Source of the DNA: Ruminococcaceae bacterium OttesenSCG-928-A16
GTDB taxonomy: Bacteria > Bacillota > Clostridia > Oscillospirales > Ruminococcaceae
Assembly: GCA_030267215.1 (NCBI GenBank)
Contig: JAJDJP010000003.1
Coordinates: forward strand, 23,512 to 87,511
DNA length: 64,000 nucleotides
Direction: 5' to 3'
In this document: in pieces, positions 1 to 64,000 of the stretch
How the letters are laid out: each line of letters begins with the position of its first letter
Position numbering within the stretch: position 1 is the stretch's first letter
The notes under the pieces: model-generated
The model's database searches: none
What the model was told of the DNA's origin: nothing
The model's input: the letters and a program-made list of their open reading frames with translations, nothing else
Program-made: the position numbers and the translations under genes

Positions 1-30
1 GCTGCGGATACGTTCGATTGTACGGCGCAT
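1..30 (-). CDS. 5' end of an unidentified CDS running off the left edge (MRRTIERIRS...)
   Basis: ATG at 30..28 on the minus strand with AAGGAG about 5 nt upstream. Only 10 codons are visible. Confidence 0.3.
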   Translation of the reverse strand, partial: MRRTIERIRS

Positions 31-553
31 AGGTTCTCCTTATATAAATAGCTATAAACGGTGTAAACACTCACCCTTGCAGGCGAGTGCGCGAATGCTT
101 TCGCGCTTTCAAAACAAGTTGGTTTTAAAGTTTACTGGGTATATTTCCAAACCGGCACATAAATTGGCTGGTTTGGTTTTTTGGTGTTTTACATGCGAAT
201 AGGCTTGCAAAAAAACAAGCAGATGCCGGGAAACATCCCCAACATCCTGCTTATTTTATCAATAAAATGGCGGCTCCGTCAATCGATTTTGCGGCATTAA
301 TCTTGCATTTTAAGCCATTTTTGGCAAAAATACCCGGTGGCAGGCCATTATCCCTTTCAAATGCTTGCCCGTCTTTCGTTTTGCTCGGATTTTCGGCCTA
401 TTCTGTAAGGCAAAGTACGGTAACACGTACTTTATTTTTGGGCCCAATTTGCCATACAATGGCTATTCTTTGGGTGAAACTCTAGTATTGTGCAAAAATA
501 GCGGCTGGTTTTTGGCGTTTTTTACACAGGTTTGCCAGCACTAGGCCTTATTG

Positions 554-1678
554 TTACACATATTTTTTTACAATTTGCTGCATTTGGGCAAAGTTTGCCT
601 CCATATCGCTTACCAGCTTAAACTGGGTCCGGCAACGGTCCAGGTTTTGGCCGGGGCGCTCGGTTTTAAAATAAACATCACCATTTAAATAGTCGGTTAA
701 AAAGCGAATACCACACTCCAGCGTGATAATGCGCGCACCCTGCGGAAGCATATCTTTTTCGGTGGGGGTAAGTGCGGGGCCGGCGGTTTGCAAAAAGCCT
801 TTGGTGTAGGCCTCGTACAGGGGCAGGCTTAGCGTAACCTTGGTAAGGTCGGGTTCGTCTTCGGCGGCTTCGGTGGCGCCAAACCGAATAGAATCGCCAT
901 AATCGTTAAGCGAAAGGCCGGGCATAATGGTGTCAAGGTCTATTACACACAGGGCTTCGCCGGTGGTTTTGTCAAACAATACGTTGTTCAGCTTGGTATC
1001 GTTATGGGTTACACGCAGCGGCAATTCGCCCGCTTCCAGCATGTTCATCAACAAAGCACAGTCCTCGGCACGGTTCATGGCAAAGTCAATTTCTGGCTGG
1101 CAGTTGGCGGCACGGCCGGCAATATTTTGTGCGGCAGCCTGTTGCAGTGCCTCCAGGCGGCGGCGGGTATCATGAAAATAGGGAATGGTTTCGTGCAGGG
1201 TTTCGGCAGGGTAGCCCTCTAGCAGGCGCAAAAAATCTCCAAATGCGCAGGCAGATTGATAAAACACTTCTACCGTGGGGCTTTTATCGTAGCAAAAGCT
1301 GTTTTCTATAAAAACATAGCTGCGCCAGGGCATGCCCTGTTGGTCGTAAAAAGCGGGCTGGTCGTCGGCGGTTTTTAAAAAGTGCAGGGTGCCACGGCTG
1401 GTGTCTCGCTGTTCCCGTTCCAGTGCGGTTTTTAAATATTCAGTTACGCCCATTATGTTTTGCATAACGGCCCCGGGCTGTTTAAACACGTTGGTGTTTA
1501 AACGTTGCAAAATATAACCAATGCGCGGGGCGGGGTAGCCCTCAACATACACGGCGTAGGTATCGTTAATATGGCCCGAGCCAAAAGGCTCCAGCGCGGT
1601 AATTTTCCCTTCGTACGGAAAAGCCGCCAACGCAGCGGCCAAACATTGGTTTTCTACTTTCACAGGCGTATGCTCCAA
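554..1678 (-). CDS. nahK: N-acetylhexosamine 1-kinase-like phosphotransferase (APH/NahK family)
   Basis: 374-aa ORF. Motifs FGSGHINDTY, RVTHNDTKLNNVLFD, DLDTIMPG and GDSIRFGA match my recollection of Bifidobacterium NahK/LnpB along the full length. Confidence 0.75.
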   Translation of the reverse strand: MEHTPVKVENQCLAAALAAFPYEGKITALEPFGSGHINDTYAVYVEGYPAPRIGYILQRLNTNVFKQPGAVMQNIMGVTEYLKTALEREQRDTSRGTLHFLKTADDQPAFYDQQGMPWRSYVFIENSFCYDKSPTVEVFYQSACAFGDFLRLLEGYPAETLHETIPYFHDTRRRLEALQQAAAQNIAGRAANCQPEIDFAMNRAEDCALLMNMLEAGELPLRVTHNDTKLNNVLFDKTTGEALCVIDLDTIMPGLSLNDYGDSIRFGATEAAEDEPDLTKVTLSLPLYEAYTKGFLQTAGPALTPTEKDMLPQGARIITLECGIRFLTDYLNGDVYFKTERPGQNLDRCRTQFKLVSDMEANFAQMQQIVKKYV

Positions 1679-2117
1679 TCGTGTTTGTATAATTGCATTA
1701 TACTGGGTACGGGCATTTTTAGCTTTGCACGGTTTGCCATAAAATTATACCATAATTGTACGTTTGGGCAATGGTTCATCTTTGCCACGGCGTTTATGCA
1801 ATTTCCCCCCTTGTCCTTCTGAACATAATAAAGAATTTTGTTACGAGTGTGGCAAGATAAAAAATCTTCCGGCAAAGCCTACATCCTAAAATTCGTTAAA
1901 ACCAAATATCTTAATTTTTAAATAAATTGAGTTCTCTGCCGTTTTTTCTGTTTTTTTACCTATGAAAAAAGGCCGAAATATGATACACTAAAAACTTGAA
2001 CCAGATATTTTAAAAACCTGCTGTTTTTGCCGCAGTTAGCGGGCAAAACCGTGCCCAAACTTGCCGTTTATAACAAACGATGTGAACAACCAAACCAGCA
2101 TATAGGAGGCTGCCCCA

Positions 2118-3920
2118 TTGGCTAATTCCAACATTCGAAATTTCAGTATCATCGCCCATATCGACCATGGTAAATCTACCCTGGCAGACCGTATTTTGGA
2201 GCTTACCCAAAGTGTGGATGCCCGGCAGATGTCTTCGCAGGTTTTGGATAATATGGACCTGGAGCGCGAGCGAGGCATAACCATTAAAGCACGGGCGGTA
2301 TCGTTAAACTACAAGGCAAAAAATGGCGAAACGTACGAGCTAAACCTAATTGATACCCCCGGCCATGTGGACTTTAATTACGAGGTAAGCCGCAGCCTTG
2401 CCGCCTGCGAGGGGGCGCTGCTGGTGGTGGACGCCACCCAGGGGGTGGAGGCGCAAACCCTTGCCAATACCTACCTTGCGCTAGAGCACGACCTTGAAAT
2501 TGTGCCAATTATTAACAAGATGGACCTGCCCAGCGCCGACCCCGAGCGGGTGGCCAAAGAGGTGGAGGACGTAATTGGCCTGCCGGCTATGGATTCTCCC
2601 CGTATTTCGGCCAAGGCCGGCCTCGGTATCGAGGACGTGCTGGAGCGGGTGGTAAGTGATATCCCGGCCCCCAAAGGGGACGAAAACGCCCCGCTAAAGG
2701 CCTTAATTTTTGATTCGGTGTACGACAGTTACAAGGGTGTAATTGTGTACGTGCGCTTGTTTGATGGCACCATGAAAGCCGGCGATACCGTGGTTACCAT
2801 GCAAACCGGGGTCGAGTTTCATGTGGTAGAAGTGGGGCGCATGGGGGCGTTAAGTTATGCGCCGGCGGCCCAGCTTTCGGCCGGTGAGGTTGGTTATTTT
2901 ACGGCCAGCATTAAAAATGTAAGCGATACCCGGGTGGGCGACACCGTTACGCTGGTAAACAACCCGGCGGCCGAGGCTTTGCCCGGTTACCGCAAGGTGG
3001 TGCCCATGGTGTTTTGCGGCATTTACCCGGCCGATGGCGCCGATTACCCCGATTTGCAGGATGCGCTGGAAAAACTACAGCTGAACGACGCCTCTCTTTC
3101 GTACGACCCCGAAACCAGTGTGGCGCTGGGCTTTGGTTTTCGTTGTGGGTTTTTGGGGTTGCTGCATTTAGAGATTATTATTGAACGGCTGGAGCGGGAG
3201 TTTGACCTTGGCTTAATAACCACTGCCCCCAGCGTAGAATACCACATTACGCTGAACGATGGCACGGTTTTACAGGTGGAAAACCCCACCAATTACCCTG
3301 ACCCTGCCCGCATTGCCAAGGCAGAAGAACCAATAGTGGACGCGCATATTTACACCCCTACCGAGTTTGTGGGCAGCCTGATGGAACTGTGCCAGGAGCG
3401 CCGCGGCACCATGAAAACCATGACCTACTTAGATGAAACACGGGTGGATTTGCACTATACCCTGCCGCTGGGCGAAATTATCTACGATTTTTTTGACGCC
3501 ATTAAAAGCCGCAGCAAAGGCTATGCCAGCTACGATTATGAGCTGAATGGCTATGCCGAAAGCAAGCTGGTGAAGCTGGATATTTTGATGAATGGCGAAG
3601 TGGTGGACGCCCTAAGCTTTATTGTGCATGCCGACAAAGCCTATGCCCGTGGCCGCCGCCTGTGCGAAAAGCTGAAGGAGAACATACCCCGCCAGTTGTT
3701 TGAAGTGCCGATACAGGCGGCCATTGGTGGCAAAATAATTGCGCGCGAAACCGTGAAAGCCATGCGCAAAGACGTTTTGGCCAAGTGCTACGGCGGCGAC
3801 ATTAGCCGTAAAAAGAAGTTGCTGAACAAGCAAAAAGAAGGAAAGAAAAAAATGCGCCAAATTGGCAGCGTAGAGGTGCCCAGCGAGGCGTTTACAGCCG
3901 TGCTGAAGTTGGACGATTAA
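2118..3920 (+). CDS. lepA: Elongation factor 4 (LepA)
   Basis: 600 aa. G-domain motifs [14 protein letters not shown] and NKMD, plus the typical LepA C-terminus. TTG start with AGGAGG 7 nt upstream. Confidence 0.95.
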
Positions 3921-3943
3921 TAATATCGATTAGCCAAGAGGTA

Positions 3944-3995
3944 AAACCAGCCAAAGAATCTCGGAATTTCGAGAATCTTTGGCTGGTTTTTATTT
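3944..3995 (+). terminator. Intrinsic terminator of lepA
   Basis: Long imperfect hairpin AAACCAGCCAAAGA...TCTTTGGCTGGTTT followed by TTTTATTT, 25 nt after the lepA stop. Confidence 0.75.
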
Positions 3996-4142
3996 GCCGC
4001 CGGTATTATTTTGGCAAAAGAATTTGACGGAATAGTTGCTAAAATTGCGATTGCACCATACTTGTTGAAAACTTTATAGTAAAATTGCACAAAAACGCCA
4101 ACACAACACAACCATTATTTGCCTATTTATCACAAGAAAGCC

Positions 4143-4171
4143 TTGCATTCTATAGAATATTTTTGTACAAT
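4143..4171 (+). promoter_or_regulatory. Sigma-70-type promoter of the glg operon
   Basis: TTGCAT, 17-nt spacer, TACAAT with TG extension. About 50 nt upstream of the glgB start. Confidence 0.55.
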
Positions 4172-4221
4172 AGAGCAAAGCAAGTGTTGCTTACTTAAGT
4201 GTAATATTTTGGAGGAACCCA

Positions 4222-6216
4222 ATGCGAAAACTGAACAACCTGAAGGTAGATACCGAAATTTATGCGTTAAAAAAGGGCACGAATTACGATTGTCAGGAGT
4301 TTTTGGGCTCTCATTTAGTAGAGTATGGCGGCCAACAAGGGGTGTTGTTTAGGGTGTGGGCGCCCCGTGCTAAGGCGGTTAGCGTGGTGGGAGATTTTAA
4401 CCACTGGATGCCCGGCGTAAACGAGATGAAGAATGTATCTAAAACCGGGGTGTGGCAGTGCTTTATACCCGGCATAAAAGAGTTTGATATTTATAAATAT
4501 TGTGTAACCACCCCGGCCGATGAACAGGTGTTTAAAGCCGACCCATACGCGTTTCATGCCGAAACACGGCCCAGCAATTGCAGCAAGGTGTATAACCTAG
4601 AGGGCTACAAATGGACGGATGCCAAGTGGGAACGCCAAAAACAGCGCCAAAACCCTGTGTTTGGCCCCTTAAATATTTACGAGCTGCATGCCGGCAGCTG
4701 GCGCATGCACCAAGATGGCAACCCCTATAGCTACCGAGATTTGGCCGACGCCCTAATACCTTATATAAAAGAGATGGGCTATACCCACGTAGAACTTATG
4801 CCGCTTACCGAGTACCCCTTTGACGGCAGCTGGGGTTACCAGTGCACCGGCTATTTTGCCCCCACCAGCCGCTACGGTACCCCTAAAGATTTTATGTACT
4901 TTGTAGACGAATGCCACAAAGCCGGCATTGGCGTTATTATGGATTGGGTGCCGGCGCACTTCCCCAAAGACGAGTTTGGGCTGCATAAATTCGACGGCAC
5001 CAACTGCTACGAAGACCAAAATCCCCTGCGGGCCGAGCACCGCGAATGGGGTACCATGGTGTTTGATTATGGCCGCCCCGAAGTACAATGCTTTTTAATT
5101 TCTAGCGCTTTGTTTTGGCTAAATACCTACCATATAGACGGCCTGCGGGTGGACGCCGTTGCCAGCATGCTGTACCTGGATTATAACCGCAAACCCGGAG
5201 AGTGGAGCCCCAACACCAAGGGCGGCCGCGAAAACCTGGAAGCGATTGACTTGATACGCAAGCTAAACATTGCGGCGTTTAAGCGCCACCCCGGCAGCAT
5301 TATGGTTGCCGAAGAATCTACCAGTTGGCCGCTGGTTAGCGCGCCGGTTAGCAGTGGCGGGTTGGGCTTTAATTTTAAGTGGAACATGGGCTGGATGAAC
5401 GACATGCTGGATTATATGCAAATAGACCCTTTGTTCCGTGCGGGCAGCCACCAAAAATTAACCTTTAGCTTTTTTTACGCCTTTAGCGAAAACTTTATTT
5501 TGCCCATTAGCCACGACGAAGTGGTGCACGGCAAGCATAGTTTAATTGGCAAAATGCCGGGCGAATACGACGACCAATTTGCCGAAATGCGGGTGTTTTA
5601 CGGCTATATGATGGCGCACCCGGGCAAAAAACTGCTGTTTATGGGGCAAGAGTTTGGGCAGTTTATAGAGTGGAACGAAGCGCAGGAGCTGGATTGGCTG
5701 CTGCTGGATTATGACCGCCACCGCCAATTGCAGCAGTGGTGTAAAGCCTTAAACCACCTTTATTTGCAAAACTCGGCCTTTTGGGAGCGGGACTATTCCT
5801 GGGAGGGTTTCCAGTGGATTGTGCCCGACGATACCTCGCAAAACATCATTGTGTTTTTGCGCAAAAATGCGGCGGGCGATGCCGTGATTACCTGCTGCAA
5901 CTTTGCGCCGGTAACCCGCGAAAACTACAAGTTTGGCGTGCCGGTTAAGGGCAGCTATAAAGAAATTTTAAACAGCGATGCCACCGAGTTTGGGGGCAGC
6001 GGCATTAAAAATGGCAGCCTGCGCAGCACCATGGGCGAAATGCACGGCTTTGCCCAGCATATTACGGCCACACTGCCGCCACTTTCTGCGGTGCTGTTTA
6101 CTGTACCCAAACCGGCAGCACCACCTGCTAAAAAGCAGCCGGCTAAAAAGACGGCTACCAAAACGGTGGCCAAAGCACCGGCTAAAAAACAGCCCGCAAA
6201 AAAGGCGGGTAAATAG
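4222..6216 (+). CDS. glgB: 1,4-alpha-glucan branching enzyme with a 36-aa Lys/Ala/Pro-rich C-terminal tail
   Basis: 664 aa with GH13 branching-enzyme signatures (GYTHVELMP, DGLRVDAV, AEESTSWP, SHDEVVHGK). GGAGG SD. Confidence 0.95.
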   Translation: MRKLNNLKVDTEIYALKKGTNYDCQEFLGSHLVEYGGQQGVLFRVWAPRAKAVSVVGDFNHWMPGVNEMKNVSKTGVWQCFIPGIKEFDIYKYCVTTPADEQVFKADPYAFHAETRPSNCSKVYNLEGYKWTDAKWERQKQRQNPVFGPLNIYELHAGSWRMHQDGNPYSYRDLADALIPYIKEMGYTHVELMPLTEYPFDGSWGYQCTGYFAPTSRYGTPKDFMYFVDECHKAGIGVIMDWVPAHFPKDEFGLHKFDGTNCYEDQNPLRAEHREWGTMVFDYGRPEVQCFLISSALFWLNTYHIDGLRVDAVASMLYLDYNRKPGEWSPNTKGGRENLEAIDLIRKLNIAAFKRHPGSIMVAEESTSWPLVSAPVSSGGLGFNFKWNMGWMNDMLDYMQIDPLFRAGSHQKLTFSFFYAFSENFILPISHDEVVHGKHSLIGKMPGEYDDQFAEMRVFYGYMMAHPGKKLLFMGQEFGQFIEWNEAQELDWLLLDYDRHRQLQQWCKALNHLYLQNSAFWERDYSWEGFQWIVPDDTSQNIIVFLRKNAAGDAVITCCNFAPVTRENYKFGVPVKGSYKEILNSDATEFGGSGIKNGSLRSTMGEMHGFAQHITATLPPLSAVLFTVPKPAAPPAKKQPAKKTATKTVAKAPAKKQPAKKAGK

Positions 6217-6217
6217 A

Positions 6218-6297
6218 ATCCCCCAGTCTGGCACAAAAGAATGTGCCAGCCAGCCCCCCTTGCCTAAAGGGGGAAGCGCCTGTGGCGCAGGGGGGAT
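6218..6297 (+). repeat. REP-like palindromic intergenic element, copy 1 (ATCCCCCAG...CGCAGGGGGGAT)
   Basis: 80 bp starting 2 nt after the glgB stop. Internal hairpins GGCACA/TGTGCC and CCCCCTT/AAGGGGG. Homologous copies at 10318..10393 (inverted) and 13245..13300. Confidence 0.7.
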
Positions 6298-6382
6298 AGC
6301 ATTTGACCATAATTTTCCAACCCGTGATCCGCATTAGCGGCTAATGACCAACGACTATAGACTATGTAGAGGGGTGCTAACA

Positions 6383-7594
6383 ATGAAAGAATGCGTTGCT
6401 ATGTTGCTGGCAGGCGGGCAGGGAAGCCGCCTGTATGCCCTAACCCACAAGCTTGCCAAACCTGCTGTACCGTTTGGCGGCAAGTACCGAATTATCGACT
6501 TTCCACTGTCCAACTGCGTAAACTCTGGCATAGACACGGTGGGTATTTTAACCCAATACCAGCCGCTGGTGCTAAACGATTATATTGGCAACGGCCAACC
6601 GTGGGACCTTGACCGCCTTTATGGCGGTGTGCACGTGCTGCCGCCTTACCAAAAGGCCACCCGTAGCGATTGGTACAAAGGCACGGCCAACGCCATTTAC
6701 CAAAACATTAATTTTATAGAGCGGTACAACCCCCAGTATGTGCTTATTCTGTCGGGAGACCATATCTATAAAATGGATTATGACAAAATGTTGGATTTCC
6801 ACAAAGAAACCAAGGCAGATTGCACCATTGCCGTGCTGGAAGTACCAATGGAAGAAACCAACCGGTTTGGTATTATGACAACCGACAAAAAAGGCCGTAT
6901 TACCAAATTTGAAGAAAAACCCAAGAAAACCGAATCCACCCTTGCCTCGATGGGTGTGTATATCTTCACCTGGGATAAATTAAAGGCAGCGCTGGAAAAG
7001 GATGAGGCGGACAAAAACTCTGAAAACGATTTTGGCAAAAACATTATACCCGATATGCTGGCGACAAAGCGGCGTTTAATGGCCTACCCGTTTGAGGGCT
7101 ACTGGAAAGACGTTGGCACCATTGATAGCTTGTGGGAGGCCAATATGGACCTGCTGGACCCCAACATGCCGCTGGACGTGTGGGACCCCAGCTGGAAGAT
7201 ATACTCCCGCACGGCAGGCCGCCCGCCGCACTATATTGCATCTGGTGCCAGGGTAGAAAACTCGATGATTACCGAGGGCTGCACCGTAGAAGGAGAGCTG
7301 GAAAGCGTGGTGCTGTTTGCCGGCGCCAAGGTTGGGCGCGACGCCGTTGTGCGAGATTCGATTATTATGCCCGGTGCCGTGGTAGAAGATGGCGCGCAGG
7401 TAAACTACGCCATTATTGCCGAGGATGCCGTGATACAAAAAGGCGCCGTGGTGGGTGCCCGGCCCGAGCACATGGCCGACGTTAGCAAGTGGGGCGTTGC
7501 CGTTGTGGCCGAGGGCGTAACCATTGGCGCTGGGGCAAAGGTACCCCCTAAAGCAATGGTAGAGCAAGACGTAAAGGATGGTGACAAGGCATGA
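6383..7594 (+). CDS. glgC: Glucose-1-phosphate adenylyltransferase, catalytic subunit
   Basis: [11 protein letters not shown] and [10 protein letters not shown] motifs plus a left-handed beta-helix C-terminus. ATG at 6383 with GAGGGG SD is preferred over the ORF-track start at 6344. Confidence 0.92.
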
Positions 7595-8715
7595 GAAGTG
7601 CAAACGCAATGGGCATTATTTTTGCCAATATGCACGACGAAAATATCCCTGAATTGATTGCCCGCCGCACCATGGCTTCGGCGCCGTTTGCCGGCCGCTA
7701 CCGCATGATAGACTTTGTGCTTTCGGGCATGAGTGTTGCCGGCATGCAAAATATTGGCGTGGTGGTGCGCAACAACTACCAAAGTTTAATGGACCATTTG
7801 GGCAATGGCCGCGAATGGGACCTTTCTCGCAAGCGCGGGGGGCTGGCTATTTTTCCGCCGGGGGCACAAGGGGCGGGCAATGGCAGCCAGGGCCGCATAG
7901 AAGCGCTTGGCAATGTAATCGATTATTTATCGTTTAACAAAGAAGAGCTGGTGGTGATGAGCGACTGCGACATCGCCTGCGATTTAGACTATGCTGCTCT
8001 GATAAAAGAGCACAGTGCCAGCGGCGCCGATGTAACAGTGGTGTACGAAAAAGCCCCTATTAAAGATTCTTTGCTGGAAGACAACATTACCTATGTGCTG
8101 GGGCAGGATGGCTATGTGAGCGAAATACGGGTGAACGACTATAAAAAAGGAATGCAAAACCTTTCCATGTCGGTGTATATTATCGAGCGTGAACTGCTGC
8201 TGAATGTGCTGAAAGATGCCATTGTGCGCGGGTACGAAAGCTTTGAAAAAGATATTTTGGCCCGCAACCTTACCATATTAAAAGTGCGTGGGTACGAGTA
8301 CACCGGTTACCGTGCCCGCATTAGCGATATGCGCAGCTATTTTGATGAAAACCTGCGCTTGCTAGAGCATGAAAACCTGAAGGCCTTGTTCCCCAAAGAG
8401 CGGCAGGTGTACACCAAAGTGCGCGACGAAGCGCCGGTGCGGTACGCCATAGGCTCGCAGGTAACCAACTGCATTGTGGCCGATGGCTGCATTATAGAGG
8501 GTGAAGTGGAGAACAGCGTGCTATTTCGTGGGGTGCGTGTGGGCAAGGGCGTAAAAATTAAAAACTGCGTAATTATGCAAGGCACAGTTATCGAGCCCGG
8601 CGCCCAGATGGAAAACGTAGTAACCGACAAAAATGTGAAGGTATGCGAGGGCGTTTCGCTGCGGGGGGCCAAGGGCTTTCCGGTGTTTGTTGGCAAGGGC
8701 CAGTGTGTAGAATAA
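7591..8715 (+). CDS. glgD: Glucose-1-phosphate adenylyltransferase, GlgD subunit
   Basis: 374-aa GlgC paralogue ([13 protein letters not shown]) lacking the GGxGxRL loop. ATGA overlap with the glgC stop. Position matches Firmicute glgD. Confidence 0.88.
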
Positions 8716-8849
8716 ACGGCAAAACCAAGTTTTAATAACAGTAGCATATACCAACAACCATTTGCATTAACGCCAAGGAGATGGGTTTTAACTTTTGCCC
8801 CAAACCAGCGGCTAATGCCTAGCAATTAACGACTATTGGAGGGCAACGT

Positions 8850-10274
8850 ATGAATATTTTATTTGCAGCCAGCGAGGCCTATCCCTTTTTTACATCGGGA
8901 GGGCTTGGCGATGTTGCCGGCAGCCTGCCGCTTGCCATAAAGCGGCGTAAAACAGGTATGCGGGTTATTTTGCCCCTGTACAGCGAAATGAAGGAAGAAT
9001 GGCGCAAAAAACTGAAATATATTACCAATTTTACGGTGCCGGTGGGCTGGCGCAACCAGTACTGTGGCTTGTTTGAGTTTACGCGGGGGGGCGTAACCTA
9101 CTATTTTTTAGATAACGAATACTATTTTAAACGCACGGGGCTATACGGCTTTTACGATGACGGCGAGCGCTTTGCCTTTTTCTCTCGTGCTATTTTAGAG
9201 GCACTGTTTCATATCGACTATATACCCGATGTGATACATTGTAACGATTGGCAAACCGCCCTTGTGCCGGTGTACCTAAACCTGTACTACCGCCACCTAG
9301 AAAAATACAACAATATCAAAACGGTGTTCACCATCCATAATATTCAGTATCAAGGCAAATATGGGCTAGAAATTTTGGAAGAAACCATTGGTATTGGCCG
9401 CAAAGATGCCCATATTGTGGAGTATGATGGCTGCGTAAACTACATGAAGGGCGCCCTGGAAAGTGCCGACAAAATAACCACGGTTTCGCCCACCTATGCC
9501 ACCGAAATACTGGACCCTTGGTATAGCAGCGGGCTGGATGATTTTTTACGCAAAAAGCAGTATAAGCTGTGTGGTATTTTAAATGGTATCGATACCGAGG
9601 TGTACAACCCGGCTACCGACCCCAACATTGCCGCCAATTACGATAGCACAACTGTGGAGGTGGGCAAACCCAAATGTAAGGCAGATTTACGTGCCGCTTT
9701 TGGCCTTGCCGAAAACGACAGCCCGCTGGTGGGCATGGTTACCCGCCTGGTTAGCCACAAAGGGCTAGATTTGGTGCGCCATGTGGCCGAAAGCTTGGTG
9801 CAAAGCGGCATTCAGGTGGCTATTTTGGGCAGCGGCGAATATACCTACGAAAGCTTTTTTCAAGAAATGGCGGCCCGCCACCCCGATATGTTTGGGGTAC
9901 GCATTGGGTTTATCCCCGAGCTTGCCCGCAAAATTTATGCCGGGGCCGATATGTTTTTAATGCCCAGCAAAAGCGAGCCCTGCGGCCTTGCCCAAATGGT
10001 GGCGCTGCGCTATGGCACGGTGCCCATTGTGCGCGAAACCGGTGGCCTAAGAGACACCATACAGGATAGTGGTGATGGAAAGGGTAACGGGTTTACTTTT
10101 TCTAGCTACAACGCGTACGACATGCAAAACGCTATTTTGCGTGCCCAAGAGGGCTACGGCAAAAAGGCAGGCTGGCAGGTGCTTATCCAGCGCGATATGG
10201 CCTGCGACAACAGCTGGGGTGCCAGTGCCCGCAAATATATAGAAATGTATGGTGAAGTGGCGGCGTTGTGGTAG
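8850..10274 (+). CDS. glgA: Glycogen synthase (ADP-glucose type, GT5)
   Basis: 474 aa. N-terminal SEAYPFFTSGGLGDV and C-terminal PSKSEPCGLAQM and VRETGGLRDT motifs. Confidence 0.95.
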   Translation: MNILFAASEAYPFFTSGGLGDVAGSLPLAIKRRKTGMRVILPLYSEMKEEWRKKLKYITNFTVPVGWRNQYCGLFEFTRGGVTYYFLDNEYYFKRTGLYGFYDDGERFAFFSRAILEALFHIDYIPDVIHCNDWQTALVPVYLNLYYRHLEKYNNIKTVFTIHNIQYQGKYGLEILEETIGIGRKDAHIVEYDGCVNYMKGALESADKITTVSPTYATEILDPWYSSGLDDFLRKKQYKLCGILNGIDTEVYNPATDPNIAANYDSTTVEVGKPKCKADLRAAFGLAENDSPLVGMVTRLVSHKGLDLVRHVAESLVQSGIQVAILGSGEYTYESFFQEMAARHPDMFGVRIGFIPELARKIYAGADMFLMPSKSEPCGLAQMVALRYGTVPIVRETGGLRDTIQDSGDGKGNGFTFSSYNAYDMQNAILRAQEGYGKKAGWQVLIQRDMACDNSWGASARKYIEMYGEVAALW

Positions 10275-10317
10275 GTGGCAGCAGTTAAAAAAGCAAATTA
10301 CATGTTAGAATAAAAAT

Positions 10318-10393
10318 ATCCCCCCTGCGCTAATGGGCCGCCCCCCTTTAGGCAAGGGGGCTGGCAGATGAAGAACGAATCTGACTGGGGGAT
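10318..10393 (-). repeat. REP-like palindromic intergenic element, copy 2 (inverted orientation)
   Basis: The reverse complement aligns end to end with 6218..6297. Lies 44 nt after the glgA stop. Confidence 0.7.
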
Positions 10394-10464
10394 AGCCTTT
10401 ACAAAACGAAATAACCCCAAGCGGAATTTCCGCTTGGGGTTTATATATTTACTGAAATTATCTG

Positions 10465-10944
10465 CTACAGTTCCAACTCTATTTTACGCCCGCTTTTGCG
10501 GTAGGGGGTGTATTTCACGCCCACCATGTCAAACATTTTTTTGCTGGCAACGGTGGCGTCGCTTTCGGCATATTTGTCCGATAAATAAATTACCTCGGCA
10601 ATGCCACTTTGAATAATGGCCTTGGCGCACTCGTTACAGGGGAACAGAGTGGTGTATATTTTGGCACCACGCAAGCTGCCGCCGGCGTTGTTTAAAATGG
10701 CATTTAGCTCGGCGTGGCAAACATACATGTATTTGGTATCCAGCGGGTTGCCCTCGCGCGCCCACGGCATCGAGTCATCGAGGCAGCCGGTGGGCATGCC
10801 GTTGTACCCCATCGAAAGTATTTTATGGTCTCGGTTCACAATACAGCTGCCTACCTGGGTGCCGTTGTCTTTACTGCGCTGTGCACTAAGCAATGCAATG
10901 CCCATAAAATACTCGGCCCACGAAATATAATCCTCACGCTTCAT
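10465..10944 (-). CDS. comEB: dCMP deaminase (ComEB-type)
   Basis: HAELNAI and PCNECAK zinc-binding motifs. ATG at 10944 with GGGAGGA SD is preferred over 10959. Confidence 0.88.
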
Positions 10945-11162
10945 GCCCGTTCCTCCCATTTTAAAAATCTACTTGGGTACCATTATAACCCAGTTTGCAA
11001 GGGCATACAATAGCACAAAATAAAAATGCTGGCCTAACCAGCTTTTGCAAACACTACCATAAAACACCTTTTGGCACACCGCCTAAAAATTAACAAAATA
11101 TAGGATAAAAAAGGGGCTGCTTATGGTATGATAAACCTAGATAGAAAGCAACCCCAATTTAA

Positions 11163-13210
<2,048 letters not shown>

Positions 13211-13244
13211 TGCGAATCACTAGTTGGAAACAATTTTTTATTGT

Positions 13245-13300
13245 ATCCCCCAGTTTGGCACAAAGGAACGTGCCAGCCACCCCTCTTTAGGCAATGGGGC
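13245..13300 (+). repeat. REP-like element, copy 3 (truncated, right arm missing)
   Basis: Aligns with the left two thirds of 6218..6297. Lies 35 nt after the phosphoesterase stop. Confidence 0.55.
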
Positions 13301-13344
13301 CGAGAGAGCAGAATGTAATTGGTTGGTTGCCTGTAAAAAAACAG

Positions 13345-13372
13345 AAAAAGGACTGCCTGCGCAGTCCTTTTT
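13345..13372. terminator. Bidirectional intrinsic terminator
   Basis: AAAAAGGACTGC-ctgc-GCAGTCCTTTTT: perfect 8-bp GC-rich stem flanked by an A-run and a T-run. Confidence 0.7.
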
Positions 13373-13589
13373 CTATAGAGGGGTGGGAAAGTACAAATAA
13401 AGTTTCGTTCATTTGTACTTTCATTCTACTTAGGCGGGGTAAATTTGTCAACTAATAATTGCAAATTATTCTTTGCTATATTTCGATATTTGGAGTATTA
13501 TACTTATATAATTAAGATAAGGCTAAAATCCCCTTTATTATTTAATTGAAAAAAGAATGCCCTAAAGCGGAACTTAATATTGTAAGGAA

Positions 13590-14027
13590 GTGACTGGATT
13601 GGATGAGCTGGATAAAAAAATTTTGACGCTGCTGAACAAAAATGCACGGGCCACAGTAAAAGAAATTGCGGGTGAGGTGGCACTTACATCGCCAGCAGTG
13701 TCGGAGCGGATACGCCGGATGGAAAAAAATGGGATAATAGAGGGGTACACGGTGCGCTTTAACCCCCAGCTAACCCAGGGGCATATCAATGCGCTTATCT
13801 CTATTTCGGTGCCCCCGAAGGACCGCCCAGAGTTTATTCGCCTATTGGCCGAGCAGCCCGCCGTACAGCAGTGTTTTCAGGTAACGGGGGGGTACAGCTA
13901 CATGGTTAAGGTGCGCTGCCGTGATGTTGCCGCGCTGGAAGTTTTGCTAAGCCATTTGCAAAAAATGGGGCAAACCAACACCCAAATTATTCTTTCTACC
14001 ATAGAGGGGAATGGCATAGAATTTTAA
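13590..14027 (+). CDS. Lrp/AsnC-family transcriptional regulator
   Basis: LDELDKKILTLLNKNARATVKEIAGEV HTH plus a C-terminal RAM-like domain. The start may be the TTG at 13599, which has better SD spacing. Confidence 0.88.
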   Translation: MTGLDELDKKILTLLNKNARATVKEIAGEVALTSPAVSERIRRMEKNGIIEGYTVRFNPQLTQGHINALISISVPPKDRPEFIRLLAEQPAVQQCFQVTGGYSYMVKVRCRDVAALEVLLSHLQKMGQTNTQIILSTIEGNGIEF

Positions 14028-14151
14028 AATTAGCCAGCCGCCGCTGCCCTGCTTTCGTTGCGGGGTGGGGGTATTCGTGGTACAATAATTGGTATTGCAA
14101 TTCAATTAATGTAATGCCCACACCCTGTGGGCTGGGTAAGGAGAGTGCGGT

Positions 14152-14856
14152 ATGAACTGCGCAAAATGTGGGGCAGAAAATGGGCCGGAACAGGCATATT
14201 GTGCACGTTGCGGCGAGACAATAAACCCCTTGGCAAGCATGCCTGCAGCGCCCCCGGTGCCAGATGTGACTGGCCCGCCAACACCGCAGGCGGCGCCGGT
14301 GGTGCCCAATAGGCACATGGCGGCGCAAGATGTGCCTTTTGGTGTGGAGGCTGGCCCTTTGGCTTATGGCACCATGCCTGTTTATAACCCGCTTGCCGGG
14401 CCGGTGGTGCCGCCCAGTGCCCCGCTATATGGGCATACTATGGCCCCGCAGCATTATAGCGCACCTTGGCCGCAGGTTCCGCAGTATCCACAACCGGGGT
14501 ATATGCCCGCTGGTACACAGCCAGGGTGGGGGTATGCCCCGCCTGCTGCGCTGCCGGTGTGGCAGCCTAAAAAAATAACCAAAGAAAAACAAAGTGATGT
14601 ACCCGAAGTAGCCGAGGGAAGCAGTTTGCTGCTTACGGCGGGCCAGTGTTTTGCCACCATTTTGCTGGGCATTTTACCGGTGGCGGGGCTGGTGCTTTGC
14701 CTTGCCTGGTTGTACGGAAAAACGGGGCCACCCCAAAAAAAGAACATGGCAAAAGCTATGTTGTGGCTGCACGGTATAGCGCTGGTGGCGCTATTGGTTT
14801 GGCTGGTAATTTGGGTGGCAGGCTCTTGGGCGGTGCTGTCTTCGGCTGCGTGGTAG
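14152..14856 (+). CDS. Zinc-ribbon protein with a proline-rich linker and two C-terminal TM helices
   Basis: N-terminal CAKCG...CARCG, about 120 aa of Pro/Gln/Tyr-rich low complexity, and a hydrophobic C-terminus. AAGGAG SD. Confidence 0.7.
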   Translation: MNCAKCGAENGPEQAYCARCGETINPLASMPAAPPVPDVTGPPTPQAAPVVPNRHMAAQDVPFGVEAGPLAYGTMPVYNPLAGPVVPPSAPLYGHTMAPQHYSAPWPQVPQYPQPGYMPAGTQPGWGYAPPAALPVWQPKKITKEKQSDVPEVAEGSSLLLTAGQCFATILLGILPVAGLVLCLAWLYGKTGPPQKKNMAKAMLWLHGIALVALLVWLVIWVAGSWAVLSSAAW

Positions 14857-14895
14857 CCAAGCATTGCGTATAAAAAAATTGAAGGAGATACAACA

Positions 14896-15399
14896 ATGAA
14901 AAAACTGTTTGCATGGGGCTTAGCCGCCCTGTTATTAATGGGTGTTTTGGTAGCGTGTGGTGGCGGCAATGGTGCCGCTGCAGGTACCGGTTCCTCGGCC
15001 GATTATAAAGTGGTGCTGGAGGCTGCACGCCCGGAATCTGCCGAAAATATACCGGTGATAACCAGCCCCGAAGAGGATGGCCCCACCGGCCTGCTGGATT
15101 TTTTTGGCGTACCACAGGAAGACATGAAAAAATATGCCATTAGCGTAAGCCTAATTAATGTTAAAGCGTATGGTATTGCCATTATTTTGCCCCAAGAGGG
15201 AAAAGAACAGGCGGTAACAGATGCGGTAAACGCTTTTGTGGAGCTTCAGCAAAAAGGGTTTGAAAACTATTTGCAAGACCAATACGCCATTGCCAAGGGT
15301 GCGCTGGTTAAAACTGCCCCCACCGGCGAGGTAATTTTGGTAATGTGCGAAGATGCCGCTACCGTTATGGCAGCTATTGAAAAAGGTTTGGCAGCATAA
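14896..15399 (+). CDS. Lipoprotein, DUF4358-like
   Basis: Lipobox LVAC-GGG after a signal peptide. The body resembles DUF4358 (YLQDQYAIAKGA). AAGGAG SD. Confidence 0.6.
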   Translation: MKKLFAWGLAALLLMGVLVACGGGNGAAAGTGSSADYKVVLEAARPESAENIPVITSPEEDGPTGLLDFFGVPQEDMKKYAISVSLINVKAYGIAIILPQEGKEQAVTDAVNAFVELQQKGFENYLQDQYAIAKGALVKTAPTGEVILVMCEDAATVMAAIEKGLAA

Positions 15400-15412
15400 G
15401 CTGCTTAAAAAG

Positions 15413-15447
15413 GCGGCCAAAGCAAGATGTTTGGCTGCTTTTTTTGT
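15413..15447 (+). terminator. Intrinsic terminator
   Basis: GCGGCCAAA-8 nt-TTTGGCTGC stem followed by T7. Confidence 0.7.
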
Positions 15448-15612
15448 TTTAGTTTGGGTTAAATTTGCGTTATTTTATAGGCTAGTTTGGCGCAAATAGC
15501 AGTGCCGCAACCAAAAACAACGTATAGCAGAGAGATTGCATTTTTAAGGTGGAGGTGTTATACTTTCCACCAAGTATAGGGCTGTAGCAAACGGCCGCAG
15601 CCCTATGCACAC

Positions 15613-16293
15613 ATGGCAAGGAGAGTGAACCTTTTGAAAAAAGCGATTGAAGAAAAAGTGGCCTACATAGTAGAAACCAAGGATGGTAAGGTGCTGGAAG
15701 TAGCAGATTTTAACCGTGGCAATGGCGGTGCCCTGCGCATTTGGCAAAACGCCGGCGGCGAAACCCAGCAATGGCTGTTAGAGCAAGTGGTTAAAGATTT
15801 TTATAAAATAACCAACGTGTTTTCTGGCAAGGTGCTGGATATTGTTATGCAAGGCGTAGACAATGGCGCCTGGGCCCACCAGTGGGATTATATTGGAGCC
15901 GACAGCCAGATGTGGCAGCTGGAAGACGCTGGCCGTGGGTTTGTTAAAATCAAATCCAAAGCATCGGGCAAATGCCTAGATTTAGTTGGCCTTGGCACCA
16001 TGGACGGTACCCCCGTGCAGGTGTGGGAAGATGTGAACGGTAAAACCCAGCTTTGGAAGCTGACCCCTGCCACCGCCAAAAAACCGGCTGCTAAAAAGGC
16101 GGCTACAAAAAAAGCTGTTGCCAAAAAGCCCGCCGCTAAAAAAGCAGCGGCACCCAAAGCGGCAGCAAAACCCGCTGCTAAAAAAGCGGTTGCTAAGCCT
16201 GCGGCCAAAGCCGTTGCCAAGCCTGCCGTAGCCGCAAAAGCCGCAGCACCTAAAAAAGCTGCAGAGAAAAAAACAGCGGAAGATAAAAAATAA
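15613..16293 (+). CDS. Ricin-B/beta-trefoil lectin domain protein without a signal peptide, with a 75-aa Ala/Lys/Pro tail
   Basis: Three QxW repeats (QQW, QMW, QLW) with GKVLD/GKCLD spacing, then an AKKPAAKK-type repeat tail. The start may be the TTG at 15634. Confidence 0.75.
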   Translation: MARRVNLLKKAIEEKVAYIVETKDGKVLEVADFNRGNGGALRIWQNAGGETQQWLLEQVVKDFYKITNVFSGKVLDIVMQGVDNGAWAHQWDYIGADSQMWQLEDAGRGFVKIKSKASGKCLDLVGLGTMDGTPVQVWEDVNGKTQLWKLTPATAKKPAAKKAATKKAVAKKPAAKKAAAPKAAAKPAAKKAVAKPAAKAVAKPAVAAKAAAPKKAAEKKTAEDKK

Positions 16294-16306
16294 ATTTTAT
16301 TGATGC

Positions 16307-16340
16307 AAAACATCCCTTGCCAATTGGCAAGGGATGTTTT
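16307..16340. terminator. Bidirectional intrinsic terminator between convergent genes
   Basis: AAAACATCCCTTGCC-aatt-GGCAAGGGATGTTTT. Confidence 0.8.
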
Positions 16341-16347
16341 GTATGTA

Positions 16348-16941
16348 CTAACTTTTTATGTGTTTTTGGGAAGCAAGTGTTGCCATACTTGGGAACATGT
16401 GCCGCAGCAGGGCATAAACCCCGTAACCCAGCATGGTGCCTAGCACGTTTAAAATAATGTCGTCAACATCGGTGTAGCGGGCAATAAAAAGTTGCGAAAA
16501 CTCTATAAAGCAGGTGAAGGCAAGGCCGCATAATGCCACTTTGTAAAAACGCTGCCACCGCTGCCATAATAGCGGCAAAAAAAAGCCTATTGGAGAAAAA
16601 ATAAGCACATTGCCGGCCAGGTTTAAAAAAGCGTGCTCCCAGTTGTTGCTGGTAACAAATTGCCAGTTGCTTTTAAACGGTATCAAATTGATATCGGTGC
16701 CGGTTTGCAGGCGGTGCCAAAAACTGCTAAATAGGGTTGCAGGGGTAAACCCCGCCCCGGGGCTAAACACCTGCGTGGCAAATGCTGCTAAAAAAACAGC
16801 AAATAAGGCCAGCAAAACTTCCCGGCTTATCTGCTTTGCCGGTGTGGGCCTTTTTTTGCGGTATAACCAGCGCAACAAAATATAAACCGGCACAAAAACC
16901 AGCATGGTAAGCGCAAGGTTTAGGGTGTAGGCCAGTGTCAT
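16348..16941 (-). CDS. VanZ-family membrane protein
   Basis: Four TM segments and the NVLIFSPIGFFLP motif. ATG at 16941 forms an ATGA overlap with the nrdG stop. Confidence 0.75.
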   Translation of the reverse strand: MTLAYTLNLALTMLVFVPVYILLRWLYRKKRPTPAKQISREVLLALFAVFLAAFATQVFSPGAGFTPATLFSSFWHRLQTGTDINLIPFKSNWQFVTSNNWEHAFLNLAGNVLIFSPIGFFLPLLWQRWQRFYKVALCGLAFTCFIEFSQLFIARYTDVDDIILNVLGTMLGYGVYALLRHMFPSMATLASQKHIKS

Positions 16942-17495
16942 GGTTTTCCCCCTCCTACCCAGCGGGGGGCGGTTTCCCAAACGGGGGTGCCTGCGGCAAG
17001 GCTTTGCGGCACCTGCAAAATGCGCTGGTTGGCGCTGCCCCTAAAACGCAGGGTAAGGTCTCGCTGTGCCAGCTCAAAACGGCCATCAATTAGGGTGTTT
17101 AGCATGCCTAGCAATTTTTGCTGGGCGGGGGTGCCCTGCAACAGTTCTTCAAAGGTGTAACCAGTGTAGGCGGCCAGCTCCAAGCCGTCGGCTTTTAAAA
17201 GCTGCGCAAGGGCGGCTAAAGCCTCCGCCTGGCAAAAGGGTTCGCCGCCAGAAAAGGTAACCCCGCTGCACAAAGGGTAGCTTTTTATACGCGTATATAG
17301 CTGGCTTACGGTGCTGATTTGCCCGCCGGTAAATGGGTGAGATGCCGGGTTGTGGCAGCCTTGGCAGGCGTGGGGGCAGCCCTGGGTAAAAATAGCGCAG
17401 CGCAGGCCAGGGCCGTCCACAATCGAGTCCCCCTCGAAGCCAAAGAGGGAGAGTGTTAAATCATTTTCAGAGGCAAAATCGGTGGCATGGTTCAT
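16938..17495 (-). CDS. nrdG: Anaerobic ribonucleotide reductase activating protein (radical SAM)
   Basis: DGPGLRCAIFTQGCPHACQGCHN cluster motif. ATG at 17495 with GAGGAT SD. Confidence 0.92.
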   Translation of the reverse strand: MNHATDFASENDLTLSLFGFEGDSIVDGPGLRCAIFTQGCPHACQGCHNPASHPFTGGQISTVSQLYTRIKSYPLCSGVTFSGGEPFCQAEALAALAQLLKADGLELAAYTGYTFEELLQGTPAQQKLLGMLNTLIDGRFELAQRDLTLRFRGSANQRILQVPQSLAAGTPVWETAPRWVGGGKP

Positions 17496-17566
17496 AGTGT
17501 TATCCTCAAAACAAGGGGCACCCGACAAACGGATGCCCTTTGTTGCTATTTATAATTTGTTTGCCT

Positions 17567-17725
17567 TTAAGCATTGTGGATATCGTGTTTTACACGGTCG
17601 TGCTCTTCGGCTTTTTTGCCGTCGTTCCATTTGTCCATAGTGCCTACCAGGTAGCCGGTAATACGGCGGATACGCTCGAACCCAATGCCTTTGCCGGCTT
17701 GTATGTTTGTGTTATTTTCCATCAT
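17567..17725 (-). CDS. Free-standing NrdD glycyl-radical domain peptide (52 aa), absent from the ORF track
   Basis: My own translation: MMENNTNIQAGKGIGFERIRRITGYLVGTMDKWNDGKKAEEHDRVKHDIHNA. AGGAG SD 6 nt upstream. RRITGYL...WNDGKKAEE..R.KH matches the canonical NrdD C-terminus (RRVCGYLG...FNAGKQEE..RRVKH). Confidence 0.8.
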   Translation of the reverse strand: MMENNTNIQAGKGIGFERIRRITGYLVGTMDKWNDGKKAEEHDRVKHDIHNA

Positions 17726-17773
17726 GATAATCTCCTTACATAAATATAGTTTGGTTATTTTGGTTTGTTTTAT

Positions 17774-20065
17774 TTAGTGGCAGCCACAAAACTCGGTAAT
17801 TTGCGGGTATTGGCGGCGCAGTTCGTCCAGCTTGTCGGGGGCAATGGGCTCGCCAGCGCGGCGGCCGCAACGGGGGCAAACTTCATCAATAATGCCAACA
17901 TAGCCGCAAACGGGGTCACGGTCTACCGGGTGGTTAATAGAGCCATAGCCCACGCCGGCATCGTGCATGCAGCGCACAATGGCCATAAAGGCCTCCAGGT
18001 TGTCGGCGGTGTCGCCGTCTAGCTCTACATAAGTAATGTGCCCGGCCGGGGTAAGGGCGTGGTAGGGGGCTTCTTTTTGTATTTTATCGTAGGCAGAAAT
18101 AGGGTGGTAAACCGGCACGTGGAAAGAGTTTGTGTAATAGTCACGGTCGGTTATGCCGGGAAGAGAACCATATTTCTTGCGGTCTATTTTTACAAACCGG
18201 CCCGAAAGCCCTTCGGCGGGGGTGGCAAGCAGGGTAAAGTTCATGCCTTTTTCCTTGCTTTTTTTGGCGCAAAAATCGTTCATATGGCTTACAATGGCAA
18301 GGCCCTTTTGCTGCATTTCGTCGCTTTCGCCGTGGTGGTGGCCGTACAGCGCTTTTAAGGTTTCGGCCAGGCCAATAAAACCAATGCTTAGCGTGCCGTG
18401 CTTTAGCACCTCGCGTATTTCATCGTCCGGCCCCAATGTTTCAGAGTCCATCCAAACGCCCTGCCCCATTAAAAACGGGAAGTTGCGAACGGATTTTTTG
18501 GCCTGAATTTCAAAGCGATCGAGTAATTGGGCGCTTACCAGTTCCAGCACATTGTCAAGGTCTTGGTAAAATTTGGTTTCATCGCCCTTTGCCTCTATGC
18601 CAAGGCGTGGCAGGTTAATAGAGGTGAACGACAAGTTGCCGCGGCCAAAAGCGGTTTGGCGGGTAGGGTCGTACACGTTGGCCATTACGCGGGTGCGGCA
18701 GCCCATGGTGGCAATTTCGGTTTCGGGGCGGCCGGGCTTGTAGTATTGCAGGTTGTAGGGGGCATCTAGGTTGGTAAAGTTGGGGAACAAGCGCTTGGCA
18801 CTGCAACGGCAAGCAAGCTCAAATAAATCGTAGTTGGGGTCTTCGGGGTTGTAGTTTACCCCGGCTTTTAGCTTAAAAATTTGGATAGGGAAGATGGGGG
18901 TTTCGCTGTGGCCAAGGCCGGCCTCGGTTGCCAGCATCACGTTTTTCATCACCATGCGGCCTTCGGGGCTGGTGTCGGTGCCGTAGTTGATGCTGGAAAA
19001 CGGCGTTTGTGCCCCCGCGCGCGAGTGCATGGAGTTGAGGTTATGTATAACCGCTTCCATGGCTTGGTAGGTGCGACGGTCGGTTTCTTTTTCGGTGGTG
19101 TTGGGCAAAAAGGCAAGTATCTGGTCGGCTGCCTCGGCGCTAACCATGGGCAGCAACACCTCGCGCAGGCTGGCAAGGTAGGTTTCGTCCAGGGCAAGTT
19201 TGGGGCCGGTGCCGGCTTTTTCTTCGGCCAGGGCCACCAGCAATTTTGCCTGGTCCTTGCTCCACTCTTTATCGGGGGCCAGCAGTTCCAGTGCTTTCAG
19301 CAGGTTTTCGGTAAACAGGCGGCGGTAGGTTTTGGCAACGCCTTTGCCCAGCGCGTAATCAAAGTTGGGCACGCTTTGGCCGCCGTGTTGGTCGTTTTGG
19401 TTGCTTTGAATGGCAATGCAGGCAAGCGCGGCATAGCTTTGGATATCCTGTGGCTCGCGCAGAAAGCCGTGCCCGGTAGAAAACCCGCCGCTGAATAGCT
19501 GGTCTAAATCGATTTGGCAGCAGGTGGTGGTTAGCGAATAAAAGTCGAAGTCGTGAATATGGATAGCGCCCTCGGTATGGGCCTGGGCATGTTGCTTGGT
19601 AACCAGGTAAGCGCTGTTGTAAGCCTTGGCAGCGGCCGAGCCAATTTGCAGCATGCTGCCCATGGCGGTGTTGCCGTCTACGTTGGCATTATCTCGCTTT
19701 AAATCGCTTTGGCGGGCATCGGCATTGGTAATTTCGTCAAACGCCTTCATTAGCGAAGTATTGGCCTCGCGCACGTTGGTGCGCTGGGCACGGTATAAAA
19801 TATAGCTTTTTGCGGCGTCTTCGTACCCGGCACGCATCAGCGCTTTTTCTACTTCGTCCTGCACGTCTTCTATTAAATAGCTTTGGCCGCTATTTTTGGC
19901 ACTTAAAGCAGCACCCACCTCGTTGGCAATTTGGGCCGCAAGGGGTACATCTTCTTTGCCGGTGGCAACCAAGGCTTTTAAAATAGCTTTGGCAATTTTG
20001 GTTTCATCGTATAATACTTCCCGGCCATCTCGTTTTGTGATGGTGCGTACCCCTGTTTTTTGCAT
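17774..20065 (-). CDS. nrdD: Anaerobic ribonucleoside-triphosphate reductase large protein, ending after the Zn-ribbon region
   Basis: 763 aa. N-terminal ATP-cone, a TTTCCQIDL motif that I recall as NrdD-typical, the thiyl-Cys loop ATMGCRTR, and C-terminal CGYVGIIDEVCPRCG...CGCH. No RxxGY loop follows the Zn-ribbon region. Confidence 0.92.
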   Translation of the reverse strand: MQKTGVRTITKRDGREVLYDETKIAKAILKALVATGKEDVPLAAQIANEVGAALSAKNSGQSYLIEDVQDEVEKALMRAGYEDAAKSYILYRAQRTNVREANTSLMKAFDEITNADARQSDLKRDNANVDGNTAMGSMLQIGSAAAKAYNSAYLVTKQHAQAHTEGAIHIHDFDFYSLTTTCCQIDLDQLFSGGFSTGHGFLREPQDIQSYAALACIAIQSNQNDQHGGQSVPNFDYALGKGVAKTYRRLFTENLLKALELLAPDKEWSKDQAKLLVALAEEKAGTGPKLALDETYLASLREVLLPMVSAEAADQILAFLPNTTEKETDRRTYQAMEAVIHNLNSMHSRAGAQTPFSSINYGTDTSPEGRMVMKNVMLATEAGLGHSETPIFPIQIFKLKAGVNYNPEDPNYDLFELACRCSAKRLFPNFTNLDAPYNLQYYKPGRPETEIATMGCRTRVMANVYDPTRQTAFGRGNLSFTSINLPRLGIEAKGDETKFYQDLDNVLELVSAQLLDRFEIQAKKSVRNFPFLMGQGVWMDSETLGPDDEIREVLKHGTLSIGFIGLAETLKALYGHHHGESDEMQQKGLAIVSHMNDFCAKKSKEKGMNFTLLATPAEGLSGRFVKIDRKKYGSLPGITDRDYYTNSFHVPVYHPISAYDKIQKEAPYHALTPAGHITYVELDGDTADNLEAFMAIVRCMHDAGVGYGSINHPVDRDPVCGYVGIIDEVCPRCGRRAGEPIAPDKLDELRRQYPQITEFCGCH

Positions 20066-20139
20066 GTGATGGTTCCTCCAAGTTAATTCTTGCCAGAAAA
20101 TCGGCCCAAAAAGCGGGCGTTTCTTCTGGCGGTACTATA

Positions 20140-20203
20140 ACTTTATCACACTAGATATAGTGCGTCAAGAAGAAAAATGCCCAAAAATACACAAGATGTT
20201 TGT
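20140..20203 (-). promoter_or_regulatory. nrd promoter with two NrdR boxes
   Basis: Minus strand reads TTGACG, 17-nt spacer, TAAAGT. NrdR-box-like palindromes at 20147..20162 (cacactagatatagtg, inside the spacer) and 20189..20203 (acacaagatgtttgt), about 41 bp centre to centre. Confidence 0.7.
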
Positions 20204-20415
20204 TTTTAATTCATACTAAAAAACTATGAGATACGGCTATGCCGCACCACAAGCGGGTTTGCCTAAGTTAGAATGTTTTTTGCAAAGATTTACTTTTATT
20301 TTATGGGCAAATATTTGAAGCCGGGAGGGGAGGGTGGTATACTGAGAACAGAAAATAATGAAGCAAACACCTATTTTAAATAGAACGGTAGATTGGTAAG
20401 CCGGCAGAGGAAACG

Positions 20416-20799
20416 ATGAGACAACCAGATAAAAAAACAGAACCCGGCGGGCGGCCTTGCCGAAAAGCAACGAGAAAAAAAGAAGCCCCCTTTTGGCCCC
20501 AGTTTTGTGGGCTGTTGTTTGGCCTGCATTTGTTGGTAACGCTTGGTTTTGGCGTTTTAGAGCTAATGAACAGCGGCCGGCCTACCAGCCCGGCTTTGGT
20601 AGATGTGTTGGGTGGGCTGCTTGCCAGTGGGGCGGCCACTGGGCTGCCGGTTATTGGTATTAGCGTGTGGCAAATCAAAACCATTCAAAAAAAGCAGTTG
20701 CCGCAGCTTACTTTGTGGTACAAGCTTTACATTATAGTGTGCGGTGTTTTGGTGGCCGGGTTGTTTTTGGCTTGGGTGGCGGCGCTTATTTTTGGCTAA
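20416..20799 (+). CDS. Small multi-pass membrane protein, function unknown
   Basis: 127 aa with a basic N-terminus and three hydrophobic segments. No recognisable motif. Confidence 0.5.
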   Translation: MRQPDKKTEPGGRPCRKATRKKEAPFWPQFCGLLFGLHLLVTLGFGVLELMNSGRPTSPALVDVLGGLLASGAATGLPVIGISVWQIKTIQKKQLPQLTLWYKLYIIVCGVLVAGLFLAWVAALIFG

Positions 20800-20852
20800 C
20801 GGGTGCTTGCCCCTGGCCCTAACTAACGTAACAACTATTGGAGGTTTTATAC

Positions 20853-21596
20853 ATGAAACTGGTATTGATACGGCATGGCGAAAGTGAATGGAACCAGCTA
20901 AACCTGTTTACCGGATGGACCGACGTAGAGCTGACCGACAAAGGCCGTGCCGAAGCCGCCGAAGGTGGGCGGGTGCTGAAAGCAGAAGGGTACGATTTTG
21001 ATATTTGCTATACTTCATACCTAAAGCGTGCCATACATACGTTAAACCTTGTGCTGCAACAAATGGACCGTGAGTGGCTGCCGGTGGAAAAAAGCTGGAA
21101 GCTGAACGAACGGCATTATGGTGCTTTGCAAGGGCTAAATAAAGCCGAAACCGCCCAAAAGTACGGCGAAGAACAGGTGCAAATTTGGCGGCGCTCGTTT
21201 GATATTACCCCACCTCCGCTGGAAGAAGGTGATGAGCGTAACCCTAGAAAGCAGGCGCAATACCGTGGGGTAAACCCGGCCCAGCTACCCCTTGCCGAAA
21301 GCCTTGCCACTACCATAGAGCGGGTAATGCCTTATTTTAACAGCGAGATAAAACCCAAGATGGAAGCGGGCCAGCGGGTGTTAATTGCGGCACACGGCAA
21401 CTCTTTGCGGGCGTTGGTAAAAGTGTTCGACGGGCTGTCAGAAGAGGAGATTGTGAATGTGAATATCCCTACCGGTGTGCCGCTGGTGTACGAGTTTGCG
21501 CCCGATTTTACAGTGATAAACAAGCAATATTTGGGCGATGCCGCCGCCATACAGGCTAAAATGGAGGGTGTGGCAAACCAGGGCAAGGCGAAATAA
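20853..21596 (+). CDS. gpmA: 2,3-bisphosphoglycerate-dependent phosphoglycerate mutase
   Basis: [19 protein letters not shown] and [10 protein letters not shown] motifs. ATG at 20853 with GGAGG SD. Confidence 0.95.
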
Positions 21597-21624
21597 AAAA
21601 GGGACAAAAATGGCTGAAAAATAG

Positions 21625-21653
21625 TTGACAATGTTTTTAAGGGATGGTATAGT
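21625..21653 (+). promoter_or_regulatory. Near-consensus promoter driving the candidate sRNA
   Basis: TTGACA, 17-nt spacer, TATAGT with an upstream TG (extended -10). Confidence 0.65.
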
Positions 21654-21659
21654 ATACAC

Positions 21660-21827
21660 GTGGTTAGCAAAGGCTAACTGAAACCCTTTTTATTGTTTCT
21701 GCTTTGTTGGCGCATAGGGCTCTCCCTCCCAGTGCGCCATACATTCTGTTTAAGGAATCCTCCCGTTTCTTGAACAAACAAGGTAAACCGGGCATGCCTG
21801 TGGCAAGGCGTGCCCGGTTTGTTTTGT
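21660..21827 (+). ncRNA. Candidate small RNA (about 170 nt) with C-rich motifs; family not recognised
   Basis: Bounded by the promoter above and the terminator AAACCGGGCA-16 nt-TGCCCGGTTT + GTTTTGTT (21785..21827). No SD-led ORF. CUCCCUCCC lies in the loop of the GGCGCA/TGCGCC hairpin, with a second UCCUCCC at 21758..21764. Confidence 0.45.
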
Positions 21828-21857
21828 TGTTTGCTATAGCTGGTGTTTTTAGCAACT

Positions 21858-22715
21858 TTACTTATTGCGCACCATTACGTTTTGCCCCCCGCCAGGAATT
21901 TGGTCGCTGCGGGTTTCAAATTCGCCGGTGGCATCTAGCAGTTTGTGAAGTTTACTAAACCCGTAGTTGCGGGTGTCAAAATCTACATACAAGCGGCCCA
22001 AAATGTGCCCCACCTGCGCCAAAGACATATACCCCTCTTCGTTTGAGTCATGCTCAATTACATCGTGTATTTTGGCCACTAGCTCGTTTAGGGGTAAAAA
22101 AGCAGCGGGTACTTCGGTGGGTTCTTCGGCTATGGGGGTGGGCTCTAACACAGCAGGTGCGGTGGTTTTGGTGGCCTTGCCGGCTTTGGCGGGTTTGGTG
22201 GCCGCTTTTTTGGCACGGGCGGCTTTTTCGGGCTCGTTTGCTTTTTGGGTGGCGGCAACGCTTGCTTTGTTTTTGGCGTTGAACAATACGTCCAGATACC
22301 GAAAAACATCGCAGGCGGCTTTAAAGGCCATGGGGGTTTTGCTTTCGCCCATGCCAATTACCGACATCCGGCTTTCGCGCAAGCGAGAGGCAAGGCGGGT
22401 AAAGTCAGAATCGGACGAAACAAGGCAAAAGCCATCGCAGTTTTTGGTGTATAAAATATCCATGGCGTCAATAATCATGGCAGAGTCGCTAGCATTTTTG
22501 CCCTGGGTGTAGCTAAATTGCTGGATAGGGGTAAGGTTATTTTCCAGCAAGGTTTTTTTCCAGCTGGCCATGTCGGTGCTGGTCCAGTCTCCATAAATTC
22601 GTTTGTAGGCGGGGGTACCATATAGGCTTAGTTCATCAAAAATAACCTGTATGTATTTGGGCGAGATATTCTCGGCGTCTATTAACAAGGCTATAATTTT
22701 TCCATTATCTTCCAT
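21858..22715 (-). CDS. NYN (LabA-like) nuclease domain protein with a C-terminal OST-HTH/LOTUS domain
   Basis: N-terminal LIDAENISPKY...YGDW and SSDSDF (NYN/DUF88) motifs, a Lys/Ala-rich linker, and a C-terminal LOTUS-like segment (GYMSLAQVGHIL...FGFSKLHKLL). Confidence 0.8.
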   Translation of the reverse strand: MEDNGKIIALLIDAENISPKYIQVIFDELSLYGTPAYKRIYGDWTSTDMASWKKTLLENNLTPIQQFSYTQGKNASDSAMIIDAMDILYTKNCDGFCLVSSDSDFTRLASRLRESRMSVIGMGESKTPMAFKAACDVFRYLDVLFNAKNKASVAATQKANEPEKAARAKKAATKPAKAGKATKTTAPAVLEPTPIAEEPTEVPAAFLPLNELVAKIHDVIEHDSNEEGYMSLAQVGHILGRLYVDFDTRNYGFSKLHKLLDATGEFETRSDQIPGGGQNVMVRNK

Positions 22716-23063
22716 GGGGTGGTCCTTTCTGCCGCAAGCGTGTGGGTGTTATGCAAAAAGCAAATTTTGCACCAACCAGTTTGCCGGTGCTGGGCAGTGC
22801 CCAGTAATATTACCCTTTATTGTACCATATGTTGCCTAATTGTTGCAGTGTTTTATTGTGGGTGGTATAATAACACCGCTACAGCACATGATATAGTGAA
22901 TTAAATAAAAAATGGCACTATCATTTTTAATAAGCAGGCAAAGCGTGCAATTTGCTATGAACGGTGTTAACACACGCCTGTTGGCGTGTGCCGCGGGCAA
23001 AAAACCGTGGTTTTAAAAATTGCTTGGAACAATTTTTAAGTTAACTGAGTATAGGAGGCCCCC

Positions 23064-23621
23064 ATGCAACCCGAAAATAAAGCCCCAAGCAGCAGCTTAA
23101 AAAAAGAACTGATAGATTGGCTAATAGCCATTGTTGTGGCTGTTATTGTGGCTGTTTTTATTACCCAAGTGGTTATTGTAAATGCCGAAGTACCGTCGGA
23201 ATCGATGGAAAATACCATTATTACAGGGGATAGGGTGCTGGGGTTGCGGCCGTCTTACTGGTTTAATGTGCCTAAAAGGGGAGACATTATTATTTTTCGT
23301 TTTCCCGATGATGAGGAAGTGCTGTTTGTAAAACGAGTGGTTGGCCTGCCGGGCGAAACGGTGGAACTGCGCGAGGGCAAGGTGTACATTAACGGCAGCA
23401 GTGTTGCGCTGGACGAACCCTATTTAAAAGAGCCACCCCGCACAAGCACTATGGAGGCCAGCGGTACCTATGTTGTGCCCGAAGGGCATTATTTTGTAAT
23501 GGGAGATAACCGCAACAATTCAAACGATTCCCGTTATTGGAACAACACCTTTGTTGCCGAGGATAAAATAATTGGCCGTGCATGGCTGCGGGTGTACCCA
23601 AACCCCGGGGTTTTGAAATAG
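23064..23621 (+). CDS. lepB: Signal peptidase I
   Basis: TM anchor, SESMENT (catalytic Ser), KRVVGLPGE (Lys) and GDNRNNSNDSRYW box. Confidence 0.92.
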   Translation: MQPENKAPSSSLKKELIDWLIAIVVAVIVAVFITQVVIVNAEVPSESMENTIITGDRVLGLRPSYWFNVPKRGDIIIFRFPDDEEVLFVKRVVGLPGETVELREGKVYINGSSVALDEPYLKEPPRTSTMEASGTYVVPEGHYFVMGDNRNNSNDSRYWNNTFVAEDKIIGRAWLRVYPNPGVLK

Positions 23622-23684
23622 TGAAGAATAAGCACGAAATTACCCAAATATAAGCCACCCAATTAAGGGTGGCTTATATTTGGG

Positions 23685-24710
23685 TTATAGGGTAATATCG
23701 CTATAATTTTCCTCAATAGGCATGGTGGCGTAGCCGTTCAGGTTCCACCCACTGGTGTGCCCGGCCTGCAATTCAAAGTAGCCCTGGGCGGCTATCATGG
23801 CGGCGTTGTCGCCACAAAAGGCAAGTTTTGGCAGGCAGAGTTCGGCGCCCAGTAAATCGGCTTGTTGTTGCACCTTTTGGCGCAGCAGGGTGTTGGCGGC
23901 AACGCCACCGGCAAGGCACAGGGTGGTAGCGCCGGTGTCACGTGCGGCGGCGGCCAGCTTGGTTGCCAAAATGTCGGCTACCTTGTGCTCAAACGAGGCC
24001 GCAAGCCCCGGGATATCCAGTGGTTCGTTTTTCATTTTAGCGTTGTTGGCCACATTTAACACGGCGGTTTTTAAGCCGGAAAAACTGACGTTATAAGGCC
24101 CCTCTACATGTGGGGTGGGCAGCTTATACGCCGTGGGGCTGCCGGTTTGTGCCGCCTTGCTAACGGCGGGGCCACCGGGGTAGCCAAGGCCCAAAGTGCG
24201 GGCCACCTTATCAAATGCTTCGCCGGCGGCATCATCTACGGTGCGGCCCAGCACAGCAAAGCTGGTGGTGCTGTTTACCTGCACAAAGTGGCAGTGCCCG
24301 CCCGAGGCAACCAAGCACAAAAATGGGGGCTGTAAACCCGGGTGGGTAAGGTAAAGCGCCGCAATATGCCCCCGCAAATGGTGCACCGGTATCAGCGGTT
24401 TTTGTGCCGCAAAGGCAAGGCCTTTGGCAAAATTAACCCCCACCAGCAAGGCACCAATAAGCCCGGGGGCATAGGTTACGGCAATGCCGGCCAGCTGTTC
24501 GGGCGCAAGGCCTGCATCATCCAGTGCCTTTTGCGCCACCATGCTAATGCTTTCTATGTGGCGGCGGCTGGCAATTTCGGGCACCACACCGCCGTACAGT
24601 GCCTGTTCCTTTACACTGCTGGCAATCACATTGGCAAGCAAATGCCGGCCATCTTCTACAATAGCGGCGGCTGTTTCATCGCAACTGGTTTCAATTCCTA
24701 AAATCTTCAT
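23685..24710 (-). CDS. tsaD: tRNA N6-adenosine threonylcarbamoyltransferase
   Basis: MKILGIETSCDETAAAIV, HHLRGHI and GGVAAN motifs. The ATG at 24710 matches the canonical N-terminus. Confidence 0.95.
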   Translation of the reverse strand: MKILGIETSCDETAAAIVEDGRHLLANVIASSVKEQALYGGVVPEIASRRHIESISMVAQKALDDAGLAPEQLAGIAVTYAPGLIGALLVGVNFAKGLAFAAQKPLIPVHHLRGHIAALYLTHPGLQPPFLCLVASGGHCHFVQVNSTTSFAVLGRTVDDAAGEAFDKVARTLGLGYPGGPAVSKAAQTGSPTAYKLPTPHVEGPYNVSFSGLKTAVLNVANNAKMKNEPLDIPGLAASFEHKVADILATKLAAAARDTGATTLCLAGGVAANTLLRQKVQQQADLLGAELCLPKLAFCGDNAAMIAAQGYFELQAGHTSGWNLNGYATMPIEENYSDITL

Positions 24711-24776
24711 ACTTGGTAAACTTCTTTCTATGGTGCAAATTGTTTGCAGCCGTGTATAGGCAAAATACACTAATCA

Positions 24777-25226
24777 TCATAAAATCTTTTGCAGCGTAAA
24801 CCCATCCTCGGTTGGGTTGGTGTACAAGGCGGGGCGGCGGGCAATTTGGGCAAACCCCAGTGTGTTATATAAGGCAAGGGCGGCGATGTTACCGGCGCGA
24901 ACCTCTAGCACAATGCCGGTAAACCCCTGTGCTGCCAGTGTGGCAAAAGCATGGTTTAACAAAGCGGCAGCCACACCTTGCCGGCGGTGCGCAGGGTATA
25001 CCGCTATTTGCAGCAAAACGGCGGTATTGTCTTCCAGCTTAAAAAAAGCAAAGCCAACCACCCCGGTTTTGCCAATGGCCACAAAACCCGCCCGGGCGGG
25101 CAGGCTTAGTTCAGCAGCAACGTCCTCCTGCCGCCAAGGGTCTGGTGCGGTGGCGGCTATTTGGGTGCAGGCAGGCAGGTGCCGCACGGTAAAGTTTTCG
25201 AAAGTTAGGGGGTGGTAGAAGGGCAT
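24777..25226 (-). CDS. rimI: GNAT acetyltransferase, RimI-like
   Basis: GNAT core (QIAVYPAHRRQGVAAALL) immediately upstream of tsaD. ATG at 25226 with GAAAGGA SD. Confidence 0.75.
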   Translation of the reverse strand: MPFYHPLTFENFTVRHLPACTQIAATAPDPWRQEDVAAELSLPARAGFVAIGKTGVVGFAFFKLEDNTAVLLQIAVYPAHRRQGVAAALLNHAFATLAAQGFTGIVLEVRAGNIAALALYNTLGFAQIARRPALYTNPTEDGFTLQKIL

Positions 25227-25240
25227 GGATAAGTCCTTTC

Positions 25241-25790
25241 TGTTTTTAGGCCATAGAAGAGTACATTGCGGCGTCATCATCAAATACGCATTTCAGTTAC
25301 ATATAAACATATACGCCTTCATGCGTATTCTCGTTTCCTTGCACTGCCTCTCTTCTATGGCCTAAACCCTGCGGTAGGCAAGCACATTGCGGCACACCAT
25401 CAAATAAGCATTTCAGTTACCTATAAACATATGCGCCTTCATGTGTATTCTCGTTTCCTTGCACTGCCTCTCTTCTATGGCCTAAGCCCTGCGGTAGGCA
25501 AGCACATTGCGGCACACCATCAAATAAGCATTTCGGTTACCTATAAATATATGCGCCTTCATGCGCATTCTCGTTTCCTTGCACTGTCTCTCTTCTACCG
25601 CCTAAACCCTGTGGTAGGCAAGCGCATTGCGGCACACCATCAAATACGCATTTCAGTTACCTATAAATATATGCGCCTTCATGCGTATTCTCGTTTCCTT
25701 GCACTGCCTCTCTTCTACCGCCTAAACCCTGCGGTAGGCAAGCGCATTACGGCACATCATCAAACACACATTGCGGCAGATAAGCAGGTT
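25241..25790. repeat. Tandem array, 120-bp unit, about 4.3 copies, each with two internal hairpins
   Basis: Unit boundaries recur every 120 bp (25261, 25381, 25501, 25621, partial unit from 25741). Copies differ at a few percent of positions, mostly transitions. A 14-bp inverted partial copy lies at the left edge (25248..25261 versus 25350..25363). Confidence 0.9.
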
Positions 25791-25828
25791 ATGCCATTAA
25801 CAAAGACAAGCAAAATTTATATAATTGC

Positions 25829-28369
25829 CTACCCCTTCGCCTCTAGCCAGTTTTTGCCGGTGTGCACATCGGCTTGCAGTGGCACGGCTAGTTTGGCGGC
25901 ATTTTCCATCTCTTCGCACAACAAGGCTTCTACTTGTTTTACCTCGTGCTCGGGGGTTTCCACAATCAGTTCGTCGTGCACCTGCAGCACAAGCTGGGCT
26001 TGTAGGTTTTCTTTGCGCAGGCGGTGGTACACGTTCACCATCGCAATTTTAATAATATCGGCGGCGGTGCCTTGTATGGGGGTGTTCATGGCAATGCGCT
26101 GGCCAAGGGCTTTAATGTTGTGGTTGCTGCTGGCAAGCTCTGGCAAGGGGCGGCGGCGGCCATACAGGGTGGCCACATAACCGTGCTCTTTGCCAAACTC
26201 AATGGTATTTTCCATATAAGTACGCACCCCGGGGAAGTTATCGAGGTAATTTTTGATAAAAGCATCGGCCTCTTTTACGCTTACGCCAATATCTTTAGAA
26301 AGGCTGAACGCCCCAATGCCGTACACAATGCCAAAGTTAACGGCCTTGGCGGCACTGCGTAGTTGCGGGGTAACCATGTTTAGTGGCAAGCCGTGCACCT
26401 TGGCAGCGGTAGCCTGGTGGATATCCAGCCCCTCGCGAAAGGTTTCCTGCATGGCGGCATCGCCCGATATATCGGCCAAAATACGCAGTTCAATTTGGCT
26501 GTAGTCGGCATCGGCCAGCAGGTAGCCTTGGGGGGCCACAAAAAACTTGCGCAGCTGGCTGCCTAGCTCGGTACGCACCGGTATGTTTTGCAGGTTTGGC
26601 TCGTTAGACGAAAGGCGGCCGGTGCGAGCCTCGGTTTGGTTAAAGGTAGAGTGAATGCGCCCGTCTTCGCCCACTACTTTCAGCAGCCCCTCTACATAGG
26701 TAGAGTTTAGCTTTTGATAGGTGCGATAGAGCAGGATAGTGTCGATAACAGGACTGTATTGCCGCAGGTTTTCCAGCGTTTCTGCATCGGTGCTCCAGCC
26801 GCTTTTGGTTTTTTTGCCATGGGGCAGGCCCATTTTTTCAAACAGGGCTTCGCTTAGCTGTTTGGGGCTGTTCAGGTTAAACTCGTACCCCACAACGTTA
26901 TACACTTCGGCCAGTTGCTTTTCCAGTTCTGCCTGCAAACTTTGCCCAAACGCACGCACGCCGTCGGCGTCAATGCCAACGCCCACCAGCTCCATCGATG
27001 CCAATACCTCGGCCAATGGTTGCTCAATTTCTACCAGTAGTTTTAGCATGTCGGATTTATTACAAAATGTATATAAATTGGTAAAAAGTCCTTCCAGTAT
27101 TGGCGCTTCGGGGTATTCTGCACAGGCAAAGCTAGGCTGAATGCCATATTCTGGCCCAAGCCGGGCGGGAGAGTAATCTCCCCCCGAAGGGTTGAGCAGG
27201 TAGGCAGCCAACTTGGCGTCGAACACAATGTTTTGCGCAGGGGTACCGGCAGCCAGCGCCAGCTTGTGCAGTTCTTTGCAATCGAAGGTATGTTTTTCGG
27301 CCTTTTCGTTTTGCAAAAGTGCCAGCAAAGCGGGGCTTTGTTGGGGGGCAAAATACACAGTTTCAGTGCCGGCGGGCACCACCAGCCATTCGTCCCCCGC
27401 GGGGGCAAGGTACAGCGTGCCGGTAAGCCCGGTGGGCAGGGGCAAAACGGTGGCGGCGGGCAGGGCAGGTGCATCACTTAAAAAAGAGATTTGTTCGCTT
27501 TCCTCCAGCCCCAACCGGTTTAAAATGGTGCTCATTTCCAAACGGGAAAGCAGCCCTGTGGCAGCGGCAATATCTACCGGGCCTTTTACATAGCTGCCCA
27601 CGGCGGTTGGCACGGGCACGTTGCAGTTAATTACGGCCAGCTTGTAGCTAAGCAGGGCATTTTCGCGGCCGTCTATCAGCTTTTGGCGCACGCCGGGTTT
27701 AATGGCGGGGTCCTCTAAATTTTGGTACACGCCCTCTACGCTGCCAAACTTTTGTATCAGCATAAAGGCGGTTTTTTCACCCACGCCGGGCACGCCGGGT
27801 ATGTTGTCCGAGGCATCGCCCATTAGGGCCTTGGTTTCTATTAGTTGTTTGGGGGTAACGCCATATTTTTCTTGTATAGCGGCCTCGTCCATGCGGGTGG
27901 TTTCGCCCCGGCCCATTTGGGTGGTGGTAAGCAGCACGGTTACGCCGGGCTGCACCAGTTGCAAGCTGTCACGGTCTCCGGTGGCAAGCAGGCATTCATC
28001 GCCCCGCTGTGCGCAGGCAGCGGCAAGGGTACCCAAAACATCATCGGCCTCAAAACCCTCTTTGCTTACCTCTACATAGCCAAGGTTTGCCAGCAGCTCT
28101 TTCAAAATAGGCATTTGGCTGGCCAGCTCTTCGGGCATGCCTTTGCGCTGTGCCTTGTAACCATCGTACATTTGGTGGCGGAAGGTGGGTGCCTTTAAGT
28201 CAAACGCAATGGCAATTTCGTCGGGCTTTTCGCTGTCTTGCAATTTCAACAAGATATTCATAAACCCAAAAATAGCGTTGGTGTACTGGCCGTTTTTGGT
28301 GGTAAGCAATTTTATGCCGTAAAAAGCACGGTTTAAAATGCTGTTGCCGTCTAAAACTAAAAGCTTCAA
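25829..28369 (-). CDS. polA: DNA polymerase I
   Basis: 846 aa. A 5'-3' exonuclease N-terminus and pol-A family motifs (DYSQIELR, RRAAKAVNFGIVYG-like, QVHDEL). A 3'-5' exonuclease-like central region is assumed from family architecture; I did not check its motifs. Confidence 0.96.
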   Translation of the reverse strand: MKLLVLDGNSILNRAFYGIKLLTTKNGQYTNAIFGFMNILLKLQDSEKPDEIAIAFDLKAPTFRHQMYDGYKAQRKGMPEELASQMPILKELLANLGYVEVSKEGFEADDVLGTLAAACAQRGDECLLATGDRDSLQLVQPGVTVLLTTTQMGRGETTRMDEAAIQEKYGVTPKQLIETKALMGDASDNIPGVPGVGEKTAFMLIQKFGSVEGVYQNLEDPAIKPGVRQKLIDGRENALLSYKLAVINCNVPVPTAVGSYVKGPVDIAAATGLLSRLEMSTILNRLGLEESEQISFLSDAPALPAATVLPLPTGLTGTLYLAPAGDEWLVVPAGTETVYFAPQQSPALLALLQNEKAEKHTFDCKELHKLALAAGTPAQNIVFDAKLAAYLLNPSGGDYSPARLGPEYGIQPSFACAEYPEAPILEGLFTNLYTFCNKSDMLKLLVEIEQPLAEVLASMELVGVGIDADGVRAFGQSLQAELEKQLAEVYNVVGYEFNLNSPKQLSEALFEKMGLPHGKKTKSGWSTDAETLENLRQYSPVIDTILLYRTYQKLNSTYVEGLLKVVGEDGRIHSTFNQTEARTGRLSSNEPNLQNIPVRTELGSQLRKFFVAPQGYLLADADYSQIELRILADISGDAAMQETFREGLDIHQATAAKVHGLPLNMVTPQLRSAAKAVNFGIVYGIGAFSLSKDIGVSVKEADAFIKNYLDNFPGVRTYMENTIEFGKEHGYVATLYGRRRPLPELASSNHNIKALGQRIAMNTPIQGTAADIIKIAMVNVYHRLRKENLQAQLVLQVHDELIVETPEHEVKQVEALLCEEMENAAKLAVPLQADVHTGKNWLEAKG

Positions 28370-28482
28370 ATAGGGCCTCCTTTAGGGCAGAAAATGAGGG
28401 GGAAAAAGAGAGAAAAGCATCAAAAGTGTCCTCAATATCATACCATAAAAAGCAAATTTATGGTAATATAATGAGGTGCCAA

Positions 28483-28655
28483 ACGCAGAGACTAATTTTA
28501 TAAAAAATTAAGCACTTATTTTCAAACAATAACATTCTGAGGGTGTCATTCTAAGGGTGTTTTTGCCCGAAGAAGCTTGAACAGGCAGGAGTGAGAAAGA
28601 TTCTTCGCTTCGTTCAGAATGACAAACGACTTTTTATGGATATTTAATTGCTGCG
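28483..28655 (-). mobile_element. MITE-like element, copy A (inverted relative to copy B; boundaries approximate)
   Basis: Shares the GTCATTCTGA...TCAGAATGAC inner inverted repeats, the internal GAAGAATCT/AGATTCTTC hairpin and degenerate outer TIRs with 30341..30497. Contains a local duplication of CATTCTGAGGG. Confidence 0.6.
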
Positions 28656-28669
28656 CGGAAGGAATGAAC

Positions 28670-29668
28670 ATGTTGCGCATTGGAACAATAGAACTGGAAA
28701 AAGGGGCGGCGCTTGCCCCCATGGCCGGCGTTAGCGATTTTACGCTGCGCAATATAAGTGCCCGCTATGGTGCCACTTTTACGGTTAGCGAAATGGTAAG
28801 CGCCAAAGCCCTTACCATGGGCGATAAAAAAAGCCTGCAATTGCTGCGCGGCCGGGGTGCTGGGGTGCCTTATGCGGTGCAGCTTTTTGGCGAAGACCCC
28901 GCCACCATGGCCCAGGCGGTGCACTGCATTGCCGATGAAGATTTTGATTTTTTGGATTTAAACATGGGTTGCCCTGCCCCTAAAATTGTGGGGCATGGGG
29001 CCGGCAGCGCCCTGCTAAAAAACCCGGTGCTAGCCGGCCAGCTTGCCAAGGCTGTGGTGCAGGCCAGCGCCCGCCCGGTAACGGCAAAAATGCGCATTGG
29101 GTGGGACGATGCCACCCTAACCGGCACCGAGGTAGCCAAGCGCTGTGAAGAGGCCGGTGTGCAGCTAATTGTGGTGCATGCCCGCACCCGGGCCCAGCAA
29201 TACACCCCCGGCGTAAATTATGCCGCTGTGGCCGAGATAAAGCAGGCGGTGTCTATTCCGGTTTTGTATAATGGCGACGTTACAGGTGCAGAAAGTGCGT
29301 TATTTGCCCTGCAGCAAACCGGCTGCGATGGCGTGATGGTAGGCCGGGCGGCCATGGGTGCCCCCTGGTTGTTTGCCGAGGTAAAAGCGGCGTTAAACGG
29401 GCAGCCCCTGCCCCCGCCGCCCACCCTGCGCCAGCGCCTTGCTGTGCTGGATGAACAAATACAGGGTATGTGCGCCGAAAAAGGCGAAAATGTAGCCATG
29501 CGGCAGGCGCGGGGTGTGGCCGCGCAATATATGCGCGGCTTGCGCGGCGCAGCCGCGCTACGGCGGCAGGCCGTAAGCCTTACCCACTACACCGATGTTG
29601 CTGACCTGATAGAAAGCGTATACCGTTACCAACAGGCGGGCGAAGAAACCGAAGACCCGGGCTGGTAA
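28670..29668 (+). CDS. dusB: tRNA-dihydrouridine synthase
   Basis: LAPMAGVSD, DLNMGCP and a TIM-barrel Dus pattern. ATG at 28670 has the best SD spacing (GGAAGG); 28664 is also possible. Confidence 0.88.
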   Translation: MLRIGTIELEKGAALAPMAGVSDFTLRNISARYGATFTVSEMVSAKALTMGDKKSLQLLRGRGAGVPYAVQLFGEDPATMAQAVHCIADEDFDFLDLNMGCPAPKIVGHGAGSALLKNPVLAGQLAKAVVQASARPVTAKMRIGWDDATLTGTEVAKRCEEAGVQLIVVHARTRAQQYTPGVNYAAVAEIKQAVSIPVLYNGDVTGAESALFALQQTGCDGVMVGRAAMGAPWLFAEVKAALNGQPLPPPPTLRQRLAVLDEQIQGMCAEKGENVAMRQARGVAAQYMRGLRGAAALRRQAVSLTHYTDVADLIESVYRYQQAGEETEDPGW

Positions 29669-29706
29669 ATAGTCGCTAGTCTTTAGTCGTCAGCCGCTAG
29701 TTAAGG

Positions 29707-30315
29707 TCAAGGGCATCCACCGGTCAATTCATCTAAATTTTGAGCATAACAGGGCAACATATTTCGCAAAAAGTAGTTGGCAGCGGGGCAGTCCATCTGT
29801 TGCAAGGCCTGCAATTGGCTGCGTTTTGCGCTGGCAAACTCGGTGTTGCCGCTGGCCTCTTCCTCCATGCATTTAATTAGTGCGCTTAACCGGTCGGCTG
29901 CTTTTAGCAACGCTTTTTCTTCTGTGGTAAGCAGGGTGCCAGTTAGGTAGGGCAGCATGGGTGCTTGCAGTTCATCTGGTAATAGGGTGGCAAGGCTGCG
30001 AGCGCTTTCTTCTTCCAGTGCTTTGTAGGCGCCACGCAATGCTTCGCTTTTGTATTTTACCGGGGTGGGTAAATCTCCGGTTAAAATTTCACTTGCATCG
30101 TGGTATAATGCGGCTACGGCCACGGTTTCGGGGCGCAGGTTGGTTTGGCCGCAATAGGTTTGCCCAATAATGGCCAGCAAATGGCTTAGCATGGCAACCT
30201 CGGTGGTGTGTTCGCTCAGGGTTTCGGTGCGGCTGCTGCGCATTAGCCCCCAGCGGGTAATATACTTCATGCGCGAAAGCAGAGCCGAAAAAGGGTAGCT
30301 ACAGTTTTTATCCAT
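29707..30315 (-). CDS. HD-domain 5'-deoxynucleotidase, YfbR-like
   Basis: MKYITRWG, SEHT and YHDASE (HD) motifs. Confidence 0.8.
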   Translation of the reverse strand: MDKNCSYPFSALLSRMKYITRWGLMRSSRTETLSEHTTEVAMLSHLLAIIGQTYCGQTNLRPETVAVAALYHDASEILTGDLPTPVKYKSEALRGAYKALEEESARSLATLLPDELQAPMLPYLTGTLLTTEEKALLKAADRLSALIKCMEEEASGNTEFASAKRSQLQALQQMDCPAANYFLRNMLPCYAQNLDELTGGCP

Positions 30316-30340
30316 GGTTTAACATCCTTGTTTTATACTT

Positions 30341-30497
30341 ACGCAAATCAATTTTCATAAAAATCACTTGTCATTCTGAACGGAGTGAAGAATCTTTCTT
30401 TTGAAATTGACATTATTAAGATTCTTCGGGCAAAAAAACGCCCTCAGAATGACATCGCTTAAAAATGAATGCTTGATTTTATGAAAATTTATTTGCG
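30341..30497 (+). mobile_element. MITE, copy B: 157 bp, 25-bp TIRs, 11-bp target-site duplication
   Basis: Left TIR ACGCAAATCAATTTTCATAAAATCA versus the reverse complement of the right TIR ACGCAAATAAATTTTCATAAAATCA (24/25). Flanked by the direct repeat GTTTTATACTT at 30330..30340 and 30498..30508. Confidence 0.8.
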
Positions 30498-30608
30498 TGT
30501 TTTATACTTTAAAATAAGTATACCACGAACCCCATAAATGGTATACTTATAAATAAGTGCGGCCCAGTAGCCCGGCAGGCAAAGAAAACAATTGCACGGA
30601 GGGAACCC

Positions 30609-33266
30609 ATGGTAACAATAAAACCCCACAAATTGCGAAGAGATGACGGTTTAATGAAAGGCCCGCTACTAAGCTTTTTGCTTGGTGCTGCCGGCGCACT
30701 TGCCATTCTTATTCCGTTTTTAATCATCGATAAAGGCATGTTTATTTATATTGGAGATTATAACTCGCAGCAAATACCGTTTTACACCTATGTGCAGCAG
30801 TTTATACGCACCGGCGGCACCTGGAGCTGGGCAACCGACCTTGGCTCGTCGGTCATCAACTCCTATTCGTTTTACAATATCGGTTCGCCTTTTTTGTGGT
30901 TAACGGTGTTGTTTCCCACCAGTTGGGTGCCTTTTTTAATGGTGCCACTATTTATGCTAAAATTTGGTGGCATTGCGGCGGCGGCCAACCTGTTTTTGGG
31001 CCGCTATGCCAAAACCCGCAACATGGCGGTTATTGCCAGCCTTTTATATGCTTTTTGCGGGTTTAATGTCTATAATATCTTTTTTAACCACATGCTAGAT
31101 CCTGTCGTGATTTTCCCCCTAATGCTGTGGGCGCTAGATGGCTATATGTACCAGCGAAAACGCGGCTGGTTTGCAATATTTGTGGGTTTAGCATTGCTTA
31201 ACAGCTACTTCTTTTTTATTGGTAACGCGGTGTTTTTACTGCTGTATTTTGGCGTAAAATTGGCCATGAGAGAATACAGCATAGACCTAAAAAACCTTGG
31301 CCTGCTTGTGTTAGAAGCCCTGCTTGGCGTGGGCATTGGCATGGTGCTGGCCCTGCCGGCATTTTATAACCTTATGGGCAACCCCCGCACCAGCGATTTT
31401 GCCAGCGGTTTTGGCCTTGTAATGTACAGCAATGTGCAGCAATATTTCGCCATTTTGTCCTCGGTGTTTTTACCGCCAGACCCGCCCTACCTGCCCAACC
31501 TGTTTACCGAAGGCGCTATTAAATGGACCAGCATGAGCGCGTTTTTGCCCATTGTTTCGGTGGCGGGGGTAATTGCTTACTGGCGTGGGCGCAAAAAAAG
31601 CCCCATGAAAATAGTGCTGGGCATTACCCTTTTTATGGCATTGGTGCCTATTTTAAACAGCAGCTTTTATGCGTTTAATGCAAGCTATTATGCGCGCTGG
31701 TATTACATGCCGGTGCTTATTATGTGCTTTATGACGATGCAAACCCTGGAAGACGAAAGCTTTGATTTGGTGTTTGGCGCCAAAGTTACGCTTGGGCTTA
31801 CAGCGGTGTTTGCCGTTTTTGGCCTGCTACCCAACGAAAAAGACGGCCAGCGGGTGCTGGGGGTAGCCCAGTATAACAGCAAGCTGTGGCTTACCATACT
31901 AACCGCCATGCTGGGCATTGCTATTTTTTATGTGTTGGTGCGGTATTACCGGCACAAGGTAAGGTTTGCGCCGCTTTTGCTTAGCGCTGTTATGGGTTTT
32001 TCGGTGTTTTACTCGGTGGCTCATATCTCGCTGGGCAAATTCCCCCAGTGGGATAACGACAGCAATTACATGAAAGAAATGTACTATGGCACCAAGCAAT
32101 TAACCCTGCCAAACGACCAATTTTACCGCATAGATGCTTACAATACCTACGACAATATTGGCCTGTGGATGGATAAAAGCTGCCTGCAAACCTTCAACTC
32201 GGTGGTAACTCCCTCTATTATGGAGTTTTACCCCATGGTGGGGGTGAAGCGTGATGTTTCGAGCAAGCCAGAGCGACGGTTTTACGCCCTGCGTGGCCTG
32301 CTTAGCGTAAAATATACCGTTATGCCCACTGCCAAGCAAGAGGATTTTGAGGCAGCGATGGGCGAAGCCGAATACCAAGGCAACAAAGGCTGGGTGTTTT
32401 ATAAAGAAGAAGGCTCCTTTGTGGTGTACGAAAACCAAAACTTTTTGCCCCTTGGCTTTACCTACCAAAATTATGTAGATTTGGACAACCTGAGAATGGC
32501 CCCCGAAAGCGAGCGCAGCCTGCTGCTGGTGCGAGCTATGGGCTTAACGGCCGAGCAAGCCGAGCAATATGGCTACCTATTTAGCGGCGGTGCCTATGGC
32601 AATTTATTAGAAGAAACCCCGCAAGACGGCAGCCCAACCAACCGGTTCGATTACCCGGCCGTGAACTACGAGGCCTATGTGCAAGACATAGAGGCTCGGC
32701 GCACCAATGCTTCGTACGATGTACAGGCCGATGCCTCTGGCTTTACCAGCCACATTGTGCTGGATAAAGAAAACCTTGTGTTTTATGCTGTGCCGTACGA
32801 CGCAGGGTTTTCTGCCACCGTAAACGGAGAGCCGGCTGAAGTGCTAAAAGTTTCGGGCGGGCTAATGGCGGTGCAGGCCCCGGCGGGCGATAACGAGATT
32901 ATTTTTACCTACCAAACACCGGGCTTCCAGTTTGGGGCCAGTGTTACCATGCTGTCGGTTTCGTTGCTTTGCCTGTATTTGGTGCTGTGCTTGCGCAGCA
33001 AACAAAAGGCAGGTAAAAAAGCCATGGCAGAGGGTGAGCCCACCCCGGCGCTGCCCCTGCCCGGCGATGGCGAGCCCAGCGAAAACGCCAAACAGCACCT
33101 GCTATTGCTAGAAGAAAAGCGAAGACGTGCGGCCGAACGTGCCGAGCGTAGACGCCAACAAGCCGAAGAGGAAGCTGCCCGGTTGGCGCTGCAAGAGGAG
33201 CAAGCCGAAGAGGAAACACCAGCAAGCGATGCGCCGCCCCAAAACAACAACCCAGAGGAAGAATAG
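30609..33266 (+). CDS. YfhO-family polytopic membrane protein with a charged C-terminal tail
   Basis: 885 aa. Many TM helices in the N-terminal two thirds, a soluble region, a final TM helix, then a Glu/Arg/Ala-rich tail. GGAGGG SD. Confidence 0.7.
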   Translation: MVTIKPHKLRRDDGLMKGPLLSFLLGAAGALAILIPFLIIDKGMFIYIGDYNSQQIPFYTYVQQFIRTGGTWSWATDLGSSVINSYSFYNIGSPFLWLTVLFPTSWVPFLMVPLFMLKFGGIAAAANLFLGRYAKTRNMAVIASLLYAFCGFNVYNIFFNHMLDPVVIFPLMLWALDGYMYQRKRGWFAIFVGLALLNSYFFFIGNAVFLLLYFGVKLAMREYSIDLKNLGLLVLEALLGVGIGMVLALPAFYNLMGNPRTSDFASGFGLVMYSNVQQYFAILSSVFLPPDPPYLPNLFTEGAIKWTSMSAFLPIVSVAGVIAYWRGRKKSPMKIVLGITLFMALVPILNSSFYAFNASYYARWYYMPVLIMCFMTMQTLEDESFDLVFGAKVTLGLTAVFAVFGLLPNEKDGQRVLGVAQYNSKLWLTILTAMLGIAIFYVLVRYYRHKVRFAPLLLSAVMGFSVFYSVAHISLGKFPQWDNDSNYMKEMYYGTKQLTLPNDQFYRIDAYNTYDNIGLWMDKSCLQTFNSVVTPSIMEFYPMVGVKRDVSSKPERRFYALRGLLSVKYTVMPTAKQEDFEAAMGEAEYQGNKGWVFYKEEGSFVVYENQNFLPLGFTYQNYVDLDNLRMAPESERSLLLVRAMGLTAEQAEQYGYLFSGGAYGNLLEETPQDGSPTNRFDYPAVNYEAYVQDIEARRTNASYDVQADASGFTSHIVLDKENLVFYAVPYDAGFSATVNGEPAEVLKVSGGLMAVQAPAGDNEIIFTYQTPGFQFGASVTMLSVSLLCLYLVLCLRSKQKAGKKAMAEGEPTPALPLPGDGEPSENAKQHLLLLEEKRRRAAERAERRRQQAEEEAARLALQEEQAEEETPASDAPPQNNNPEEE

Positions 33267-33349
33267 GTTTTGGCTTTTTCAGGGTGCTTGCCCTTGGCTT
33301 TATAACAAGTAACCATTCTACCACCTACTATTAAAGGAGCATATTTTAC

Positions 33350-35533
33350 ATGGATTTTGTGCAGATTTTGGCAAAGGAATTTACCCTGCAACCGGGTAAC
33401 GTAAAAGCAGCGGTAGAGCTAATAGACGAGGGGAATACCATCCCCTTTATTGCCCGTTACCGCAAAGAAGCTACCGGCAGCATGGACGACCAAGTGCTGC
33501 GAGAGCTGGACGAGCGCCTGCGCTACCTGCGCAACCTAGACACCCGCAAAACCGAGGTGGCGGCCACAATAGAAGAACAGGGCAAGATGACCGACGAAAT
33601 TACTGCTGCGCTGGAAGCCGCCCGCACCTTGGCCGAGGTAGAGGATATTTACCGCCCCTACAAACCAAAACGCAAAACGCGCGGCAGCATGGCCCGTGCC
33701 CGTGGGCTAGAGCCTTTGGCCCAGCGCCTGCTGCAGCAAAACACTGGCGACGACCCATTGGCGCTGGCAGCTGAATATGTAGACGCTGAAAAAGAGGTGG
33801 CCGATGCCGAAGCCGCCCTTGCCGGCGCCCGCGATGTGCTGGCGGAGGATTTTTCGGACGATGCCAAGCTGCGGGCCGCCCTGCGCCGTTTTTATGCCGA
33901 CACTGCCTTGATAGAAAGCAAAGCGGCCAAAGAGGAAGACGGCGTGTATAGCGGTTATTATGAGTTTAGCGAACCGGTTAAAAAAATAGCGGGGCACCGC
34001 ATTTTGGCTGTTAACCGGGGCGAAGCCGAAGAATTTTTGAAGGTGGCCGTTACGGTAGATGCCGAAAAAGCCCTTGCCATTTTAGAAAAAGCCGTGGTAA
34101 AAAACAGCAGCCTTGCGGGCCAGCAGGTGGCCGAGGCCGCTGCCGACAGCTACAGCCGCTTGCTGCACCCCTCTTTAGAGCGAGAGGTGCGGGCCGATTT
34201 GACCGATAAGGCCGACGAAGGCGCCATTAAGGTGTTTGGGCAAAACCTGCGCCAGCTTTTGTTGCAGCCGCCTATACGCGGCAAGGTTGCCATGGGGCTG
34301 GACCCCGGCTACCGCATGGGCTGTAAAGTAGCTGTGGTAGACCCCACCGGCCGTGTGCTGGATACCGCCGTGGTGTACCCGGTTGCCGCCAGCGATGCTA
34401 AAATTGCCGAGGCGCAAAAAATAATTAAAGCACTTATTAAAAAGCATAAGGTAGAGGTTATTGCCATTGGCAACGGCACGGCCGGGCGCGAAACCGAGAT
34501 GTTTACGGTAGATGTACTGCGCGAGCTTGCGGCCGAGCAGGTGCAGGTAGAATACATGGTGGTAAACGAGGCCGGGGCCAGTGTGTATTCGGCCAGCAAA
34601 CTTGCCGCCGAAGAATTTCCCCAATTTGATGTGAACCTGCGCAGCGCGGTTTCTATTGCCCGCCGCATGCAAGACCCACTGGCAGAGCTGGTGAAAATTG
34701 ACCCCAAGGCCGTGGGTGTTGGGCAGTACCAGCACGACATGCCCCCCGCCCGCCTTGCCGCCGAGCTGGACGGTGTGGTAGAAGCCTGTGTAAACACCGT
34801 TGGGGTAGAGCTAAACACCGCCTCGGCCCCGTTGTTGCAGCGGGTGGCGGGTTTAAGCGCCGCAACCGCTAAAAACATTGTGGCCAAGCGCGAAGAAGAG
34901 GGCCCCTTTACCACCCGCAAACAACTTTTAAAGGTGCCAAAGCTTGGCCCCAAAGCCTTTGAGCAGTGCGCCGGCTTTTTGCGCCTGCCCGATGCCAAAA
35001 ACAAGCTAGACGCTACCGCGGTACACCCCGAAAGTTATGCCGCTGCCGAACAATTGCTAAAAATTTGTGGCTTTACCACCAGCGACATTGGCACCGAGGC
35101 CATTGCCGCCCTGCCCCAAAAAGCCAAAGAGATTGGCATGGATAACCTGGCCGAAAAGCTGGGTGTTGGCCGCCCCACCTTACAGGATATTTTGGACGAA
35201 CTGCTGCGCCCGGGCCGCGATATCCGTGATACCTTGCCGCCCCCGCTATTGCGCAGCGATGTGCTGGAGATGAAGGACCTTACCCCCGGTATGGAGCTAG
35301 TGGGTACCGTGCGCAATGTAATAGATTTTGGCGCCTTTGTGGATATTGGGGTGCATCAGGACGGCCTTGTGCACATTAGCCAAATTTCCAACAAATACAT
35401 TCGCCACCCGGGCGAGGTACTGGCCGTGGGCGACATTGTAACCGTGTGGGTAATAGCGGTAGATGAAGCTAAAAAGCGCATTTCGCTTACCATGAAAAAA
35501 CCTGCCCAGGGTGCTGGAAGCACAAAGAAGTAA
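33350..35533 (+). CDS. tex: Tex-like transcription accessory protein (S1 domain)
   Basis: 727 aa. N-terminal IPFIARYRKE, a YqgF-like centre, HhH motifs and a C-terminal S1 domain (GTVRNVIDFGAFVDIG). Confidence 0.93.
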   Translation: MDFVQILAKEFTLQPGNVKAAVELIDEGNTIPFIARYRKEATGSMDDQVLRELDERLRYLRNLDTRKTEVAATIEEQGKMTDEITAALEAARTLAEVEDIYRPYKPKRKTRGSMARARGLEPLAQRLLQQNTGDDPLALAAEYVDAEKEVADAEAALAGARDVLAEDFSDDAKLRAALRRFYADTALIESKAAKEEDGVYSGYYEFSEPVKKIAGHRILAVNRGEAEEFLKVAVTVDAEKALAILEKAVVKNSSLAGQQVAEAAADSYSRLLHPSLEREVRADLTDKADEGAIKVFGQNLRQLLLQPPIRGKVAMGLDPGYRMGCKVAVVDPTGRVLDTAVVYPVAASDAKIAEAQKIIKALIKKHKVEVIAIGNGTAGRETEMFTVDVLRELAAEQVQVEYMVVNEAGASVYSASKLAAEEFPQFDVNLRSAVSIARRMQDPLAELVKIDPKAVGVGQYQHDMPPARLAAELDGVVEACVNTVGVELNTASAPLLQRVAGLSAATAKNIVAKREEEGPFTTRKQLLKVPKLGPKAFEQCAGFLRLPDAKNKLDATAVHPESYAAAEQLLKICGFTTSDIGTEAIAALPQKAKEIGMDNLAEKLGVGRPTLQDILDELLRPGRDIRDTLPPPLLRSDVLEMKDLTPGMELVGTVRNVIDFGAFVDIGVHQDGLVHISQISNKYIRHPGEVLAVGDIVTVWVIAVDEAKKRISLTMKKPAQGAGSTKK

Positions 35534-35538
35534 GCGAT

Positions 35539-35727
35539 TGCAGAAACCAATTTTACAAAAAATAATCACTTGTCATTCTGAACGAAGTGATACTAATTTG
35601 CGATAGAAACGACTTATTTCTATCGCAACGTGGCGGCAAAACCACCACACGTCTCATGCAAAAACTGCCCTCAGAATGACATCGTTAAAAAAATAAGTAC
35701 TTGGTTTTTGTAAAATCAACTTTTGTA
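35539..35727 (+). mobile_element. MITE-like element, copy C, with a divergent internal module (boundaries approximate)
   Basis: Its outer and inner inverted repeats match copy B. The interior is replaced by two other hairpins (GCGATAGAAA/TTTCTATCGC and GTGGCGG/CCACCAC). Confidence 0.6.
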
Positions 35728-35800
35728 GTTAATTACTTACAACATTGTGGTTGTCATCGCAACTATGCTGAAAAAGTTGTTGTATTTCTATAAAACTACC

Positions 35801-35829
35801 TTGACAGGCGAGGTATTGTTTTGTATAGT
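35801..35829 (+). promoter_or_regulatory. Promoter of the lemA-DUF2207 operon
   Basis: TTGACA, 17-nt spacer, TATAGT with TG extension, 22 nt before the lemA ATG. Confidence 0.65.
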
Positions 35830-35850
35830 GTAATCAGAATATAAAAAGGA

Positions 35851-36432
35851 GTGAAATATATGGGATTTTTAGGTGTATTGGTTGTGTTAATACTTATTAT
35901 TGTAGTGGTAATTATTGGCCTTATAGTTTGGGTTATTCGCGGCCAAAAAAACCTGGTGCATTCCGAAGAGCTTTGCGGCAACGCCCTTAGCCAAATTGGT
36001 ATACAGCAGGCTTCCCGCTGGGATGCGCTAACCGCACTTGCTGATTTAACCAAACAATATTCGGACCAAGAGTATAACACCCTAATGGACGTTATACGCG
36101 CGCGGCAAGGGGTAAACCCCAACACCCCCGCCACCGAGGTAGACCAGCAAGAGGGTATGCTGCAGCAGGCTACCAGCCGTTTAATGGCTGTTGCCGAGGC
36201 GTATCCCGATTTAAAAAGCAACACACTTTACCTTAAAACCATGGATAGCGTGCATGGGTACGAAGACAATGTACGCATGAGCCGCATGGTGTATAACGAT
36301 ACCGTTACCCGTTACAACCGGTTGGTGCGCAGCCTGCCTGGCTCTTTGGTTGCGGGCAGCTTGGGCTTTGCCCCGCGCGAATATTTGGAGAATGACGCCA
36401 CCAAGGCAAACATGCCCAGCATGGCCCGGTAA
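35851..36432 (+). CDS. lemA: LemA-family protein
   Basis: N-terminal TM helix and the LemA helical pattern (NALSQIGIQ..RWD.., YPDLKSN, YNDTVTRYN). Confidence 0.88.
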   Translation: MKYMGFLGVLVVLILIIVVVIIGLIVWVIRGQKNLVHSEELCGNALSQIGIQQASRWDALTALADLTKQYSDQEYNTLMDVIRARQGVNPNTPATEVDQQEGMLQQATSRLMAVAEAYPDLKSNTLYLKTMDSVHGYEDNVRMSRMVYNDTVTRYNRLVRSLPGSLVAGSLGFAPREYLENDATKANMPSMAR

Positions 36433-36554
36433 CATGTGCTAACAGTAAGCATATTACTATAAAGCATAAAAAGCGGCGCAGGCACACAGTAGCGGTGCTT
36501 GTGCCGTTTTATTTCGTTATGCATGTATAGGTGCAATGGCAAAGAGGGGATTAT

Positions 36555-38390
36555 ATGGGAAAAACCAAGGGAAACAAAAAAGTAGCAATAGCGGTGTTGG
36601 TTTTGTTAACCGTGCTGTTATACGGGGCGCTTTTGCCTTTTACAGTGCAGGCCGCCAGCCCTGCCACCCATAGTGTGGATATTACAGTGGACCTGAACGA
36701 CGACGGCAGCGGTGTTGTTACCGAAGTTTGGGACGTAACCATTGTGGATGGCACCGAGTATTATTTAACAAAATACGATTTGTTAAAAGGGCAGGATATT
36801 ACCGACCTTTCGGTAACCGATGAAACCGGGTGGCAGTATACCAACATAGGTGTGTGGAACAGCGACCGGGAGGGTGCCGAAAAATATGGCGAATGTGGCC
36901 TAATTGCCACCAAAGGCGGCTACGAAATTTGCTGGGGTGTTTATAACGATTATGGCAACCATGTGTACACCGTGCGTTATACCATGCCCGGCCTTGTGCA
37001 AAGCTACACCGAAGCCGATGCGATTATTCAGGCTTTTGTGCCCGAAAATCTGAATGAGTCTGTTCAAAAAGTGAACCTAGTTATACGGAAAGAGGGGCTA
37101 ACCTTTACCCAACAAAACACCGGTGTGTGGGGGCTTGGTGCTGCTGGCCAAATTTACGTGAATAATGGCCAGGTGGAATTAGAAACAACCGCGCCTTTAA
37201 ACAAAAGCAGGGCTGTTGGCGTAATGGTAGAATTTGACAAAGGCATGTTTAACCCGGTGGTGGATAATGGGCGAAGCTTTGTTGATGCAAAAGAACAGGC
37301 ATTGGAAGGGAGTGGCTACACCCCCGATGAAGAGGACGGAAAAGGTGGCGACATGATTGTGGGGGGCAGCAGCGGCAATTCCTCCACTTCAGGTTTTTCC
37401 TCTTTTTTTGGTGTGTTTTCAGGTTTTATCCCCCTTGTTATTGTAGTAGGGGTTGGCGCGCTTATTGGCTCTGCCAGTAAAAAAGGCAAAAAAAGTGTTA
37501 CATACAATACCCGCAATTATAAAAATGTGCCTTACAGCCGCCAATTGCCCTGGAACGGGGACTTGATAGCTACCTATGCCAGCTTAGAAGATTTAAAAAG
37601 CCTGCCCAACGAAGGCGCCATTATTGGGGCCTATATGTTGCGCTGGGTGCGCAGCCGCCAAATAGAAATGGTAAAGTATATGGGTGGCTTTTTTGGCACC
37701 AAAGAAGAAGATGCCGTAAAACTGTACCAGCCCCGCCCAACTATGGAGCCGTACGAGCGCCGCTTGTACGATATGCTGATATCGGCAGCCGGGAATGACT
37801 GGATTTTGCAAAGTAAAGAATTTGAAAAATGGAGCCAGCGCAATTACACCCAAGTGCAGGGCTGGCTAGAGCTAGGCAAAAATAACGGCAAAGCACAAAT
37901 GCGCAAGCTGGGCGCCCTTACCGAGCAAGAATCCAAAGCTTTTTTTGGGCTTATCCGTTATTACCCAACCGTGTTAACCCCACTGGGCGAAACCTATACC
38001 CAAAACATGTTTGGGTTTAAAAAATATTTAGAAGATTTTACCATTATCAACGAGCGGGAAGCCCGCGAGGTACAACTGTGGGACGAATACCTTGTATTTG
38101 CCCAGCTGTTTGGCATAGCCGACCGCGTGGCCGAGCAGTTTAAGCAGCTGTACCCAGATTATTTTGTGCAGATGGCAACCCAGATGGGTGCCAATGTGGA
38201 TATGTTTGATATTTTGATATTAACGCGCATGATGAACAGCTATGGCCGTGCGGCGGCGGCTGGTTACCACGCTGGTTATAACGCGGCACATAGCAGTAGC
38301 TATAGTGGCGGTGGCGGCGGCTATAGCGGCGGCGGTGGCGGCGGTGGCGGCGGCTTTGGTGGTGGCGGCGGTGGCGGCGGCACCCGCTAA
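36555..38390 (+). CDS. DUF2207-family membrane protein with a poly-Gly C-terminus (paralogue 1)
   Basis: Signal/TM segment, extracytoplasmic domain, mid TM helix, cytoplasmic domain (FKKYLEDFTIINERE) and a GGGG...TR tail. ATG at 36555 with GAGGGG SD. Confidence 0.8.
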   Translation: MGKTKGNKKVAIAVLVLLTVLLYGALLPFTVQAASPATHSVDITVDLNDDGSGVVTEVWDVTIVDGTEYYLTKYDLLKGQDITDLSVTDETGWQYTNIGVWNSDREGAEKYGECGLIATKGGYEICWGVYNDYGNHVYTVRYTMPGLVQSYTEADAIIQAFVPENLNESVQKVNLVIRKEGLTFTQQNTGVWGLGAAGQIYVNNGQVELETTAPLNKSRAVGVMVEFDKGMFNPVVDNGRSFVDAKEQALEGSGYTPDEEDGKGGDMIVGGSSGNSSTSGFSSFFGVFSGFIPLVIVVGVGALIGSASKKGKKSVTYNTRNYKNVPYSRQLPWNGDLIATYASLEDLKSLPNEGAIIGAYMLRWVRSRQIEMVKYMGGFFGTKEEDAVKLYQPRPTMEPYERRLYDMLISAAGNDWILQSKEFEKWSQRNYTQVQGWLELGKNNGKAQMRKLGALTEQESKAFFGLIRYYPTVLTPLGETYTQNMFGFKKYLEDFTIINEREAREVQLWDEYLVFAQLFGIADRVAEQFKQLYPDYFVQMATQMGANVDMFDILILTRMMNSYGRAAAAGYHAGYNAAHSSSYSGGGGGYSGGGGGGGGGFGGGGGGGGTR

Positions 38391-38532
38391 CTTGCCCTAT
38401 GCGCATGGCACAGTTTGTGTTATGTATGCCCCCGCTGCCAAAAGCAGGGGCATACTTTGCCAAAAAAGCTTTTTATTTGGTTATAAGCCCGTAAGCGGCA
38501 TACCAAAAAAACGGGTTAAAGGGGTATTGCAA

Positions 38533-40329
38533 ATGGGTAACCGTAAGGGCGTGCCAATTAAAGCGGCAGGTTTTTTGGCCTTGCTGCTTATATTACTTTG
38601 CTTATTTTTATACCAGCCGGTACAGGGGGCCAATGCCGCCATACGCAGCATTGATATTATGGTGGATTTGCAAGAGGACGGCAGTGCACATGTTACCGAA
38701 GTGTGGGACGTAACCATTGTGGATGGCACCGAGTATTATTTAACAAAGCACAACCTGTTAAAAGGGCAGGATATCACCAACCTTTCGGTAACCGATGAAA
38801 GCGGGCGGCGGTATACCAACATAGGTGTGTGGAACAGCAACCGGGAGGGTGCCGACAAATTTGGCGAATGCGGCCTAATTGCCACCAACGGCGGCTACGA
38901 AATTTGCTGGGGTATTTATAACGATTATGGCAACCATGTGTACACTGTGCAATACACCATGGCCGGCCTTGTGCAACGCTATAAAGGCGGTGTTGCCCTT
39001 AACCAGTGGTTTATTTCTAAAGAACTGCTTTCGTACCCCGAAGAGATAAGTGTGGTGATAAACAAGCCGGGCACCACCTTTACCAGCAACGATACCAAGG
39101 TGTGGGCATATGGCTTTACCGGCGATATTTATGTAGAAAATGGGCAGGTAGTGGCAAACAGCAGCAAGCGGCTATTTTCTAAAAACTATGTTTCGGTGCT
39201 GGCGGTATTTGAGGGCGGGCAGTTTAGCCCGGCAGTAAGCAGTAGCAAAACCATTGAAAAAGTAAAAAAGGACGCCATGGAGGGCAGCCAATATATTAGC
39301 CCGCTGCGGCGAGTGCAAGAGTTTGCCGCGGAACACGGAATTGGTGTAATTCTTACACTGGTTGGAGTTATTTTGCCAATTACAATTTATTTTTTACGAT
39401 GGGTGAAAGGGTTTTTAACAAGGCTACGCAAAAAAAGCGGTAGGGGCGTGCGCAGCGAGCAGTTTGGTTTGCTGGGCAAACAATATAAAAAGGTTGCGTT
39501 TTGCCGAGCATTACCGTGGAAAAACAACGTAATTATTACCCATACCGCCATGAACGAACTGGGCCTGTTAAAAAACGAAGGTACCCTTATTGGCGCTTAC
39601 CTGCTACATTGGTTGCAAAACCAGCAGGTGAAACTGGTAAAAAAACCGGCGGAGGGCAAGGGCAAAGAAATGGATGCCATTGAGTTGCAACCCATTGTGC
39701 CCGGCATGCAAGAGTGTGAGCTTGAACTGTACCATATGCTGGCGGCAGCGGCCGGCAAACCAGATTTTGTTTTGGAAAAAGATGAGTTTAAAGCCTGGGC
39801 CAAGGTGCACCACAAACGCGTGGGAGAATGGTTTGCCAAGTGCAAAAAAGTTGGCGAAAAAGAAATGAAAGAGATGGGTGCGCTTGCCAAAGGGACGAAA
39901 GAAGTAAGAACCATTTTTGGCAAAAAAATAAAGCATCCGGCTATTGTAGCAACAAAGGCTGGTGTACAGTATGCAAAAGAGATGATGGGCTTTAAAAAAT
40001 ACCTGCAAAACTTTACCATTATTAACGAGCGGCAGCCCCGCGAAGTTGAATTGTGGGAAGCATATTTGGTGTATGCGCAGGTGTTTGGCATTGCCGATGC
40101 TGTGGCAGAACAGTTTAAACAGCTGTACCCGGCTTATTTTAATCAGCCACAAATGCACTATGGTGGCGCAGAGAATATGGAGGTTGTTACCCACCTAACC
40201 AGCAGTTATGGCATTGCCATGGCCACCGGGTATAACCGTGGGCACTATGATGCAATTAGCAGAAGCAGTGGTAGCAGCGGAGGTGGTGGCAGCAGTAGCA
40301 GCAGCGGTGGTGGCGGCGGCACCCGCTAA
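38533..40329 (+). CDS. DUF2207-family membrane protein (paralogue 2)
   Basis: Same architecture as paralogue 1. I take the ATG at 38533 as the start; the ORF-track start at 38242 overlaps the previous gene in its Gly-rich region. Confidence 0.8.
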   Translation: MGNRKGVPIKAAGFLALLLILLCLFLYQPVQGANAAIRSIDIMVDLQEDGSAHVTEVWDVTIVDGTEYYLTKHNLLKGQDITNLSVTDESGRRYTNIGVWNSNREGADKFGECGLIATNGGYEICWGIYNDYGNHVYTVQYTMAGLVQRYKGGVALNQWFISKELLSYPEEISVVINKPGTTFTSNDTKVWAYGFTGDIYVENGQVVANSSKRLFSKNYVSVLAVFEGGQFSPAVSSSKTIEKVKKDAMEGSQYISPLRRVQEFAAEHGIGVILTLVGVILPITIYFLRWVKGFLTRLRKKSGRGVRSEQFGLLGKQYKKVAFCRALPWKNNVIITHTAMNELGLLKNEGTLIGAYLLHWLQNQQVKLVKKPAEGKGKEMDAIELQPIVPGMQECELELYHMLAAAAGKPDFVLEKDEFKAWAKVHHKRVGEWFAKCKKVGEKEMKEMGALAKGTKEVRTIFGKKIKHPAIVATKAGVQYAKEMMGFKKYLQNFTIINERQPREVELWEAYLVYAQVFGIADAVAEQFKQLYPAYFNQPQMHYGGAENMEVVTHLTSSYGIAMATGYNRGHYDAISRSSGSSGGGGSSSSSGGGGGTR

Positions 40330-40416
40330 CATAGTGTTGCTAGGCTAGCAAAGCGCAAAAAACCCAGCTATCCGGAAAATCCGGCCAGCTGGGTTTGTGT
40401 TTTGTTGGGGTATTGC

Positions 40417-41415
40417 TTAGGCTAAAATGGCATCAATAGCGGCCAATTCATCGGGGGCAAAGGTGGTTTTTTCTAGCGCGCCAATGTTTTCGGCAATTTG
40501 CTGCGGGCGCGAGGCACCGATAAGCGCAGAGGTTACGGTAGGGCGGCGCAGCACCCAGCTTAGGGCCATTTGGGTTAGGCTTTGGCCACGGTTTTGGGCT
40601 ATTTCGTTTAGTTTTTGCACCTGCTGCACCATTTGGGGTGTAACAGAGGTATCTTTCAGGTAGCGGCCATCGGTGCTCATGCGGCTATCTTTTGGAATAC
40701 CGTTTGCGTATTTGCCGGTAAGTAAACCCTGTGCCAGCGGCGAGAATACAATGCAGCCAAGGCCGTTTTGGTCCAGGGTATCCAGTAGGGCTTCTTCTGG
40801 CCCACGGGCAAACATGCTGTACCGCACCTGGTGAATAATAAAAGGTGTGCCAAGCCGCTGCAAAATGGCGGCTGCTTTGGCGGTATCTTCGGCGCTGTAG
40901 TTAGAAATACCCACATACAAGGCTTTGCCCTGGCGCACAATCAAATCCAGCGCACCCATGGTTTCCTCCAGCGGGGTGTTTGGGTCTGGCCGATGATGGT
41001 AGAAAATATCCACATAGTTTAACCCCATACGGGTAAGGCTTTGGTTTAGGCTGGCAACTAAGGTTTTTTTGCTGCCCCACTCGCCATAAGGGCCGGGCCA
41101 CATTTCGTAGCCGGCTTTGGTAGAAATAACAAGTTCATCGCGCAGGGTGCCGCTAAAATCTCGTTTTAGTATTTGGCCAAAATTGCGCTCGGCCTCGCCA
41201 TATGGGGGGCCGTAGTTGTTGGCAAGGTCGAAATGGGTAATGCCCAGGTTAAAGGCCGTTTGGCATAGGGCACGCTGGGTTTCGAAAGGGGTAATTTGGC
41301 CAAAATTGTGCCACAACCCCAGCGAAATACCCGGTAGTTTAAGCCCGCTTTTGCCACAATAGTTGTAGGTCATGGTATCGTAGCGCTCGGCGGCGGGGCT
41401 ATAGGTTTCATTCAT
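40417..41415 (-). CDS. Aldo/keto reductase, YghZ/Gpr-like
   Basis: 332 aa with CGKSGLKLPGISLGLWHNFG and DLANNYGPPYG motifs. Confidence 0.85.
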   Translation of the reverse strand: MNETYSPAAERYDTMTYNYCGKSGLKLPGISLGLWHNFGQITPFETQRALCQTAFNLGITHFDLANNYGPPYGEAERNFGQILKRDFSGTLRDELVISTKAGYEMWPGPYGEWGSKKTLVASLNQSLTRMGLNYVDIFYHHRPDPNTPLEETMGALDLIVRQGKALYVGISNYSAEDTAKAAAILQRLGTPFIIHQVRYSMFARGPEEALLDTLDQNGLGCIVFSPLAQGLLTGKYANGIPKDSRMSTDGRYLKDTSVTPQMVQQVQKLNEIAQNRGQSLTQMALSWVLRRPTVTSALIGASRPQQIAENIGALEKTTFAPDELAAIDAILA

Positions 41416-41453
41416 GTTTTTTCCTCTTTTCTATGCTAATTTATGCTAAATAA

Positions 41454-41732
41454 TTAAATTTGCTCCGTGGGGGTTTGTTGCTGTGTTGTTTTATTGGCGG
41501 CAGCCTTTTTCGCTTTTTTGGGAAGGCTGGCGATAATTATAGCCAGAGAAAGCACCATTTGGATAACCGACCCCGGGATGATCCCCAGCAAATTGTATAC
41601 CCAGCCAATAAACCTTGGCACTGGAAAAGATGGACCTAAATTGCCTGTGAGGTAAAGCGCAAAAATAAGCCCTGCCATAAGCAGCCAAATTACCCCAAAA
41701 ATAATACCAATCCAATTTGTTTTCTTTTTCAT
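41454..41732 (-). CDS. Small membrane protein (three TM helices) with a KKAKKAAANK tail
   Basis: 92-aa hydrophobic ORF with no family recognised. Confidence 0.5.
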   Translation of the reverse strand: MKKKTNWIGIIFGVIWLLMAGLIFALYLTGNLGPSFPVPRFIGWVYNLLGIIPGSVIQMVLSLAIIIASLPKKAKKAAANKTTQQQTPTEQI

Positions 41733-41866
41733 GTAGAACCTTCTTTTTGTTTTTTCACTGTGCCCTACATTAAATACTATACGGCGCTAAGATGTTGTGA
41801 TACTCTTGGTTGCCGCCAGTCCAACTCTCTGCGCTTCCCGCCGCAGGCGGGAAGTACACAGAAACC

Positions 41867-42868
41867 CTATGGTACCGGAATATTCGGCCGATCTTGGTCA
41901 CCGTCGGCCCGGAACATGGTAAAGTTTTGCGGGTTATTGGTAAAATAATAGTACTCGATATTTTTTTGAAGTAGCGGTGTTAGGTAGTTGGGAATGATGT
42001 TGGCATCGTCCTCGGTACGCTCGCAAAATCCGGCTTCTTGCAAGGTTTTGGCAGGTATGCCAGCGCAATACAAATCGGCGTATTCAGCGTTTTGTCCAGC
42101 TATCAAGGCGTCGATAGCGCTGCCTAGCTGGGGTAAAAAATCCGCTTCGCCTATATAATCTACAATGCGCAGGGCGTGTGTGCCCTGCACCGGCACTGTG
42201 CGGGTAACCAGCAGGGCGGCCGGCGTGGCCTGCCCCGGTAAATAGCCACCCAATACGTTGTATTGCTGCCGTGGATAGGCATAATAGCGGCGGGCAAGGT
42301 ACCAAAAATCTTTATAAGGGTTGTGGTTTTGTGGTGGGGTAAAACCACTTGCCTGCAATGCTTGCACCGTGGGCAGCGGTTGCAAAGTTGCCACACCGCT
42401 TACCGGCAAAATATGCTTGTGGGCAATGTGCGCTACCACATAGGTAGTGCGGTTTGCCAGCCGGTAAAAATGGCCCACCCGCCCGGTGGTATAGCCCAAA
42501 AACTCGTAAAAAGGGCGGGTTTTGGGGCGTATATTGTTGCAGGCCAGCGTGCCGCTGCCGGTAAGCGTGGGCAGGGCAGCCATAAGCTCTAGCCCGGCGC
42601 CGCTTTGCTTTTTGTCGGCTACCCAAATAGACACCCAAATATCTGGTTTTAGGGCTTGGCTGGCAGGCACAAACCCGGCCAAAGCGGCCAATTTGCCATC
42701 GGCTTCGGCAAGGGCAAAGCGCAGGGTATTATCATCTGCCAAATAGTAGTAGTCAAAAAAATCTGGCAAATTGATAATGGGGTGCTTTTCGCCCCAGTGG
42801 GTATTCATAAACTGAATAATAGCGGGCCTATCGGCCAGGGTGGCCTGCCTAAAGGTGTATGCCTGCAC
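41867..42868 (-). CDS. GNAT-domain acyltransferase with an uncharacterised 200-aa C-terminal domain
   Basis: N-terminal GNAT fold pattern (ATLADRPAIIQFM...GAGLELMAAL...FYEFLGY). GTG start directly abuts the SDR stop (TAAGTG). Confidence 0.6.
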   Translation of the reverse strand: MQAYTFRQATLADRPAIIQFMNTHWGEKHPIINLPDFFDYYYLADDNTLRFALAEADGKLAALAGFVPASQALKPDIWVSIWVADKKQSGAGLELMAALPTLTGSGTLACNNIRPKTRPFYEFLGYTTGRVGHFYRLANRTTYVVAHIAHKHILPVSGVATLQPLPTVQALQASGFTPPQNHNPYKDFWYLARRYYAYPRQQYNVLGGYLPGQATPAALLVTRTVPVQGTHALRIVDYIGEADFLPQLGSAIDALIAGQNAEYADLYCAGIPAKTLQEAGFCERTEDDANIIPNYLTPLLQKNIEYYYFTNNPQNFTMFRADGDQDRPNIPVP

Positions 42869-43609
42869 TTAAACCGCGCTCCCTCCGGTAATGGGCAGTG
42901 TAATGCCGGTAATAAAACGGGCTTCTTCGCTTAGCAAAAAGGCCATGGCGGGCACAACGTCGGCCGGGGTGGCGTTGCGGCCCATGGGGTTTGCCTCGGC
43001 GGCGGCCTGCACTATCAAATCAGGGGTATCGGTTAAAAACTTGGTTTCCATCATGCTGGGGGCAACACAGTTTACCGTAACACCGCTGGCGGCATAATCG
43101 GCCGCAAGGCTTTTGGCAAGGCCGTGCAATGCTTCTTTTGCCATTACATAGGCGGCGGTGTTTTTGGGCGGCACCCCTAACACATAGCTGGTAAGCATAA
43201 ACAAAACCCGGCCATTTTTGGCTTTGGCCATTTTTGGCAAAAACTGTTTGCAAATAGCGGTGGCGGCACCAGCCTGCACCTGCATATCCAGCGCAAAGCG
43301 GGCTTCATCAAAATTTTTAAACTTTGTGTTTACCACCCGCAGGGCGGGCAGATGCACAATGTGGGTGGGGGTGGGCAGGGTTTGCTGCACGTTGGTTAAA
43401 AACAAGTTTACGGCGGCAGGGTCGGCAAGGTCCACATCGTAGGTGCGTATTTGGCCTTTAAATTTAGCGCACAGCGGGGCAAGGTGGCTTAAATCTCCAT
43501 AGCCTTGGGCCACCACAATATCTTCTTTGCTGCCGGCGGTAAGCAAACGGTCTATCAACAGGCAGCCAACATCGCTAGAGGCGCCGGTTATAAAATAAAC
43601 ATTTCCCAT
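42869..43609 (-). CDS. SDR-family oxidoreductase (ketoreductase-like)
   Basis: TGASSDVG Rossmann motif and YVMAK (YxxxK). AGGAGG SD. Confidence 0.85.
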   Translation of the reverse strand: MGNVYFITGASSDVGCLLIDRLLTAGSKEDIVVAQGYGDLSHLAPLCAKFKGQIRTYDVDLADPAAVNLFLTNVQQTLPTPTHIVHLPALRVVNTKFKNFDEARFALDMQVQAGAATAICKQFLPKMAKAKNGRVLFMLTSYVLGVPPKNTAAYVMAKEALHGLAKSLAADYAASGVTVNCVAPSMMETKFLTDTPDLIVQAAAEANPMGRNATPADVVPAMAFLLSEEARFITGITLPITGGSAV

Positions 43610-43712
43610 GGTTGCTTCCTCCTAATAATAGGTTAATAATAAATAGTTGCCAGCCACAATGAAAGGCAAACACCCGAAGCAGAGCCTAGCGGGTGTTTGG
43701 TGTTGGCAACAA

Positions 43713-44129
43713 CTATTTTTCTACCCCGGCTTTTATAACGCCGCGGGTTACTTTGGTGCCGTTTTGGTTGGTAATAACGGCCTTAATGGTAATGGTGCTA
43801 AAGGTTTCGTTTACCTCTTGCACGGTGCCGGCAACGGTTAGCACATCGCCAATATACACCGGCTTTACAAATTTTGCTTCTACGCTGTGCAGCAGGCAGG
43901 TGGCACCCGGCAGGTACACCCCGGCCAGTGTGCTAAACAGGCTTGCGCCCAGCATGCCATACACAACGCGCCCGGCATGGCCACGCTTTTTGGCGGCCTC
44001 CTCGCTCATGTGTATCGGCGAGTTATCGCCGGTGATGGCGTAAAATTGGGCCATTTTTTCCTCGGTGACGGTGGTGGTAAAACTTTCGGTTTGGCCCACC
44101 GTTAAATGGGCCATGGTATAGGCATTCAT
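43713..44129 (-). CDS. MaoC-like hot-dog dehydratase
   Basis: 138 aa with the ITGDNSPIH hydratase motif and a hot-dog fold pattern. Confidence 0.85.
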   Translation of the reverse strand: MNAYTMAHLTVGQTESFTTTVTEEKMAQFYAITGDNSPIHMSEEAAKKRGHAGRVVYGMLGASLFSTLAGVYLPGATCLLHSVEAKFVKPVYIGDVLTVAGTVQEVNETFSTITIKAVITNQNGTKVTRGVIKAGVEK

Positions 44130-44159
44130 GGCAGTTCCCCTTTAAGCTTGGCAGCTATA

Positions 44160-44408
44160 TTAAGCGGTTAAACGCACAACCAAATCCAACAAATCGCCAA
44201 CATCTTGCAGTCCGCGCACGTCGGCCAGGTTAAACTTTAAGCCATACTTTTTTTCAATGGCGGTAAGCAGGTTAATCTGCTCAAGGCTATCCCAATCCTC
44301 AATATCTTCGGCGTTGGTTTGGCGGGTTAGCACAATGGTTTCATCATCAAAATTATCGCGAAAAATCTCCTGCACTTCTTGCAATAGCTGTTCTGGGTTC
44401 ATAAACAT
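44160..44408 (-). CDS. Acyl carrier protein
   Basis: 82 aa with the DWDSLEQINLL phosphopantetheine-Ser motif. The start overlaps the upstream stop (TAATG). Confidence 0.88.
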   Translation of the reverse strand: MFMNPEQLLQEVQEIFRDNFDDETIVLTRQTNAEDIEDWDSLEQINLLTAIEKKYGLKFNLADVRGLQDVGDLLDLVVRLTA

Positions 44409-46180
44409 TATCCCTCTACTTTCATAACGGTGTTTTTGGGTTGGTAGCTGGCCGGTACGTTGTAGCTAAATACGCGCTCCTGCTCGGTTTCGCTAACCAA
44501 AGTAAAGCCAATTGTAGCATAAAAGTCTTTCACCAACAAGTTTTTTGCGGTGGGCAACCAGCGGCCGGTAATGGTGGTAATGCCACGCTGTTTTGCCGCC
44601 TGCACCAGTGCGTCAAACATGGCATATTCCAGATGGCGCTTAAAAACACGGCAGCTCATAATCCACAGGTCAATGTTCAGCGTTTGGCCTTGTATGCTGC
44701 CAATAATAGCCGAGGTTATACCGTTGTCGCCAAATTTATCTACCAATTTGCCCGAAAGCGTAATAAACGCATCGCTTTGCATGCAGTGCTCGGTTTCGGT
44801 GTTGGTGTAGCGGCGGGTGGTTAGGTTAAACTGGTTGGTTTTGTTAATTAGCTGGGTAACCCGCTCTAGCTGCTGGGGGTTAAAGGGCACAATTTCGGCA
44901 GTCATTTCAAGGCTTTTCAGGTAGTCTTCGTAGTTGCCAAAGCTGTGTTCTAGCTGGGTGCGCTGGGCGTTTTGCTTGTACATTTCGCCCCGCTTAATGT
45001 CGTCGGCCGAAAGGCCGCTTACCTCAAAATACCCGGCACGGTCTAACAGAGCAATCGATTGTTCGGGCACGGCAACCGGCGGCACCGTAACTTCGGGCAG
45101 CTCTTGCATTACAAGTTCCCGCTCGGCCGGGTTATCATCCATAAAAACAAAGCTATCGGGCAAAATGTTTAAGGTGGTTGCCATTTGGGCAATGCTGTGG
45201 GTTTTGGGGCCCCAATTGGCCTCGAAACACAAAAAGTCTTCTCGTTTTAGCGGGCTATCGGCCCGGGCAAAACCACTTTCGGCGGCGGCTTCTTCGTTTT
45301 TGCTGGCAACGTTTAGCAAAACACCACGCTGGGCTAACATTTTTAAATACTGCTGTAGCTCGGCATAGGCCATGCCGGTGGGGGTTTCGCTGCCAAGCTC
45401 AATGCCTTCAGGGCCAACTTCGCCAACAACGCCGCCCCAAAGGGTATTGTCTAAATCTAGCGCAAGGGCTTTTTTGGTGCGGCCAAACAGGCTGCCCATT
45501 TGGCTGGCAAGGCTGTGCCCCAATGCGGGGATAAACTCGACCGCGCAGCAATATTTATACGCGTACCAGGTAGAAATATCGCACCAGGCATCTAACCCGT
45601 GTAGGGCGGCAAGGTAGGCAAGGTCATGAATATAAAAGCCGGGGTGGCTGCTGGCGTATTCTGCCATGCGGGTGTTCATGGCGCGGGCATGGTGTACCCG
45701 GCCACGCATGTCGCTGGCGTCTAGGTTGCCAAAGTTGCGCCACAATGGGTCTTCAAAGTTGTTTTGCACCACCGGGCAGCCCAGCTTTTCGGCCGCCTGC
45801 CACACGGCTTCAAAATAGGCAAACTCGTCGTTCAACTTTTCGGCGGCTTCGGTGGGGGTATCGGCTGGGTTTGGCCACAGCCGCAGGTTGTGGTTGCTGG
45901 TGTGGATATACAAAATATCGGGTGCAAAGGCGGCAAGCGAGCCGTCGTCAAATACCACGTTTTGGTAAAAAAGGGCGTATTCTCCCTGCCAAAAGGTAGG
46001 GCGTATGCCAAGGTTTAGCAAAAACAGCTCCAGCATGTTTTTTATTTCGCCCACGGTGCTGCCGCCCACAATTGCAATTTTTTTATCGATAAGGCCGGGG
46101 GTTTGCAGCAGTTGTTTTTTTAGGGCGCGTTTTTTTTGCAAAACTTGGGCACCGTCAAACGGGTATTGCAACATTTCCAT
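44408..46180 (-). CDS. HAD-IIIC / FkbH-like protein
   Basis: 590 aa with the HAD motif LDLDNTLWGG, MDDNP and a C-terminal FkbH-type domain containing WIMSCRVFKR. AGGAG SD. Confidence 0.8.
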   Translation of the reverse strand: MEMLQYPFDGAQVLQKKRALKKQLLQTPGLIDKKIAIVGGSTVGEIKNMLELFLLNLGIRPTFWQGEYALFYQNVVFDDGSLAAFAPDILYIHTSNHNLRLWPNPADTPTEAAEKLNDEFAYFEAVWQAAEKLGCPVVQNNFEDPLWRNFGNLDASDMRGRVHHARAMNTRMAEYASSHPGFYIHDLAYLAALHGLDAWCDISTWYAYKYCCAVEFIPALGHSLASQMGSLFGRTKKALALDLDNTLWGGVVGEVGPEGIELGSETPTGMAYAELQQYLKMLAQRGVLLNVASKNEEAAAESGFARADSPLKREDFLCFEANWGPKTHSIAQMATTLNILPDSFVFMDDNPAERELVMQELPEVTVPPVAVPEQSIALLDRAGYFEVSGLSADDIKRGEMYKQNAQRTQLEHSFGNYEDYLKSLEMTAEIVPFNPQQLERVTQLINKTNQFNLTTRRYTNTETEHCMQSDAFITLSGKLVDKFGDNGITSAIIGSIQGQTLNIDLWIMSCRVFKRHLEYAMFDALVQAAKQRGITTITGRWLPTAKNLLVKDFYATIGFTLVSETEQERVFSYNVPASYQPKNTVMKVEG

Positions 46181-46618
46181 GTCGGGTTCACTCCTGGTTT
46201 TGGGGGCTGTGGCAAAACAAAAACCCCTGCATTACATTTTTAGTAATATAGCTTTATATAGTATACCATTTTATAGCGGGCAAAAAAAGTGGTGGTTATA
46301 TAGGCAAGCACAACCGTGTTGTTTTTAACCGGTGGTATTGTAAGTTTGCAAAAAGGTGTGGGGTTGCCATTTTTAGCAACCGCCAAAACCCCCTTTTGCG
46401 ATAATACATATTGCCCTGCATACCCATTTGCCTTGCGTGCTTGCAAAGTGCGGTGGGCAGCTAAAAAAGTACGCAAAAAATAATGAAAATGAAGCTTTTT
46501 TGTAATTGTTTATTGCCGGCAACCTGTGGTATACTTATAGGCGGATAATTGGATAGATAACACGGGGCTGTTATGCATGTTTGCAGCGTGGCCTTGTGGG
46601 TACAGATAAAAGGAGGCC

Positions 46619-49447
46619 TTGCCGTTGTCGCGCAGGTTGGATAAAAAGAAGAAAAAGCAGGCGCAGCAAAGGCAGGCGCAACAGCAGGCGGCAGCCGCAG
46701 AAAAACAGCTGGCCACCCCTGCCCCCGAAGAAACACCAGACGAAAAACAGTTGGCTGGTGTTGTTTTGGTGCCAAAAACCGAAAAGGAAAAACCAGCCCA
46801 ACAAACCAAACAAGAAAAACAACCGGCAGCGGCGGAAGAAAAAAAGCCCGAGGCGAAGCCGGACGAGGTGCCGCCTGCGGCCCCCAAAAACAAAACAAAA
46901 AAAGCGGCCGGCAAAAAAAAGAAGGCGGCCCCCGCTGCGGCAAAAGCAACCGATAAAACCCCTGAAAAAGAACCCGCAGCGCAGGATAAGCCTGCCGAAA
47001 AAGAACCGCAAGAGAAAGAACCGCAAGAGACGAAACAGGGGCCAGAAGAAAAAGCAGGCGAAGAAGCAAAAAATACCCCAGAGCCTGCGGCGGAAAAACC
47101 CGCTGCGGCAGTGGTGCAAGGCGGCAAGCGCAAAAAGCGCAAAGCCCCCAAAAAACGTAGCGTGTTTGGCATTATTGTGGCCAGCATGTGTAAGTTTGTT
47201 TTTGTGTTAGTGTGTGCCGGCATTATAGCGGTAAGCGTTATGGCGGTGGGGGTTAGCCAGTACATGGCCGACGCCACAGCCAACGATGCCGACTTGCTGG
47301 ATTTGGACAACCTGAAACTGAACCTTACCACCAACATTTGGGCACCTAACCCCAAAAACCCCAATGCCGAGGCCGAGGGTGATTACATAAAGTACCAAGA
47401 GCTTACCGGCCCCCAGCACCGCATTTGGGTAGATTGGAACGATATCCCACAAAACTTAAAGGATGCCATTATTGCCATTGAAGACCGAGAGTTTTTAAAC
47501 CACCACGGTGTTTCGTTCCGTCGCTCGGCCATGGCAGCGCTTAACCTTGTTTTCCCTACCTCCGAAACCGAGTTTGGCGCCTCTACCATAGAGCAGCAGC
47601 TGGTTAAAAACCTTACCGGAGACGACGAAACCGACTACCAGCGCAAACTGCGCGAGATGTTCCGCGCTTGGGGGATGGACAGCCGTTATTCGAAAGAAAC
47701 CATTTTGGAAGCCTACCTGAACACCATTTCGCTTTCGGGCACCATTGCGGGTGTGCAGGCCGGCGCGCAGGATTATTTTGGCAAAAATGTGCAGGATTTA
47801 GACCTTGCCCAGTGCGCCATGATAGCCGGTATTACCCGTGCCCCCGGCAAGTACGACCCCTACATGAACCCCGAAACCTGCCTGGCCCGCCGTAACTCGG
47901 TGCTGTACCAAATGCTGCTTACCGAGGCCATTACCCAAGAAGAATACGACGAAGCAAAGGCGAAGCCGCTGGGTGTAAAGGGCCGCACCAATACCTCAGA
48001 AGGTATGGTTATCAACTCTACCTTCTCCTATTTTTCCGATGCTGTGTTTAACGATGTAGTGCAGGACTTGATGGACCAGTATGGCTACACCAAAGAGGCA
48101 GCCAGGTACTTTGTGTACACCGGTGGCCTGCGCATAGAGGCCACGGTGGATATAACCCTGCAAGAGCGAATGGAAGAAATTTTTGAGCATGGGTACGATG
48201 ATACCGAAGACGCCTTTTTCACCAATTTGAGAGACCCCCGCAGCGGCCGGTTGTATAAAGACCGGCTGGGCTATAAAGAAGAGGTAGAGGATGCCGAAGG
48301 CAACACCGAAACCAAGCTGATATTGCCCCAAGCTGCCATGACAACCATAGATTATTCTGGCGCGGTGCGCGGTGTGGTGGGTGGCATTGGCGAAAAAGAG
48401 GGAGATTTGCAGCTAAACCGCGCCACGCAATCTCCACGGCAGGTTGGTTCTACCATGAAACCGGTGGCGGCCTACGCCCTTGCGATAGACCAAGGCCTTG
48501 TGAACTACTCGTCCATGGTGATGGATTCTGGCGTGCAGCCGGCCAACCCGCAAAAACCCAAACGAGACGAAGAAACCGGCGGTATTATTAACGATTGGCC
48601 CAAAAACTTTAGCAGCACCGAAAGCAAAATGTACCGCAACACAGCCATTCCGGTGGTTTCTGCCGTGGCAGAATCTACCAATACAGTGGCGGTGCGGGTG
48701 GGCATGCGGGTGGGTATAGACCCCATGTTTAACTTTTTAGAAGATACGCTGGAAATTACGAGCCTGGTGTCGGAAGACGAAAGCCCGGTAAACGACAAAG
48801 GCCCGTCGGCCCTTATTTTGGGCGGGCTTACCCACGGCATTAGCACGGCAGAACTAGCCGGTGCCTACCAGATATTTGGCAACGGGGGCCGGTTTAACAG
48901 CGTGCATACCTATACCCAAGTGCTAGATTCGAAGGGCAACGTAATTTTAAAGCCCGAGGTAAACCACACCCAGGCCATTAGCCCCGAGGCAGCTTATGTG
49001 ATGAACCGCCTGCTATACACCGTGTTGCGCAGCGGCAAAGCGCCGGGCGTGGCCGCTACCGCCAACCGCATGGCGCTGGAAGGCGAGATGGACTCGGTTG
49101 CCAAAACCGGCACCACCAGCGATGATAAAGACCGCTGGTTTGTGGGCCTTACCCCGTACTATGTAACGGCTATTTGGTGGGGGTACGATAACCCCAAATA
49201 TACTTTTTATAATAAGTGGAGCCCGGTTGCCACGGGCAATATTCCCCCTTTGCTGTGGAAAACCATTATGGAAGAACAGCAAGAGGGTATGCCGGTGAAG
49301 GAGTTCCCCGAAAAGCCGGAGGGTGTGGTGGAAGCATATTATTGCAGCGTTACCGGCGAGCGTGCGGGCGGGGGTTGCCCCAAAGGCGGCATCGGTTACT
49401 TTATCCCGGAGATTAGAACGGCCAATGTGTGCAGTTGGCATAACTAA
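46619..49447 (+). CDS. Class A penicillin-binding protein (PBP1A-type) with a 180-aa low-complexity cytoplasmic N-terminus
   Basis: Glycosyltransferase motifs (EDREFLNHHGV, RKLREM) and transpeptidase motifs (STMKP, KTGTT). The exact start among the TTG codons at 46619 and 46625 is uncertain. Confidence 0.9.
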   Translation: MPLSRRLDKKKKKQAQQRQAQQQAAAAEKQLATPAPEETPDEKQLAGVVLVPKTEKEKPAQQTKQEKQPAAAEEKKPEAKPDEVPPAAPKNKTKKAAGKKKKAAPAAAKATDKTPEKEPAAQDKPAEKEPQEKEPQETKQGPEEKAGEEAKNTPEPAAEKPAAAVVQGGKRKKRKAPKKRSVFGIIVASMCKFVFVLVCAGIIAVSVMAVGVSQYMADATANDADLLDLDNLKLNLTTNIWAPNPKNPNAEAEGDYIKYQELTGPQHRIWVDWNDIPQNLKDAIIAIEDREFLNHHGVSFRRSAMAALNLVFPTSETEFGASTIEQQLVKNLTGDDETDYQRKLREMFRAWGMDSRYSKETILEAYLNTISLSGTIAGVQAGAQDYFGKNVQDLDLAQCAMIAGITRAPGKYDPYMNPETCLARRNSVLYQMLLTEAITQEEYDEAKAKPLGVKGRTNTSEGMVINSTFSYFSDAVFNDVVQDLMDQYGYTKEAARYFVYTGGLRIEATVDITLQERMEEIFEHGYDDTEDAFFTNLRDPRSGRLYKDRLGYKEEVEDAEGNTETKLILPQAAMTTIDYSGAVRGVVGGIGEKEGDLQLNRATQSPRQVGSTMKPVAAYALAIDQGLVNYSSMVMDSGVQPANPQKPKRDEETGGIINDWPKNFSSTESKMYRNTAIPVVSAVAESTNTVAVRVGMRVGIDPMFNFLEDTLEITSLVSEDESPVNDKGPSALILGGLTHGISTAELAGAYQIFGNGGRFNSVHTYTQVLDSKGNVILKPEVNHTQAISPEAAYVMNRLLYTVLRSGKAPGVAATANRMALEGEMDSVAKTGTTSDDKDRWFVGLTPYYVTAIWWGYDNPKYTFYNKWSPVATGNIPPLLWKTIMEEQQEGMPVKEFPEKPEGVVEAYYCSVTGERAGGGCPKGGIGYFIPEIRTANVCSWHN

Positions 49448-49463
49448 GGCATAGCAAATAACA

Positions 49464-49496
49464 AAAATCCAGCGGCCTTTCGGCTGCTGGATTTTT
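49464..49496. terminator. Bidirectional terminator between convergent genes
   Basis: AAAATCCAGCGGCC-tttc-GGCTGCTGGATTTTT. Confidence 0.8.
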
Positions 49497-49555
49497 GATG
49501 TGTTGAACCCACTGGGGCTTGCGGCTAAACATGGGTTTACGCGGTATTTTATGCA

Positions 49556-50269
49556 TTAAACCTCGATGGTACCCGCGTAAAAGTCTTCGTCAATTTCTAC
49601 GTTAAACATAATGTTTTGCTTGGGTTTTTGTGGTTGTTGAACGAGCCGTTCTTGCGGTTGGCTGATGCTTTGCTGGAACATACCCCCGTCCAAAATTTTC
49701 ATAAATTCATCCACAACATAATCTAGCTGGGGTGTGCCGGTGCGAAACAGCCCCCAGTTTAGCCCTAAAAAGCTTGTCGCGCCCATAAGCACATAGGCCA
49801 GCACTTCGGTATCAATTTGGCGCACTTCGCCTTGCAACTGCGCATTTTGCAGGTTTTTTACATAGGCGCTACAAAAGGTGTTGTAGTATTCTTCAAACAG
49901 GCTTCTATCTACGTATAAAGATTCCCAGATGATGTTGTACACATACTGGTTTTCTAAAATAAACTCAAGCCAGCACCGAAGGCCTACACGCTCAACTTCG
50001 CGCCGGGTTTTGCAGCCTTGGGTGCAGATGCTGAGGTGTTTGCGAATTTGGTGGCTGCATTGCAGCAGCAAAAATTTATATAGTTCGTACTTGCCGTTAA
50101 AGTAAATATAAAAAGTGCCGGTGGCAATGCCTGCCAGCTTGGCAATGTCTTTTACATTGGCGGCGCTGTAGCCTTTTTCGTAAAAAACCTGGGCAGCGGC
50201 GCTTAATATTTTATTTAGTGTTTTAAGGCCGCGCTGTGTGCGTGGCTTTTTTACCAAGGGGTGCTCCAT
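49556..50269 (-). CDS. TetR/AcrR-family regulator
   Basis: HTH segment ILSAAAQVFYEKGYSAANVKDIAKLAGIATGTFYIYF. Last gene of the liv-type operon. Confidence 0.88.
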   Translation of the reverse strand: MEHPLVKKPRTQRGLKTLNKILSAAAQVFYEKGYSAANVKDIAKLAGIATGTFYIYFNGKYELYKFLLLQCSHQIRKHLSICTQGCKTRREVERVGLRCWLEFILENQYVYNIIWESLYVDRSLFEEYYNTFCSAYVKNLQNAQLQGEVRQIDTEVLAYVLMGATSFLGLNWGLFRTGTPQLDYVVDEFMKILDGGMFQQSISQPQERLVQQPQKPKQNIMFNVEIDEDFYAGTIEV

Positions 50270-50371
50270 AATGTGCCTCTTTAGGTACACAGGCCTGCCG
50301 GGCGCACCCGGCAGGCCTGTGTGTTTTATTATAATTGCTTACAGGCCCTTATGTAGGGCTAAAACGTATGT

Positions 50372-51661
50372 TTAGGCTAGCAGTGAATCGATGCTGGCAA
50401 GGGGAGAAACAAGTTCCCAGCCAGTAACTTGCGCATCGCTGGCAACTACAACTTTCGACAGGTTCATTTCCTGCGTGCCCAGGCGCTGGCCGCCCGCAAA
50501 GTCGATAATTCCGCCAAACGGGTTTTGAATGGGGGCTTCTTCCAAAGCTGCCATGTAGGATTCCCATGTTACTTCTTTGCCTTCCAACCGGCGCAGGCCT
50601 TCGCAGAAGAAGTGGGCAGAGATCCAGCCGGTTTGGGCATAGGCATTCATGGCGTATTCTTCAGAAATCCATTGTTGGTATAGTTCCAAAGTAACTTTGG
50701 TATCCGGGCTTTCGGTATCAACCCAACCAAGGCCATACACATCAAATTTACCCTGAATTTCGTTTGCAACTGCTTCAGACATGGCCGAAGAAACGTTAAC
50801 GTAGGTGGTAATGCAGTCTTTGTTTACGCTTTGGGCGGCCAGTTCTTTCACAATGGTGGGCATGGTGCCCTGAATGGAAGCCACGATGATGAAATCAACA
50901 TCGGCATTTTTGATAGAAGTAACAGCGGCAGATACGTCGGCGCTGCCGGCGGTAACCTGCTCGGCTACAACTTCAAGGCCAATTTTTTCGGCTTGGGCAG
51001 TGGCGCCGCGGTACAGGTCCATACCAGCGTCATCGTTGGTATAAATAATGCCAACCTTGCTGGCCTCGAACTTACCGGCGGCGTACGCCACCATAATGCT
51101 ACCCTCGGTAACATAAATGGGCTGCACGGGAAAGATGTTGTAGCCTTCTGCGTTGGTGGTGGCTTTTTCGGCATACAGCTGGCCAATGCCGGTGGCAAAG
51201 TATACAGCGGGTATGCCGTATTCTTTCAGGTCATCTACAGTGGCGGCCACAACAGGGGTGCCAAAGTGGCCAACAATGGCAAACGCTTTTTCGTCTTCCA
51301 CAAGGTTTGCCAAAGCGGCTTTACCTTTAGCGGGGTCAAATTCGTCATCGGTAATGTGGTTGAATACGATTTCGCGGCCATCGATACCGCCCTGGTCGTT
51401 CACCATTTTAAGGTATGCTTCAATACCTGCAAGGAAGGGAACGCCCACCGCGGCATAGGCGCCAGAAGTGGCGGCCGAGTTACCAATAATTACCTGGGTA
51501 TCGGTAACACCTTGCACATAGCTACCCGAAGCATCGGGTGTGCTGGGGCTGCTGGGGTTGCTTGCAACAGCACCACCAGTGCTTGTTGCGGCCGGGCTGC
51601 CACAAGCAGCCAAAGGAAGCGCCAAGGCTAGAACCAGCATGATAGACAATAGCTTTTTCAT
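50372..51661 (-). CDS. ABC transporter substrate-binding lipoprotein (LivJ/Peripla_BP_6 type)
   Basis: Lipobox LAAC-GS and a type-I periplasmic binding fold pattern. Ligand not inferable. Confidence 0.85.
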   Translation of the reverse strand: MKKLLSIMLVLALALPLAACGSPAATSTGGAVASNPSSPSTPDASGSYVQGVTDTQVIIGNSAATSGAYAAVGVPFLAGIEAYLKMVNDQGGIDGREIVFNHITDDEFDPAKGKAALANLVEDEKAFAIVGHFGTPVVAATVDDLKEYGIPAVYFATGIGQLYAEKATTNAEGYNIFPVQPIYVTEGSIMVAYAAGKFEASKVGIIYTNDDAGMDLYRGATAQAEKIGLEVVAEQVTAGSADVSAAVTSIKNADVDFIIVASIQGTMPTIVKELAAQSVNKDCITTYVNVSSAMSEAVANEIQGKFDVYGLGWVDTESPDTKVTLELYQQWISEEYAMNAYAQTGWISAHFFCEGLRRLEGKEVTWESYMAALEEAPIQNPFGGIIDFAGGQRLGTQEMNLSKVVVASDAQVTGWELVSPLASIDSLLA

Positions 51662-51748
51662 TTAGAAACCTCCGTATAGTTTTGGTTTATATTTGCCACA
51701 CGCAAAGCGCGTGTAACCAACAAGTTGGAAATTTGGCCGGGGCCAAAT

Positions 51749-52468
51749 TTATGCAGAACCGAGATAAGCTTCCACCAATCGGGTGTCTTTAATAAGCTCC
51801 GAGGCAGGACCGTGAATGTTCAACTCGCCCACTTCCAGCACATAGCCATAATCGGCAATTTTAAGGGTTTGCAGTGCGTTTTGCTCCACAATTAGCACCG
51901 TGGTGCCCTCTTTTTTTATTTCGCCAATAATGTGGAAAATATCGCGCACAACCAACGGCGCAAGCCCTAGCGAGGGTTCGTCTAACAACAAAATTTTGGG
52001 GCTGGCCATAAGTGCCCGGGCAATGGCAAGCATTTGCAGCTCGCCGCCAGAAAGGGTATAGCTCATTTGCTTTCTGCGTTCTTTTAAACGGGGGAAATAA
52101 TGGTAGCACCGTTCAAAATTTTCTTGAATCACTTTTTTATTGTGTAGGGTAAAAGCGCCTACTTTCAGGTTTTCCTCCACCGTCAAATCGCCAAAAATTT
52201 GGCGCCCTTCAGGAGATTGGGCAATGCCCAGTTTGGCAATTTTTTCGGCGTCCATGTTGGTAATGTTTTGGCCTGCAAAAACGATGGAGCCTTCGGCTGC
52301 TGGGGTAAGGCCAGAAATGGTGCGCATGGTAGAAGTTTTGCCGGCGCCGTTTGCGCCAAGCAACGCCACCACAGACCCCTGTGGCACATCAATATCAATG
52401 CCTTTAACGGCTTCGATAGCGCCGTAGCGTACCTTTAGGCCTTTAATGCTTAAAGCAATATTACTCAT
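51749..52468 (-). CDS. livF: ABC transporter ATPase, LivF-type
   Basis: Walker A GANGAGKTS, signature LSGGE and Walker B LLLDEPS. ATGA overlap with livG. Confidence 0.88.
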   Translation of the reverse strand: MSNIALSIKGLKVRYGAIEAVKGIDIDVPQGSVVALLGANGAGKTSTMRTISGLTPAAEGSIVFAGQNITNMDAEKIAKLGIAQSPEGRQIFGDLTVEENLKVGAFTLHNKKVIQENFERCYHYFPRLKERRKQMSYTLSGGELQMLAIARALMASPKILLLDEPSLGLAPLVVRDIFHIIGEIKKEGTTVLIVEQNALQTLKIADYGYVLEVGELNIHGPASELIKDTRLVEAYLGSA

Positions 52469-53313
52469 GCTTCGTCCTCCCCAAGATATGCTTCCTGCAC
52501 TAGTTTGTTGCCCTGAATCTTTTCGGGGATATCGCAGGCCAGGTATTTGCCAAAAGAGATGGCGCATACCCTATCACAAATGTTCATAACAAGGCGCATG
52601 TCGTGCTCTACAAGTAAAACAGAACAATTGAATTTGTCGCGCACCTGGCGAATGGTTTCGGCCAGCGCTTCGGTTTCGGTATCGTTTAAACCGGCGGCGG
52701 GTTCGTCTAAAATAATAAGTTTTGGTTCTGCCATTAATGTGCGGGCAAGCTCTACTTTTTTTAAAACACCATAAGGCTGGCCACCGGCCAGTTGGTTTTT
52801 TAAACTGCCAATTTCTAAAAACTCCAAAACCTCTTCGGCTTTTTGGCGCAGGGCTTTTTCTTCGCGGCGGGCACGGGGCAGTTTAAGGGCTTGCTCAAAC
52901 ACGCTTGCCTTAAAATCGATGTGACCGCCAATGAGCACGTTGTCGAGCAGTGATAGTTCTTTAATGATCTCAACGTTTTGGAAGGTGCGCACAAGCCCGT
53001 AACGGATAATTTTGTGAACTGGCTGGCCTACAAGGTTTAGGGGTTCTTCGCTGCCTTTGGCACGGAAAAACACATTGCCTTCGGTGGGGCGGTAAAACTG
53101 GGTAATGCAGTTAAACACAGTGGTTTTACCGGCACCGTTAGGGCCAATAAGGCCAAAAATTTCCTTTTCCTTCACCGAAAAGCTGAGGTCATCTACGGCT
53201 TTAAGGCCGCCAAAGTTAATGCTTAAATGTTCAACACGCAAAACGTCATCGCGCATTAAGGTGTGGGTTGTTTTTTCCAGCGGGGCTTGCATATCCATCA
53301 ATGCGTCACTCAT
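52465..53313 (-). CDS. livG: ABC transporter ATPase, LivG-type
   Basis: Walker A GPNGAGKTT and Walker B LILDEPAAG. Confidence 0.88.
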   Translation of the reverse strand: MSDALMDMQAPLEKTTHTLMRDDVLRVEHLSINFGGLKAVDDLSFSVKEKEIFGLIGPNGAGKTTVFNCITQFYRPTEGNVFFRAKGSEEPLNLVGQPVHKIIRYGLVRTFQNVEIIKELSLLDNVLIGGHIDFKASVFEQALKLPRARREEKALRQKAEEVLEFLEIGSLKNQLAGGQPYGVLKKVELARTLMAEPKLIILDEPAAGLNDTETEALAETIRQVRDKFNCSVLLVEHDMRLVMNICDRVCAISFGKYLACDIPEKIQGNKLVQEAYLGEDEA

Positions 53314-54380
53314 ACAGCATCACCCGCTTCCTTTGGTTCTTTGTCTTGCTTGTTTTTACCCAAAAGCTTATCTTTAAGCCGCAATATTTTTGGCCACAGG
53401 CCGCCTATGCCGCCGGGTGCAAACATAACAACCAAAATAATTAAAATGCCATTAAAGATATAAGCAAGGCCGTTAATTTCGCCAATAACCGGCAGATTTT
53501 TTAGCACAAGATCGGGAATTGCCCATACCACAAAGGCGCCCAAAACGGTGCCGTAAATAGAGCGGAAACCGCCGATAACCACCGCGGCCAAAATGTAAAG
53601 CGAAAGGTTTAAGTTCCACACCGAAGGGTAGGAGAACTTGATGAAAAACACGTAGAGGGCGCCTGCCAAAGCAGCATAGGCGGTGGCCAGCGAAAAAGCA
53701 ATGAGCCGATATTTGAGCAGGTTAACCCCCATGGCTTGGGCGGCTACCTCGCTGCCGCGCATGGCGTGTAAGGCGCGGCCCATTTGCCCGTTTACAAGGT
53801 TGTGGGTAAGCATCATAACTAAGATAAGGGCCACAACCAAAAGCAAGTAAGTGCCGTTGCGGGTAAGAGGGTTTTGAAACAGGGTGGGATAGGCGGTGGT
53901 TTTGCCCTGCATGCCGCCGGTAAAGGTGTCCAGCTGTTCAAAGGTTTTTAATAAAATTTCGGAAACGCATAAGGTGGCGATGGCAAGATAGATGCCTGCA
54001 ATGCGCAGCGAAACAAGGCCGATGAGGATGCCAATGAGGGTGGGAATGAGAATGGCAAGCAAGGTAGCAACCCAAAAGCCAAGCTCCATATCTTTTGCTA
54101 CATAAGCGGCAATGTAAGAGCCAAGGCCCATAAAGCCCGCAGTGCCAAGCGATATAAGGCCGGAATACCCCAAAAGCAGGTTAAGGCCAAGGGCGGCCAC
54201 GGCGTAAATAAGCACGTTGCCAATGTAGCTAAGGGTGCTGCTTTTCATCAACCCAGCGTCAGACAACCAGGGCAGCAGGCCAATAACAACGCCAAAAAGC
54301 ATAAACCGCAGGTGGTTGTTCTGCCAAATGCGTTTCCACATTGGCTCGTTTGTTTTTACAAGGGAGTTCGTTTGTTTCAT
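53310..54380 (-). CDS. livM: ABC transporter permease, LivM-type
   Basis: 356-aa polytopic protein with a family-typical pattern. Overlaps the livG start. Confidence 0.85.
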   Translation of the reverse strand: MKQTNSLVKTNEPMWKRIWQNNHLRFMLFGVVIGLLPWLSDAGLMKSSTLSYIGNVLIYAVAALGLNLLLGYSGLISLGTAGFMGLGSYIAAYVAKDMELGFWVATLLAILIPTLIGILIGLVSLRIAGIYLAIATLCVSEILLKTFEQLDTFTGGMQGKTTAYPTLFQNPLTRNGTYLLLVVALILVMMLTHNLVNGQMGRALHAMRGSEVAAQAMGVNLLKYRLIAFSLATAYAALAGALYVFFIKFSYPSVWNLNLSLYILAAVVIGGFRSIYGTVLGAFVVWAIPDLVLKNLPVIGEINGLAYIFNGILIILVVMFAPGGIGGLWPKILRLKDKLLGKNKQDKEPKEAGDAV

Positions 54381-54392
54381 TTGCGCTACCCC

Positions 54393-55280
54393 TTACACTT
54401 TCTTGATAAACTTCTTACCAACCAAACCGTTTGGCCGGAAGATGAGGAAGATGAGGATAAGCAGGTACATAATCTGCTCGCCCCAAACGGAGCTGACATA
54501 GTAAACGAGGAAGTTGCGGCCAATGCCGATGATGTAAGCACCCAGCACGGGGCCATAGAAGGTTTGGAAGCCGCCTAACACACAAGCGAATAGAGCATTT
54601 ACCTGTACGGCGTTCATTAGTGTAGTGGTAACGGTGGTGGTGGGGGCAATCATAACGCCAGAAAGGCAACCAAGCACACCCGCCACGGCCCAAGCGGCCA
54701 ACGTAACCTTGCGGGTGGGCACGCCCATAAGCATGGCGGTGCTTTCGTTAGAGGCAGTGGTGCGTACAGCAAGGCCCATTTTGGTTTTTTGCAGCACATA
54801 AAACAATACAATCATCAACACAAGGCCGGTGCAGATATTTAGGATTGCGTTGTAGGAAATGGCGGCGCCACCAATGCTGATATCACCACTTTGGATGAAA
54901 CGGGGCAGCAAAAGAGGATCGACCCCGAAAAGCATGGGCGACAGACCGAGGAAAACCATGATGAGCCCCAGCGTGATGATTTGCTTTGCCACCGGCGAGA
55001 TTTTTTTGGTGTGGCGAATGACGAGAAGGTCTACCACAAAGCCTATTAACACGGCGGCGGCAATGCCGCACAAAGTAGAAGCCCAAAGCGGCATGGAAAA
55101 AGAGGTGAACAGGTACGTAACAATATAAGTGTTAAACATACCCATAGAGCCTTGCGCAAAGTGCGTGATGTTGCTGGTGCGATAGATAATGATAATGCCC
55201 AGTGCCGCCAGGGCATATACGCTGCCTGTTTCCAGGCTGCGTAAAAACAATTGTAAAATAGTGCCCAGTTCGTTACCCAT
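54393..55280 (-). CDS. livH: ABC transporter permease, LivH-type
   Basis: 295-aa polytopic protein with an N-terminal GSVYALAALG motif. Confidence 0.85.
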   Translation of the reverse strand: MGNELGTILQLFLRSLETGSVYALAALGIIIIYRTSNITHFAQGSMGMFNTYIVTYLFTSFSMPLWASTLCGIAAAVLIGFVVDLLVIRHTKKISPVAKQIITLGLIMVFLGLSPMLFGVDPLLLPRFIQSGDISIGGAAISYNAILNICTGLVLMIVLFYVLQKTKMGLAVRTTASNESTAMLMGVPTRKVTLAAWAVAGVLGCLSGVMIAPTTTVTTTLMNAVQVNALFACVLGGFQTFYGPVLGAYIIGIGRNFLVYYVSSVWGEQIMYLLILIFLIFRPNGLVGKKFIKKV

Positions 55281-55346
55281 AGCAATCCCTCCGTTTGGCG
55301 GTTGTGTTTTGCGGCGCGCCGTATGACGCTAACATCACCTATTGAA

Positions 55347-55362
55347 GTGACAATATTGTCAC
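55347..55362. promoter_or_regulatory. Perfect 16-bp palindromic operator GTGACAATATTGTCAC
   Basis: Lies about 67 bp upstream of the livH start in the divergent intergenic region. Confidence 0.6.
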
Positions 55363-55570
55363 TTATAGTGCGTGTGTAGACGGTGCCGCATAGCGGGTTC
55401 TGCCCTGCTACAACTGTGAACGCCGATTCATATGCGTTTATTATAGCAAGCTTAAGTGGCGGTTTCAACAGATAAAATGACGAAATTTTTGGATTTGAAT
55501 TGTTCATAATCACGTTTTTTGCATATTTTGTTGAAACGGAAAACCGCATCTGATATACTGGTGTCGCAAT

Positions 55571-55586
55571 GTGACAATATTGTCAT
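55571..55586. promoter_or_regulatory. Second operator copy GTGACAATATTGTCAT
   Basis: Matches the first palindrome at 15 of 16 positions. Lies about 80 bp upstream of the KASIII-like gene. Confidence 0.6.
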
Positions 55587-55666
55587 GATTAAGTATGACA
55601 AAGGATTCACTATTGCTGCCAGTTTTGGCAGTTTATACTTTTGCAATAAAGAAAGGGGCAACTGTT

Positions 55667-56695
55667 TTGAGCAAGCAAACTGTGGGAATTTTGGGATATG
55701 GGTTATATTTGCCAGAACATTATATGACAGCAGCCGAAATTGCTGCGGCAACCGGCGGCATGTGGGCCGAAGAAGCGATTGTAGAAAAACTAGGCATTGT
55801 AAAAAAAACAATACCCGGGCCAGATGATGGCACCCAAGAAATGGGGGTGCGTGCTGCACAAGACGCTTTGCGCCGCACCGGGCTGCACCCCAAAGAAATT
55901 GATGTGATTTTGTGTGTGGGCGAAGAGTGGAAGGAATACCCTCTTACCACCTCCGCCTTGTATATTCAAGATAAAATTGGCGCGGTAAACGCCTGGGGCA
56001 TTGATATTGCCAACCGCTGCTGCACAACCTGCACTGCCATAAAAATGGCCAAGGATATGCTGCTGGCCGATGATGAAATTGACACCATTTTAATTGCCGG
56101 CGGTTACCGCAACGGCGATTTTGTGGATTACACCGATAAAAATATGAGCATGATGTATAACCTGGCAGCAGGTGGTGGTGCCTTAATTTTGCGCAAAGGC
56201 ATGCAGCAAAACCTGGTGCTGGGCAGCCACATTATGGGCGATGGCAGCCTGGCCCGCGCAGCAGGTGTGGAAATTGGCGGCATTAACAAACCTTTTACCA
56301 AGGATAACATTGCGGAAGGGTATAAATCTTTGCGGTTGATGGACGCCCAGCGCATGAAGGACCGCCTGAACGAAGTGAGTGTGCCCAACTGGTACCACTG
56401 CATTGACGAAAGCCTGCGCAAAAGCGGTGGGCTAACCCGCAAAGACATTGGGTACCTTGCCATTTTGCATTTTAAGCGCAGCCAGCACGTGCACATGGTG
56501 GCAGAGCTTGGCCTTACGCCAGAGCAAACCACTTATTTAGAAGACTATGGCCACGTAGGGCAAATTGACCAGATTTTATCGTTGTGCTTGGGGTTAGAGC
56601 AGGGCAAAATAAAAGACGGAACGCTGGTGAACATGGTTGCCGCAGGTATTGGGTATGTGTGGGCATCTACCTGTGTGCGCTGGGGCAAAGGCTAG
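55667..56695 (+). CDS. KAS III (FabH)-like condensing enzyme with an apparent Cys-His-His triad
   Basis: Thiolase-fold FabH-like ORF aligned by eye to E. coli FabH. Cys in ANRCCTT, His in ILHFK, and YGHVG where FabH has HGNTS. TTG start chosen from SD spacing. Confidence 0.7.
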   Translation: MSKQTVGILGYGLYLPEHYMTAAEIAAATGGMWAEEAIVEKLGIVKKTIPGPDDGTQEMGVRAAQDALRRTGLHPKEIDVILCVGEEWKEYPLTTSALYIQDKIGAVNAWGIDIANRCCTTCTAIKMAKDMLLADDEIDTILIAGGYRNGDFVDYTDKNMSMMYNLAAGGGALILRKGMQQNLVLGSHIMGDGSLARAAGVEIGGINKPFTKDNIAEGYKSLRLMDAQRMKDRLNEVSVPNWYHCIDESLRKSGGLTRKDIGYLAILHFKRSQHVHMVAELGLTPEQTTYLEDYGHVGQIDQILSLCLGLEQGKIKDGTLVNMVAAGIGYVWASTCVRWGKG

Positions 56696-56772
56696 TATTG
56701 TGCGCCGCCTGCTTAATAACAACATGACGCAAGATTCATATTGATAGAGCCATAGAATGGAGGAATGAATAG

Positions 56773-58086
56773 ATGTTTGACTACACCGCAAAAAAAATTA
56801 CAGTAGAGCAAGCCTTGGCACTTGTAAAAAGCGACGATAACATTACGGTGGGCATGGCCGGGGCCGAGCCGCTTGAATTTTTAGGCAAGCTGCACACCAT
56901 TGCAGATAGAGTGACCGACGTGACCGTGACAAGCTGCCTAAACACTGCACCGGGGGAGTATCTTTCGGAAAAATATTTAGAAAAGGCGTTTAAGCTGGAG
57001 TCCTGGTTTTATTCGCCCACGCTTCGCAAGCTAAACAAAACAGGGCGTGTTTCGTTTATTCCCAACAACCTGCATTTTTCTGGGTACAAGCGCAACTTTC
57101 ATAAAAAAACCAATATCTTTATCAGCTCGGCTTCTATGCCAGATGAAAACGGCCGTGTGCGGTTTAGCTGCGGAAATGTGTACGAGGAAGAGATTGCCAA
57201 AAAGGCAGATATTGTAATTTTGGAAATTAGCCCCAATATTCCCTATTGCCATGGCGAAAACTATTTAGAGTGGGATGAAATAGACCATGTGATTGAGTGT
57301 GACTATTTTCTGCCCACTATTCCGGACGTTATCCCCAACGACAAAGACCGGGAGATTGGCCAGTACATTGCCGAGCTAATTAACGATGGTGACTGTATTC
57401 AGGTTGGTATTGGGGGTATACCCAATGCCGTGTGCGAGTTTTTGGCCCATAAAAAAGATTTGGGCATCCATACCGAGATGATGACCACAGGCATTATGAA
57501 GCTGATGAAGTTGGGGGCCGTAAACGGCAGCAAAAAGCAAATGGATACCGGAAAAGTGGTGTGTGCGTTTGCGCTGGGCAACCAAGAAATGTATGAATTT
57601 ATGGACAATAACCCTGATATTTTGACCAAGCAAGGAAGCTGGGTGAATGACCCCAATGTAATTTGTGGCAACGATAACCAGGTGAGCATTAATACCTCGG
57701 TAGAGGTGGATTTGACCGGACAGTGCTGCAGCGAGAGTATAGGCAACCTGCAAATTTCGGGCACGGGCGGCCAAAGCGATACCGCCATTGGCGCCCAAAA
57801 CAGCAAAAATGGTCGCTCTATTATTGCGCTGTACTCCACAGCCATGGTTAAAAACCACGAAACAGGCGAGCGGGAAGAAGTTTCTAAAATTGTGCCCACA
57901 TTACGCCCAGGCGCGGCGGTATCGCTAAGCCGCAACGATGTAGACTGGGTAGTAACCGAGTTTGGCGCAGTAAACCTGCGTGGCACCTGTGTGCGCGAGC
58001 GTGCCGAATTGCTGATTAGCATTGCTCACCCCAAGTTTCGCAATGAACTGCGGGAAGAGGCTAAAAAACTGGAGTATTGGTTCTAA
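56773..58086 (+). CDS. Acetyl-CoA hydrolase/transferase-family CoA-transferase (4-hydroxybutyrate / butyryl-CoA:acetate type)
   Basis: 437 aa with the GTGGQSD motif and family-typical length. GGAGGA SD. Confidence 0.85.
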   Translation: MFDYTAKKITVEQALALVKSDDNITVGMAGAEPLEFLGKLHTIADRVTDVTVTSCLNTAPGEYLSEKYLEKAFKLESWFYSPTLRKLNKTGRVSFIPNNLHFSGYKRNFHKKTNIFISSASMPDENGRVRFSCGNVYEEEIAKKADIVILEISPNIPYCHGENYLEWDEIDHVIECDYFLPTIPDVIPNDKDREIGQYIAELINDGDCIQVGIGGIPNAVCEFLAHKKDLGIHTEMMTTGIMKLMKLGAVNGSKKQMDTGKVVCAFALGNQEMYEFMDNNPDILTKQGSWVNDPNVICGNDNQVSINTSVEVDLTGQCCSESIGNLQISGTGGQSDTAIGAQNSKNGRSIIALYSTAMVKNHETGEREEVSKIVPTLRPGAAVSLSRNDVDWVVTEFGAVNLRGTCVRERAELLISIAHPKFRNELREEAKKLEYWF

Positions 58087-58134
58087 AAATCCGAATACAC
58101 CCTGAAGCTACGTACAATAAAAGGAGATGGCGTG

Positions 58135-58950
58135 ATGGCTTCTTTTGTTTTTGAGGGCAAGGAAATTTATTATGAAAGCCATGGTGAAGGCGCGCCGTTA
58201 GTAGTGCTTAACGGCATTTTTATGTCCTGCGCATCGTGGGCGGCGTTTCGGCCTGCTTTTGCACAGCACAACCGCTTAATTTTGCTAGATTTGCTGGACC
58301 AAGGCAAAACAGAAAAGATGGACAAGGAGTATACGCAGGCGGTTCAGGCAGAGCTGCTGCTGGCGCTGCTTGCCCACCTGGGTATTTCTAAGGTGAACCT
58401 GATGGGGATTAGCTATGGCGGCGAAGTGGCTATGCGGTTTGCGGCGGCACACCCCGCAAAGGTAGAAAAGCTGGTGCTTGCCAACACGGCGGCCTACACT
58501 TCTAAATGGCTGAAAGACATTGGCCATTCGTGGGAATTTGCGTACGAAAGCCATAACGGGCACCACTTTTTTAAAACCTGCATTCCCATCGTGTATTCGC
58601 CCCAGTTTTACGAGGAAAACTACGAGTGGGCCAGCGCCCGGGAAGAACTGTTTGTAAAGGCCTTTACGCCAGAGATATATGACGCATTTGGGCGGCTTAC
58701 CCGCTCGGCAGAGGCGCACGATGAACGCCAAAACCTTGGCAAAATAACGGCGCAAACGCTGGTTATTTCTTCAGAGCTGGATTTTGTAACCCCGGTGTAC
58801 CAACAAAGGGAAATTGCGGCAGCCATTCATAAAGCGGCCCATGTGCTTATACCCGCGGCAGGCCACGCTGTAATGTACGAAAAACCGGCCGAGTTCACAT
58901 CAATTGTTTTAGGGTTTATAAATAGCAAAACAAATATGGAAGTATTATAA
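58135..58950 (+). CDS. Alpha/beta-hydrolase
   Basis: Nucleophile elbow GISYGG and a C-terminal GHAVM His motif. Confidence 0.85.
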   Translation: MASFVFEGKEIYYESHGEGAPLVVLNGIFMSCASWAAFRPAFAQHNRLILLDLLDQGKTEKMDKEYTQAVQAELLLALLAHLGISKVNLMGISYGGEVAMRFAAAHPAKVEKLVLANTAAYTSKWLKDIGHSWEFAYESHNGHHFFKTCIPIVYSPQFYEENYEWASAREELFVKAFTPEIYDAFGRLTRSAEAHDERQNLGKITAQTLVISSELDFVTPVYQQREIAAAIHKAAHVLIPAAGHAVMYEKPAEFTSIVLGFINSKTNMEVL

Positions 58951-58986
58951 ATTATTTTGAATTATTTTAAATGGAGGTATGAATGT

Positions 58987-59712
58987 ATGGGTGGACGTTT
59001 AGAAGGGAAAGTTGCCCTTGTAACGGGTGGCAGCGCCGGCATTGGCGCAGAATGCTGCAAACTATTTGCCAAAGAAGGCGCCAAAGTAATTGCGGGCGAC
59101 ATGAACCCGCCAAATTTTGAAGCCGAGAACGTGGAGTACATGCAGCTGAATGTAACTGATGTGGCCAACTGCGAAGAAGTGGTGAAGAGCATTGTGGCAA
59201 AATATGGTAAGCTGGATATTTTGGTAAACAACGCCGGCATTACCCGCGATGCGCTGGTGCAAAAGATGACCGACGATATGTGGGACGCTGTGGTTGCGGT
59301 AAACTTAAAGGGTGTGTTTAATGTAACCCGGTTTGCAGGCCCTGTTATGATGGAAAACAACTATGGTTCCATCATCAATATTTCTTCGGTAGTGGGCGAA
59401 TATGGCAATATTGGGCAAACCAACTATGCTGCCACCAAAGCGGGCGTAATTGGTATGGCCAAAACCTGGGCCAAAGAATTTGCACGCAAAGGTGCCAATG
59501 TGCGTTGCAATGCCATTGCCCCGGGCTATGTAATGACGGATATTTTAAAAACAGTACCCCAAGAACTATTGGATAAATTTGCCTCTATGACCATGCTGGG
59601 CCGCTTGGGCCAGCCGGAAGAAATTGCCAACGCTGCGCTATTTTTGGCCAGCAACGAGGCCAGCTATGTAACCGGCCACGTGTTAAGTGTAAACGGCGGC
59701 ATGCGGTTATAA
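58987..59712 (+). CDS. FabG/PhaB-type 3-ketoacyl reductase (SDR)
   Basis: TGGSAGIG, NNAG and YAATK motifs. ATG at 58987 has GGAGG 9 nt upstream. Confidence 0.88.
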   Translation: MGGRLEGKVALVTGGSAGIGAECCKLFAKEGAKVIAGDMNPPNFEAENVEYMQLNVTDVANCEEVVKSIVAKYGKLDILVNNAGITRDALVQKMTDDMWDAVVAVNLKGVFNVTRFAGPVMMENNYGSIINISSVVGEYGNIGQTNYAATKAGVIGMAKTWAKEFARKGANVRCNAIAPGYVMTDILKTVPQELLDKFASMTMLGRLGQPEEIANAALFLASNEASYVTGHVLSVNGGMRL

Positions 59713-59721
59713 AAAACAAAA

Positions 59722-59748
59722 GCGTTGCAGCCGGTGTGGCTGCAACGC
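59722..59748. terminator. Bidirectional terminator hairpin
   Basis: GCGTTGCAGCC-ggtgt-GGCTGCAACGC between convergent genes, with flanking A-rich and T-rich runs. Confidence 0.7.
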
Positions 59749-59764
59749 AATATTCTTTTGTTTT

Positions 59765-60376
59765 TTAAGGGTTTATGCCATTTTGAATAATATAGAGCAT
59801 TTTTTCTATATAACCGCGCAGGTTGTTAAGCGAAATTTGGTTAGAGATACTTTGGAAGATAAACACGTCGGTAACAAAGTGCACGCACAAATCGGCTAAG
59901 GTCGAAGAATCGATATTTTGGGAAATATGGCCTCGTTCTTTGTCAAACTCGATACCGACAAGAAAAGTTTCGCGGTATTGGGTTTGTATGCGCTGAATAA
60001 GCCTGTGAGAAACCCCATGGGCATGGCTGTATAGTTGTTTTCCAAGTTCAATGTGGGCCGGGTGCAAAAGCAGGTATTCGCTGTCGCGCAGGTAAAAGTC
60101 TTTAAAAAAATCGATGAATGGAGCCTTTTTATACAGCGAATAGGCCGGTTTTACATAATCGGCACGTTCGGCACGCAAGGTATCAAAAATATACACATAC
60201 ATGTCGTCTTTATTTTCAAAGTATTGGTACCAACTGCCGCGCGAAATGTCTGCATCACTAATGATGTTGGAAAGATTCGCTTCCTTCACGTTTCGCTTGC
60301 CAAATTCTTTAATACCCGCATTTAAAATTCGTTCCTGCTTTTCTTTTGTTAAATTAAAAAACGTTTGGGTTGGCAT
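59765..60376 (-). CDS. TetR-family regulator
   Basis: HTH segment ILNAGIKEFGKRNVKEANLSNIISDADISRGSWYQYF. Confidence 0.85.
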   Translation of the reverse strand: MPTQTFFNLTKEKQERILNAGIKEFGKRNVKEANLSNIISDADISRGSWYQYFENKDDMYVYIFDTLRAERADYVKPAYSLYKKAPFIDFFKDFYLRDSEYLLLHPAHIELGKQLYSHAHGVSHRLIQRIQTQYRETFLVGIEFDKERGHISQNIDSSTLADLCVHFVTDVFIFQSISNQISLNNLRGYIEKMLYIIQNGINP

Positions 60377-60473
60377 AATATTTCCTCTTATTCCCATTTA
60401 TTTAAGCTTAAACTTATTTTAACTGAAACAGACTTTAAATACAATTTGTTTTGCCATTTGAAGGAGAGTTGTT

Positions 60474-61679
60474 ATGAAAAAGGTGTATATTGCAAGCGCA
60501 AAACGTAGCCCGGTTGGTAGCTTTAACGGTGCGCTATCCACTGTGGCAGCGCCAAAGCTGGCTGCCCAAGTGATAAAAAATGTATTGGCCGAAACGGGTG
60601 TTCCGGTTGGGGAGCTAACCGAGGTAATTTGCGGCAACATTTTGCCCGCTGGCCTTGGCCAAGGGCCTGCACGGCAGGCGGCTATGCAGGCGGGCATTCC
60701 GCAAGAGGTGCCCGCATACTCGTTAAACATTGCCTGCGGCAGCGGCATGAAAGCCGTAATGAATGCTGCCGCCGCCATTAAAGCAGGGCTGGGCGAGGTA
60801 TTTGTGGCAGGCGGCATGGAAAACATGAGCATGGCGCCTTACTTAATTCCTGAAGCACGCCAGGGTTTGCGCATGGGCAACAAAGAAATTGTAGACCATA
60901 TGGTGTATGACGCCCTGACGGATGCTTTTCATGGTTACCACATGGGCGTTACCGCCGAAAATGTGGCCGAACGGTATGGCATTACACGCGAGGCACAGGA
61001 TGAGTTTGCCATTCAATCGCAGCAAAAAGCAATTGCGGCCCAGGATGCAGGCGCGTTTAAAAATGAAATTGTGCCCATAACCGTGAAAGGCCGCAAAGAA
61101 GATGTTGTGGTGGCAGAAGACGAGTATATCAACCGAAAAACATCGCTGGAAAAGCTGGCAAGCTTGCGCCCGGCCTTTAAAAAAGAGGGCACCGTAACCG
61201 CGGGCAATGCCTCGGGCATTAACGATGGCGCGGCATTTATGCTGGTAGCCAGCGAAGAGGCCGTGAAAAAATATGGCTTACAACCAATTGCCGAGCTAGT
61301 GGCTTTTGGCCAGGGCGGGGTAGACCCCGCCGTAATGGGCCTTGGCCCTGTGCCTGCCGTGCGCAATGCATTGGCAATGGGCGGCTACAAGCTGGCCGAT
61401 ATTGACCTGATTGAGCTGAATGAGGCGTTTGCCGCGCAAAGCCTTGGCGTAGTGGCAGAGCTTGCCAGCGAGCACGGCATGGAGCAAAGCGAAATTATGG
61501 ACCGCACCAATGTAAATGGCGGTGCTATTGCGCTGGGGCATCCGGTGGGGGCTTCGGGCGCGCGCATTATGGTAACCTTGGCCCACCTAATGCAGGCAAA
61601 GGGCAAAACGCTTGGCCTTGCTAGCCTGTGCATTGGCGGTGGCATGGGTACGGCGGTTATTTTAAAAAAGTGTAATTAG
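60474..61679 (+). CDS. Acetyl-CoA C-acetyltransferase (thiolase II)
   Basis: [11 protein letters not shown] (Cys), [17 protein letters not shown] and CIGGGMG motifs. Confidence 0.95.
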
Positions 61680-61726
61680 CAAGGCGCTTAGCTGGGGCAT
61701 ATGGTAAATGCTTAGCGCCTAATGGC

Positions 61727-61758
61727 AAAAAGGGCGGGAGCCTACAGCCCGCCCTTTT
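61727..61758 (+). terminator. Intrinsic terminator after the thiolase gene
   Basis: AAAAAGGGCGGG-9 nt-CCCGCCCTTTT. Confidence 0.75.
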
Positions 61759-61846
61759 ATAAAAATAAGTTTGTTTGTTAATCTACAAACAAAGTATTAT
61801 AAACAGGGTTTTAGGAAAAATATAATTTTTGGAAAGGATGATTGTA

Positions 61847-62272
61847 ATGGAAGGAAAGACGATTTTGGAACTAGCAGTGGGTGACAGCGCCTATGTAGAA
61901 AAGACCATTTCGGAAAGTGATGTTTACCTGTATGCGGGTATTACTGGCGATTTAAACCCCGCCCACGTGAATAGCGTGGAGGCAAAAAAGGGTATTTTTA
62001 AACAGCGTGTGGCCCATGGCATGCTTTCGGCAGGGCTTATTTCGGCTGTGTTGGGTACCCATTTGCCCGGCCCCGGCAGCATTTATTTGGGGCAAGAGCT
62101 AAAGTTTACAAAACCCGTATATTTTGGCGACACAGTGCGTGCCACGGCAACGGTAACACAGGTGAATACCGAAAAGAATATCTGTAAACTTTCTACTATT
62201 TGCACCAACCAACACGGAGAAACCGTGATTGAGGGTGTGGCTACCATTATGCCCACCAAAGCAAAGGCTTAA
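61847..62272 (+). CDS. MaoC/PhaJ-type (R)-specific enoyl-CoA hydratase
   Basis: 141-aa hot-dog protein with the ITGDLNPAH motif, directly upstream of bcd. Confidence 0.85.
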   Translation: MEGKTILELAVGDSAYVEKTISESDVYLYAGITGDLNPAHVNSVEAKKGIFKQRVAHGMLSAGLISAVLGTHLPGPGSIYLGQELKFTKPVYFGDTVRATATVTQVNTEKNICKLSTICTNQHGETVIEGVATIMPTKAKA

Positions 62273-62287
62273 AAAAGGGAGGATAAT

Positions 62288-63427
62288 ATGGATTTTGCAC
62301 TGAGCAAAGAGCAGCAGATGGTGCGCGGGCTTTTTCGCTGCTTTGCCGAGGCCGAAGTAAAGCCCTTGGCACAAGAAGTGGATGAAAATGAGCGCTTCCC
62401 GCGCGAAACGGTTGAAAAAATGAAGAATAGCGGCTTTTTGGGTATTCCGTTTTTGCCAGCGTATGGCGGGCAGGGATGTGACACATTAAGCTATGTGTTG
62501 TGTGTGGAAGAAATGAGCCGTGTGTGTGCCACCACCGGCGTAATTGTAAGTGCCCACACCAGCCTTGGTGCCGAGCCCATTAACAAATATGGCACCGAAG
62601 AGCAGAAGCAAAAGTATTTGGTGCCGCTGGCAAAAGGCGAAAAGCTGGGTGCTTTTGGCCTAACAGAGCCGAATGCCGGCACAGATGCGGCAGGCCAGCA
62701 AACCAAAGCCGTGCTAAACGGCGACCATTATGTTTTAAACGGCAGCAAAATATTTATTACCAACGGCGGCGAGGCCGATATTTATATCATTTTTGCCATG
62801 ACAGACAAAAGCCAAGGAACCCGGGGCATTTCGGCTTTTATTGTAGAAAAAGAGTTTGAGGGGTTTTCGGTTGGCAACAAAGAGAAAAAAATGGGCATTA
62901 GGGGCAGCGCCACCACAGAGCTTGTGTTTGAAAATTGCAGGGTGCCCAAAGAAAACCTGCTGGGCAAAGAGGGCAAAGGCTTTTCGGTTGCCATGGGCAC
63001 GCTGGACGGCGGGCGCATTGGCATTGCCGCCCAGGCGCTGGGCATTGCACAGGGCGCTTTTGATGAAACCGTGACGTATGTAAAAGAGCGCAAGCAGTTT
63101 GGGCGTTCCCTTGCAAAGTTTCAAAATACGCAGTTTCGTTTGGCAGATATGAAGGTGAAAATTGAAGCGACCCGCCTTTTGGTATACAAAGCGGCCCTGG
63201 CCAAAGATAGCGGTGCGCCTTTTAGCGAAGAAGCCGCCATGGCCAAATTGTTTGCCGCCGAAACAGCCATGGAAGTAACCACCCAGTGCGTGCAATTGTT
63301 TGGCGGTTATGGCTATACCCGCGATTACCCGGTAGAGCGCATGATGCGTGATGCCAAGATTACCGAGATATATGAAGGCACCAGCGAAGTGCAGCGCATG
63401 GTTATTGCTGGCGCTGTGCTAAAATAA
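62288..63427 (+). CDS. bcd: Short-chain (butyryl-CoA-type) acyl-CoA dehydrogenase
   Basis: 379-aa ACAD pattern ending in [21 protein letters not shown]. Confidence 0.93.
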
Positions 63428-63442
63428 AGGAGGGGAACAGCA

Positions 63443-64000
63443 TTGAATATCATTGTATGCATTAAGCAGGTGCCCGACACCACCGAAGTTCGGCTGAACC
63501 CGGAAACCGGCACGCTGATCCGTGAGGGGATTCCCAGTATTATCAACCCCGACGACAAGGCCGGGCTGGAGGCTGCCCTGCGCATGAAAGACAAAAACGG
63601 TGCCCATGTAACGGTAATTAGCATGGGGCCGCTACAGGCCGACGATGCCCTGCGTGAAGCGCTGGCCATGGGGGCCGATGAAGCGGTTTTGGTAACCGAC
63701 CGCGCCTTTGGTGGCGCCGATACCTGGGCCACCAGTTCCACATTGGCCTCGGCCATTAAAACCCTGCCGTACGATTTGATTATTACCGGCCGGCAAGCCA
63801 TTGATGGCGACACTGCCCAGGTGGGCCCGCAAATTGCCGAGCACTTGGGCCTTGCCAACATTAGCTATGCCGAAGAAATGGAAACGGATGGCAAGAGCGT
63901 GACGGTGAAGCGGCAGTTTGAAGACCGCTACCACATTATTAAAGCCCCGCTGCCCTGCCTTGTTACAGCATTAAGCGAGCTTGCTCAGCCCCGTTATATG
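63443..64000 (+). CDS. etfB: Electron transfer flavoprotein beta subunit (partial, continues beyond the window)
   Basis: My own translation from the TTG at 63443 reads NIIVCIKQVPDTTEVRLNPETG...ITGRQAIDGDTAQVGP. AGGAGGGG SD. No stop before the window ends. Confidence 0.9.
   Translation, partial: MNIIVCIKQVPDTTEVRLNPETGTLIREGIPSIINPDDKAGLEAALRMKDKNGAHVTVISMGPLQADDALREALAMGADEAVLVTDRAFGGADTWATSSTLASAIKTLPYDLIITGRQAIDGDTAQVGPQIAEHLGLANISYAEEMETDGKSVTVKRQFEDRYHIIKAPLPCLVTALSELAQPRYM

Follow-up and report, generated by a model that had tools for sequence, protein, structure and literature searches.

Organization of the nrd locus

The class III ribonucleotide reductase (RNR) genes of Ruminococcaceae bacterium OttesenSCG-928-A16 lie on the minus strand of the window, by which we mean the whole 64,000-nucleotide stretch of DNA that was analysed (Table 1). 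Two consecutive open reading frames, called nrdD-large and nrdD-small here, are followed by the activase gene nrdG. An earlier note, made from these letters alone, had described a 763-aa nrdD that ends after its Zn ribbon without a radical loop, a separate 52-codon ORF that is the missing C-terminus and has a Shine-Dalgarno sequence of its own, and nrdG 71 nt beyond it. All of this stands: AAGGAG sits six nt ahead of the nrdD-small ATG, and the distance from the nrdD-small stop to the nrdG start is indeed 71 nt. Two details need correction, since the spacer, given as 45 nt, measures 48 nt, and the small ORF, said to be unannotated, is present in GenBank as hypothetical protein LJC61_01970. One NCBI protein, P0121, is identical to the nrdD-large of the window. 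The small ORF is in frame with the large one, with a single TAA between them and no further stop in the spacer, and GC content is 23% in the spacer versus 54% in the nrdD gene.

Table 1. Features of the split nrdD-nrdG locus in the 64-kb window.
Feature	Position	Strand	Remarks
Promoter-like site TTGACG-17-TAAAGT	20140..20168	minus	Overlaps NrdR-box-like palindrome CACTATATCTAGTG at 20149..20162
nrdD-large, class III RNR catalytic subunit	20065..17774	minus	763 aa; C-terminal end ...DPVCGYVGIIDEVCPRCGRRAGEPIAPDKLDELRRQYPQITEFCGCH; stop TAA 17776..17774
Zn-ribbon segment kept by nrdD-large	17864..17908	minus	C720...C730-P-R-C733-G734; read from the sequence and the 8P23 alignment
C-terminal tail of nrdD-large	17777..17857	minus	27 residues, A737-H763; Gln752-Tyr753 where Gly-Tyr would align
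Spacer between nrdD-large and nrdD-small	17726..17773	minus	48 nt, AT-rich (23% GC); holds Shine-Dalgarno AAGGAG 17737..17732
nrdD-small, 52-aa radical-bearing peptide (predicted)	17725..17567	minus	Sequence MMENNTNIQAGKGIGFERIRRITGYLVGTMDKWNDGKKAEEHDRVKHDIHNA; ATG start
Terminator-like hairpin between nrdD-small and nrdG	17506..17538	minus	9-bp stem, 7 G-C pairs, then T-run
nrdG, radical-SAM activase	16938..17495	minus	185 aa from ATG 17495; TIGR02491, PF13353 and PF04055 matches

The strong hairpin ahead of nrdG, at 17538..17516 within the site listed, is the top-scoring terminator-like site within 16300..20500, and it possibly lowers nrdG expression. An NrdR-box-like sequence resembling the one in the promoter region of the window, TACTATATCTAGTG, occurs at -90 in Ruthenibacterium lactatiformans. 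Both were recognized by what we take to be the NrdR-box consensus, a loose pattern that is not rare in the window (18 matches), and nrdR was not found in the window.

The large subunit and its missing loop

By profile and motif, nrdD-large is a class III RNR. It scores 1079.5 bits against NF005497 (cut-off 764), 575.8 against TIGR02487 (cut-off 326.35) and 619.9 against PF13597, the NRDD family (cut-off 26.2), and an ATP-cone is present, matched by PF03477. P. copri NrdD (8P23), the closest relative with a solved structure, served as the reference for mapping residues; it aligns with nrdD-large at E = 1e-178. The finger-loop cysteine is Cys456 in ATMGC456RTR, aligned with the same motif of P. 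copri NrdD, and M454, G455, C456 and R457 are invariant among 40 nrdD-large relatives. The MGCR form of this motif is associated with formate-dependent enzymes (PMC9669993). In the Zn ribbon, for which metal binding is predicted only, C720, C730 and C733 are present, and the first cysteine of CLDC in the P. copri counterpart (NRCLDCGY...CPKCG in the 8P23 alignment) is Asp717 here. The same is true across this clade, and the pattern DRDPVCGY...CPxCG is common to fused and split relatives.

The matches stop short of the C-terminus. They cover positions 3-710 of 746 in NF005497 and 1-530 of 562 in PF13597, ending at residue 736 of the 763 in nrdD-large, while the 8P23 alignment ends at chain residue 705, just past CPxCG. 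No glycyl-radical loop (RxxGY) was found in nrdD-large, and NF005497 positions 710-746 are unmatched. Nor does the 27-residue tail hold a radical motif: an intact loop in the large ORF, which the earlier note had named as a sign against its reading, is absent, and the residue aligned with the radical glycine is Gln752. Throughout the 64-kb window, the sole Gly-radical-like motif within an ORF is that of nrdD-small, the remaining pattern matches being interrupted by stops or due to chance. Apart from the radical site, nrdD-large is predicted to carry all catalytic and regulatory parts of the enzyme.

The small peptide as the predicted radical module

The missing segment is found in nrdD-small, which matches PF13597 at 35.5 bits (cut-off 26.2) over the last profile positions, 533-562 of 562. 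It likewise covers NF005497 positions 710-744 and NF011292 positions 585-618 of 618. Peptide residues 16-47 align with 8P23 chain residues 707-738 (RITGYLVGT.D.WN.GK.AE.HDRV.H; E = 1.5e-9), which makes Gly24 of the peptide (codon 17656..17654) the equivalent of the radical Gly711 of P. copri NrdD. A variable N-terminus of about 14 aa is followed by the Gly loop and then by a C-terminal helix and tail. Homology, in the profiles as in the P. copri structure, partitions exactly between the two ORFs. The neighboring NrdG scores 128.9 against TIGR02491 (cut-off 126.1) and shows its CX3CX2C motif as CPHACQGC.

In P. copri NrdD, the glycyl-radical domain (GRD) comprises residues 676-739, with a Zn site, the buried Gly711 loop, and a short helix and tail (PMC11226230). 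Because the 8P23 alignment ends at chain residue 705 for the large ORF and begins at 707 for the peptide, the break falls inside the GRD. The earlier suggestion that the whole GRD is separate therefore holds for one half of it: the peptide has the Gly loop together with the helix and tail at the C-terminus, and the Zn-ribbon half has stayed on nrdD-large.

The peptide is well conserved, with 26 invariant positions among 42 homologs, including all of RRITGYLVG. Over the 33-codon core, dN/dS comes to 0.075 when all pairs are taken and to 0.043 when one member is the window sequence, and substitution rates at the three codon positions are 0.11, 0.11 and 0.55. The peptide gene is under strong purifying selection (dN/dS about 0.04-0.08).

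Spread of the split arrangement

Relatives of the peptide are numerous. A protein search returned 6004 matches, the best 120 of which are all free-standing and 46-69 aa long. When 1.84 billion representative proteins were searched with a profile, 2525 clusters matched, the best 150 all at 48-196 aa. At least 597 relatives were found in a scan of one genome per species. The best 80 loci of that scan, ranked by similarity to the query and thus no census in their proportions, comprise 55 with a short free-standing ORF, 13 with a fused nrdD (780-816 aa) and 12 with a mid-sized form. All but three of the short ORFs (52 of the 55) lie directly after an nrdD that lacks the glycyl-radical motif, and nrdG was detected nearby in most cases.

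Viewed from the large subunit, the picture is the same: 118 of the 120 nearest homologs (67-100% identity) are without the motif, and each of the four such genes sampled across different phyla (from Elusimicrobium minutum Pei191, R. lactatiformans, a Campylobacterota bacterium and a Lachnospiraceae MAG) is followed by a called gene of about 50 aa in PF13597. For E. minutum Pei191 the split is present in a closed genome (CP001055). It is found as well in R. lactatiformans, whose identical large protein occurs in 3249 index blocks, in Allofournierella massiliensis DSM 100451 and in Pygmaiobacter. Some of the taxon labels on MAGs ('Bacteroides', 'Muribaculaceae') may be binning errors.

The translation signals are shared across loci, as seen in the survey of orthologous loci that the earlier note had proposed. 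The peptide gene starts with ATG in 53 of 53 cases, and nearly all have a Shine-Dalgarno sequence. What varies is the spacer, from 1 to 450 nt with a median of 48, and the frame: the two genes share a frame in 21 of the 53 loci, near the one-third expected by chance, so the in-frame TAA of the window is a coincidence. Many spacers hold several stops, or the two genes overlap. Judged from these comparisons, the split arrangement is genuine, neither an error nor a pseudogene.

Tail of the large subunit and probable origin of the split

In fused relatives, CPxCGRxExEGDxG runs straight into FERIRRITGY. Split large subunits have CPRCGR plus EGE and then a tail whose length varies from 12 residues, as in E. 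minutum, to 50. The longer tails resemble the free peptide: in hhalign, those of seven relatives align co-linearly with the whole of it (Prob 89, E = 2e-6, score 29.5). Column-shuffled controls score 8.5 +/- 2.3 with a maximum of 21.1, none of 200 reaching 29.5; the score is 20.6 once the common GEGV prefix is removed. Short tails of the window type align weakly with the peptide profile when compared directly (E = 0.0014-0.014), and align at Prob 93 with columns 1-16 of the long tails; we accept their homology to the peptide because the long tails provide the link. The register places ...ELRRQ752-Y753-P of the window opposite ...RRITG-Y-L, and with Gln752 in this position the radical glycine has therefore been replaced in the window tail.

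One relative, P0215 (827 aa, found on two contigs), has the radical module twice in tandem within one ORF, with no separate peptide gene downstream. In a MAFFT alignment, the first of its two copies aligns with the window tail. Thus the tail of nrdD-large was probably once a second copy of the radical module that has since decayed and been shortened. On the simplest model, the split probably arose when the 3' end of a fused nrdD, which encodes the radical module, was duplicated in tandem; an intermediate stage would have had the full enzyme plus a spare module, and the internal copy would later have decayed into the present tail. Fused and split forms interleave in a neighbor-joining tree without support values, so the direction of change in this model is tentative, as is any count of fissions or fusions.

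The tail may also have a role beyond that of a remnant, because it is conserved in the window clade (G738, E739, L749, Y753 and P754 at ≥90% among 40 relatives) and because many relatives keep F-x-G-x-[DE] at its C-terminal end.

Peptide genes away from nrdD

The peptide gene is not always next to nrdD. Among the best 80 viral-contig loci from IMG/VR, 41 carry a fused nrdD with nrdG and 37 an orphan free-standing peptide gene, typically of 41-60 aa with a few longer ORFs. At these 37 loci, several of which are a whole contig, no nrdD or nrdG was found within up to 10 kb. The two viral contigs that were inspected, L091 and L100, proved to be temperate phages. The peptide gene of L091 has an HNH endonuclease on one side and a holin-endolysin cassette on the other, with a tail fibre gene upstream and an integrase downstream; in L100 it adjoins an integrase and a repressor-like gene. 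Among deposited phage genomes, cultured C. difficile phages have fused nrdD only, and the matching virome records are unannotated. A bacterial example of relocation is an Anaerostipes MAG (L008), in which a peptide-nrdG pair follows unrelated genes, with an nrdD 3' remnant of about 120 nt upstream. The peptide probably acts in trans, since it occurs by itself in temperate phages and in some bacteria.

A second class of free-standing proteins, of about 86-100 aa (about 145 aa in Saccharibacteria), has the same Gly loop after an extra N-terminal domain of about 55 aa; Selenomonas and R. flavefaciens FD-1 are among its carriers. No Pfam match was found for the extra domain, and hhalign shows no relation to the NrdD C-terminus or to the tails. 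In metagenomes, 76 of 80 loci of this class are orphans. In two loci (L251 and L316) the ~90-aa form replaces the small peptide between nrdG and an nrdD that lacks the loop, and in L251 an nrdR-like gene follows. The neighborhoods of the orphan mid-sized genes show no dominant partner, the largest 'cluster' being an artefact of an antisense ORF. In a minority of orphan neighborhoods, Crp/Fnr-type regulators, rubrerythrin, nitroreductase, SAM synthetase and phage lysins recur.

A probable two-polypeptide RNR and its alternatives

The best explanation, and one in which we have considerable confidence, is a genuine two-polypeptide class III RNR whose radical site is supplied by the 52-aa peptide. 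That the radical module is a free peptide, as the earlier note had it, is borne out by the profile partition, conservation across many species and phyla, and purifying selection. The note had left two roles open. The first, an obligatory small subunit, fits the window, since nrdD-large itself is without a Gly loop. The second, a replaceable part like GrcA, has indirect support, because orphan copies occur in temperate phages and relocated copies in bacteria. Most likely the two are combined in an obligatory, replaceable radical subunit that is activated by NrdG; the peptide is probably obligatory because nrdD-large has every catalytic feature and only the radical loop is missing.

Among the alternatives, the one that survives best, though we think it improbable, makes the peptide a mere accessory, either a spare part or a regulator such as a decoy that titrates NrdG, with the large protein obtaining its radical otherwise or no longer being an RNR. 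Many large subunits do keep a conserved glycine two or three residues from the C-terminus (F-C-G-C-H in the window), but this glycine is missing in many split relatives (E. minutum, the 'Bacilli' clade, L019, L021 and L026), whereas RRITGYLVG of the peptide is invariant. Nor is the near-terminal glycine followed by a helix and tail like those under which the loop is buried in P. copri NrdD (PMC11226230). A few long tails (L052, L067) keep G-Y at the aligned position, where the window tail has Gln752. Orphan peptides might likewise favor an accessory role, in genomes that were viewed at the peptide locus, with the type of NrdD outside the view. Against it, the large subunit conserves its full set of catalytic motifs, as an active RNR would, and the peptide and large-subunit genes are neighbors in most of the loci found.

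Very improbable, in our judgment, is the restoration of one full-length NrdD by recoding or joining, that is, by read-through, frameshifting or split-intein trans-splicing. The single in-frame stop of the window would suit such a mechanism, and some phage nrdD genes are known to contain introns or inteins (PMC3653736). However, the frame is random across loci, and a read-through or frameshift model was rejected on the 21 of 53 loci in frame; spacers with several stops and overlapping genes speak against it too, as do the start codons and Shine-Dalgarno sequences described above. For a split intein, the tail (12-50 aa, variable) and the peptide N-terminus (about 10-20 aa, unconserved) are far too short, and there is no intein family among the Pfam matches. 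Rfam shows no significant RNA element or intron in the spacer or leader, and orphan peptide genes lie far from any nrdD.

The chance that an assembly or sequencing error, or a recent nonsense mutation to TAA in a one-piece nrdD, produced this locus is negligible: the shared frame, single TAA and otherwise stop-free spacer of the window would be expected from it, but 52 further loci of reference genomes have the same architecture, as do closed genomes, with spacers of varying length and frame; the loop is missing from 118 of the 120 nearest large subunits too; the spacer is AT-rich and intergenic, with a Shine-Dalgarno sequence, and not coding-like; the peptide is under purifying selection; and the search for continuous-ORF relatives that differ by an indel or point change, which the earlier note had tied to such an error, was negative, the nearest fused relative (P0166, about 76% identity) lacking the tail, the spacer and the peptide N-terminus altogether, which is more than a point change.

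Proposed mechanism

If the two-polypeptide reading is right, the peptide would stand in for the C-terminal ~35 residues that a canonical NrdD has: the buried Gly24 loop, and the helix and tail that lie across the top of the barrel. NrdG, with SAM and its [4Fe-4S] cluster, would take the C-alpha hydrogen from Gly24, whether the peptide is free or already bound. The Gly loop would then enter the barrel beside Cys456 and shuttle the radical in every catalytic cycle, as it does in one-piece enzymes. A glycyl radical is destroyed by oxygen, which cleaves the chain at that glycine. In the two-piece enzyme, such damage would cost just the 52-residue peptide, for which a fresh copy could substitute, making the peptide a consumable, exchangeable radical carrier. 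Gly24 activation, docking and exchange after damage are steps that we infer by analogy with one-piece NrdD and GrcA.

A detachable loop is mechanistically plausible, because the GRD of P. copri NrdD is highly mobile (PMC11226230). AlphaFold2 gave a pLDDT of 40 for the joined sequence without an MSA. With a 40-sequence MSA that barely covers the peptide, the core reached a mean pLDDT of 75 and the peptide was an undocked helix at pLDDT 25-48, a result that counts neither for nor against docking; an MSA that included free peptides was not usable, MAFFT having scattered the peptides across the alignment.

It is tempting to go further and see the peptide as a diffusible, exchangeable radical cofactor, an obligatory 'GrcA for ribonucleotide reduction' that derives from a full-length NrdD with a tandem spare module. 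Charged by NrdG, it would fit any compatible NrdD barrel without a radical loop and be replaced after O2 damage. As lone phage cargo it would sustain or boost host dNTP synthesis, and the relocated or ~90-aa bacterial copies, a minority of them near oxidative-stress and SAM-metabolism genes, would belong to the same scheme. We offer this wider model tentatively, rating it at slightly less than an even chance.

Comparison with known systems

In every characterized glycyl-radical enzyme, including all class III RNRs that have been studied, the radical glycine is to our knowledge on the catalytic chain, with GrcA the sole stand-alone module. On the evidence of its profiles and motifs, the window system is a class III RNR, yet its radical loop is off the catalytic chain. 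It shares with one-piece NrdD (P. copri 8P23, phage T4 1H7A, E. coli) and NrdG the same barrel, ATP-cone, finger-loop cysteine, Zn-ribbon region, RITGYLVGT...DRVxH loop and activase, and its two ORFs jointly span the whole sequence of P. copri NrdD. In contrast to the one-piece enzymes, the chain is broken between Zn ribbon and Gly loop, and the 27-aa tail and the ~14-aa peptide N-terminus are extra.

A functional parallel is GrcA/YfiD, also a small stand-alone protein with a glycyl-radical loop; like it, the peptide is presumably charged by the parent activase and presumably inserts into a barrel without a working loop. The two differ in family and size: the peptide matches NRDD PF13597 only, with no PF01228 (Gly_radical) match at E <= 1, and has 52 aa versus about 127 aa in GrcA. 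Moreover, GrcA backs up a pyruvate formate-lyase that has its own loop, whereas the large subunit of the window has none, which would make the peptide constitutive. Phage T4 encodes a GrcA homolog, and phage-borne copies of the peptide exist here too.

Other RNRs also distribute their parts over two chains. Class I (NrdA + NrdB) is similar in concept: a second, smaller subunit bears the stable radical and extends its C-terminal region to the active site of the catalytic one. However, NrdB is ferritin-like, has a metallo-cofactor/tyrosyl radical and works by long-range PCET, and it is not homologous to the peptide. Split class II NrdJa/NrdJb (Pseudomonas aeruginosa; Thermus phage phiYS40) is likewise an RNR chain in two consecutive ORFs, and the two must assemble, a precedent for a functional split RNR (PMC9669993, PMC3653736). 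The class and the break point are different there, and the radical element is not parted from the barrel. Interrupted phage nrdD genes include the T4 group I intron, the c-st intein, and the fragments in phiAS4 and Lactococcus phage 949 (PMC3653736). Those interruptions lie at other positions, are lineage-specific and come from introns, inteins, homing endonucleases or recent fragmentation, whereas the split seen in the window always falls at the same break point, comes with translation signals of its own and is conserved as a two-gene design.

In the openly accessible full-text literature we found no account of a two-piece class III RNR, in agreement with the earlier impression that the arrangement is uncharacterized. 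A June 2026 review names formate lyases as the sole glycyl-radical enzymes with known spare-part proteins (PMC13450708), and in the most detailed survey of RNR termini the GRD is simply the class III C-terminus (PMC9669993).

Implications and distribution

If the two-piece enzyme is real, the textbook subunit picture of class III RNR changes and comes conceptually nearer to class I alpha/beta. In one-piece enzymes the loop must flip out first, which makes activation hard to study. The peptide would be a minimal, synthesizable substrate for work on activase recognition, glycine activation and entry of the loop into the barrel. For strict anaerobes, the two-piece design would provide a cheap repair route for an essential, O2-sensitive enzyme.

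The split is common in human and animal gut bacteria, including Ruthenibacterium, Pygmaiobacter, Faecousia and many Oscillospiraceae and Lachnospiraceae, and it is found in Elusimicrobia and phages as well. In current annotation, the peptide genes are widely entered as 'hypothetical', and their partner large subunits are labelled as complete enzymes.

Free-standing glycyl-radical genes away from nrdD

Genes for NrdD-type radical peptides also occur apart from the reductase, and viral contigs provide many examples. The 80 best viral loci (L161-L240, from IMG/VR) include 37 with an orphan glycyl-radical ORF, typically 41-60 aa, and neither nrdD nor nrdG was found within up to 10 kb of these 37. 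The orphan genes, such as those next to lysis or integration genes (table), look like cargo (morons) of temperate phages.

An Anaerostipes sp. MAG has the peptide gene together with nrdG behind unrelated genes (radical SAM, NifU-like, Mrp-like and thioesterase), and all that is left of nrdD upstream of the peptide gene is ~120 nt from its 3' end; the pair was therefore relocated from nrdD. In Elusimicrobium minutum Pei191 (L241, CP001055.1), the order is nrdG, nrdD, a 49-aa peptide gene and, directly adjoining it, formate-tetrahydrofolate ligase, with a divergently oriented Rrf2 regulator upstream. This 746-aa NrdD has a very short tail ending ...EGEAVKHNNFCS. The neighboring ligase possibly reflects a link to the formate supply of the reductase.

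Some free-standing radical proteins form a second, longer class of ~86-100 aa that carries an additional, unassigned N-terminal domain of ~55 aa; its Saccharibacteria members (L041, L066) reach ~145 aa. These genes are orphans in 76 of 80 metagenome loci (L247-L326), and in L251 and L316 the gene is positioned between nrdG and an nrdD lacking the radical loop. In R. flavefaciens FD-1, the flanking genes encode a Crp/Fnr-like regulator and rubrerythrin.

Coordinates of features in the window and in homologous loci
Feature	Location	Strand	Remarks
Orphan peptide ORF, viral contig	L091:4007-4156		Flanked by HNH endonuclease and holin-endolysin cassette
Orphan peptide ORF, viral contig	L100:4004-4129		Adjoins integrase
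Peptide gene + nrdG, Anaerostipes sp. MAG	L008:4838-5670
Longer radical-protein gene, R. flavefaciens FD-1	L080:2607-2873
Longer radical-protein gene, Selenomonas sp. GACV-9	L062:4824-5108
Longer radical-protein gene, metagenome	L251:9998-10270
P0215 gene	L246:2501-4984
Altered Zn site	window 17864..17917		NrdD residues 717-734; DRDPVCGY...CPRCG in this NrdD clade
Palindrome CACTATATCTAGTG	window 20149..20162	minus	Between -35 and -10 of promoter-like site upstream of nrdD
VanZ-like membrane protein gene	window 16348..16941	minus	ATG at 16941
226-aa protein	window 15613..16293	plus

Variation within NrdD

One natural NrdD of 827 aa, P0215, holds two tandem glycyl-radical modules in a single ORF, one with its motif at residue 741 and the other at residue 795. 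Its gene is followed by nrdG, with no separate peptide gene after it in that locus, making P0215 a candidate for either an evolutionary intermediate of the nrdD split or a re-fusion. Across the whole clade of window-type NrdD, fused and split, Asp takes the place of the first of the four Cys in the canonical Zn site, so the metal site may consist of Cys3 plus Asp or another ligand.

Surroundings of the window operon

The palindrome upstream of nrdD resembles an NrdR box, and in R. lactatiformans TACTATATCTAGTG is present at -90. A loose NrdR-box-like pattern has 18 matches window-wide, and the window contains no nrdR gene. Downstream, the 3' end of nrdG overlaps the VanZ-like gene, which begins in the final nrdG codons and thus may be co-transcribed with the nrdD-peptide-nrdG operon. 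The nearby 226-aa protein fuses ricin-type beta-trefoil lectin domains to a Lys/Ala-rich tail similar to the histone H1-like protein HC2. Such a fusion is unusual and has no relation to the split reductase.

Follow-up and report, generated by a model that had tools for sequence, protein, structure and literature searches.

A penicillin-binding-protein-linked FkbH–ACP–MaoC–SDR–tandem-GNAT cassette of Ruminococcaceae as a candidate system for cell-envelope acylation

The locus described here raises the question of which acyl group a free-standing FkbH-like protein, acyl carrier protein (ACP), dehydratase, reductase and GNAT acyltransferase prepare, and to what acceptor they pass it. The window analyzed comprises 64,000 nt of contig JAJDJP010000003.1 of Ruminococcaceae bacterium OttesenSCG-928-A16. 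All five minus-strand genes proposed by a sequence-only reading were recovered as ORFs (Table 1). We slightly favor the view that this operon makes a carrier-bound acyl donor and transfers its C3 acyl group to an amine of a cell-envelope precursor.

Table 1. Features of the cassette and its surroundings (window coordinates)
Feature	Coordinates	Strand	Basis
GC-rich hairpin after last gene, probable operon end	41834..41854	-	folding
Tandem-GNAT acyltransferase, 333 aa	41867..42868	-	AlphaFold2 + Foldseek
FabG-like short-chain dehydrogenase/reductase (SDR), 246 aa	42869..43609	-	PF13561, PF00106, PF08659
MaoC–SDR spacer, stable hairpin then AGGAGG ribosome-binding site	43610..43712	-	folding + sequence
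MaoC-type (R)-3-hydroxyacyl-thioester dehydratase, 138 aa	43713..44129	-	PF01575
Acyl carrier protein, 82 aa	44160..44408	-	PF00550, DSL serine
FkbH-like HAD-IIIC protein, 590 aa	44408..46180	-	TIGR01686, TIGR01681, PF21211
Divergent intergenic region, common to cassette and PBP gene	46181..46618	.	sequence
Class A penicillin-binding protein (PBP), 942-aa ORF	46619..49447	+	PF00912 + PF00905

Of the junctions, proposed earlier to be translationally coupled throughout, just FkbH/ACP (TAATG) and SDR/GNAT (TAAGTG) overlap or abut; between ACP and MaoC and between MaoC and SDR, gaps of 30 and 103 nt occur. The longer spacer folds into a hairpin of -33 kcal/mol (z = -3.3), and none of 200 shuffles folded equally well. 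The second hairpin starts 13 nt past the GNAT stop (-25.6 kcal/mol, z = -2.8) and has no T-run behind it; it is the probable operon end, although only terminator-like. The FkbH gene is preceded by an AGGAG ribosome-binding site 9 nt upstream of its ATG. No Rfam family was matched anywhere in the window, and the divergent intergenic region contained no convincing promoter or regulator site.

The FkbH/HAD-IIIC assignment was confirmed by 303 bits against TIGR01686 (FkbH; cut-off 146.65), with 66.5 bits against TIGR01681 (HAD-IIIC) and 34.6 bits against PF21211 (FkbH_N); residues 16–371 match BF1531 (PDB 3slr) at 1e-44. In an alignment including the zwittermicin-cluster homologue, D242-x-D244-x-T246, S293-K294-N295, D348-D349 and S509-C510-R511 were invariant. 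The motifs DLDNTLWGG and WIMSCRV are present as read, their Asp, Asp, Thr and Cys being invariant; the catalytic Asp and Cys, whose loss had been named as refuting the proposal, are therefore kept. The protein shares the HAD-IIIC core, the C-terminal Cys domain and an adjoining dedicated ACP gene with the glyceryl-ACP loaders FkbH, OzmB and ZmaN. From its family membership, it is predicted to be a glyceryl loader, acting from 1,3-bisphosphoglycerate through glyceryl-S-Cys to glyceryl-ACP. It carries an extra FkbH_N domain of ~230 aa, as does BF1531, which the 359-aa zwittermicin homologue lacks. The ACP, with its DSL serine, scored 22.1 bits against PF00550 (cut-off 20.8) and gave weak NCBIfam ACP matches; its identity among orthologous loci is 55–81%.

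The two central enzymes likewise proved to be what they had been taken for. The MaoC hot-dog dehydratase matches PF01575 at 58.5 bits and, among solved structures, comes closest to human HTD2 (3ir3) and two PhaJ hydratases, 5cpg and 1iq6; its hydratase-2-like motif YAITGDNSPIH carries the Asp and His. The SDR matches PF13561 (118 bits), PF00106 (81 bits) and the KR family PF08659 (28.8 bits), while its best NCBIfam matches are FabG subfamilies, every one under its cut-off. TGASSDVG, the Ser and YVMAK (YxxxK) are present, and the catalytic tetrad is without its canonical Asn. It is predicted to be a 2-ketoacyl-ACP (pyruvoyl-ACP) reductase.

The 333-aa protein gave no match in Pfam or NCBIfam, even at E=10. 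Its AlphaFold2 model (pLDDT 93.7, pTM 0.90) retrieved the tandem GNATs 2ozg, Eis2, VipF and N-myristoyltransferase in Foldseek at E ~1e-10, and the earlier description as a GNAT fusion is correct because both methods point to tandem-GNAT acyltransferases. Eis/Eis2, N-myristoyltransferase and VipF share with it the two-GNAT-domain fold, a length of ~330 aa and an N-domain pyrophosphate-binding loop, but identity is 10–14% and the TM-score just ~0.5. The motif CNNIRP and the C-terminal ADGDQDRP are invariant, the latter not being described for those enzymes. The P-loop-like K-x-x-G-x-G reads KQSGAG, with G90 and G92 invariant, and would fit phosphopantetheine-donor binding. FemX-type aminoacyl-tRNA transferases offer an analogy to tandem-GNAT acyltransferases; the donor predicted here is an acyl-ACP, as against acyl-CoA or aminoacyl-tRNA in the solved tandem GNATs and FemX types. 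An exhaustive search placed the protein in a family of 2108 clusters at 50% identity, far wider than the cassette.

Within Ruminococcaceae/Oscillospiraceae, at least 252 species genomes carry an orthologous cassette. The gut-bacterial family that keeps the cassette takes in Faecalibacterium. Neighborhood analysis of 67 species loci revealed 50 full cassettes, five of FkbH–ACP–GNAT type and 10 of ACP–MaoC–SDR–GNAT type, always with the tandem GNAT last; locus L015 has FkbH and GNAT without ACP. The FkbH–ACP–GNAT variants fit a role of MaoC and SDR as tailoring enzymes on a glyceryl-ACP core. The 10 FkbH-less loci keep the other four genes intact, and FkbH is likewise missing from most long human-gut contigs. 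In these cases FkbH may work from elsewhere in the genome; alternatively, the ACP is loaded by another route, and the unit could then be something other than C3.

The divergent PBP1A-type neighbor of the sequence-only reading is indeed a class A PBP (PF00912 Transgly, 188.8 bits; PF00905 Transpeptidase, 64.9 bits). Among informative loci, it adjoins the cassette in 61 of 66 from species genomes and 35 of 37 from metagenomes; a ‘PBP downstream’ form is explained by local inversion. It is the sole recurrent neighbor, no other window gene tested recurring in more than 11 of 80 loci. Cassette flanks vary between genera, the cassette's position is fixed across the family and its identities follow taxonomy. 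Its behavior is that of a PBP-linked core locus, not of a strain-variable glycan island, and the adjacency could be inherited synteny.

The reported lack of PKS, NRPS or glycan genes nearby was upheld. A Pfam scan covering 17.8–63.4 kb, with 27 of the ~51 window ORFs that reach 100 aa, detected no PKS, NRPS or glycan-pathway gene, and tblastn of the entire 64 kb found none of the nonulosonic-acid and glycan markers used, including one family-2 glycosyltransferase. The orthologous loci, too, have no PKS, NRPS or glycan gene within ~10 kb.

Distant relatives of the GNAT have a different context. Of six such contexts, five are legionaminic-type nonulosonic-acid loci (L085, L086, L089–L091) with a module Polysacc_deac_1–ACP–tandem GNAT–FkbH; in the sixth, a polysaccharide locus, the GNAT is accompanied by ACP, SDR and AMP-ligase. 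At the sequence level, homology of the window GNAT to this clade is unambiguous (hhalign probability 100, E = 1.8e-89; blastp 26–33% identity, E 1e-43 to 1e-59). Constant placement of orthologues inside polysaccharide or flagellin loci, which had been named as refuting the proposal, does not hold for true orthologues, but it does for these remote homologues. The sugar-locus module and the window cassette have in common, side by side, a homologous GNAT with a GDGDQDRP tail, a small ACP and a homologous FkbH (42–45% identity). The window cassette lacks its deacetylase, NeuB, aminotransferase and CMP-transferase genes, adds MaoC and SDR, has CNNIRP where the sugar-locus clade has a GIN-K-T segment, and forms a PBP-linked core locus rather than part of a glycan island.

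Most plausibly, the sugar-locus module would put glycerate on a sugar amine that has lost its N-acetyl group. It is probably related to N-glyceroyl Pse/Leg (e.g., Pse5Am7Gra, Tannerella forsythia) and to the C. jejuni cj1302 region. N-glyceroyl nonulosonic acids exist, their genetics being unassigned in 2017 (PMC5378307), and the C. jejuni flagellar glycosylation locus contains the FkbH-domain gene cj1302 (PMC7099621). The nonulosonic-acid setting of the remote homologues probably reflects the origin of the system and suggests an amine acceptor. A further precedent is the Dlt-like FkbH–ACP–MBOAT locus of Sinorhizobium meliloti pSymB, where an FkbH-like loader (~36% identity) adjoins an ACP; its transferase is a membrane MBOAT for extracytoplasmic O-acylation, whereas that of the window is a soluble tandem GNAT. 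From this locus it is evident that FkbH–ACP pairs also supply systems for acylating the envelope, apart from polyketide synthesis.

In the scheme we propose, FkbH would take glyceryl from 1,3-bisphosphoglycerate, dephosphorylate it, hold it on Cys510 and pass it to the ACP. MaoC would strip the 3-OH to give 2-hydroxyacryloyl-ACP, tautomerizing to pyruvoyl-ACP, which the FabG-like SDR would reduce to lactyl-ACP; the order and direction of these two steps are suggested by analogy. The tandem GNAT would then move the C3 acyl group onto an amine, and in cassettes without MaoC and SDR glyceryl would be transferred instead. In this scheme, C3 as the unit, lactyl as the product, acylation at N instead of O, and the acceptor are all inferred.

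The model for the middle steps is the DH–KR–FkbH–ACP loading module of trans-AT PKSs, a type to which that of FR901464 belongs. BryA of the bryostatin pathway has the same four activities and a proposed glyceryl-to-lactyl thioester route, but the window proteins are discrete rather than domains and lack a downstream ketosynthase, a single hot-dog of MaoC/PhaJ type stands in for the PKS DH, and the reductase is FabG-like. FkbH loading modules are taken to yield D-lactyl-ACP (PMC7901079). We give hardly any credence to a product that starts or extends polyketides or fatty acids (methoxymalonyl- or hydroxymalonyl-ACP, a tetronate unit, a lactyl starter): FkbH and ACP are the opening steps of such pathways and lactyl-starter loading modules are proposed to combine the identical domains, yet in none of the 80 loci does the cassette include a ketosynthase or a homologue of the oxidation and methylation enzymes FkbK, FkbI and FkbG. 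The operon always closes with a GNAT, to which, in contrast to the FkbH/OzmB/ZmaN pathways with their PKS, the unit is predicted to go. Acylation of a protein, such as an N-terminus or the Lys-rich cytoplasmic tail of the adjacent PBP, is very improbable; the Foldseek matches N-myristoyltransferase, Eis and VipF acylate proteins and the window PBP has ~180 Lys/Glu/Pro-rich residues ahead of its membrane helix, but among cassette-linked PBPs the N-terminal tail varies in length between 0 and ~325 residues and is nearly absent in several, so there is no conserved acceptor segment.

A soluble product, for instance an N-lactoyl or N-glyceroyl amino acid or polyamine, is improbable to a lesser degree. 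Small amines are substrates of tandem GNATs such as Eis, and no transporter, glycosyltransferase or lipid-carrier enzyme is encoded within the cassette; against this, the conserved block also lacks an exporter or amine-supplying enzyme, and both the conserved PBP and the sugar-tailoring relatives indicate the envelope. In a possible, though still unlikely, alternative, the cassette works in trans to tailor a nonulosonic acid or other amino sugar whose pathway genes lie elsewhere in the genome, the PBP being a functionally unlinked, conserved neighbor. All characterizable remote homologues lie in glycan loci, parts can evidently be in trans (ACP in L015, FkbH in 10 loci), and five loci lack the PBP. 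This reading is opposed by the recurrence of the PBP alone, by the family-wide, taxonomy-following conservation, and by the 80 loci, none of which has a nonulosonic-acid or other glycan gene or a deacetylase partner within ~10 kb.

Together, these results make envelope acylation the favored role, with the product probably a three-carbon hydroxy-acid (lactyl) on the carrier that is attached to a cell-envelope amine. Since the module is a PBP-adjacent core locus, off sugar loci and without an adjacent deacetylase, the acceptor is most likely a cytoplasmic amine-bearing envelope precursor, either a peptidoglycan precursor or a conserved wall-polymer sugar. If this is true, the cassette would be a relative of sugar N-acyl tailoring that sits away from sugar loci and has gained a dehydratase and a reductase, turning glyceryl into lactyl.

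The cassette was mapped by tblastn of the window proteins against a collection of species loci. A word-index search with the 333-aa protein encoded by its last gene gave 769 matches, the named ones all belonging to Oscillospiraceae or Ruminococcaceae, and a scan with one genome per species detected a relative in at least 252 species. The best 80 of these, used as species loci, include Faecalibacterium, Gemmiger, Subdoligranulum, Fournierella/Allofournierella, Ruthenibacterium, Anaerofilum, Pygmaiobacter, and Owariibacterium. Gene order was scored in the 67 loci with sufficient upstream DNA. The complete FkbH–ACP–MaoC–SDR–GNAT order is present in 50 of them; five (Ruthenibacterium spp., Owariibacterium) encode FkbH–ACP–GNAT without MaoC and SDR, ten (Gemmiger/Subdoligranulum group) retain ACP–MaoC–SDR–GNAT without FkbH, and two have further-reduced cassettes. 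The core unit is FkbH–ACP–GNAT; MaoC and SDR form an optional pair. The existence of natural three-gene and four-gene variants is new here. The picture in 80 metagenome loci matches that in the species loci. Five MAGs titled 'uncultured Bacteroides sp.' (L030, L038, L045, L058, L064) carry a Ruminococcaceae-type PBP–cassette locus at 46–50% identity and are probably mislabelled bins.

The sequence-only reading had placed a PBP1A gene divergent from the cassette; this neighbour is indeed a divergent class A penicillin-binding protein (PBP) with Transgly and Transpeptidase domains. The PBP adjoins the cassette in 61 of 66 species loci, divergent upstream in 57 and downstream in four, while other neighbours replace it in five. 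The downstream form is best read as a local inversion, and because this alternative arrangement is so simple, the argument that retention of the PBP through rearrangement is strong evidence was downgraded. Each of the other window genes tested recurs in at most 11 of the 80 loci, and the outer flanks vary by genus (CRISPR-Cas, MatE, Tex/YfhO, homoserine dehydrogenase, amylase). YfhO, Tex, LemA, DUF2207, and the aldo-keto reductase, each present in only 1–5 of the 80 loci, were rejected as functional partners. The aldo-keto reductase gene lies just downstream of the cassette, beyond a 92-aa membrane protein; since it is cassette-adjacent only in the window and in one species locus (L006), it is probably unrelated to the cassette despite its C3 theme. 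The cassette is newly recognized here as a core locus beside a class A PBP, shared by several dozen or more genera-level lineages of major gut commensals.

Between the PBP and the cassette, 45 of the 80 species loci contain an ORF of ~100 aa, always divergent from the PBP and missing from the window and its closest relatives. Its product combines a hydrophobic N-terminal anchor with a BofC_C domain; of three ORFs tested, two scored above the PF08955 cut-off of 21 (23.3 and 23.7 bits). The ORF gives a hint that the PBP might be of sporulation-related ancestry.

Coordinates of the cassette and of other features discussed (window unless a comparison locus is named)
Location	Strand	Feature
35851-40329	+	LemA, then two paralogous DUF2207 membrane proteins with glycine-rich C-termini; trio elsewhere only in loci L004 and L005
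40417-41415	-	Aldo-keto reductase; NCBIfam L-glyceraldehyde-3-phosphate reductase, 455.5 bits (cut-off 448)
41867-42868	-	Tandem GNAT
42869-43609	-	SDR
43610-43712	-	MaoC–SDR spacer with hairpin
43713-44129	-	MaoC
44160-44408	-	ACP
44408-46180	-	FkbH-like protein
46619-49447	+	Class A PBP
46619-47160	+	Start of PBP ORF: ~180 residues preceding the membrane helix, high in Lys, Glu, Pro, and Ala; start codon uncertain
55595-63427		Fatty-acid/butyrate-type cluster: KSIII-like, acetyl-CoA hydrolase/transferase, alpha/beta hydrolase, SDR, TetR, thiolase, second MaoC, acyl-CoA dehydrogenase
62288-63427		Acyl-CoA dehydrogenase of this cluster
L001 5284-5583		BofC_C ORF
L172 5991-6293		BofC_C ORF
L174 6564-6869		BofC_C ORF
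L090 3213-4256		FemAB-family gene (PF02388)
L087, CP140921.1 1050793-1055827		MBOAT, 'TonB-dependent receptor'-annotated protein, ACP, FkbH-like HAD, in a row (S. meliloti pSymB)

In the window, the five minus-strand ORFs have exactly the positions assigned by the sequence-only reading and are organised as an operon. Their description as translationally coupled holds for FkbH/ACP (TAATG) and SDR/GNAT (TAAGTG) and fails for the other two junctions, which are gaps of 30 and 103 nt. The longer gap, directly 5' of the SDR ribosome-binding site, forms an extended hairpin (-33 kcal/mol, z = -3.3, none of 200 shuffles as stable) that may serve as an internal attenuator or processing site, and a GC-rich hairpin lies 3' of the tandem GNAT gene. 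An Rfam scan of the whole window matched no family, and a promoter/terminator scan of its DNA yielded nothing informative.

The 590-aa FkbH-like protein scores above the cut-offs of TIGR01686 (303.1 bits, cut-off 146.65), HAD-IIIC TIGR01681 (66.5 bits, cut-off 35.75), and PF21211 FkbH_N (34.6 bits, cut-off 27), and BF1531 (PDB 3slr), a structural-genomics protein, matches it over the N-terminal two thirds (1e-44). It was aligned with seven homologues: one from a plasmid-borne zwittermicin cluster of B. thuringiensis, one from S. meliloti pSymB, two from nonulosonic-acid loci, and three orthologues. D242-x-D244-x-T246, S293-K294-N295, D348-D349, and S509-C510-R511 are invariant, so that the catalytic Asp and Cys required for the proposed FkbH competence are both kept in all eight sequences, and the loss of either, which the sequence-only reading had named as counting against its proposal, is not seen. 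The zwittermicin-cluster homologue is presumably ZmaN, which has reportedly been characterised biochemically. The 82-aa ACP matches PF00550 (22.1 bits, cut-off 20.8), with the phosphopantetheine Ser in the DSL of DWDSLEQ. The 138-aa MaoC hot-dog protein (PF01575, 58.5 bits) has the Asp and His of the hydratase-2 motif in GDNSPIH, the canonical second Asn being replaced by Ser; its nearest solved structures are human 3-hydroxyacyl-thioester dehydratase 2 (HTD2) and the PhaJ (R)-hydratases. The 246-aa SDR is FabG-like (PF13561, 118 bits) with TGASSDVG, the Ser, and YVMAK (YxxxK) present, and every NCBIfam FabG or other equivalog falls below its own cut-off (best 124 versus 222 bits).

The 333-aa protein had no match at E up to 10 in Pfam or NCBIfam, including their GNAT models, and only a weak sequence-profile match in PDB (3fnc, E = 0.017). 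Its AlphaFold2 model, built with 29 homologues, has a pLDDT of 93.7 and a pTM of 0.90. Because Foldseek places this model among two-domain GNATs (2ozg, Eis2, VipF, N-myristoyltransferase; probability 1.00, E 1.6e-10 to 1e-8, TM-score ~0.5), we call the protein a tandem GNAT, the sense in which its earlier description as a 'GNAT fusion' was right. The first domain contains a K-x-x-G-x-G loop with invariant glycines. An exhaustive profile search identified 2108 clusters at 50% identity, 860 of them at E <= 1e-30; full-length sequences predominate, and most share a GDGDQDRP(N/S) terminal motif. A distant clade with 26–33% identity to the window protein is, by profile alignment (hhalign probability 100, E = 1.8e-89), unambiguously homologous to it.

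For six members of this distant clade, long contigs revealed the genomic context. In five cases this is a legionaminic-type nonulosonic-acid locus (NeuB, Epimerase_2, CTP_transf_3, DegT, PglD-like, CBS-NTP_transferase, Polysacc_synt_2), and all five contain a four-gene unit of Polysacc_deac_1, small ACP, tandem GNAT, and FkbH; the sixth is an ABC-transporter-type polysaccharide locus with the GNAT joined to ACP, SDR, and AMP-ligase. The window cassette resembles the four-gene unit in having a homologous tandem GNAT with FkbH and ACP adjacent. In contrast to that unit, it lacks an adjacent Polysacc_deac_1 and lies outside any nonulosonic-acid locus: tblastn detected no deacetylase, DegT, PglD, NeuB, Epimerase_2, CMP-transferase (CTP_transf_3), PseB-like dehydratase, or LCP in the 64-kb window, and the same nonulosonic-acid/glycan markers (NeuB, DegT, PglD, LCP, etc.) were absent within ~10 kb in all 80 orthologous loci. 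A metagenome scan from tandem GNATs of intermediate identity returned mainly Ruminococcaceae-type loci and revealed neither a new context nor a glycan locus containing MaoC/SDR. The Ruminococcaceae version is a distinct variant, new here, with a dehydratase and a reductase, without a deacetylase, and apart from sugar loci. In one nonulosonic-acid locus with the four-gene unit (L090), a FemAB-family gene adjoins NeuB, and two different tandem-GNAT-type acyl/aminoacyl transferases may tailor the same sugar.

The simplest reading is that enzymes of the tandem-GNAT family move short hydroxyacyl groups from ACP onto the amines of sugars; in nonulosonic-acid loci this would follow de-N-acetylation, and the group there is probably glyceryl. 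Tannerella forsythia is known to make N-glyceroyl pseudaminic acid (Pse5Am7Gra), the genetic basis of which was called 'a major challenge' in 2017 (PMC5378307), and the FkbH-domain gene cj1302 lies within the C. jejuni flagellar glycosylation locus (PMC7099621); both facts fit hydroxyacyl transfer to sugar amines. In S. meliloti (L087), FkbH and ACP are paired with an MBOAT, a set resembling Dlt-like O-acylation with an FkbH loader; FkbH–ACP pairs therefore feed several kinds of envelope acylation. Our literature search found no characterised member of the tandem-GNAT family and no description of the cassette or of the sugar-locus unit.

From family knowledge, FkbH is predicted to load glyceryl from 1,3-bisphosphoglycerate onto ACP via glyceryl-S-Cys. 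MaoC would then convert glyceryl-ACP to the enol of pyruvoyl-ACP by eliminating the 3-OH, SDR would reduce pyruvoyl-ACP to lactyl-ACP, a route proposed for DH–KR–FkbH–ACP loading modules, and the tandem GNAT would pass the acyl group to an amine; species without MaoC and SDR would transfer glyceryl instead. This chemistry, already put forward in the sequence-only reading, is a standard analogy, and the parts are of known kinds. FkbH loading has been listed as yielding D-lactate-ACP (PMC7901079). As in the BryA-type lactyl-starter loading module, DH, KR, FkbH, and ACP activities occur together; in the cassette, however, they are four discrete proteins, and the dehydratase and reductase come from subfamilies other than the PKS domains.

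Cassettes without FkbH were found in ten species loci (L065, L069-L073, L077, L078, L081, L083) and 25 metagenome loci (e.g., L153), the form being very common in human-gut contigs. Their remaining four genes are intact and as conserved as in other cassettes. Within 9–10 kb of them no gene qualifies as a replacement ACP loader; the flanks encode FtsE, FtsX, M23, S41, and KsgA upstream and GH2, DUF2264, GH88, and ABC genes downstream. A relocated FkbH was not found in the two abundant FkbH clusters looked up, both of which represent the standard cassette, and a search for FkbH homologues was filled by orthologues, with nothing on distant clades or the FkbH-less lineage. Either FkbH acts in trans in these species or the ACP is loaded some other way; in two further loci (L015, L024), other cassette components are evidently in trans.

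A supply of PKS starters or extenders is scarcely credible: no ketosynthase or PKS accompanies the cassette in the window or the 80 loci, and the only KSIII-like gene of the window lies 9 kb off in a separate fatty-acid/butyrate-type (acyl-CoA) cluster. Methoxymalonyl-/hydroxymalonyl-ACP pathways have an FkbK-type 3-hydroxyacyl-CoA dehydrogenase, an FkbI-type acyl-CoA dehydrogenase, and an FkbG O-methyltransferase beside FkbH and ACP, whereas the window operon has none of these; the acyl-CoA dehydrogenase at 62288-63427 is 16 kb away in the separate cluster. The Lys-rich start of the adjacent PBP could offer amines to the tandem GNAT, yet the PBP tail was rejected as acceptor because its length is not conserved (0 to ~325 residues among orthologues), which makes its acylation very improbable. 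If the amine belonged to a small molecule, the product would be a soluble N-acyl metabolite, which we consider improbable.

The main rival is that the cassette tailors in trans a sugar made elsewhere in the genome; the search for sugar-pathway genes covered the window and the ~10-kb flanks of the 80 loci, and we regard this explanation as somewhat unlikely. A conserved cytoplasmic envelope precursor is favoured as the acceptor over a variable surface glycan because inheritance is family-wide and position-stable, no partner deacetylase or sugar-pathway gene is nearby, and the PBP is the only conserved neighbour. Among such precursors, those of peptidoglycan are the most interesting candidates. 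In its full form, which is tentative and on present evidence unlikely, the proposal is that the cassette N-acylates a cytoplasmic peptidoglycan precursor (UDP-MurNAc-peptide or lipid II) with lactyl, or glyceryl in MaoC/SDR-less species, at a free amine carried by either the stem-peptide diamino acid or an amino sugar, and that the adjacent class A PBP polymerises the modified precursor.

The transferase sits in a large tandem-GNAT family, here recognized for the first time, whose genes in nonulosonic-acid loci are linked to FkbH and ACP and whose more than 2000 clusters at 50% identity lack a Pfam or NCBIfam model. If the proposed chemistry is right, it would make this family a candidate for attaching N-glyceroyl groups to pseudaminic and legionaminic acids, substituents that have long been unassigned, and would place FkbH chemistry outside polyketide synthesis, linking glycolysis to envelope decoration. 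The cassette belongs to the core of a family with highly abundant human gut commensals (Faecalibacterium, Gemmiger, Subdoligranulum, Ruthenibacterium); if peptidoglycan is indeed acylated, Faecalibacterium and its relatives would share a family-wide modification not described before. Under the model, an envelope component of these commensals would shift by +72.02 or +88.02 Da, a change that may influence immune recognition as well as susceptibility to antibiotics or lysozyme; the three- versus four-gene variants give sharp mass predictions (+88 versus +72 Da).
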